Of a stretch of DNA of 64,000 nucleotides, positions 1 to 64,000 are shown piece by piece. The stretch comes from Macrostomum lignano (lineage: Eukaryota). Each line of letters opens with the position of its first letter. The first letter of the stretch is position 1. Made by a program: the position numbers and the translations under genes. Below the pieces are notes generated by a model. The model ran no database searches and was not told the DNA's origin. It saw only the letters and a program-made list of their open reading frames with translations. The stretch lies in NCBI GenBank assembly GCA_002269645.1, contig NIVC01001149.1, forward strand, positions 287,781 through 351,780. Direction: 5' to 3'.

Positions 1-165
1 TGAGAAACTTTAGAGTTCGTAAGTAAAAAAATAATAACCGCGAACTCTTAGATAGAATTTTCAAATGGCATTTCAGCCTCTTACCCCTGCCTTCATCTTC
101 GAAAAATTGTGTAAATCCTCAAGAAAGTCGAGCTCACATCCAGCCGTCCTCATAGTCATTGTTGG

Positions 166-23110
<22,945 letters not shown>

Positions 23111-23145
23111 CTTTGGGTGGTGGAAAAGTGTTGGTGGCATTGGTT

Positions 23146-23643
23146 TAAGACGCTTTGGTGTGATCAGAGACGCTTTGGTGTGGTCAGAGATGTTTTGGTG
23201 TGGTCAGAGACGCTTTGGTGTGGTCATAGATGTTTTGGCGTTGCCAGAGGGGTTTTGGTGTGGTCAGAGACGCTTTGTGTGGTCAGAGATGTTTTCGTGT
23301 GGTTAGAGACGCTTTGGTGTGGTCAGAGACGCTTTGGTGTGGTCAGAGACGTTTTGGTGTGGTCAGAGATGTTTTGGTGTGGTCAGAGACGTTTTGGTGT
23401 GGTCAGAGATGTTTTGGTGTGGTCAGAGACGCTCTGGTGTGGTCAGAGATGTTTTGGTGTGGTCAGAGACGTTTTTGTTGTAATTTATCAGAGACGCTTT
23501 GGTGTGGTCAGAGAGACGCTTTGGTGTGGTCAGAGATGTTTTGGTGTGGTCAGAGACGCTTTGGTGTTGTCAGAGACGCTTTGGTGTGGTCAGAGACGTT
23601 TTAGTGTGGTCAGAGACATTTTGGTGTGGTCAGAGATGTTTTG
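23146..23643. repeat. 20-bp minisatellite (TTTGGTGTGGTCAGAGA + CGC/TGT)
   Basis: Tandem units abutting the acceptor region of the TM1 exon. Confidence 0.95.
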
Positions 23644-26600
23644 ATATGACTATGAATTGATGTGACCAGGACACTTGTCGCTGCGAGCTATAAATAAAGT
23701 TGATTTTGTGTGTTATGTAATCATAGATACGGGCTTCGTATCGATGGATGTCTGCTTCTCTATCAATAAATGAGCTGAATGATGGCTGATTGCACGAAAG
23801 CACTGCAAACACGGGGATAAATTCGCATTCAGAAGAAACGACCCATCTAAAAAAGAGGAGTGGTAGCGGCTAGGATCGGGAGAAGGATACTGACGTACGC
23901 GCTCTGGCTCTTTCGTGACACCCCGACTCCGCAAGCAGGTCGAGTCAGATTCCATTTCCTGTTCCATTGTCAACAGTGGCATGACAGCGTTGCCCCCTTG
24001 CCCTGATTAACTCTTTCCTCTCAGCCCAGCAGCTCCAGTCTCTACAGCAGCTCTGAGACACCCAAGCCGTTTCCCTTCTTCTCTCCGTCCCTTTCAATGG
24101 TTTTCTCTATCCGATCGAGTTTTTATGCATCGAAAAGCAGCAGTCAATGCTTACTGCCAGCGTGCACTATCTTCAGTACACCGATGGAAGCAGGAAATCT
24201 CAGTACGGATTCACGGGACTTTTGAACTGTCCCAAGGAAGCTAAATGAGAGCCCAGGCTTCCTTGAGCATTGAATTTGTTATTGTTTGGAAAGTCGCACA
24301 TGCTATTATACCGTATTATTTATAAATTTTCAAGGAGCTTTGCTGACGTAACAGCGACCTCAAGAGAGACACTAACAGGACAAGCATGATGCAGCAGAAT
24401 GAGAGGATCATGATTAGACTGACAGATGTTTCCTGACGAGCTTCTTCTGTTCTCGTTCACCTGCCCAGCTTCGAATTTTTCAGCTCCCAATGCATCAGAT
24501 AAGGGGCTTCTCAATTTTCCTAATTTAGCGGCTTATTTCTTCGAAACCAAATCATGCTCCTCGCTCTTGCTGTGACATTGTGACAGTTGAGAGCTCGGCT
24601 AATTTTAGACGTCCGCGTTCACGCATAACCTTAAAATGTGATCTTGTTCATTCATGACTGATCACCTTAGATATTGCATTACAAATAACACTTTTAACAC
24701 CAACTCAAATCATGGCCAGTGCCGTATCCAAGGATCGGTGAGGCACAGAGCTCGCCCTGAATTCAGCTAATTCGCTCATGTACCTACTGGTACCTACTTT
24801 CTGTCTCCAACCATTCATTCAGTGCACGCCTGCTGAGGAGGCGGGCGGGTATTTACTCAGCTAAGAAGATAAAAAGTCTACTATACCACCCGTGGCCGCC
24901 CTGTTCAGTAAGGACAAAAGTCTCTGGAACTTTGTTCTCCTGCCCTGCTTTAGAGCCTACCGTGCTCAGATACTACTCCGGTAAAATCGGGCTAGACCGG
25001 CTCTGGCTTCTTTGACTCACTCTCTCCAAACCAATTTTGTTCTCTGATCCCATTGACAAATGCCAAATAGAGATCCCACGCAGAAGGCCGGGGTCACGCC
25101 AAGAGGCACCTGTGTGAGCTATGAAACTTGGTAACCTCGATAATTGGAGACGTGGAAACACTGGAGATCGCAGTCACAGTGCTTGGCTAACTGTCTGGCT
25201 TTCTTGAGGAGAGAAAAATTCAACACCAGATAAACTGAAAAATCATAAAGAAAACCTTTCTGCGTTGGAAATCCTACGAATTTAAGCCTACTTTTAAATC
25301 AAAGGTTGGCGGGCTTTAGTTACCTCAAGAGCGAGATAAAGAATCCAGCTCATGGCTCCGGGCTGGATGAGAGTGGATTGGAGAGGGCATAAAAGATGAG
25401 AGGTGAGAGAAGAGAGGAGTGGCGAGAGATGGATGAGCGAAGAGATAAGAGGGAAGATAAAGGAATATTATTGTAGATGAGAGAGACGAGAAGGGAGAGG
25501 ACGGGACAGAGGAAGAGAAGAAAGAAAGAGCTCAGAAAAGACAAAAGCCTTGAGCAGGCCAATTGCTATTGTGAAGTTCCAAAGGACAGATCTACTTCCT
25601 GTTGAACAAACAAAAGCTCAGCGTCCTGGGCATCCTAGAAGCCTTGGGTCTTTGCGGACAGCCTAAAAACTCCACTTCCTGATGAACATCCCGGAACCTC
25701 TCGCGGAATCTTGATTCATTGCAACAGTAAAAGTCCAAATCTAATGCTATGTCGTCACGGCTACCCCAGTGCGAGCTATCATTATAAACTTGTCTAGTCC
25801 GTCAACAGCAGCTCGTAAACAACCAAGTACACTGGGTCTCAATTTAGACGTACGCTATGACACGGTCCCGTATTTGACCAGCCCTCTGCTCTTTTACTCT
25901 TGTCACGTTTAATAGAGAAAGAATAAAAAGAAAAACACGAATGAACTCGAGTATGACATTGAACTTCATGCCAGATAGTATCTCGCATTGTCACGTAGAG
26001 AGGACCCTTTACAAGCGGGCGGACGAAAAAACCGACTGTCTACAAAGGACCTCCCTGACAATTTAGTCAGTCAGCTTTTCTTCTGTCTGACTGGATCCGA
26101 AGTGAAAATCCTTCGGCTCCGCACAAATAGTTTACGATTATCAGCCTCTAAGCCTCAGGAGGGAAGTCCACCTTCGCGCACTATCGCTTTCTCCGTTCAC
26201 CCTCTGCTCTCTGGCAACCTTTTTTCACCTTTCATTTCCCGCCTACATCGGCTTAACCACTCCGGCTTTCCGTCTCTTCTTTTTAAAAGCAGCAAAAGCC
26301 ACGGGAAGGACCGGGGCAGCAACTTCATGTTCCACCTCATCTTCGGCCGAAAAGCGAAGACTGACACATCCGCTTAGCCTTGGCGCCAGACGGGCCCAGA
26401 AGATTCGCCATTCAGCTGCGTCCAGCCTGCTTCATCACCCCATCCCCTGCCTAAACTAGCTTGATGATGGCGTGCGGGTCAAGGGATGGTGGCCAGGAAT
26501 CCGACTGGAGTGGAATGCGAATTATAAGTCAATTTTGTGCTTGAAAGCGTGAAAAGGCGGAATAATAATGTTTTAAAGGCTACAAAATTCTGCTGCTGAA

Positions 26601-29039
26601 TGGGGAAGTGCCGACTTGGAATTGGCTTTCTATAAAAAGGGTAGTGGGCGCAAGCAGGCAGTAAGGCAGACTCTCTGTAAGAGTTACAGACGCTGATACA
26701 ACTCACAATCGGCACGAGTTTCTCCTTCGCCTCCGAACTGCCGACCCGTGCTGATGCCGGCAGGTCATATCGGTCGCGGGGGGGCCAATTTCCGAAATTC
26801 GAGTTCTCAAAAACAAATCTAGCGCTTTATAAAGGGACTTGGTATTTATAAAGAGACAGAGACCATTCCAAAGGCCAATGAATCTTCGCTATGTGCTGTT
26901 GGCAGCACACCTGAACCCAACAGTTAGTCTGCTTCAGTAGCAATCAAGGCAAATCTGATGACCTGAGCCAGAAACACAGCGCGTGGACTGTCCCAGTGCC
27001 AGACTTTTGTAGCTTTTTTATTTCTATTCCTCCAGCTGTCTGCCGGCTCAGTTTGAGTAGCCAACCACGGAGAGCGCGACGCCTCCTCTGACCAGCGGCT
27101 CAGGTCCGTGTGCGGGCAAGTGTGACAAAAACCGCCCTGACAGACAAATTTCTATTGGCTGTTGATCGATCCACCAACCAGAGAGTTGTTTGCTTGAATG
27201 GCAGTGCGCGGAACAGACAATGAGAAGATGAATGCTGGATTTAAAAAATTCTAATCTAAATAGTTAGTTAAGAAATAAATTTATGCTCCGTTTAACTTAC
27301 TAACTCTGATAGCCACACAGAGCGTGCAGAACGAGAGTGAATCTCAGAACACAAAAAATGAAAGAGTGCGTGACTTCTGGGGGAGTAGCGGAAATGAGAG
27401 CTGCGCGAGGTGAAGAGCTTAAAACAAAGCCACAAACAATGGGCGCACTTCCCTTGTGCACTTCCTTTCTCTCTCTGTCCCATCTCAGAATCTATTCTAA
27501 TGTCTGTTCAAAGCCTTCCACAGCAACTACTCAACCTCTCAGTTACTCTCTAGCTAGTTTATAATAAAACTCTGCTCCCATTTCTCAGGTGAAAATTGTA
27601 CTCTCATAGCATCATTAAGAGCGCGTGCGCGAGACAAAAGCTAAAAACGCTAAACAGTCTCTAGCCGTGGAGTGTCGTGGGTGTAGGTTTGTCGTGCCAA
27701 CAGCTTGAATGAAGTGAACCCAAAATATGCTCAAGAAGCCACTTGATCTCCGCCTGTCTGCCGGTCAGTGCGCGGTCCCCAATCAAGCCTGTCCACGCGA
27801 CTTCAGTCGATTGGTCTCTAAAACTAAGATTTTTTCTTCTGGCTTAGCGTGAAAAGTGGCACTTTTAGCTGACTGACTCGCCATGGCATTCTACGAGCTA
27901 GCTGAGAGGCACTCTCATGCGGTAAATTGTCTTTGCTGGATTAACTAGATTAAAGCACATCGCGCTACTTCAGGCTTTTTAGCGTCACAATAGACCAGTT
28001 TTGCATCTTTATGAATTAACAAACAAGTGACTCTTGACAAAAGCAGATCAATTAACTAACGGTGACAGAGTCAGGGTTGACACACGTAGGGGGAAACAGA
28101 AATGCGTTCAAATTTCGGCTCCAAATACAGTCTCAGGTTCGATTCCACAATGATTCTACAAAAATTAGTCTTAGGACGCTAAGGACGCTAAAATTAGTTT
28201 TAGTCTTTAGTCGCTCACGTACACCTCGTATGAGCACGTATTCGTGTGCGTGCTGGGTCCTTATGATGCATTTAAAATCAGTCAAATTACAGATATATTC
28301 ATTCGAATCAGTTATTTAATTGTAATCATACGGATTAAATCGCTTTTCTCGACGTGTCTCCTCGGAAATTGATGCAGCAAAACGGCGGCCTCTTCACCTG
28401 AAGAGCGAGCGGTACTTACTAAGTAGATAATTAATTTAGCAACTACTTTAACTGGTTCATCAAGTACTCTACCTGAATAGATTTTGGCAAACACGCCTCG
28501 GCATGGGCTCTGACACCTAGCTGTGTCAGTGGCAGTGAGGCACGGACTGCCCCAGCATTTGATTTGTCCGCTCAGCGGCTCTCACTGTTAGACAACAATA
28601 TTGCAGTCGGCTGCTTTGAGCCTTTGCAAATAGTGCCACGGCTTAATCAGGTCCGCCTCTCTCTCCCTCTGTCCTGTGTGAGCTAGGCCCCGTCTGCCTG
28701 CCTATTATGAAATTGGCGCGTTAATTAAGGATGGAAATGGGGCTTATTGACTTGAGTCTTATTTGAGCTGCTTGCATTGAATCGGACTGCATTGGGGTGC
28801 GATGGAGGAATTGGATTCTGGACTTTGTGAGTCCGATTGACTGGGTTGGAAAGTTTGATAGAAATTGCTCAGTAAGGCAATGGTAACTGCCGACAAAAAA
28901 GGGTGCAGGGACACCGAGAGGGTAAAATGCGACTTGGCGTGAAGCGACTGTCTTGAATGACCTGCTATGAAAAAAACTTTTAGAAGCTGTCAGAGGCTTC
29001 ACTGCTAATGAGGACAAGGACAATGGTGCTAATGGGCAC

Positions 29040-29260
29040 TGACGAGAATGATGTTCATGAGAACAAGGATTTCTATGAGAGCAAGAATTTTTATGAGAAC
29101 ATGGATTTTTATGTGAACAAGGATGTTAATAGGAAATGAGAACAAGGATGCTGATGAGGACTAGGGAGTTGATGAGAAATGAGAACAAGGATTCTAATGA
29201 GGACTAGGGTGTCGCTGAGAAATGAGAACAAAGATGTTAATGAGGACAAAGATGTAGGTT
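29040..29260. repeat. Degenerate GAGAACAAGGAT-based repeat
   Basis: Imperfect units of variable length. Confidence 0.7.
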
Positions 29261-31502
29261 AAATATCAGCATCGTATAAAGATTTGTGTTACAATTGCAG
29301 GTTAGCACATTGTCCCACGCTGTAAAATAATTATTCAAGACCAATAAAAATAAATTTATGAGGACAATGTGGAAAAATCAATTATTGTCTGCTTCTAAAA
29401 CACTAAAAACATTCTTATTCGTCTTTTAGGTCCAATGAATCATAGGTGCGCGCAGGATTGAAATTTATGTTTAGAAATTGAAAAAGATCATGTCTTTGTC
29501 TATTATAATGGCAACTAGTTTTAAGTTCCAATATCCTTACCCTTCTTCCCTCACCCCCCTCACCCTCTCCAGCGTGCAATGATTGAGTTTGTCTATGGTC
29601 AAAATTCATGGTCCACGATTGAGATAGAATCACATACGAATACGAACGCAATATAAATACAAACTTTTACAGCTTGAATTGTTAAACATAATATATAATT
29701 AAACATAATACTGCTAAGACTTAACGGCCTTTCTGGGGGGTTTCCCGACACGATCGAGCGAAGCTGTTTATGGATCAAAGATAGAGAATGGTTTGGCTAA
29801 ATTCTGAGGATACAGAATGGGAAACATTATCTGCGTTCAATAAATCTTTCCAATTCCATCTGGTCGCTCGTCCTGTCTTCCTGGGGCTCTATGCACGCCC
29901 GATTAAAGGTAAAAAGTGTGGGAAAACGGTTCGCCATCAGCGGGGGGGGGCGGAATTTTCCCATTCCCCCCGTTCTCTCTCAACTCTTTTCCTAAGCCAT
30001 TTGTATACCTGCCTTTGTGCAAGCGGTTTATGATCTGCGTTCTCGCTTCATCCCACCGGCACACAGGACCGTCCGCGTTCTCTCCTTTACAGCTTGGCAA
30101 CCGCGGCTTAATCGATTTGAGCTCAGAGCGGATTTTCTGCGCATTCTCGCATGCCACCAGCGCTTCCTTCGCATCATCAATCTGTCCCAGGCTGGATCTG
30201 CTCGATCAGTACCTACCTTGACAACGGCCGGTCCCCAGCTAACACCGGGTGCGCACCTGGTCCGGCTCGCTCATTCACTTTCTGGGATTAATTTCGGTTC
30301 GGGTACAGAGGAAAGTTTATTTTTTCCGGCAGTATGCATTTGTCGATTGGCGATTGGAGAGAGAGAGCCCTGGGACGATTACATTTACCGAGCGAGCGTT
30401 CAATTATCCAATTAATTCAATTTCCCGGTGCAGTCATGTCTTCATCATGGGAACGAAAAAAACTTTATTAATCCACTCTGATCTTTCCGAGACTGTTTGT
30501 TTCGGTAACTTTCACCCACTGAGCTTAAAGCGTTCAGCATCCCAAATAGAAATTTTAATGTGGCTCTTCTTCAGCAGCATGCTCTGAATTTATAGTCTTG
30601 TTTGCCCACGGCCAAATTATTCAAACTACTCGTAAATTGAATTTACGCATTCAGTTTACGTTTGGTAAAAAGCGCTAGCTACTACTTTGCTTAAGTAGCA
30701 GTGTAAGATTTATTTGTTAAACGAGGTAATTTACTCACTTTGTTCAAATTTGTAGGTATAGAAATTTACAACCTCACAATTCATTAAAGTAGATGTGCCC
30801 TCGTATATTCTATTCATAATTCCTTCGGGTATATTATATGATAAATCACAGGTTAAGCTAAGTTCCCTCCAATAATCATATATGATGGGTCACGATCATT
30901 CACCGCTTCAGTGGCCACAGAAGCTAATGTGAAAAAAATATTGCAACTCGCGACAGCGCGAAAATCAACTACTGAGCTCAATTTCGTCAGTAATCTCTGC
31001 AGTGCATGCATCATTATTAATATTAATTGATTAGCTATTTATTTAATTCATTTTCTTGCATGTCCGAGATACAAAAATTCGATCCGTTCCACTGAGATAC
31101 CTGCGAGGGCTGTACCAATCGGATTACAAGTTGTTAATATCTGACGAAAAGAGCGAGGTCCAAATGGCGCCTCTTGGTGCTTGTGCACCTTGGTGCTAAA
31201 ACCCCTTGGTGATAAAGCCTTTTGGTTTTTGGTGCGCAGTCACTCCAATAGAAAAATCCAGGCTACGTCCCTGCTCTTTGGGCACCAAAAACTGTCCAAA
31301 CTAAGACGCTTTAGGGACACAAATCAGTTCACGCAATGACTGTTAAGAGCTATGGGGGTGAATGGCAGCTCGAAAATAGGCATCAAAGTTACGATATTAA
31401 GCTTTCGACTTTCCTCCGCATTTAGTAAGGCTGTAAATTAATTCAATGTGATTCAGAGCGCCAAGCTTGTGAAGGCTACTCCAACACCAGCTGACACGGC
31501 GG

Positions 31503-33170
31503 CTACTGCGGCCCAGTTTCAGTCGACTCCCCCCGAGCGCCGGTTCCAACCTTCGAGCAGGCGGCGGTAGCGGAGCGCAGCGATCCGATCAGCTCAGCGA
31601 TGGCGTCTCGGTAGCGCTCTCCGGCGTAAATATAGAGCAGCGGGTTCACCACAGCGTTGGCGGACATCACGATCACGGAGACCACGAAGGCGCTAGACGA
31701 GAGGCTCTGACGTTGACCAATCATATCGGCTGCAACCACAATGAGGCACACGGCAACTGGCAGGTTCATGAGGCAGAAAAGCGACACAGTGAGCACCAGG
31801 ATGAAGAACGTGCGCTGATCCCGCTGGTATCGCTGTTGACCCACCGAGGTCGTGCTGCTGCGGGTGACCCGCCTCTCAACAACGGATGCCCGCGTTGGGT
31901 TGTAGACTTCGATGCTGTAAATGATCAGTATTGCGGTACTATGAAGGCTAGAAGAAGTTGGCAACTACTGGACTCTAAAATCCCTGTAGACCGCTTTTTT
32001 AGATGCGAGATTCATTTTCTAACTGTGAATGAAAGTTGCATGGCACCAAACTGACCAATTGCAGAGATCCAACTTTCCGATTTCTCAAGTAGCATTTCTT
32101 GAAAGTTTAATTCTAGAGCAACATTGTGGTGCTAAAAGACAACTCTGGATGCTACAACACAGAAGCGAAACCAAAGTCAGCTACTATGTAACTTGCCCAG
32201 ACACTGGTATGTCAGGTCGTCCAGACTGTTTTGACTGCTGCTGACCGGGCGGTGACTGCCCGAATCTCACAGTGTGAGCCGGCGCTGCTGCTGGTTCCAC
32301 TGCAGCTGCACCCAAGTCCTGCGGTTTGTCCACTGCTGCTACTGGCGCTACGGCTACCGCTTCAACAGCCGCCGCTGCCAGCACGTCCTGCCTTGAAGCT
32401 GCAACGCCGCCACCGCTGTTGACGGGATCCTGCTGCGACAGGCTGCGGTTGAGTCGGCGACGGTTGATGCACACAACTCGGCCGATGGCGGCGTAGCAGA
32501 AGGTCGACAGCGCCAGCGGGATGACGATCGTCACGATGGAGAGAATTAAGGTGTAGCTGTGATAGAAAACTGCGTCGGGTCGGACGTTGTAGGCGCAGAT
32601 CTCAACCTGGATGCCGTCCTGCAGCTGGGCGGTGATGACGGTGAAGAAGGCCAGCGACGGAGCGGCCATGAGACCAGACACGAGCACGATGGCTGCCAGC
32701 AGGAGGCTGCGCCTGCGGCTGATTCGGCCAATGGGCTGGCCTCCGACAATGCCCTTGTAGCGGTCCAGGCTCAGCAGGCACAGCAGCCAAGTAGTGAGGC
32801 AGCCAAAGCTGATGAGAAGACTGGGGATGAGCTTGCACAGAGCTTCGCCCAGCCGCCAACTGCTGGTTAGGCGGGTGATGCCGAGAAACGGGGTGGTGAC
32901 TGACATCACCCAGCGGCTCAGGCAGACCGCCGTGATAAGCAAGTTAGTCCAGTTGCGCACCTGTTTGTGCCTGACGAACAGGTGAACCATCATCAGGTTG
33001 AGACCGGTTGACAACAAGAAGATCAATACGAAGGCCAAGAACTCAAGCCAGGGCCCCAGCATGTTCTGCCGGTTGAACTGGCTGAAATACGTGAAGACGA
33101 TGTTGCAGGAATTCGTGTCCGGCAGCGGATGGCACAGGTAGGAGACATTGTTTGCCTCTCGACAGCACAT
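31503..33170 (-). CDS. Class A (rhodopsin-like) GPCR, two exons (33170-32197 and 31914-31503)
   Basis: Seven hydrophobic segments, W..G...C in ECL1/TM3, LSLDRY, TM5 IP...CY, TM7 NAVVNPLLY; the phase-2 junction G|IEVYNP uses a GC donor. Confidence 0.9.
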
Positions 33171-34125
33171 TGTAGCCCGCTGTAGAAATCAGTCTCTCTG
33201 GTTAAACTGAAGGACCAGTCTGTCTAATTTGTATGCGGAAATAAAGTACTAGTGTATATTTATGGCGCTCAAGTTTACTTCAGATTAGATAAAACTTCTT
33301 GGATTTTTCCTTCCTTTTTGGGCCTCTGCTATCGAGCGCGGACCAGAGCTGCCCAATACCGGAGCGGCGAGCCGCTCACAGACCAACTGGACTGCCGGTG
33401 CGCCCGCAAGAGTCATCGATAACCCCGGAAGACGGAAAGGGGCGCGGCCGGCCCCACCTCCGGCTCCACCTCCAGCAGGGCAAAAACAAAGTGCTGCGGG
33501 CTTCGCAAACTTGGCGTGCATTGGGATTTGAGGGTCATAAATTTGCCTCTCTCCCTATCTAGAGGGGGAGTGTCTCCCTCCAAACCCTTTGTAGCTTTGC
33601 AACCAAATTTATGCCGTGGCTGAAGCTGTTTTCCTTATGTTGCTATGGCTATGGGGAAAAGTGCAGGCTGGCTTTTGAGGACCTTTTTATGCAGAAAAAC
33701 TGCACAGCCTCAGTGATAAGCAGTGCGGTTGTTCCGGAGTATCCAGAAACTTGTAATGATTCTAAGCCTATAAATGCTACTTCATCAAGGCTGTTCCCTA
33801 CATTCGAATTTGCAAATAGTTATACCGTGTCTGTTTTATGTCGAAATTGTCCCTATAAATCTGGGTTGCGATTTTAGATCTTTCACAATTCGGCCCATAG
33901 CCGCAATATATCCAGTTCTAGGCGGAGGCAGAATTTTATTTTGTTTAATTCGTCTATTTTTTAAATTACATTCACCTTGTGTCCGCTTCATCTTTGATTT
34001 CGGTGGTTGCGGAGCTTCTGGAACCTGATCAACAGATGGCACAGTCTATGGTGCAGAACATGTACGACATCGCTGATCAAACGAACGTCGACGTTTAGAA
34101 AATTTGAAAACTGCTAGCGTCTTCC

Positions 34126-34575
34126 AACTAGTCTCTCGTAACTAGTCTCTCATAAGTAGTCTCTCATAATTAGTCTCTCATAACTATTCTCTTATAGTTA
34201 GTCTCTCATAACTAGTCTCTCATAACTAGTCTCTCATAACTAGTCTCTCATAACTAGTCTCTCATAACTAGTCTCTCATAACTAGTCTCTCATAACTAGT
34301 CTCTCATAACTAGTCTCTTACAGCTAGTCTCTCATAAGTAGTTTCTCATAATTAGTCTCTCATAACTATTCTCTTATAGTTAGTTTCTCGTAACTAGTCT
34401 CTCATAATTAGTCTCTCATAACTAGTCTCTCATAACTAGTCTCTCATAACTAGTCTCTCATAACTAGTCTCTCATAACTAGTCTCTTACAGCTAGTCTCT
34501 CATAAGTAGTTTCTCATAATTAGTCTCTCATAACTATTCTCAATAGTTAGCCCCTCATAACTGGTCTCTCATAAC
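34126..34575. repeat. 14-bp minisatellite (TAACTAGTCTCTCA)
   Basis: Tandem units with block duplication. Confidence 0.95.
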
Positions 34576-36954
34576 CAGTATCCCGTAACATACCATAATT
34601 AGTCTATTATAAGTAGTCAATGCAGACACAGAAATACAGTCATAAGAAGCTCACTTTGAAAATTAAAAATTGACTCAATGTAGTTCATTTAAACTTGTTA
34701 CCGTGCTGCATCATTTGATTCCATGGTTGTCTTTGGAAGCGATCGATGCTCCACGTCATCCACTTCGGACGTTGTCCCTTCAGTGGTTACGCTGCTAGCA
34801 CGGTAGTGGTAATGACGTCTTCATCTGGCTACATCAAATCATTTGATAATCTTCATTTTGGAGCCCATCAAATGATTTGATGGTCCTGGAATTATAGCAA
34901 GTTAAATAATTGACTGCGCGTTCCTGGCTCAGAATGAGCCGAATAACGGTCAGTTAAATAGGCAATCGGATTTTATCTATGAAAAATCCATGTGCACATA
35001 CACATTGACACGAATGTACTGCGTCTGCCAATGTATTGATGATATTGCTGCACGGAAGGACAAACAAGAGACACTCTTGCGCATCAGTGCTTTATTTCTG
35101 ACTAACTGACAGCAGTGGTCGCAATGACTGGCATGGTCTTACGCTGCGCACTCATTGCGTAAAACTGCTGTACGCTCATCATACAAAGCTTCGAAACCAT
35201 TGGGTACGCGGTTGCTAAAAAATGCATTCATGAGCCAATTTGCTGGGGCAGATGGCTTTTGTAGATTTTTTGTGACAATATAGCTTCGGCACTCGTAAAA
35301 AATTGTCTATCTGCCGAACCATACACACAATCTACTGCATTAGGGTGAAAAATTCAGGGCTCAAAAAACCCATAGAAATACGAGTACTGTCATTTTCAAA
35401 GCGCTCCTTTGTGCCGGTCTTTTTTAAAAAGCTTCTAGTCGACGAAATTATAGTCGAAGCAGTGCTCCTGTCCTCCTGTCAGAGACAATTGGTATCGGGG
35501 TTCACCACCAGGGCGCAGATTTATCGGAAGTCGTCGCACATCTCGATGCCAATACCGACAGGTGATATGTGTACTGCCGAGATTCAAACTAAATGTACAG
35601 CAGTTCACAAGTGAATCAAGAATTTGATTTTATATCTGTACATACCTAGGACTACCATCAGACCTAATTACCGAAGCTCCCTGTTCTTAAAATTTTGCCG
35701 ATTAGATGAAAAGAATGGGAAGTACCTGTGCAGCAAAAATGACTGCTCAGGACATTAAGCAGAAGTAATGAATTATTGTACCTGTGCTTCTCCTGCTGTC
35801 TAGCACAGTGGTTTGGGCTCTCCGACTTCTCAAAAGGAAGCATTCTATTAGCTCTTAGTAGTGTCGGTAGTGCTGCCACCAGTTCCTTCAGGTCTCGGCC
35901 TTCGGTGAGGTGAGCTTCCAGTCGGAACGAAATAACGAAGTCAACGAACTCATCACAATGTCCAGATTTGCAGCTCAACGTACAGGGCGTCTCGTCAGCA
36001 GATCCTGCCGGGCTTGGTGGGTGGATGGGAGGGCTGTGTTAGCCTCTCGTAGGCACGGGTTGGCTTTGAGGGGTCTCGGTCAGACCAATAGCAGTAGGTT
36101 AGCGTACGCAGGTTAGTGTACGTGAATTGTTCTATTTTTAGAACTGAAGTCACTTGGGGTCTGCGGGCAGAGTGCGCCAGGCTGTGACTCAGTGTCTATT
36201 TTTAGAAACATAAGTCACTCCTCTCCTTAGAGAAGGGAAGGGCCTTAGGCACGTGATTCTCCCGTAAACAGGACCAGCGAGTGCAATAAACATGTTTACT
36301 GCACTTTAGGACTCCAAGAAAACAAGATCTGTCATGTGACTTGCTCACATGACAGGGGAAACGGCCAACAGCTTGACCTCCAGACTGGAGCGAAACAAGG
36401 ACAGACCACATCAGAGAAGCTGAGGGCTGAGAACAGGAGCACAGAAAACGAGCAGCAAAGGAAAAAAGGGGCAGCAAACAGCCGGACGAAAAGGGGGGGG
36501 GGGGCTGGCCAGCGGCAGACAGCAACCCAGGGCGAAAGCGAGGGCGAGGGAAACTGCTGACTAAGTGTGACGCCTAACCAAACCAGCGGATCACTACAGA
36601 ATCAGGCTCCAAGTGTGACAGCTGAGCGATCGGCGAGTGTCGGATCTCTGTAATATTCTCGTCGAAAGCAACTCAATATTTCAGGCAATCAGCCCTTCCT
36701 CTCGCTTAAAATACGATCTACAACGATTTTTTTCAAAAGCATGTTGCCAACAAATTCACTCAATCCTCTTGAAGCAGAAAGCTGCAGATATCCTGCAAAA
36801 ATATGCTTTCCTATTGAAATGTATCATAGCAAAACAATTGAAAATAAAATTCAGTCTAAAACTGCAGCTATATTGGACTACAGCTGCCGAAAATCAGTTA
36901 GGAGTCATCCAGTTGTGAGACGAATTTATCTGTAATATTTCTGCTGGATCTCGG

Positions 36955-37250
36955 CACTACACGAATGGTGTCAGACACACCTACACGAATGGTCTTACAC
37001 ACACCTACACGAATGGTCTCACACACACCTACACGAATGGTCTCAGAGACACCTACACGAATGGTGTCAGAGACACACCTACACGAATGGTGTCAGACAC
37101 ACCTACACGAATGGTGTCAGAGACACACCTACACGAATGGTGTCAGACACACCTACACGAATGGTGTCAGACACATCTACACGAATGGTGTCAGAGACAC
37201 ACCTACACGAATGGTGTCAGACACACCTACACGAATGGTGTCAGAGACAT
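36955..37250. repeat. 23-25-bp minisatellite (CACACCTACACGAATGGTGTCAGA)
   Basis: Tandem units. Confidence 0.95.
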
Positions 37251-37434
37251 CAAAGGCACTGAGACACTCGGCTGAAATTCATAGAGCAGGTCGAGTGTCA
37301 AGTAGACAATCATTATAAATGTGCAGACCGGAACGTGTTCGTCCCGGCAAGGGACATTCGTTGAGCTCGGTCCGAGTGCCGCTCCGATTGCCAGCAGCAG
37401 CGCCTGTGCTGACAGCTGGATATGCTGGGGTCCC

Positions 37435-37639
37435 TCAGTGACTCAAGCAGTAACTCAAGCAGTGACTCAAGCAGTGAATAAAGCAGTGACTCAAGCAGTG
37501 AATAAAGCAGTGACTCAAGCATTGACTCAAGCAGTGACTCAAGCAGTGACTCAAGCAGTGACTCAAGCAGTGACTCAAGCAGTGACTCAAGCAGTGACTC
37601 AAGCAGTGACTCAAGCAGTGACTCAAGCAGTGACTCAAG
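37435..37639. repeat. 12-bp minisatellite (GCAGTGACTCAA)
   Basis: 17 units, 14 containing TGACTCA. Confidence 0.96.
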
Positions 37640-38129
37640 ATCCTCAGGCAAGTTTCAAGCCACGCTTACAATGAGCTTTGCTGGCTTTATAAAGAAATTG
37701 AGGCCGAATATAAACTTTTTTACTCAAAACCCAAGGTGATCTGAGACTGCTACGATTACAAAGGTTTCAGGCCAACCCTTCAGTGTCAAACCTTGCATTA
37801 TTTCCCGTCTTTTTGCTGCCGATGCGTCGTGCTTAGGAGGCGGCTTGGGTGGCGCGTGAAGCCTGATCTATTCAGCGACTGCGCACCTCTCCTGTCTGCC
37901 GTCTGCCCCCCCCCTCTCCCCGACCTCGTCTTGTGATTGGCTGGGACCAACTGCGTCGACCCATTGTTTTGAACAACGATTCATCCGTGATGCGAGGGAC
38001 TCTCTCACTGCTGCGCGTGGGGGTCTGTATTTGATGTAATTCATTTCTTAAAAATTACTTTAAAAGGTACAAATTTACAAAGCAATAAATGAGCTCTTTC
38101 TCAGATACATGTATGTGTCATAGGATGGA

Positions 38130-38581
38130 CCATAAAATACACCATAGATTACGTCATACGATGTGTTATAGGATATGCCATAGGGTACGCCATAGGATAC
38201 GCCTTAGGATACTCCATAGTGTACGCCATAGGATACGCCATAGGGTACGCCATAGGATACGCCATAGGGTACGCCATAGGGTACGCCATAGGATACGCCA
38301 TAGGATACGATATAGGATACGCCATAGGATACACCATAGGATAGGCCATAGGATGCGATATAGAATACGTCATGTATGTTATAGGGTATGCTATCGGATA
38401 CGCCATAGGATACGCCATAGGATACGCCATAGGATACGCCATAGGATACACCATAGGATAGGCCATAGGATGTGATATAGAATACGTCATATGTGTTATA
38501 GAGTACGCCATAGGATAGGCCATAGGATGCGATATAGAATACGTCATATGTGTTATAGGGTACGCCATAGGATGCGCCATA
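38130..38581. repeat. 12-bp repeat (CCATAGGATACG) with longer super-units
   Basis: Tandem units and duplicated blocks. Confidence 0.93.
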
Positions 38582-38775
38582 GCATTTATTTTCGTCGTGC
38601 AAAAAGGCAAAATTCAGAACATCCTACAAAGGAGTGGAATATTTATACAATAAATCAATTTCGACAATTGAACCTGAGACAAATGCATCGAGCCAATAGA
38701 TTTCAGACTTCATTCATTCAGATTCACTCAGCAGTCGCAGTCAGCCTAGGCGGGTTGGCTGCAAGCTGAGGGTGT

Positions 38776-38789
38776 GTCTCCATGACAAC
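38776..38789 (+). promoter_or_regulatory. RFX X-box-like motif upstream of WSC copy 1
   Basis: GTCTCC-AT-GACAAC fits RTHNYY-WT-RRNRAC; about 72-85 bp before the ATG. Confidence 0.6.
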
Positions 38790-38860
38790 AAATCAGCAAG
38801 GCAGTTGTTACTCAGGTCTTCTCATACAGAGGTTCGAAAATTGACAAATCCAGCGTAGCT

Positions 38861-39622
38861 ATGCTTCTCTGCAGGATTTTCCTGTGCGCTGCTCCGATCC
38901 TGAGCTGCCTGATCTCTGCCGCTCTCTGTCGGCAGTTCCAGACCTTGGACCTCGGCTGCTTCGTTGACCATACGAACAGCAAGAGAGACATGTCAGGCAT
39001 GAAGTACCTGGGCCTGAAGCGCATCGGCAATTTCGATGTCACGCAACATGTCCAACCTGACACCACTTTTGTGCACAGCAACCAGATGACTCACGAGCTG
39101 TGCAGCAAAATCTGCGCTCTGGGCGGCTTCCAGTTCATGGGTCTTCAAGCCAGCGTCTACTGCTTCTGCGGCAACTCGTACGGATCGCAGGGCGCGGCTC
39201 CTGGCTGGGACTGCCGAGATTCCTGCGGTGGAAATTCGAGCCAGAACTGCGGTGGCCCCTATCGAAACCAAGTGTTTGAGCTGAAGTACAACGCCGCGGT
39301 GCCCGGTACAGACTGCATGAGTAAGTGCTGTGTGTTGTGAGTCAGATTTTCCTTGTGGCACCGGGCCTCTCCAATCTCATCATTCCTCCACGCAGACAAA
39401 AATCTGTTTGTCGTCGGGAACCGGACTTTCGTCGAGATCAGCGCTCAGGATGCGCCCGCCTACAGGACGGTGACCGCTGCTGAGCCTCTCTCGTGCGTGC
39501 TGCTGTGCCGCTCCGGCTGCGAGGCGGTGATCTTCAGTCAGCAGCAGCGCCTGTGCCACCTGCTGGAGTTTGCTGCAGTCCCGGCCGCCCTCAGCAACGG
39601 GGACTTCTACGTCCGTGGTTGA
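38861..39622 (+). CDS. Secreted WSC-domain + PAN/Apple-like protein, copy 1 (exons 38861-39320, 39396-39622)
   Basis: Hydrophobic N-terminal signal; LGCFVD..R..MTHELC..IC..GF.FMGLQ...CFCGN..G....C...C.GN..Q.CGG (WSC); exon 2 C..LC...C.AV.F....LC.L; 75-nt GT-AG intron. Confidence 0.9.
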
Positions 39623-41130
39623 TGAAATTTGAATCTGAATCGAACTCGGTATATGAACTCGAAACTCGTTTCTTACTACTTTAAGTATAATAACTCTCGG
39701 CCAAAATTCCAAGCAATTCTGCCCATTCTCTAAAACAAAGTTTATTTGCTAGTTTTTATAAGCTCTTGTCTGCTTTTGTGTCTTGATTTCTGTCGTAAGT
39801 TTTTTATATGTTAAATAAAGAACGACACCCAAAAAATATTAGCAATTTTTTCTCTTTTGCTGCTTCATTCCAAGAAACATCAATTGCGGATGTAAAATTG
39901 ACTTTAAGTTATTTCATATGCAACTGAAGTAGTTCAAGAGACTTCCTTCTTTCTATGTTTTTTTCGGCCAGAATTTGATTGGGCTCTGTGATTTTGTTTC
40001 ACTCGCAGAAGCCGATCGCACATTGTGTGTATATTCTGAGGCATCAGTCGTTTTGTAGCATCTCTAGAGACTCTCTCTGGTCTGCTGAAAGTTAGGTACA
40101 ACCATTGTGGTCTAGAGATAGCAGCTATCTCTGCGGGTAGCTGGGTAGCACCCTGCTCAGTTACTCGCTCAGTTGCAACACTTCCTTTTAAGTCTTATTC
40201 ACACCACCATCAAATGAGCCCTCAAATCAAACGACCGATGTACACAATTTTAATTTGATGTACAACTCATTTGATTACATGAAGTTTAGTCTTGTTTAAT
40301 GGCGGTGTGAACGAGCGGCACGAGACATCCATCGCCGCGTCCATTGCACCATCTCATTCAACACCTGCCAACCATCCAACCTCTCAGACACCAACAACCA
40401 GCACTCATTCTGAAGAGTGGTGGAAGAAGCTTACCGGTAAGAGTGTACGTGGTACTGACTGCAGCAGCATAAAAAGTCTGCGTAAAACTTGCGTTCCGGT
40501 TGCTACATGAAGTTGGCCTTGAGCGAGCCGAAATCAGCCGCGTACATCTGCGGCTCTTAAATTCCTAGTGTTACGCACCCATCTGCTTCAAAAGCGTATC
40601 AAAAGGGTAAGTCTGCATTTATCTAATCTGTTTAGCTAATTTTAGCGTCTAATCCAGTCCGATGGAGAAAGGTGGGCCAAACTGTGGCGCGAATAAAGTT
40701 GAGTCAATTTCCCAAAGCTAGTAATTGTTCTAATTCAAATGAATTTAGCAATCCTGTAGTGTGACTGTGATGTCCAGTAAAATTGCAAAACTCCAGCATA
40801 GAGTCCATTTGTATTGTACGAGCAAAAAATAATTTAACATTATTCCATTTATTCTACCGTCTCAATTAGCGCATGCAACCCCTACTAAAACCTTGAGCCG
40901 TAAGCGTGAACCAATCATTTTAATTCATACCAACGCCTCACTCTCCGAGTCTCAGCTGAAGCTCTTGAGTGAATGTACTCCCGTACACTCAATTCATTCG
41001 GTCTACTCTTTTTTTAATTGAATTCAGATTTCGATAAATGGGCTAAACACTTAGTAAATCGAGCTAATGGATTTCAGTTAGACCCACAGTCACAATCCGC
41101 AAAGCAGCGGAAGCCAGCTTTAAGAGGCGT

Positions 41131-41144
41131 GTCTCCATGACGAC
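41131..41144 (+). promoter_or_regulatory. RFX X-box-like motif upstream of WSC copy 2
   Basis: GTCTCC-AT-GACGAC; about 100-113 bp before the ATG. Confidence 0.55.
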
Positions 41145-41243
41145 AAATCAATAGGGACGCTGATTATTTAGCTCTCTTTTGCACAGAGCTGAGGCAGTCT
41201 GCCTATACAAAATTATCTCTAAAATCCAGTCAAAAAACCATTA

Positions 41244-44200
41244 ATGGCAATGCTTTTCTGCAGGATTCTCTTCTGCGCTGCTCCGATCCTGAGCTGCCTG
41301 ATCTGCGCCGCTCTCTGTCGCCAGTTCGGGATCGCAAACCTCGGCTGCTTTATTGACTATGCGAGTAGCAAGAGAGAAATGACCGGCATGCCGCAGCTCG
41401 GGCTGACACGGGTTGGCAGCTCCGGTGTAACACAGCATGAAGAAGCTTCTGCCGCTTATGTGCACAGCCACCACATGACTCACGAGCTGTGTGGCAGCGT
41501 CTGCGCTCTGGGCGGTTTCCAGTTCATGGGTCTTCAAGCCAAAGGCTTCTGTTTCTGCGACAACTCGTACGGTTCGCAGGGCGCGGCTCCTGACTCGGAA
41601 TGCCATGACGCCTGCAGTGGAAACTCGAACCAGAACTGCGGTGGCTCCTATCGAAACCGAGTGTTTGAGCTGATGTTCAGCGCCGTGGTGCCCGATACCG
41701 CCTGCATGAGTAAGTGCTGCAATTTTTGAGTCAGAAAAGTTACTGTATTTGTGGCACTGGGTCACTCTATTCTTGCTCTTCTGCATCACTCCGTTCTGTC
41801 TTCTCTAGATGGGTATCACAGACCCGGAATAGCGCCGAAAACCAAATTATACCGTAGTAATACCTATCACAAGACCAAGCGATAAACTAAGCACGAGATC
41901 ATAAAATAAAAACATTTGGAATGGTAATAGTTGACGTGACGCGAAAGTCAGGAGCTGATTGTTGTTTAATAACGAATGTGAATGCTTGCGATATATTTGT
42001 AGAATAGCCAAAGTAACTTGACGAGTTAAAGACTGAGAGAAATAGCTTAAATATTGTAAATATTGGATTTCACTGATGCACTGGCACTGTGAGTGGAGAG
42101 AGTACAAAATGGGAGAGACTTAAGGGGCGAGGCAATGGCTAGCGCAAAGATGCACGTGGAACAGACTAGAGTACGCATAGAGTACACAATGATTTACTGA
42201 GTACACGCAGATCGCAAGCTAGAAACAAGGTGACAAAGCGAAGTTAAATAAACAAGCCCCCCCCCACAGTTACCCAGCTCACAAACCAAACAACCGTCAC
42301 TTCATCTCCCCCCCTTCGAATCGAGCTGGTGGCAGGCCCCTTGTCGAACGAATCGGATAGCGAGGCAGCTTCACCGTCGAGGGGCCGGCGGTGCTTTCAG
42401 CCATCGGCTCGGGCCGATGCAACTCGGTTGGCTCCCCGCCCTGCAGTCCGATAGCTTTGCTATCTTCAGCAGATGCAGTAGCGGCGTCGCTGCCACCACT
42501 GCTCTTGGCATCTTGGCAGCTGGTCTGCGGCCTTGACAGCAGCGCATCCTCGTCCGTGGCGCGGGAGGTTGCCGGATCATCGGCTCCGGCCTCGATGCGT
42601 TAACTCAGCTGGTCTGCATGCGCCAGGACGGTGCGACCGCCTTGGCGGGCGATGATGGCCGTGTTCGTCCCTTTCTGACATAGAAACTCGGCCGGCTCGC
42701 GCTCCAGCCCTGCGCCCGGTGCGTACCAGACGTTGGCTCTAATTGGCGTCTTCATTGTGATAGGATTGCGAAGCTGCCGTCCCATGAGCTGTGCTGGACT
42801 CTGGGCCCGACCGGCGTGCGGAATGCGCCTTTAATTGAGTAAGAGTCTGAACAGGAATGAGTTGTACGGCTCCGACGCTTAGTCCTAGGCTGCCGAAGCC
42901 CTCTTGATCGAGCCGACCATCCGTTCCTGAAGTCCGTTTGATTGCGGATGCCTTGGAGGAGTTTTGAGGACTCGACAGCCGATTCGCTCAAGCCAGGACA
43001 GCAGTCCAGCGTCGTGATACTCAGCGGCATTATCACTAACCAGGACGTGCGGGACACCGTTTCTAGCAAACACTGACTGAAGAGCGGCTTTAAAAGTCGC
43101 AGCATCGCGGTTTGGCACTCTCAGGACCTCAGGTTATCCTGACATAGCATCGACTAGAATGAGCACCAGTCCAACCTTCGGGATTGTGGCGTGGTCCATA
43201 TGCACGCGATGCCACGGCTCGTCTTCCTTTGGCCACTGATGTACCGTAGGTGTGCCAGAGGGCCGAATTCGCGTGCAGGTGGGGCAGTTGCGTACGTGCC
43301 GCTCCACGTCCGTGCAATATCCTGGCCACCAGGCCGAGTTGTGAATGAGTGCGCAAGTTGCCATGGTTCCCTGATGCGAGACACTGTGTACCTGATCCAG
43401 GACGCGCTGCCTGAGTGTCGCAGGAATCACCGGTCGATCACCGTAGCAGAGAATGCCGTCGTCTATCACCAAGGCATGGCGAACTGACTTGTACGGCCTC
43501 TCAGCTGGGGAGCATCCTGACCATCTGCTTGATGCGACTCGCTCAGCAATATCTTGGAGTAGACGATCGCGCTGGGTCTCCGCTTGCAGCTCCTCCCATG
43601 GAATCACCGGGCCGCCTGCTCAATGAACCAGACCTTCCAAGGCAGCAGGTTCTGATTCGGATAGTTCACCGTTGCAGTCAAGGCGAGAGAGGGCATCAGC
43701 GTGCGGAATGTGCTCGCCTTTTGTGTAGATCGTGTCAAAATCGAAGGCCATTAGCTTGATCGCCCAGCGAAGTAGCCGAGCGTTCGCCACCTTTGGAAGT
43801 TTCCGCCGCGCTCCGAAGAGAAACTCTAGAGGCCGATGATCTGTCCGTAGAGTGAATCGGGCACCGAGAAGGAATTGCTTGGCGCGTTCCATCGCCCAAA
43901 CGATGGCGAGGGCCGCTCTTTCGATATTCGAATAGCGCGACTCCGTGCTGCTCAACCGTCTGCTAAGGTATATAACCGGGTGGCCGTTTTGGGTGAGCAC
44001 AGCGGCGATGGCCCTCTCACTGGCATCTGTGGTAAGAGTCGTCTCCTTAGTCTTGTCGTAGGGCTGTAGGACTGGCGCACTGCTAAGAATGGCTTTGATT
44101 CGCTCGAAGGCCTGAGTCTGATCGGGTCCCCAACTGAACCTTGCGTTCTTGGTTCGTAACCGGTTGAGTGGCTCGATGATCTGTGAGTAGTTGCGAACGA

Positions 44201-46979
44201 ATCTGCCAAAGAAGTTGGCAAGACCAAGAAAATATTCTAGTTGCTTCTTGTCTTCCGGAGTCTTGACGGCGCGGATCCGATCGACTAGATTTGGATCAGG
44301 AGAAATTCCTCTCTCGCTGACTCTGTACCCGAGAAATGAGACCTCCATAGCCTTGAGGGTTGATTTTTCCAAGTTGATTGACATTCCTGCCTTCTTTAGG
44401 GTAGCTATGACGTTTTTGACTTTTGAGTCGATCTCTGAGTCAGATTTTCCGCCTAGAAGAATGTCGTCCTGATAAACTATTTTGCCGGTGATGTCAGTAA
44501 GGACAGATTCCATTGCCTTTTGAAAGATAGATGATGCAGATTTGAGGCCTGGAACGAGACGCTTATAGCGATAGAGGCCCAAAGGTGTGGCGATGGTGGT
44601 GATTTCTCTGCTGTCTTCGTCAAGCTCTATCTGCAAGTATGCATCCGAGAGGTCGATTTTGGAGAAGTGCGACATTCCAGAGGTCTCCGCAAAGATTGTC
44701 TCCATCTCAGGCATTGGTTACGTATCATTGCACACCTGACGATTAGCTCCTCTTTGAAGTCAGCACAGACGCGCACCTTTCCGTTAGGTTTTAGAACACT
44801 GACAATTGGTGAGGCTCACTGACTCCCTCCGGCTGGAACAGGTTCAGCCTCCATTCGCTTGAGTTCCTCGTTAACCCGGTCTCGCAGGTGAATGGGAACG
44901 GGCCTAGCTGCGCAGTAAAACGGTTTTGCTCCGTCAACAAGGCGAATCTTGGCTTTGAAGTTTTTGAGACATCCTAGCTGGCCGACAGCGTTGATTGTAA
45001 TAGCGTCCCCTTGCAGCTTGATGACGTCCATTCCCAGCAGTCCATGTGGCTTGCTGGCCTCCGTGACGATTAGGTCCAGTGTGACAAAGTTGGTGTCAGT
45101 TTCTAGGGAAGCAGTGAATTCTCCTAGACAGGAAATGCTGGATCCGTCGTACTGCCTGAGTGTTCGCCTGCACCTTTTGAGAGAAGGGCGGCCGAGCTTG
45201 ACCCACAGATTTTGCGGAAGTAGACTCACCTCGGCCCCTGTGTCAATCTGCATGGGCAGGGTCCGACCATGATCTTCGCTTCGTGAAAGAGTCCGTTGCT
45301 ACGCCCTGGAGCGACCACGAAAATGTCGGCTGGCTCTTGGTCTTGATTCTCACGATCGCTTGTTGATTCTTCTTGGGTCAAGTGCACTTCTCTGGATCTG
45401 CAGACCGCCGCAAAATGATTCTTTCGTTTACACTTGGTGCACGTCTGACCGAAAGCCGGGCAACTGCCTTTGGGGTGAGTTGTACCGCAGTAATAGCACC
45501 TGCCTTTACCGGCCGCTCCTGAGGACTTGGCTGGCGCACCGGCCGTTCTTGGTTGACCTGCAAAAGCGATCTCGAGGGGAACGGGCGCGCCTGATGAAGC
45601 GGTGTTGGTCGTGCCTTTATTGTACTGTTGGATTTGCTCGAGCTGCTGCAGGTTTTGCAGGATATCGTCAAGAAGTTTTTCTTCGCCTTGAAGCTGCTCC
45701 AAAATCCTCTTCTTGTGTTCGGCAGAGGCAAGGCCGTCGATTAGCCCTATTGCGATGAGATCGTTTTCCTTGGACTGCTTGGCCCCAAGTTCCTCGAATT
45801 CGCAGAGCGCCGCCGCTGCTCGAAGCCGACGGTAGTAAGTGCTGATCGATTCACCTGGCTCTTGTTTGAGGCTTAGAAATCTGGTGCGTTCAGCGATGAC
45901 CAGCCTCTTCTTAGGCCGGATTTTTGCTGTAACTAGTGTCTCGATTTCGCTAAATTTGAGTGCCTCCAGCTTTTTTGGTGCGGCCATCAGAGAGAGCGTC
46001 CGGATCGCCTGTAGTCCAGCCTTGGACAGGAACAAGTCAGTCTTATCCCGCGCTTCGTCCGTGTCCGTAAGTTTCTTAATGCGGGCCGTGGCGGAAAGCT
46101 GCTGCTTCCATGCCTCAGCGAGTTCAGGATCGTTGAGGTTGAGTTCTTGACTCTGAATTTCGCCTGCTTGCGACGCCATTGACGTGACGCGAAATCAGGA
46201 GCTGATTGTTGTTTAATAACGAATGTGAATGCTTGCGATATATTTGTAGAATAGCCTAAGTACTTGACGAGTTGAAGACCGAGAGAAATAGCTTAAATAT
46301 TGTAAATATTGGATTTCACAGATGCACTGACACTGTGAGTGGAGAGAGTACAAAATGATAGAGACTTAAGGGGCGAGGCAATGGCTAGCGCTATGATGCA
46401 CATGGAACAGAGTAGAGTACGCATAGAGTACACAATGATTAACTGAGTACACGCAGATCGCAAGCTAGAAACAAGGTGACAAAGCTAAGTTAAATGAACA
46501 AGCCCCCCACAGTTACCCAGCTCACAACCCAATCAACCGTCACTTCAAAAGTATTTTCGGCGCTATGATATATTCACCACATTCAGCATCTTCTGAACCA
46601 CTCCATTCTTCGGCATTCCGATCTGGCTCTTCTGGGTACTCCATTCAGCTTCTTCTCAGTCACTCCTTTCTGGCGTCTTTTAGGTTTCTCCGTTGTCGCT
46701 TTTCTGAATAATTTAGGCCATTCTGTTTCGAAATTCCATGCAGACCAGAACCTGTTCGTCCTTGGAAACCGGACCTTCGTCGAAGTCAGCGCTCAGGATG
46801 CGCCCGCCTTCAGAACCGTCACCGCTGCTGAGCCCCTTGCGTGCGTTCTGCTGTGCCACTCCAGTTGCCAGGCGGTGATCTTCAGCCAGCAGCAGCGCCT
46901 GTGCCACCTGCTGGAGTATGCTGCAGTGCCGGCCGCCCTCAGCAGCGCCAGCAGCGGCGACTTCTTTGTCCGCGGTTGA
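41244..46979 (+). CDS. Secreted WSC + PAN/Apple-like protein, copy 2 (exons 41244-41709, 46744-46979); intron carries an LTR retrotransposon
   Basis: Paralogue of copy 1 with the same donor ATGA|gtaagt and the same phase-1 second exon ending FFVRG*. Confidence 0.88.
42305..45270 (-). pseudogene. pol: Gypsy Pol (protease, RT, RNase H, integrase), broken by frameshifts and stops
   Basis: IDTGA protease; SKIDLSDAY and YQDD RT; TDAS and ADALSRL RNase H; H..H..C..C zinc finger; VHMD, VSDNA, HPQSNGLQER integrase motifs spread over several frames. Confidence 0.93.
45226..46179 (-). CDS. gag: Gypsy Gag with two zinc knuckles
   Basis: 317-aa ORF; CYYCGTTHPKGSCPAFGQTCTKCKRKNHFAAVC. Confidence 0.9.
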   Translation of the reverse strand: MASQAGEIQSQELNLNDPELAEAWKQQLSATARIKKLTDTDEARDKTDLFLSKAGLQAIRTLSLMAAPKKLEALKFSEIETLVTAKIRPKKRLVIAERTRFLSLKQEPGESISTYYRRLRAAAALCEFEELGAKQSKENDLIAIGLIDGLASAEHKKRILEQLQGEEKLLDDILQNLQQLEQIQQYNKGTTNTASSGAPVPLEIAFAGQPRTAGAPAKSSGAAGKGRCYYCGTTHPKGSCPAFGQTCTKCKRKNHFAAVCRSREVHLTQEESTSDRENQDQEPADIFVVAPGRSNGLFHEAKIMVGPCPCRLTQGPR

Positions 46980-47709
46980 CAAAGGCTGTGCTGTACTAAG
47001 AGTAGTTTTTTCGTATTAAATTGATCCAAGTCTTTGTCTTAATTTTCTGTAAAATGAAATTCCGCCTTGTTTGTTTGTGTGTGTAGCTCGTACATCTTTC
47101 CTTTTTTTCTGCTCTCTCTTGAGCAGCACCAAGTAGTACGATTAGGAGTACACTCCTCTATTATTGATTGTACCGATGTAGAAACGACCTGGTAATGGAT
47201 CAAGTACTTGCACTGTTACTTCACGCTTGTAGTCGCATCAAAGACTTTAATTCTATGCGATTTCAGAAGTAAAAGCTTCACGCCTTGCTGCCATTTTAGA
47301 GTTTTTTGCTAGCGGTATAATTTCCATTGGCTATGTCTTTTTCACCTCTTCATCGTAAAGGTATAAGGATTTGGCCGAATTCTTGTTATTGTTGCAACGT
47401 CGAATCTACATGTATATGTACGAGTAAATAGAATTTTTACGAGCTACGTGCTGTAAAGCGGGTGTGTTTAACTTCAATAAAGCAGGTGACTGTGGATTGC
47501 GTCGGGTAACCGTAAATTAAACACATTCGGAGTGAGCGGCTGACTAATATCTCTTCGAATACATTTATTGAATCCATTTAGCTGAATACTAAAAAGCATT
47601 AAAAATACAGTATAGGAGAGAGAGGGAGAAATCGTTAAATAAGATTTGACTAATAAAGAATCTGGCATGTGTCCATAAAGGTCGAAATTTCCAAACTGAC
47701 CAAAGCAAG

Positions 47710-47852
47710 TGTGTCAGCACCTGTCCCATGCAGTGTTTGATTGTGTCAGCGCCTGTCACATGCAGTGTGCGATTGTGTCAGTGAATGTCACATGCAGTGT
47801 GCGATTGTGTCAGTGAATGTCACATGCAGTGTGCGGTTGTGTCAGTGAATGT
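47710..47852. repeat. ~32-bp short tandem repeat (CATGCAGTGTGCGATTGTGTCAGTGAATGTCA)
   Basis: About 4 units. Confidence 0.85.
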
Positions 47853-48249
47853 CAGCAGCTACTAACCTTGTGTGAAGCGTGATGCGTGAAAGTGGTGAGA
47901 GAAGCATCACTTGAATAGGAGAAATTTTCCATAGAATAGGGGCTCTAAAAGATCCATCCTAGTCAGGCCACCTGCCGCGGTGTTTATTTCCCGTCACTCC
48001 ACCTGCCGAAAGAGCTACTGCCTTTCCGGTAAGTGTTTTCATCGCTGGCAATCGGCTCAATGGTTCATCTCAAATAGCGCAGAAAGTGAAAAAAAACCTG
48101 AGCTGCAAGCTTTTACGGGTAAAAACCAACAAAAAATGGGTTTATTTAAATGGATTTCCACGAGTTAATACATCCAGCTAATGCATTTCAATAAAAGCCA
48201 GACAGCTCTTAATTAGCACTGCCGATAGACAAGTGGCTGCCTGTTAAGA

Positions 48250-48263
48250 ATCTCCATAACAAT
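48250..48263 (+). promoter_or_regulatory. Degenerate X-box-like motif upstream of WSC copy 3
   Basis: ATCTCC-AT-AACAAT (one mismatch to the consensus); about 93-106 bp before the ATG. Confidence 0.45.
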
Positions 48264-48355
48264 TCGAATCGGCAAAACAGCAGTTTTTAGCCTTTCCTCA
48301 CAGAGGTTTGGAAATGCCTTGATAAAAATTCCAAACTGACGAACCCAGCCCAGCT

Positions 48356-49249
48356 ATGCTACTCTGCAAGATTTTCCTGTGCACCGCTCCAATCCTGAGC
48401 TGCCTGATCTGCGCCGCTCTGTGCCGCCAGTTCCGGACCTCGGACCTCGGCTGCTTCGTTGACTTCGCGAATGGCAAGAGAGAAATGTCAGGCATGAAGC
48501 ACCTCGGTCTATCACGGATTGGCAGCTCCAGCGTAATACAATATGGCGAAGGTGTCATGACTGCTCTCTTCAGCAACCAGATGACTCACGAGCTGTGCGG
48601 CAGCATCTGCGCTCTGGGCGGCTTTCAGATCGCTGCTTTGCAATCGAAATCCTGGTGCTTCTGCGGCAACTCCCACGGGTCGCAGGGCGCTGCTCCTGAC
48701 TGGGAGTGCAAAGACGCTTGTCGTGGAAATTCTAGCCAGAACTGCGGAGGCGACTACCGAAACAGAGTTCTTCAGATGAGCTGCACCAACGGTGAGCTGT
48801 GTTTAGCGCCTCGTTCTGTTGCTATTGGATTTTATAGAAACGCTCATAATCGCCGTATTTGCGCATTTACGAGTAAATAGCAAGTTTTACAATCATTTTG
48901 TTGCCACTGAATTCCAACACGAGTCGAATTCTGCTACCGGCTTGCAGGTGACATTCTCTTCGTCCTTGGAAACCGGACCTTCGTCGAGATCAGCGTCTTT
49001 GATGCGCCGACCCTCGAGACAGTCAGCGCTCCGGATCTCCTAGAGTGCGCGCTCTGGTGTGTTCTCAAAAGTGCCGATTGCCAGGCGGTGGTCTTCAGCC
49101 AGCAGCAGCGCCTGTGCCACCTGCTGGAGTTCGCTGCGGTCCCGGCCGCCCTCAGCAGCGCCAGCAGCGACGACTTCTTTGTCCGTGGCAACAGAGCTGA
49201 TGCTGGCGCAGTTAAGCGCATTTACTCGACTCTATGTTATTTCCTTTAA
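48356..49249 (+). CDS. Secreted WSC + PAN/Apple-like protein, copy 3 (exons 48356-48791, 48948-49249)
   Basis: Same domain layout; donor G|gtgagc, acceptor cttgcag; reads past the VRG end to a TAA at 49247-49249. Confidence 0.85.
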
Positions 49250-49994
49250 TTATTATTTGTTGTTTGGGCGTCTCAGCATAGTTTTCCAACTCAAATTCAA
49301 GTCAAACTAATGGCCCCTATTTGATGCCATACTCACAGCACAGAGCTATACTTTGTCTCCTGTGCCTCCATCCTGGTCGGCCAGTCCAGACTCTTGCCTC
49401 TATCTCAGCCTTTCCCTCTGTCATCTTTAGCTCTTTAGATACTATACATAGCAACCAAATAGAATTCGCTTCTTAGTGTTAATCTAATTGATAAATTTTT
49501 GTTATTCTATGCTAACATAATACGTCATTCGGTCTTATCGCACTGTCTGCAGAGATGTGAAAGTAAAAAAACGGAATAAATGATTATGAAAATGTCAATT
49601 TGCACCGCGCGTATCTTTAATCGCACAGTAATAAATGTTTTTCATTTCCACTGGTGCAATAAACGAAAAAATTGTTTTTTTGGCAAACTTCGAAGTTTGC
49701 ACTTGCTGCGACAGAATTCGCTGCATGGTAACCTGTGCATTTGACTGAATTGGGTCATCAGCCAAACTGAAGTATGCAGATTTCACCTACACAGAAATAG
49801 GAGTCCTTCAAAGCGTTTTACCATCGATATTTAGTGACAGTGGGAGTGTAATGCTTTAAATCTAATGCGGAAGTGAAAGCCATTTTGTCATAGATTTCAT
49901 TTGTGCCCACTGTAAGATTTGGCTTCTTAAAAAAGTGCCCTAAGCAGCCTATCCATTTTGTTTACTTCACTCACAAATTCTTAAAATGGTTGTT

Positions 49995-50490
49995 TTTATT
50001 CTTCTTTTACCGTAGCCGTCATGGCCGTACGGGCGCAACCACCGCCGACCGGTCTATTTCTTTCAGGGCATCCTCCCGCTGCCTTTTCGGTCTTCTTCAC
50101 CTTCTTTCACCTTCAACTTTTCTCTTGAATGTAGACATTTGCAATGGCTCCCTTCTTTGTAATATTTGAGTTTTTTTCGCTTCATGATTTTCCTCCACAG
50201 ATTTTGGTTCTTTTCCCTATGCTTTTTAAACTTTTCTGCAAACTCAGGAATTTATGTTTTCTCCTTTTCATGAAATCCTTACACTATTCTGTAACATGTC
50301 ATTTAAAATGCTTTGAGTGTCTCCATACTTTTCTTCCCCAGAGTCCAGCTCTCGAATTCATGCATGTAGTGCGGTATCGCTAATTTGATCGCTTTTGTGA
50401 TCTTGAGGCGATTCTTCAAACCGACTCCTTTTTAGTCTCCAAAGTTCATAAAGCTGTTGTGTGCCCTTTCACGGGAACGACGCCTATGCC
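49995..50490 (-). mobile_element. Degraded 3' fragment of an RTE-clade LINE
   Basis: Interrupted minus-strand translation ESWTLGKKSMETLKAF*MTCYR...KLKYY...KVEGERR*RRP matches the C-terminus of RTE reverse transcriptases. Confidence 0.65.
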
Positions 50491-51061
50491 GTCTTAACCT
50501 ATTGGGAAGCTGCGACCTCCAGGTCCCCAGCCAGAGCACCCGCCAACGGAGGCAGCGGCGGCTGCCCACTCGACAGCAGCTTCATTATGTTTTTAATTTG
50601 GCCTACGAGTACATGAATATTAAATAAGGTAAGAACGAATGTGCGGTACGGTAGGGTGAGGTGCGAGGTGGCGTGATCAGCGTGCGCACTGGTTGAGAAA
50701 ACTGGAGGGCAGGGGCAGACTGGAAAGTTTGGGCTGGGCGCGAGAACAAAAAAAGGCACTATTGCACAAGCCTTGTCATTGAGCTGGTTGCAACGCCTAT
50801 TCCGATTCTGATCTCTTCCTCCTCTGATTCTGATTCTCCATGATGGTTGCCCCCCCCCCCAGATTGACAGAGTGACGGATCGAGCTGAAACTTTATTTTT
50901 GCAGTGTTCTTAGTTGCACATTTTTTTTCCTGTCCAACGGCGTTCTAAAATATTTTTGCAGAGCAGAGATTTTGTTACTTTTTCGAATATCAATCTGAAT
51001 ATCGATCGGGAAACAAATGCGTGGTATATATAGCATTTCCCGGTCAATTTGGTCCTAGAAT

Positions 51062-52580
51062 CACTCAATTTAATCCGCAATAGAGAACTCCAATTCATTC
51101 CGCCGTCACAAGAGATATGTCTATGACCAAATATGCTGTTTTTTTTCAATTTAATCCGCAATAGAGAACTCCAATTCATTCCGCCGTCACAAGAGATATG
51201 TCTATGACCAAATATGCTGTTTTTTTTCAATTTAATCCGCAATAGAGAACTCCAATTCATTCCGCCGTCACAAGAGATATGTCTATGACCAAATATGCTG
51301 TTTTTTTTCAATTTAATCCGCAATAGAGAACTCCAATTCATTCCGCCGTCACAAGAGATATGTCTATGACCAAATATGCTGTTTTTTTCAATTTAATCCG
51401 CAATAGAGAACTCCAATTCATTCCGCCGTCACAAGAGATATGTCTATGACCAAATATGCTGTTTTTTCAATTTAATCCGCAATAGAGAACTCCAATTCAT
51501 TTCGCCGTCACAAGAGATATGTCTATGACCAAATATGCTGTTTTTTTCAATTTAATCCGCAATAGAGAACTCCAATTCATTCCGCCGTCACAAGAGATAT
51601 GTCTATGACCAAATATGCTGTTTTTTTCAATTTAATCCGCAATAGAGAACTCCAATTCATTCCGCCGTCACTAGAGATATGTCTATGGCCAAATATGCTG
51701 TTTTTTCAATTTAATCCGCAATAGAGAACTCCAATTCATTCCGCCGTCACTAGAGATATGTCTATGACCAAATATGCTGTTTTTTTTCAATTTAATCCGC
51801 AATAGAGAACTCCAATTCATTCCGCCGTCACTAGAGATATGTCTATGACCAAATATGCTGTTTTTTCAATTTAATCCGCAATAGAGAACTCCAATTCATT
51901 CCGCCGTCACTAGAGATATGTCTATGACCAAATATGCTGTTTTTTCAATTTAATCCGCAATAGAGAACTCCAATTCATTCCGCCGTCACAAGAGATATGT
52001 CTATGACCAAATATGCTGTTTTTTTTCAATTTAATCCGCAATAGAGAACTCCAATTCATTCCGCCGTCACTAGAGATATGTCTATGGCCAAATATGCTGT
52101 TTTTTCAATTTAATCCGCAATAGAGAACTCCAATTCATTCCGCCGTCACTAGAGATATGTCTATGACCAAATATGCTGTTTTTTTCAATTTAATCCGCAA
52201 TAGAGAACTCCAATTCATTCCGCCGTCACTAGAGATATGTCTATGGCCAAATATGCTGTTTTTTCAATTTAATCCGCAATAGAGAACTCCAATTCATTCC
52301 GCCGTCACTAGAGATATGTCTATGACCAAATATGCTGTTTTTTTCAATTTAATCCGCAATAGAGAACTCCAATTCATTCCGCCGTCACTAGAGATATGTC
52401 TATGGCCAAATATGCTGTTTTTTCAATTTAATCCGCAATAGAGAACTCCAATTCATTCCGCCGTCACTAGAGATATGTCTATGACCAAATATGCTGTTTT
52501 TTTCAATTTAATCCGCAATAGAGAACTCCAATTCATTCCGCCGTCACTAGAGATATGTCTATGACCAAATATGCTGTTTG
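51062..52580. repeat. 79-81-bp satellite, about 19 units
   Basis: CAATTTAATCCGCAATAGAGAACTCCAATTCATTCCGCCGTCAC(A/T)AGAGATATGTCTATG(A/G)CCAAATATGCTG(T)6-8. Confidence 0.97.
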
Positions 52581-53252
52581 GTTCCACTCAATTTAATCCT
52601 GGGGGCACTTATTTCGCGTATTTATTTTAAAAGCCGTTATAATAAGCAAGAATGAGTGACTCGGAAAGTAGCGCCAGCTTTGTCATTGCTGACGGAGAAG
52701 GAAATCAGGGAAGGAAATTAAAGACCATTAAAAGCAACCATTTTGGCCATAGAAAATGAAAAGCAAGTTTTTACAAAGTAATAGCTTTATTTCCTTACTA
52801 ACGATTAAAATCTTTGCTCCGAGGCTCAATTTTCTATTTAAAATGCTGTTAAATTTCGCAGACATAGATGGTCGAATCTGCTTTTCTAATTATTGCACTG
52901 ACGCAAGTTTTATTTTTATTACGTGTCGTACTAGGTACTTGCGCTGCTTCTAGAAAGTTCTGCTAGTTTCTATTTCAAGCTTTTTCTTTCGTCATTTTAT
53001 TCGTTTTTCATTCGGTCTAACCAGGCCTCACTATGGTTATCTATTCAAGCCTGCTGTACAGTTTCTTGTATACAGTAGCCTTGCATCTTGAGCTGTACCC
53101 ACCCAGTGCGAGCCTACGTACCATAAGCAGATTGAGATATAGACAAAAACAATATAAATGCATGCATAGCATAGTTACAGAACGAATAGAAAAAATAGAA
53201 ACCGAAAATAAGAAGACAGCTGAATTTCATCTTTGTGCTTTGTAGCCTTACA

Positions 53253-54089
53253 ATGAGTGACAATTTTCCGGAGAGCCTTGACGTCCTGACAGATTTTATC
53301 AACGGACTGAATTCCGGAAAATATCGCATTGCCACGGACGGCCACACTTCACCATTTATAGTGATCGACAATTTCGGGAAGATAATAAACGGAAAATACT
53401 ACGCAGAATGGGTCTTCCGATTCGATATGCCGCACAAGGGCTGTAATTACAGTCATTTGAATATTAACAGCAAAATGTTTGGCTTTCCAGATCCGCACAC
53501 TCCAATACCAGATTGGATGGTTAACAATGGAAAGATGTTCGGAGAAGGCGCTAAGAAAGCAGGAAAATTATTTTACGTCATTGGATTAGTGGCAGATGCA
53601 GTCAATATTGGTAAAAACGTGGTGCAGGATTATAGACAGAATGGATTTAAGTCTGCACTTGCTACTGGAATGAAAACCGCCGTTCCAATTGTCGCTACTC
53701 GCCTGACTGGTGTAACTGGATCCTCAGGTGAGTGAGACTCAGGAGAGTGATGCAATATATACGAGTGAGTCGTATGAATGCGTTAATTGCTGCTTACCTC
53801 TTTTTTATCTTGTCTTGTCGTCTACATACGAGAGCTACGCGTGCATTTAAAGCTACATTAAATGTACCGTATAGCTATAATTATACATGTATATGCAGAA
53901 TAAATGTCGCGACTTATAGCAAATCAATATTTAGTTACCATGCAATCTTGTCTCCTTTTAACAGCTGGGGCAGCAGTTGGCACTTTCATACTACCTGGTG
54001 TTGGCACCGTTGTTGGAAGCTATGCTGGCACTATTTTGACGACACTAGCCACTGACTTTGGAGTGCACTGGCTCGTAGGCAAACTATGA
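53253..54089 (+). CDS. Glycine-zipper membrane-associating protein (exons 53253-53727, 53965-54089)
   Basis: About 200 aa; RFDMPH..H.NIN...PDPH motif followed by amphipathic helices and AGAAVGTFILPGVGTVVGSYAG; phase-1 GT-AG intron (G|gtgagt ... ttttaacag|CT). Confidence 0.8.
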
Positions 54090-55866
54090 GTAAATTTCTG
54101 TTCTGAAGAAAGAAGTTGCTGGATGTAGACTGCGATTTAATGTGATGCGATTTGATTTCTGGAATTGATTTACTAGTTTACAGATGCAATACGAGCGTAT
54201 TTATGTACAGTATGACGTTAATTCCACTTAAACTGCCCCGTGTCTACCAAAAATTTACCTATGTCTTTTAGACTTCTTAGTTGTGTTTACATGTACCGCA
54301 CAGTAAGTGCTATTTATATTCCCACAAGTAGAAATCGATACTTTAGCAATAGAAAATTAACGCAAGCAGGAAACCGGAGGCTAATGAGGGATTGAAATAT
54401 GAGCAGTGCCGTAGCGTCGGCCTCGATAGATTACCTCCAGTCTCATCTGGAACCCTGTGTAAGTGTATAAACTAGAGATTTTGGCCTCTAAAACCCTCAG
54501 AATCCGGTTCTGTGGTGGTGCAGGACCGTCTACGGAAACTGCATGCAGTTCTTACCGGTGGTTGTATTTTGGCTCTAGCATGTACGAGTAACGGTAACTG
54601 TCCTTCTTGGGGACTACCCTAGTTCAGTCTCAGCAAACATGCAGTTTCAACATGCTAGCTGCATCAGACGGCCGCATTAGGTTCCAGCTTCATCGGGCGG
54701 TACTTTGCTTCCAGCCGCTTGTAAGCCAGCACCGGGCACGCAAAGACTCTTTCTGCCGCTCTCTCCCCTGTACTCCTCCGGTGAAGCTGTACTTCAGTCT
54801 GTATACTGATACAGCATATACATGTACCTTTACGGCTTAGCCCCTTTTTCTTCTCGCTGGATGTGTTAACTCTATTTAGCTATAATATTATTCGAAAGTA
54901 AAATGTAATTTGACTGCAGGATTTTTCTTGACTATTCTGCATATATCTTTTTAAAATTTATTCTGGCTTTCTTCGTTAAAGTAATTAAAAACTCCCTAGC
55001 TGCCTTTGGCAGTAAAAGCATGTGAAAGCTGGAAGGCTGCAAGAAAGTGTGTGAGGTTTGTTAGGTGTGTATAAGTGTGTAAAGTGTGTCATTGATGTGT
55101 GTGAGGTGTGTGTAGTGAGGGAAGATCAGCAGGGGGAGAGGGGGTCGTCCTGCAGCAACGCCAGAGCTGGTTGGAAACTCTGCAATGAGTCCATATCCAT
55201 GTGCATCCATGTGAACTGCTGTGCATGTCCATGACTTCCCGCTCAAGCAGCAGGCCAAGCCTTTAACGCGGCAGGAGGCGGGCTTACGCAGGTTTCAATG
55301 ATGATTCTGATTGCCACCACCTGCTCTCAGTAGTTGACCTGTCACTCTGTGAGGCTAGCATGCGCACGTTGAGCACTAGTAGCAGGTAGTTTCGCAGCAC
55401 GTCGTTCAGAAAATTTTTGAGAGTGCACTTCGAGGGCGATCCCGCGCTGGCTGATGGAGTTTGTCTTTATTGGGGATGGAGATGATCTTTGAGATCTTCT
55501 ATACTGCATGGCGGCAGATGTGGACTCGTCACCACCAAGACAGCAGTGGCGGTTGAGCAGTCTGATCAAAGAAGATCAGGCAACTTCAGAACTCTCGGTC
55601 GGATTCCGTCAACTCCAGACGCAGCGTCAGGGGGGCAATATAGAAGGATTGGGTGTCAGGCCGGGTGTCAGGCCGGGTGTTAGGCCGGAGGCTGGTGGGA
55701 GAAGCAGACGAGGCTCGAGCGCGTTCAACACCAGCTAGTAGTGCGAGGCTACCAGCTGCTTTCGATTTTCCTGTGACTTGGCAGCGACGATTGTGTTGGG
55801 CTTCTCTCTGCGACCGCTCAGCCTGTTGATGGAGCGCTAGCTATGCTGTCAGTTCACAGTCAGTTG

Positions 55867-56164
55867 CAGGGGCGTCGCCATGGATTTAATGGTGGGGGGA
55901 CAAAGCCAAGAATTCAATATGTACATGTACTAAATTTTGGTACTCATTTTAGTGCCGCAAGCACTCATTTTAGCGCTGCAGGCACTCATTTTAGCGCCAC
56001 AGACACCCATTTTAGCGCCGAAGGCGCAATAATTTGGCGCCATGTATAAAAATTACTGATTACCACAAGGTGGGGTGGTGGGGACAAAGCTTGGCATGTC
56101 CCCCGAGAGCTTTTACTGGGGGGGACATGTCCCCCCTGTCCCCCCCCCGGTGGCGACGCGCCTG
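55867..56164. mobile_element. hAT-type MITE, 298 bp
   Basis: TIR CAGGGGCGTCGCCA / TGGCGACGCGCCTG (13/14 match); perfect 8-bp TSD GTCAGTTG; internal ~21-bp repeats. Confidence 0.92.
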
Positions 56165-57161
56165 GTCAGTTGGATCTCAGCTACCGCCTCTCCGGTTTAG
56201 ACTTCAGCCTGCTGCTTATGTGCTTATTGGCTCAGAGCCTGCCTGTAAGATCCTGAGGGTGTTGTTATGACTGAATCATTGTCCCACGTAGAAACACTTT
56301 TGGGCTTGCGAGATTCTCGCAGCACAGAAGCACCAGTTTGGATGGCCATTAAAAAGGCCTCGGGTGAAAAGTTTGCCGGTGCAGCTCATGGCTTGCGATC
56401 CCTGCATCCTTACTAGTATTTGACAAAGCTAATAGAGAAATCCAATTAAAAGTACATATATTATTATTTTAACAGCAAACGTATCATTTATTCATCAACT
56501 ACACTGTTTGTAGTCACCGATATCGATCTATGATCAATGGATCGATGAAGACTGGAAAATAAATTGTTTCAAAACGCTGAGTTATGGAGGCATACGTTAT
56601 CCCGATTTTTGAGGCAACCATATACATGTCAGAGCCTCTAAAAAGTTTATGATGAGGACGCACTTTTTTCCAAATCCCGCGCTAGCACATGGGCTCTAAA
56701 CTTACTTGCCTACTAACAGTGGGCAATGGGCATTTTTATCCTTTTTCTGCGAATTTTCATAGAATCTATACTAGATATAATGTTTGGTCATACTAGTAGT
56801 CATAATAACATAGGTACAGCTTTTTGGGTCATAAATCATCGCTTTCGAAGCTGGTCTGACAGCCACCTGCGCCTCACTCAGTGTTGAGGCGGGCGCCAGA
56901 TGGTCTGAGAGGATGCGGGCGGTAGCTTTTTTCTCATCATTTTGACAGGCCATCAAGATTTATGAGGTCAGAGCCTATTGTTCGTGTTCACTCAAGCGTG
57001 TGACAGCTTTGACAGCTATGCGTTTTACCCCTAAAAGTACTTTGGGATTAGCGATTAGCGATTTCTCTTCATTATCTTCACTTTCTATTCAATAAGAGCT
57101 TTCTAATGTATATTTTTTCATTAATTTCCGTCAATCCTACGCGAAAAGTCATAAATCATTT

Positions 57162-57866
57162 TGTTGCGATTTTGAGTGATTTATGGCCGCACCTGTCATC
57201 TTTTTACGACCCTGTGGGAACTGATAGGATCTCTCGGTCACGTGATTCTGGGTAGCAACGAGCTTAGCCAATCAGAAAATTCGGCGCTCATTTTAACAAA
57301 ACGGCTCAGCCAATCAGAATCGTCGTGTTCCATTATAACAAACTGCGGTCCAGTTGGCGGCTATTTAAACCGGAGTTTTTGGCCCGCTCGGACTCAACTT
57401 TGGCTCGGGCCCAGCGCGCAACTTCTGGTTCCCGGAGCACGACCGTCGTTTCTTGATCCCCGGATTGCGACTTCCCCCCATCATCATCAAGGACGAGTCC
57501 CCTCGGTCATCAGCAGTGAACGTCAAAGGGAAGAGCATCACCTGCTAGCTATCAGCGAAGAATGTGACATCAGCACCATCCCGGGTCTACAGCTGCGAAG
57601 CACTAAGCCGATTCGGTCACTGTGGATTTCCTGGTCTCCGGCTGTTGAGTTTCTGATTGGTTGGGTGAGAGGCTACCTAGACTTGCTTGATTGGGTGATC
57701 CCTTATCTGTCCCCTGTTTCAGTAGCTGGATTAGGCGCACACTTTTGCTCATTTTGTTCAGTAGTGCTGTTGCTGAGGCAGAAGTCATTCAATAATACTG
57801 CTAGTAGTCTAAACTCCAATTCAATCTGAAGTGTGAAGTGATCTAAGGAGAAGGTTAAATCTAACA
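57162..57866 (+). mobile_element. Solo-LTR-like segment
   Basis: TGTT...AACA ends, two AGCCAATCAGAA boxes, CACGTG, TATTTAAA; no TSD found. Confidence 0.4.
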
Positions 57867-58879
57867 GTTATTGTTATCGGTTTTGTTTCTTTGTTCGCCG
57901 GTGGCTCAGATGAGTAGCTAAGCTAGTAGGCGCCGGTCACAGTGGACCAATGGCAAGGCAGTTCTCAGTCGACCAATCTAACAAATCAGTGAGCAAAACT
58001 GCCAAAAGTGCAGAATCGGCGCCAGAGATGTACTTTGTGCACTCTAGGGTAGCCAAGCGGCTCGGGTAAATGAATCATGCGGTCTCTGAAGTTCGAGTTA
58101 GTCTATCATCAGCGCTATGAGAGGCTAGTTGGCGCGTTGAAGGCCAAAAGTACAATTCTTCGTACCAGGTATTTAGCAATGTAATAGTACATGTAGCTAC
58201 CACATAGTCTCGCCACTGCAAGAATCCCCTGCACAAGTCCCCTCTGTACCTGCATGGCCAATGCGATCAAGTCCCAGCAGTGTCCCTTATCATCGGCTAT
58301 GACTTCGAGATAGACAGCAAAAAGACACTAGTTGGCAGGTAAGTGCAAAGCCCCTTCTAGTCGGAAGCCCGATTTCGAGAGTCCCGGTGTGGTGAGCCAG
58401 GACGCACGGGCTGGTGGCAGCGAGTTAGCTAATCTGCGGATTAACTAATTTCTACCTTCAAAATTCTCCCTGCTTGTCTCTCGCTGTCCCTCTCTTAGCT
58501 ATAGGACCTAGACTGCTCGCCACACGATCAAGCTACCATGGGGCTGACCATCTGACAGGAGTGGGGGCCAGGTCTCTAATTGATTTATTTCTGAGACCTG
58601 TGGCCCGAAGGCTTCCCCACAAGGAGGCCGGAAGGTCGAAACCCATCATTTAGCGTAATTTAAAAGTGCAGCTGTCATTTTATATGTACATGTAATTAGG
58701 ATAATTGAATTATTCAATTACGTACAGTGTGCAAATGTATCTATATCAATGCAGTTAAAATTTAGAGTGCACCATTTATACTGTCAAACTGCATAAATGT
58801 CGTTGACTCGTTTACTTTCATGCCACGCATTTATATTTAGAGATCAAATTCAGAAACATGTGTTTGTCTAGCATGTAAA

Positions 58880-59215
58880 AATAATAATAGTAATTGCTAC
58901 GACTGCTTCGATCAATGGGCAGATGTGCAACCGAAAGTTCAACCGCAGCTATTGCGCGGCACATCTGTTCGAAGACTGCGAACGGCTGTTCAGTCAAAAA
59001 GACTGCATGGGGGTCGCCACACACCTGATCTGCAATTATACTTCATGCCAGCGCCACTGGCACCATATACGCTCCTATTTTACAGCTGGGTGAACTGAAG
59101 CAATTCAGAGGATAAGTGTCTTACTCTAGTACTCAATTTTTTCCCGAGTGGTTCAAAAATCGAACCCCCAACCTTTCACTCTTGATCAGTCCGGAAAATC
59201 TAACCACTGGCTAAT
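58880..59215 (-). mobile_element. Second, more diverged copy of the same CORE-SINE
   Basis: Shares cagatgtgcaaccga...gcacatctg, ttttacagctgggtgaactgaagc and cgaaccccca with 14566-14862. Confidence 0.8.
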
Positions 59216-60819
59216 AAAACCCCATTGCACGCACAATATACATAATTATTACCATTCATTACATGTATTTTCAAATCTGACATATGGCCCTAGCTGTTAG
59301 TCTCTAGTATCGTCCTCCCGAGTCGTGACGTGGGATTTTGGAATTTTAATTCCGTTCGAATTTTCAGTCTACGCGTTACGCTGCATGTCAGCCCCGAATG
59401 CGGTGCAATGTTTGTAAAACCCATTTTCTATAGTGGCATTGCAAAATTATAAGACGATGTTCGAAAAATCGGCCGACGTCGGATTGCTTTATACTGTAAT
59501 TAGCGGGTTTTGATTGCTACACTAAATCGTCCACTCTCGATCGCTTGTCATGCTGCGCCTGCTGCATGCGATTTGAAAGCCTGACTGCGCCTGGATCGAC
59601 GTGTGCTCAAGGACGACTAATTAAGTAACTCTTAGTCGTGTGCTCTCCACTTCAGTGCAAGGACTACTAGACAACTATAGACTATCTCTGGCTGCAGCAG
59701 CTTCTTTCGCGGCAGCTAGCACACAGTCTCGGGCGATATTCGACTTAATTTGAGTGTCCTTGTCGAGTTCCTGACGAAAGTGTTCTTAGCTTATAGTGTA
59801 ATTTCCCCCCCCCCCCCGGTGCGTCTAACACAACGTACCTTACTCAGAGAGAAACAACTGCATCATACAGTATAATGAATACAATTTAAACGGGTTCGTT
59901 TCAAACATGCCTGCAGGTCAGATCGACCTGAGATACACTGTATGTTGAAGCTGCTGCAGCCTTCGCTCGCAAAAGGCGTAGAGTGTATGATAAGCTATCA
60001 GCTCCAAACCAGCTGTTACTATAAAACGTGTGATTGAAATTATTTAAACTAAGGACGGTACAACAGCAGCATATGGCACGAAAGGCTTTCCATCACCAAA
60101 ACTACTGCAAAGCAAATTTTAGCTAAAAATCTGGCATGATTTCACTTGAGATCAAGTTAAGGTTATAAAATAGAATTTTTATACTGCTTTTTGTTAGTGG
60201 CTCTGGTTGCGGATTGAATCGCATGGTGTGTGAAAACAGGCTCTCTTTATTATCGAACTGGTGGTACATCATCACGACAATCGTTGATTATTCTAAGAAC
60301 AAAAATTAAAAAATAATCCTCGGCCAATGTCAATTTTAATTTTGATCAAGTCAAGTTAAGACAGTGCTAGCTCTGTTATTGATCAGTTCTCGCTTTTTGG
60401 CAAATGTTATTCGCGATTCCTAAATGTCAATGTAGAAATTTTTTTCTTAGCTATCACACATTGGCTTTAGAGCGTAGCCTAACATTAACAACAGGAAGTC
60501 AATCGATTTAAGAATCAAGAGCCACACGATCACTAAGTTTAAACTTTATGCACGCTTAGTCTAGGGCCTAGGCAGTTAAATTGTTTTGTCTGTACATTTG
60601 AATCTCATCATCTATCACAAGCTGACCAGGATAAAGAAAGCTTGCTAGTCTAGCCAGTCCTATAATATAAAAATGCCTCGTAAGTAATTTTTGTGATTAG
60701 GATACTATAATAGTAACTTGGCTTTCAAACTTGTACCTCAAATAAGACCTTGGAATCTTGGATGCAATTTTGCATCATTGCACCAGTGAAAAAACCTAGA
60801 CTATGTGTTTTTAGGCCTT

Positions 60820-62235
60820 TGACTTACTTGACTTAGCTGCAGGGCTGTCCTGGAGGGGACACAGCAAGAAGGCGCGGGCACCCATTCCGCTAGTCCCTGA
60901 ATGGCTGATGCGTCGCTATGGACGGAGGGTTGGCGCCGCCCAGGGAGGTCCCCCAGTGTCGCCAGCAGCTATGGTGCTCTCTGGAAAGGAGAGTTCAGCC
61001 CTGCAGGTGGCCCGAAGGTAGTGCATGAGCTGATTAAAGTTTTCGGGTTTGCACGCATCAGTAATAGATGTGTGTGGCCCGAGGTAAGTGAGTCTGGCCC
61101 GCGTGAAGGCGGGACAGATGCTGACGAAATGCTCAGCGGTTTCGTCACCTGAGTTGCAGAAACTACATGTGGCGTTGGTGGCGTTGCCCTGCAGGTACTG
61201 GTGCCTGGAGAAGCAGCCATGACCAGAGAGGGTCATGGTGGCAGCCCGGATGTCTCTGCGCGAGAGGCGCAAGAGGAGCTTCCGGAGCTGGTGAGAGGGC
61301 TGAGGGACAGCGCCTCTGGATTGCCTGCAGTTCGTGCGGTTTGCCCAAGTCGCGGTGCGGTGCTGAGTCCTGATCCACGCTTTGATGCGCGAGTCGATGA
61401 CACAGCCAGGAATCGGACAAGGGGTTCGGGACCAAGAGAGGAGCCGGAGGCCGCAACCAACTTTTGCAAGGGTATCAGCCAACTCATTTCCTCGGATCCC
61501 CACATGCCCCGGAACCCACTTAATGGTAATTTTGTTGGCGGAACCCAACACGTTGAGGAGTTTGATACAGTCGAGGACTGTAGCAGAGTTGGTGCTGCAG
61601 CCACTGATGGCGTGCAAGGCCAGCTTGGCTGTCCGAATGGAAAATGATGTTCTTACCAGTAACGCCAGTGGCAAGAAGCTCTGCAGTGCAGGAGCTGATG
61701 GCCAGAACTTCATTTTGGAAAACACTGGAGTTGACCCCAGTGTATTGAGCGTGGGTAGCGATGACCCTCCCGTTCAGAAAGATTCCAACACCAAAGCCGG
61801 TGTTGGCTGACTGCTTAGAACTGTCGGTGTAGCAATGAAGCTCACCAAGGTTCCATTGGTCATTGATGTTATCGCGCGAGTCGATAGCTACAGAGTAGCG
61901 CTGTCTCAGGTTGAGCGTTGAGGCAATGCCATCGATGAAGACGCGATTGGCCTGACACTCGTTGAGAAAGTTGAGGCACAGATCGCTATGCGGGACAAGG
62001 TTCCCGCTTAGCAGGTGCTCTCATGTAAATGAATTTGACGCCGGCATCAATTAGACGCCGCGTCGTTCTAGCCGCCTCATCCCTGATCAAGAGGTCAAGA
62101 GGCGGAAGATTAAGGAAGGCCCCCATGCCAGCAAAGGGCGTGGACCTGGTGGCGTTGCAGATGAGCCTACACGCTCTGCCTTGGATCGTGTTGAGCAGGT
62201 CTGCATGGCTTTTGACCTGGGTAAGCGCTAACCCT
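60820..62235 (-). mobile_element. 5'-truncated non-LTR retrotransposon with RNase H (R1/Loa/I group), frameshifted
   Basis: IQGRACRLICNATRSTP (RT end); CYTDSSK, SVFQNEV, HSDSQA, KWVPGHVGIRGNELAD (RNase H); C-terminal C-x2-C-x8-H-x4-C; short taagtcaa tail. Confidence 0.9.
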
Positions 62236-62585
62236 GCACCATTTAATAACACATTGAGCCAGATTCCTCTCCTAGCTTCTAAGTGTGGTGGTCTTGGACT
62301 TGGTGTGTGGCAGTCTTGGTCCTACACTAGTCAAGATGTTAAATAGTAATTTTACAATTTAATTTTAACTTTAATTTTAATTTTATAATTTTAACAATTT
62401 ATAATTATAAATTGTTAATAAATTGTTATAAATTATAATTATAATTATAAATTTATAATTATAATTATAACTATTTAACATCTTGACTAGGTAGTATAAG
62501 ACCAAGACTGCCACACACCAAGTCCAAGACCACCACACTTAGAAGCTAGGAGAGGAATCTGGCTCAATGTGTTATTAAATGGTGC
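62236..62585. repeat. Foldback inverted repeat (arms ~112/116 bp around a 122-bp almost all-AT spacer)
   Basis: 62236-62347 is the reverse complement of 62470-62585 apart from a small indel and substitutions. Confidence 0.9.
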
Positions 62586-62712
62586 GAGAGAGAAGATAAG
62601 TAGGTAGGAAAAGCCAGCAGGACAAGCCTGCGAGCGAGGAATCTATGACTAGGCCTATGAGAGGAATAGCAATGAATGAATGATAAAATATTATTAGCTC
62701 TCCCCTAATACC

Positions 62713-63010
62713 CATACATGCGCAACAGTCGGCCGAGTCGGCCGATTCGGCCGACCAATTTGGCGGCCAACCAAGGAAGTCGCAAAAATACCCACCCAAA
62801 AATTTACCCAAGTAGTAGTACTAAGTAGCTGATGAGGCATTTTGGCTTAATAAAGACAGTTATAGTTACTCCTGCCGTTTACCCAAAGTTGCGTTTATTT
62901 TGCTTTAGGGTTTTTTTGATGTGTAAGTCGCATTTTGGCCAAAAACTACGTCGCATTTTGTTAAAACTAAGTCGCATGGCCGACCGAATTTTGGAGGTTG
63001 CGCATGTATG
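62713..63010. mobile_element. hAT-type MITE, 298 bp
   Basis: Perfect 14-bp TIR CATACATGCGCAAC / GTTGCGCATGTATG; perfect 8-bp TSD CTAATACC. Confidence 0.93.
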
Positions 63011-63650
63011 CTAATACCAATAGCTAGTAATAGCTGTGGCAGTCTTGGTATGTAGCAGTCTTAGTCATGTGCCTCTTGACTATTTATCTATTATCATATA
63101 TTATATCTTGAAAGTGTATCTTAGAGTCTAGAAAGTTATATATATATGCCAGAATCTGGTATACTATTTGAATTTGAAAGTTGGGCTATTTTTGTTTACC
63201 ATTTTGAGCTTGAGAAACTTTTGGTTTAAAAGTTAATGCAGTTTTTGGTATAATAAATTCTAGTGAATAAATTCATGCTAGCCCTAGGGCCTATGTATAT
63301 AATGCTTGAAATGTTTAGTATAAAAGTATATTTGGATTTATATTTTATAAATAAATAATATTATATTTTTTATTTAATAATATTTTATAAAAAATAAAGT
63401 TAATGAAATTGATGCTTAAAATGTTTTGCATAATTCAATTTTTTAAATTACCTTTTTACAAGAAATTTTGACATATTTTAAGGACTTTGTTTTGGTATAT
63501 ATTGACATAATTTAATTAATACTCTTGTTTAATGATACTACTACATAATCTGGACCCTGTATTAGACCTTTGATGTAATCTGGCATCTTTGCACTAGCCA
63601 AAAACAATCCAAAATAAAAAATATAAGTTGAAATAAATTTAAATAAAAAT

Positions 63651-64000
63651 TAGAGGTTGGACGGGATCCTGATCCTAATCCCAAAATCTCGGAATCCAAG
63701 GAAAATTGAATTCCCGTGGACCAGAATCCCGACCCTAAAAAACTCGAGATTCGGGAACAGGTCTTTCAATTAATAATTTATAGAATTAGTGATTACTTGA
63801 AGGTTTTGCTTTAACTTGTACTCGTTACATTATTTACTTTGTTGGTTACAAAACTTCATATCAATTTTGTTGTGTTTACTTCTTGATCTTGACAATCTTT
63901 TCTCAATTTTGTTTAACTTTATATGGACAATACACTAAAAGACCTGATCCCGATTCCCGATCCCCGATCCCGATCCCAAGAAAAAAATTATTCCCAATCC
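63651..64000. mobile_element. Probable end of a hAT-like DNA transposon running out of the window
   Basis: Starts TAGAGGTTGGACGGGATCC with many ATCCCG subterminal repeats; partner TIR not in the window. Confidence 0.5.

Follow-up and report, generated by a model that had tools for sequence, protein, structure and literature searches.

Tandem WSC and PAN-like genes of Macrostomum lignano and an X-box-like motif in their upstream regions

The gene array and its proteins

Three tandem paralogues, here called g1, g2 and g3, lie on the + strand of the window, the whole 64 kb stretch of DNA that was analysed. Spliced translation and tblastn gave each gene two exons and a single phase-1 intron, so that the three paralogous two-exon genes described in an earlier, sequence-only reading are borne out by both the tandem models and the splice joins; no fourth copy was found by tblastn in the 64 kb window. 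Exon 1 of g1 (38861..39320), an ORF followed by a GTAAGT donor, encodes a hydrophobic, signal-like N-terminus and a WSC domain (E 8.9e-14), and exon 2 (39396..39622), entered at a CAG acceptor with a phase-1 join, encodes the stop codon and a PAN-like domain, for which PAN_1 matches are found in family members. The spliced translation of g1 is 228 aa long, and an AATAAA lies 192 nt past its stop codon. Exon 1 of g2 (41250..41709; WSC E 4.6e-13) could also start at an in-frame ATG at 41244, which would make the protein two residues longer, and its exon 2 with the PAN-like domain (46744..46979) was located by tblastn and spliced translation beyond a 5-kb intron. By comparison with g1 and g2, the donor of exon 1 in g3 (48356..48791; WSC E 2.1e-12) is shifted 9 codons towards the start, and exon 2 (48948..49249) encodes the PAN-like domain (PAN_1 E 3.2e-4, 20.9 bits) together with a C-terminal extension of 19 residues.

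The g2 intron harbors a Ty3/gypsy-like LTR retrotransposon on the - strand (41945..46547), recognized by its LTR pair (41945-42304 and 46192-46547, 95-97% identity) and by Pfam matches to RVT_1, RNase H, an integrase zinc-binding domain, a gag aspartyl protease and gag. Its frames are broken and split over separate ORFs, and the best matches of its reverse transcriptase show only 69-71% identity. A 7TM receptor ORF had no match at E <= 1e-10, no RNA family was detected in the window by Rfam, and the window does not contain the M. lignano SL sequence.

A WSC domain had been proposed for each gene, and all three proteins indeed exceed the curated Pfam cut-off (47.5-51.9 bits vs 27.8; E 1e-12 to 1e-14), and residues 33 to 129 hold eight Cys, in keeping with the eight-cysteine pattern of WSC (PF01822). 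In each of the three proteins the first 23 residues show strong hydrophobicity (mean Kyte-Doolittle 2.2-2.3); the N-terminus, proposed earlier to be a signal peptide, is thus signal-like and suggests that the trio proteins are secreted. The proposed PAN/Apple-like domain is weak: a whole-protein match to PAN_1 (PF00024) was obtained in g3 only, at 20.9 bits, under the cut-off of 21.4, but the isolated C-terminal domains match PAN_1 in four of five family members (best E 2.8e-5). In addition, the cysteine spacing of the C-terminal domain, C…C-x3-C-x3-C…C, is PAN-like. A profile search of PDB with this domain gave no match, and an AlphaFold model from an alignment with g3 first was unusable (pLDDT 33.6).

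The closest relatives of the trio are M. lignano proteins. Five of them in UniProt (A0A1I8J1T6, A0A1I8H1W0, A0A1I8G8H0, A0A1I8G6C3 and A0A1I8FDU3), annotated as WSC or Apple domain-containing, share the two-domain architecture of the trio and its C-terminal signature CQAVIFSQQQRLCHLLEFAAVPAALSSASSGDFFVR, and show 52-66% identity to g1 in the family alignment; unlike the trio, they are partial gene models whose annotation consists of domain names only. The trio belongs to a family of small WSC + PAN-like proteins that is specific to the lineage; the proteins presumably bind glycans or other proteins outside the cell.

The 14-mer and the RFX X-box

Ahead of each gene there is an X-box-like 14-mer of the form RTCTCCATRACRAY, which occurs exactly three times in the 64 kb (at 38776, 41131 and 48250, all on the + strand) versus 0.01 expected. 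The copies are GTCTCCATGACAAC in g1 (38776..38789), GTCTCCATGACGAC in g2 (41131..41144) and the degenerate ATCTCCATAACAAT in g3 (48250..48263). They start 85, 119 and 106 bp ahead of the ATG, respectively, or 113 bp in g2 if counted from the alternative upstream ATG, where about 70-115 bp had been given previously; validated nematode sites lie at about -60 to -285. The ATG distance, the orientation and the spacing to a downstream pyrimidine-rich tract (Block C, see below) are preserved in all three genes.

The strict X-box consensus, GTHNYY AT RRNAAC, is a 14-bp imperfect palindrome, to which g1, g2 and g3 show 0, 1 and 2 mismatches, respectively; the g1 copy is an exact fit to GTHNYYATRRNAAC. 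The three copies had been read as fitting the relaxed consensus RTHNYYWTRRNRAC, which is true of g1 and g2, but the g3 copy fails at the terminal C. The copies were also scored with a worm PWM derived from 28 other validated nematode X-boxes, and the scores of g1 and g2 were ranked among the 29 validated. At 19.6 bits, the g1 copy is the best in the window and lies above 22 of the 29 validated sites, in the top quartile, and only 0.01 such sites per 64 kb are expected from shuffles. The g2 copy (15.6 bits) lies above three of the 29, in the low validated range, with 0.21 such sites per 64 kb in shuffles. Since validated nematode X-boxes span 11.3-21.8 bits, g1 and g2 are within the validated range, whereas the g3 copy (10.8 bits, a score expected 0.011 times per 200 bp) is just below every validated site. 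Both outermost G/C positions are lost in g3, whose substitutions affect positions 1, 9 and 14, all of high information; by contrast, no change is seen at positions 3, 4 and 11, which carry little information.

The g1 14-mer is identical, letter for letter, to the validated DAF-19/RFX X-box of C. elegans xbx-5 (T24A11.2, -121), and the same 14-mer also stands ahead of C. elegans H01G02.2, a gene with expression in ciliated neurons. The left half of the g3 copy is common with the X-box of C. elegans tub-1, ATCTCCATGACAAC (-183), and the 14-mers of xbx-5, tub-1 and the window all have an AT spacer and fall inside the validated range of ATG distances. However, the nematode X-boxes belong to ciliated-neuron genes and have been confirmed by mutagenesis or by their dependence on daf-19, whereas those of the window are predicted sites, their putative targets appear to be secreted lectin-like proteins, and one copy of three is degenerate.

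The consensus of YY1-like zinc-finger proteins has a CCAT core and that of bZIP proteins is TGAC, and a factor other than RFX, for example of one of these kinds, might bind the conserved core CTCCATRAC, the outer X-box positions being irrelevant. This would suit the ten invariant positions of the motif (TCTCCAT.AC.A), which take in the spacer and low-information X-box positions, as well as the four variable positions, three of which carry high information in the X-box. A shorter core, however, leaves the identity of the full g1 14-mer to a validated X-box unexplained, and we regard binding by another factor as improbable.

The 14-mer scores lower with a fly half-site PWM than with the worm PWM: g1 (12.6 bits) and g2 (10.3 bits) are below all 14 training sites, and g3 is also below the training range. 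Two coding 14-mers, GCTTCTGCGGCAAC and GTTTCTGCGACAAC, from the CFCG/DN motif of the WSC domain, rank level with the promoter motif on this matrix because it ignores the spacer; they have no rank under the full worm PWM and were therefore dropped as a control. The half-sites of the 14-mers are nevertheless each present in validated Drosophila dRFX targets, GTCTCC in CG14870, and GACAAC and GACGAC in CG3259 and CG15161 (Laurencon 2007), but dRFX sites prefer GTTGCC/GGCAAC, unlike the 14-mers of the window. In Drosophila, an upstream X-box match alone does not predict RFX dependence (Laurencon 2007). The list of conserved X-box candidates in that study includes, as a candidate only, Wsck, a gene for a fly WSC-domain kinase. 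Flatworms possess RFX winged-helix genes, such as an rfx3-like gene in a tapeworm, and nothing relevant was found in the literature on RFX in Macrostomum.

Conservation of the upstream regions

The upstream sequence had been described as mostly diverged, with the 14-mer as the stand-out conserved stretch. Divergence is indeed the rule beyond about 190 bp, but from about -190 to the ATG the three paralogues are alignable with ~71% identity (z 12-15). Outside the coding sequence, the paralogues can be aligned over little more than this proximal 190 bp: intron similarity is confined to the first 75 nt in g1 and g2, and the spacers between genes and the 3' flanks showed no homology by blastn at E <= 0.01. 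Gene conversion was tried as the source of the promoter similarity and rejected, the runs of identical synonymous codons being not significant (P 0.2-0.5). Within the upstream alignment, the highest conservation over 14 nt is not that of the motif, with 10 of 14 invariant columns, but that of the core GCYAATRSATTTCA of a second conserved box, with 11 of 14. This box (Block A) reads AGCCAATAGATTTCA in g1 (38691..38705), AGCTAATGGATTTCA in g2 (41062..41076) and AGCTAATGCATTTCA in g3 (48176..48190), all on the + strand. Block A was rejected as a CCAAT box, as CCAAT is present in g1 only and CTAAT in g2 and g3.

With three paralogues only, column shuffles yield a window of 10 or more invariant columns out of 14 with a probability of 0.054. 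Between pairs of genes, the motif differs at 1, 3 and 4 of its 14 positions, no less than the divergence at 4-fold sites predicts (P 0.15-0.55), and the same comparison with the aligned upstream rate gave P 0.05-0.68; from these three paralogues, conservation of the motif above the aligned upstream background or the neutral rate is thus not supported. That its divergence is no lower than these neutral proxies predict is because the paralogues are young (dS 0.35-0.56). Conservation therefore provides no independent support, and the case for a putative RFX site is one of match quality.

Block C, the pyrimidine-rich tract ending in CAG|AG, was found on the + strand in g1 (38813..38831), g2 (41170..41188; …CTCTCTTTTGCACAG|AG) and g3 (48287..48305; …CCTTTCCTCACAG|AG), with the G of its CAG at 38829, 41186 and 48303, respectively. 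It resembles an acceptor for 3' splicing or trans-splicing, or may sit near the transcript start. If Block C served as such an acceptor, for 3' splicing or SL trans-splicing, the 14-mer would be part of a discarded outron or 5' intron and would act through the RNA, perhaps as a distant branch-site region (TGAC/TAAC = URAY), and not as a promoter element. The nearly constant position of the CAG, 44, 46 and 44 nt past the A at motif position 10 in g1, g2 and g3, is in line with such a role, and Block C is by count about as pyrimidine-rich as the real intron acceptors of the trio; furthermore, SL trans-splicing affects 21-30% of M. lignano genes, whose acceptors have YTNCAG. However, none of the three copies fits YTNCAG exactly, 44-46 nt is long for a branch distance, and trans-splicing in M. 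lignano falls for the most part on conserved genes and stem-cell genes rather than on those specific to the lineage. We consider an RNA-level role very improbable; besides, a promoter X-box and a downstream acceptor can coexist.

Possible regulation and site of expression

The only expression precedent for small secreted WSC proteins in the genus Macrostomum is the prostate gland. Among 76 prostate-limited M. lignano seminal-fluid candidates, at least 23 are WSC-type secreted proteins with transcripts of 500-1100 nt, some with oyster 'Plasminogen' as top BLAST match and possibly a PAN/apple domain, and the candidates map to multi-copy gene clusters. Mlig-pro46 and RNA815_80.4 are both prostate WSC proteins, and Mlig-pro46, Mlig-pro5/RNA815_80.4 and RNA815_17071.1 resemble the trio in being small secreted WSC proteins, lineage-expanded at multi-copy loci; the trio likewise consists of small, predicted secreted WSC proteins at a multi-copy Macrostomum locus. 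The trio might therefore be gland-cell genes, most likely for prostate or seminal fluid, which are driven by other elements such as Block A, with an incidental X-box likeness that survives only since the duplicates are young. The dN/dS of ~0.4 among the paralogues suits fast-evolving reproductive proteins, the divergence of the motif is compatible with neutrality, and Block A is better conserved than the motif. What such an origin leaves to chance is a match of 19.6 bits that equals a validated X-box in every letter, lies at a typical ATG distance and is expected ~0.01 times per 64 kb. Moreover, the link to the prostate is at the family level only: no identity of the trio to a named Mlig-pro transcript emerged, and the primers of the 18 published Mlig-pro RNAi pairs have no match in the window at <=3 mismatches. 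On these grounds we see an incidental X-box in gland-cell genes as possible, though doubtful.

The best explanation, with a chance that we put close to even but slightly short of it, is that the ancestral 14-mer was a genuine RFX-type X-box that contributes via RFX to the transcription of g1 and g2. Each paralogue has kept ~190 bp of proximal upstream sequence with two strongly conserved boxes, Block A and the 14-mer, and the pyrimidine-rich CAG|AG block, and the 14-mer would descend from a true RFX-type X-box of the ancestral gene. The predicted site strength is now strong in g1, moderate in g2 and largely decayed in g3, and an RFX dimer on the 14-mer, ~45 bp 5' of Block C and ~100 bp 5' of the ATG, would help to transcribe g1 and g2. 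The sequence-only reading placed the trio in ciliated epidermal or sensory cells, for which the prostate is a rival site: the cells would be ciliated if RFX plays its canonical part, or those of a secretory gland, for instance the prostate, if the family precedent applies. We know of no indication that prostate gland cells are ciliated. RFX factors also govern non-ciliary programmes (PMC5838959). It is plausible that g1-g3 represent a new RFX target family. The broader proposal, that a fast-evolving family of secreted, glycan-binding WSC-PAN proteins, growing in tandem, is under direct RFX control, either as a product of multiciliated epidermal or sensory cells or by co-option into non-ciliated gland cells, e.g. 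of the prostate, appears rather unlikely to us at present.

If this proposal were true in either form, the X-box regulon would reach past the genes of ciliary structure to extracellular lectins, and g3 would represent a box decaying after duplication. Should the box work, it would offer readily testable RFX control of secreted lectin-like proteins that are not parts of the cilium; if it does not, a perfect 14-bp match to a validated site, repeated in young paralogues, would be no evidence of regulation. The genus is amenable to transgenesis and RNAi, and the strong, moderate and decayed boxes in one tandem array form a natural allelic series, by which the decay of a promoter site after duplication may be gauged.

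Genes and proteins of the trio

Spliced translation of the three tandem genes, all on the forward strand, gives proteins of 228 aa for g1 (exons 38861-39320 and 39396-39622), 231 aa for g2 (41250-41709 and 46744-46979) and 245 aa for g3 (48356-48791 and 48948-49249); an alternative start codon at 41244 would lengthen g2 by two residues. The genes are paralogues with one phase-1 intron each at a homologous position, and no fourth copy was found by tblastn of the window. The first 23 residues of each protein are hydrophobic (mean Kyte-Doolittle value about 2.2), and the mature part contains 13-14 cysteines. The sequence-only reading described the trio as two-exon genes with WSC and PAN domains. 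The genes and the WSC domain are borne out, the latter being matched in all three proteins far over the Pfam cut-off (E 1e-12 to 1e-14), and the PAN domain is weaker: PAN_1 was matched on whole proteins by g3 only, slightly below the Pfam cut-off, and on isolated C-terminal domains by four of five family members (best E 2.8e-5). The PAN-like domain found no match in a PDB profile search, and its AlphaFold counterpart, modelled for the family, was too poor to use (pLDDT 33.6).

Among 5.8 billion proteins, g1 has only seven significant relatives: six from Macrostomum lignano and a distant one from a metagenome. The M. lignano relatives show 43-64% identity to g1 by BLASTP, and the four closest, when aligned with the trio, show 52-66%. 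Their architecture is that of the trio, and the C-terminal signature CQAVIFSQQQRLCHLLEFAAVPAALSSASSGDFFVR is common to both.

The 5-kb intron of g2 contains a full-length Ty3/gypsy-like LTR retrotransposon (41945-46547, minus strand), and the g2 splice sites and reading frame are intact. The LTRs (roughly 360 nt) are 95-97% identical, suggesting that the insertion is fairly recent. Pieces of gag, protease, RT-RNase H and integrase were matched in Pfam, several ORFs represent the broken-up coding region, and the best database matches of the RT reach only about 70% identity. The ORF at 60916-61725 (minus strand) has an RNase H domain (E 1e-6) and probably belongs to another retroelement. Minisatellites are also unusually abundant in the window (36 TRF rows, in zones 1800-23700, 34100-38600 and 47700-52600), including (CCAA)x405 at 9136-10753, a 48-mer repeated 34 times at 12885-14519 and a 79-mer repeated 19 times at 51065-52579.

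A 14-mer upstream of each gene, X-box-like in g1 and g2

The 14-mer that had been noticed upstream of each gene was recovered: the 64-kb window contains exactly three copies of the degenerate sequence RTCTCCATRACRAY (38776, 41131 and 48250, all on the plus strand; 0.01 copies expected from shuffles), each lying 5' of one trio gene. The distance to the ATG is 85-119 bp, inside the range of validated C. elegans X-boxes, the type of site bound by RFX factors. Table 1 of PMC3245922 lists 31 such worm sites; the X-box of xbx-5 at -121, GTCTCCATGACAAC, is identical to the g1 14-mer, and that of tub-1 is ATCTCCATGACAAC. The three motifs were scored with a 14-position worm PWM based on 28 of 29 validated 14-mers, xbx-5 being excluded against circularity. 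The g1 motif reached 19.6 bits, the best score in the window and above 22 of the 29 validated sites (shuffles, 0.01 per 64 kb), and the g2 motif 15.6 bits, above three of the 29 (0.21 per 64 kb). The g3 motif, at 10.8 bits, lies below all 29 (minimum 11.3; shuffles, 3.6 per 64 kb or 0.011 per 200 bp). Mismatches to the strict consensus GTHNYY AT RRNAAC number zero, one and two in g1, g2 and g3, respectively. A fly half-site PWM, trained on 14 validated Drosophila dRFX sites (Table 2 of PMC2375033), gave 12.6, 10.3 and -0.9 bits for g1, g2 and g3, whereas the lowest-scoring training site has 14.6; every half-site of the g1 and g2 motifs is also found in validated fly targets. The proposed X-box likeness is stronger for g1 and g2 than could be established by eye, and does not extend to g3, which also misfits the relaxed consensus originally applied.

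Judged by its sequence, the ancestral 14-mer was a good candidate RFX site, and the quality of the match together with its position makes chance an unlikely source, even given the many recognisable motif families. Under the worm PWM, the site ranking second in the window is ATAGCCATAGCAAC (15.7 bits, 33639-33652, minus strand). It lies about 470 bp 5' of an ORF for a rhodopsin-family 7TM receptor (32184-33170, minus strand; 7tm_1, E 2e-24); a search of 5.8 billion proteins gave no homologue of this ORF at E <= 1e-10.

Conservation of the proximal upstream region and the prostate precedent

The trio paralogues are young (dS 0.35-0.56, dN/dS about 0.4), with 66-78% pairwise identity at 4-fold sites, 58% of which are invariant in all three genes. 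The 14-mers differ pairwise at 1, 3 and 4 of 14 positions, which is no fewer than 4-fold sites (P 0.15-0.55) or the aligned upstream background (P 0.05-0.68) would predict. Invariant columns make up 27% of the three-way alignment from -220 to the ATG. They number 10 of 14 in the motif window, which 5.4% of column shuffles also attain, and 11 of 14 (0.9% of shuffles) in a second box, Block A (GCYAATRSATTTCA, 69-85 bp upstream of the motif). Conservation of the motif beyond expectation is thus not supported by these three paralogues. The variable motif positions 1, 9, 12 and 14 are mostly high-information positions of the X-box, and the low-information positions 3, 4 and 11 are invariant; with so few changes, this pattern is only a hint.

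Most other upstream sequence had been taken as diverged. That is so at -200 to -400, where the paralogues show no homology, as in the 3' flanks, inter-gene spacers and most intron sequence, whereas the proximal roughly 190 bp are alignable (about 71% identity, z 12-15). The proximal upstream region therefore looks retained as a whole, and within it conservation cannot single out the 14-mer. No run-length signal of gene conversion was found. Paralogue homology extends from about -190, relative to the ATG, to exactly the stop codon (about 38670-39622, 41050-46979 and 48160-49249). The 3' UTRs and spacers are unalignable although 4-fold sites are 66-78% identical, a contrast that rapid turnover of non-coding DNA by indels and repeats, or constraint on codons, might explain.

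An in situ hybridisation screen of M. lignano identified 76 prostate-limited transcripts as seminal-fluid candidates, which map to multi-copy gene clusters. At least 23 of the 76 are WSC-type by BLAST annotation (500-1100 nt), among them matches to an oyster 'Plasminogen' (possibly a PAN/apple domain); Mlig-pro46 and RNA815_80.4 are WSC proteins. In make-up the trio matches these prostate WSC candidates; however, none of 18 published primer pairs for prostate transcripts matches the window, and the link therefore stands at the family level only. This precedent competes with the earlier inference of ciliated-cell expression, and 'ciliated-cell lectin' is at most a tentative label for the trio. 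The main alternative, which we regard as possible but doubtful, is that the 14-mer is an incidental, young inherited sequence 5' of gland-cell (prostate-type) genes. RFX factors are present in flatworms and, according to PMC5838959, also control non-ciliary programmes.

The reading we put at about even is that an RFX-type site was inherited with the common proximal promoter of the trio; after duplication, this putative site would be a strong one in g1 and a moderate one in g2, and would have decayed in g3. The trio would then be a putative new member of a known regulatory class, and the proposed RFX regulation is readily testable, as Macrostomum allows RNAi and transgenesis.

Other upstream features

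Between the motif and the ATG, all three genes carry a pyrimidine-rich tract ending CAG|AG, Block C (38813-38831, 41170-41188 and 48287-48305), 44-46 nt downstream of position 10 of the motif. The tract looks like a 3' splice acceptor and could serve SL trans-splicing or a 5'-UTR intron, a minor alternative that is compatible with a promoter X-box. SL trans-splicing affects 21-30% of M. lignano genes, but these are mainly conserved genes, and none of the three Block C sites fits the acceptor YTNCAG exactly.

Looser second copies of the Block A core RATTTC, namely AATTTCGA, GATTTCGA and GGATTTCCA, are present some 30-40 bp 5' of Block A in each promoter (38651-38665, 41024-41045 and 48143-48160), and the box may be duplicated. 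In g1, an upstream minisatellite array, (ATAGGATACGCC)n at 38119-38582, stops about 110 bp short of Block A. Between Block C and the ATG, A/T-rich TATA-like insertions are present in g2 (TATACAAAA, 41203-41212) and g3 (GATAAAAAT, 48320-48330) but not in g1, so the transcription start may differ among the three genes rather than be common to them.
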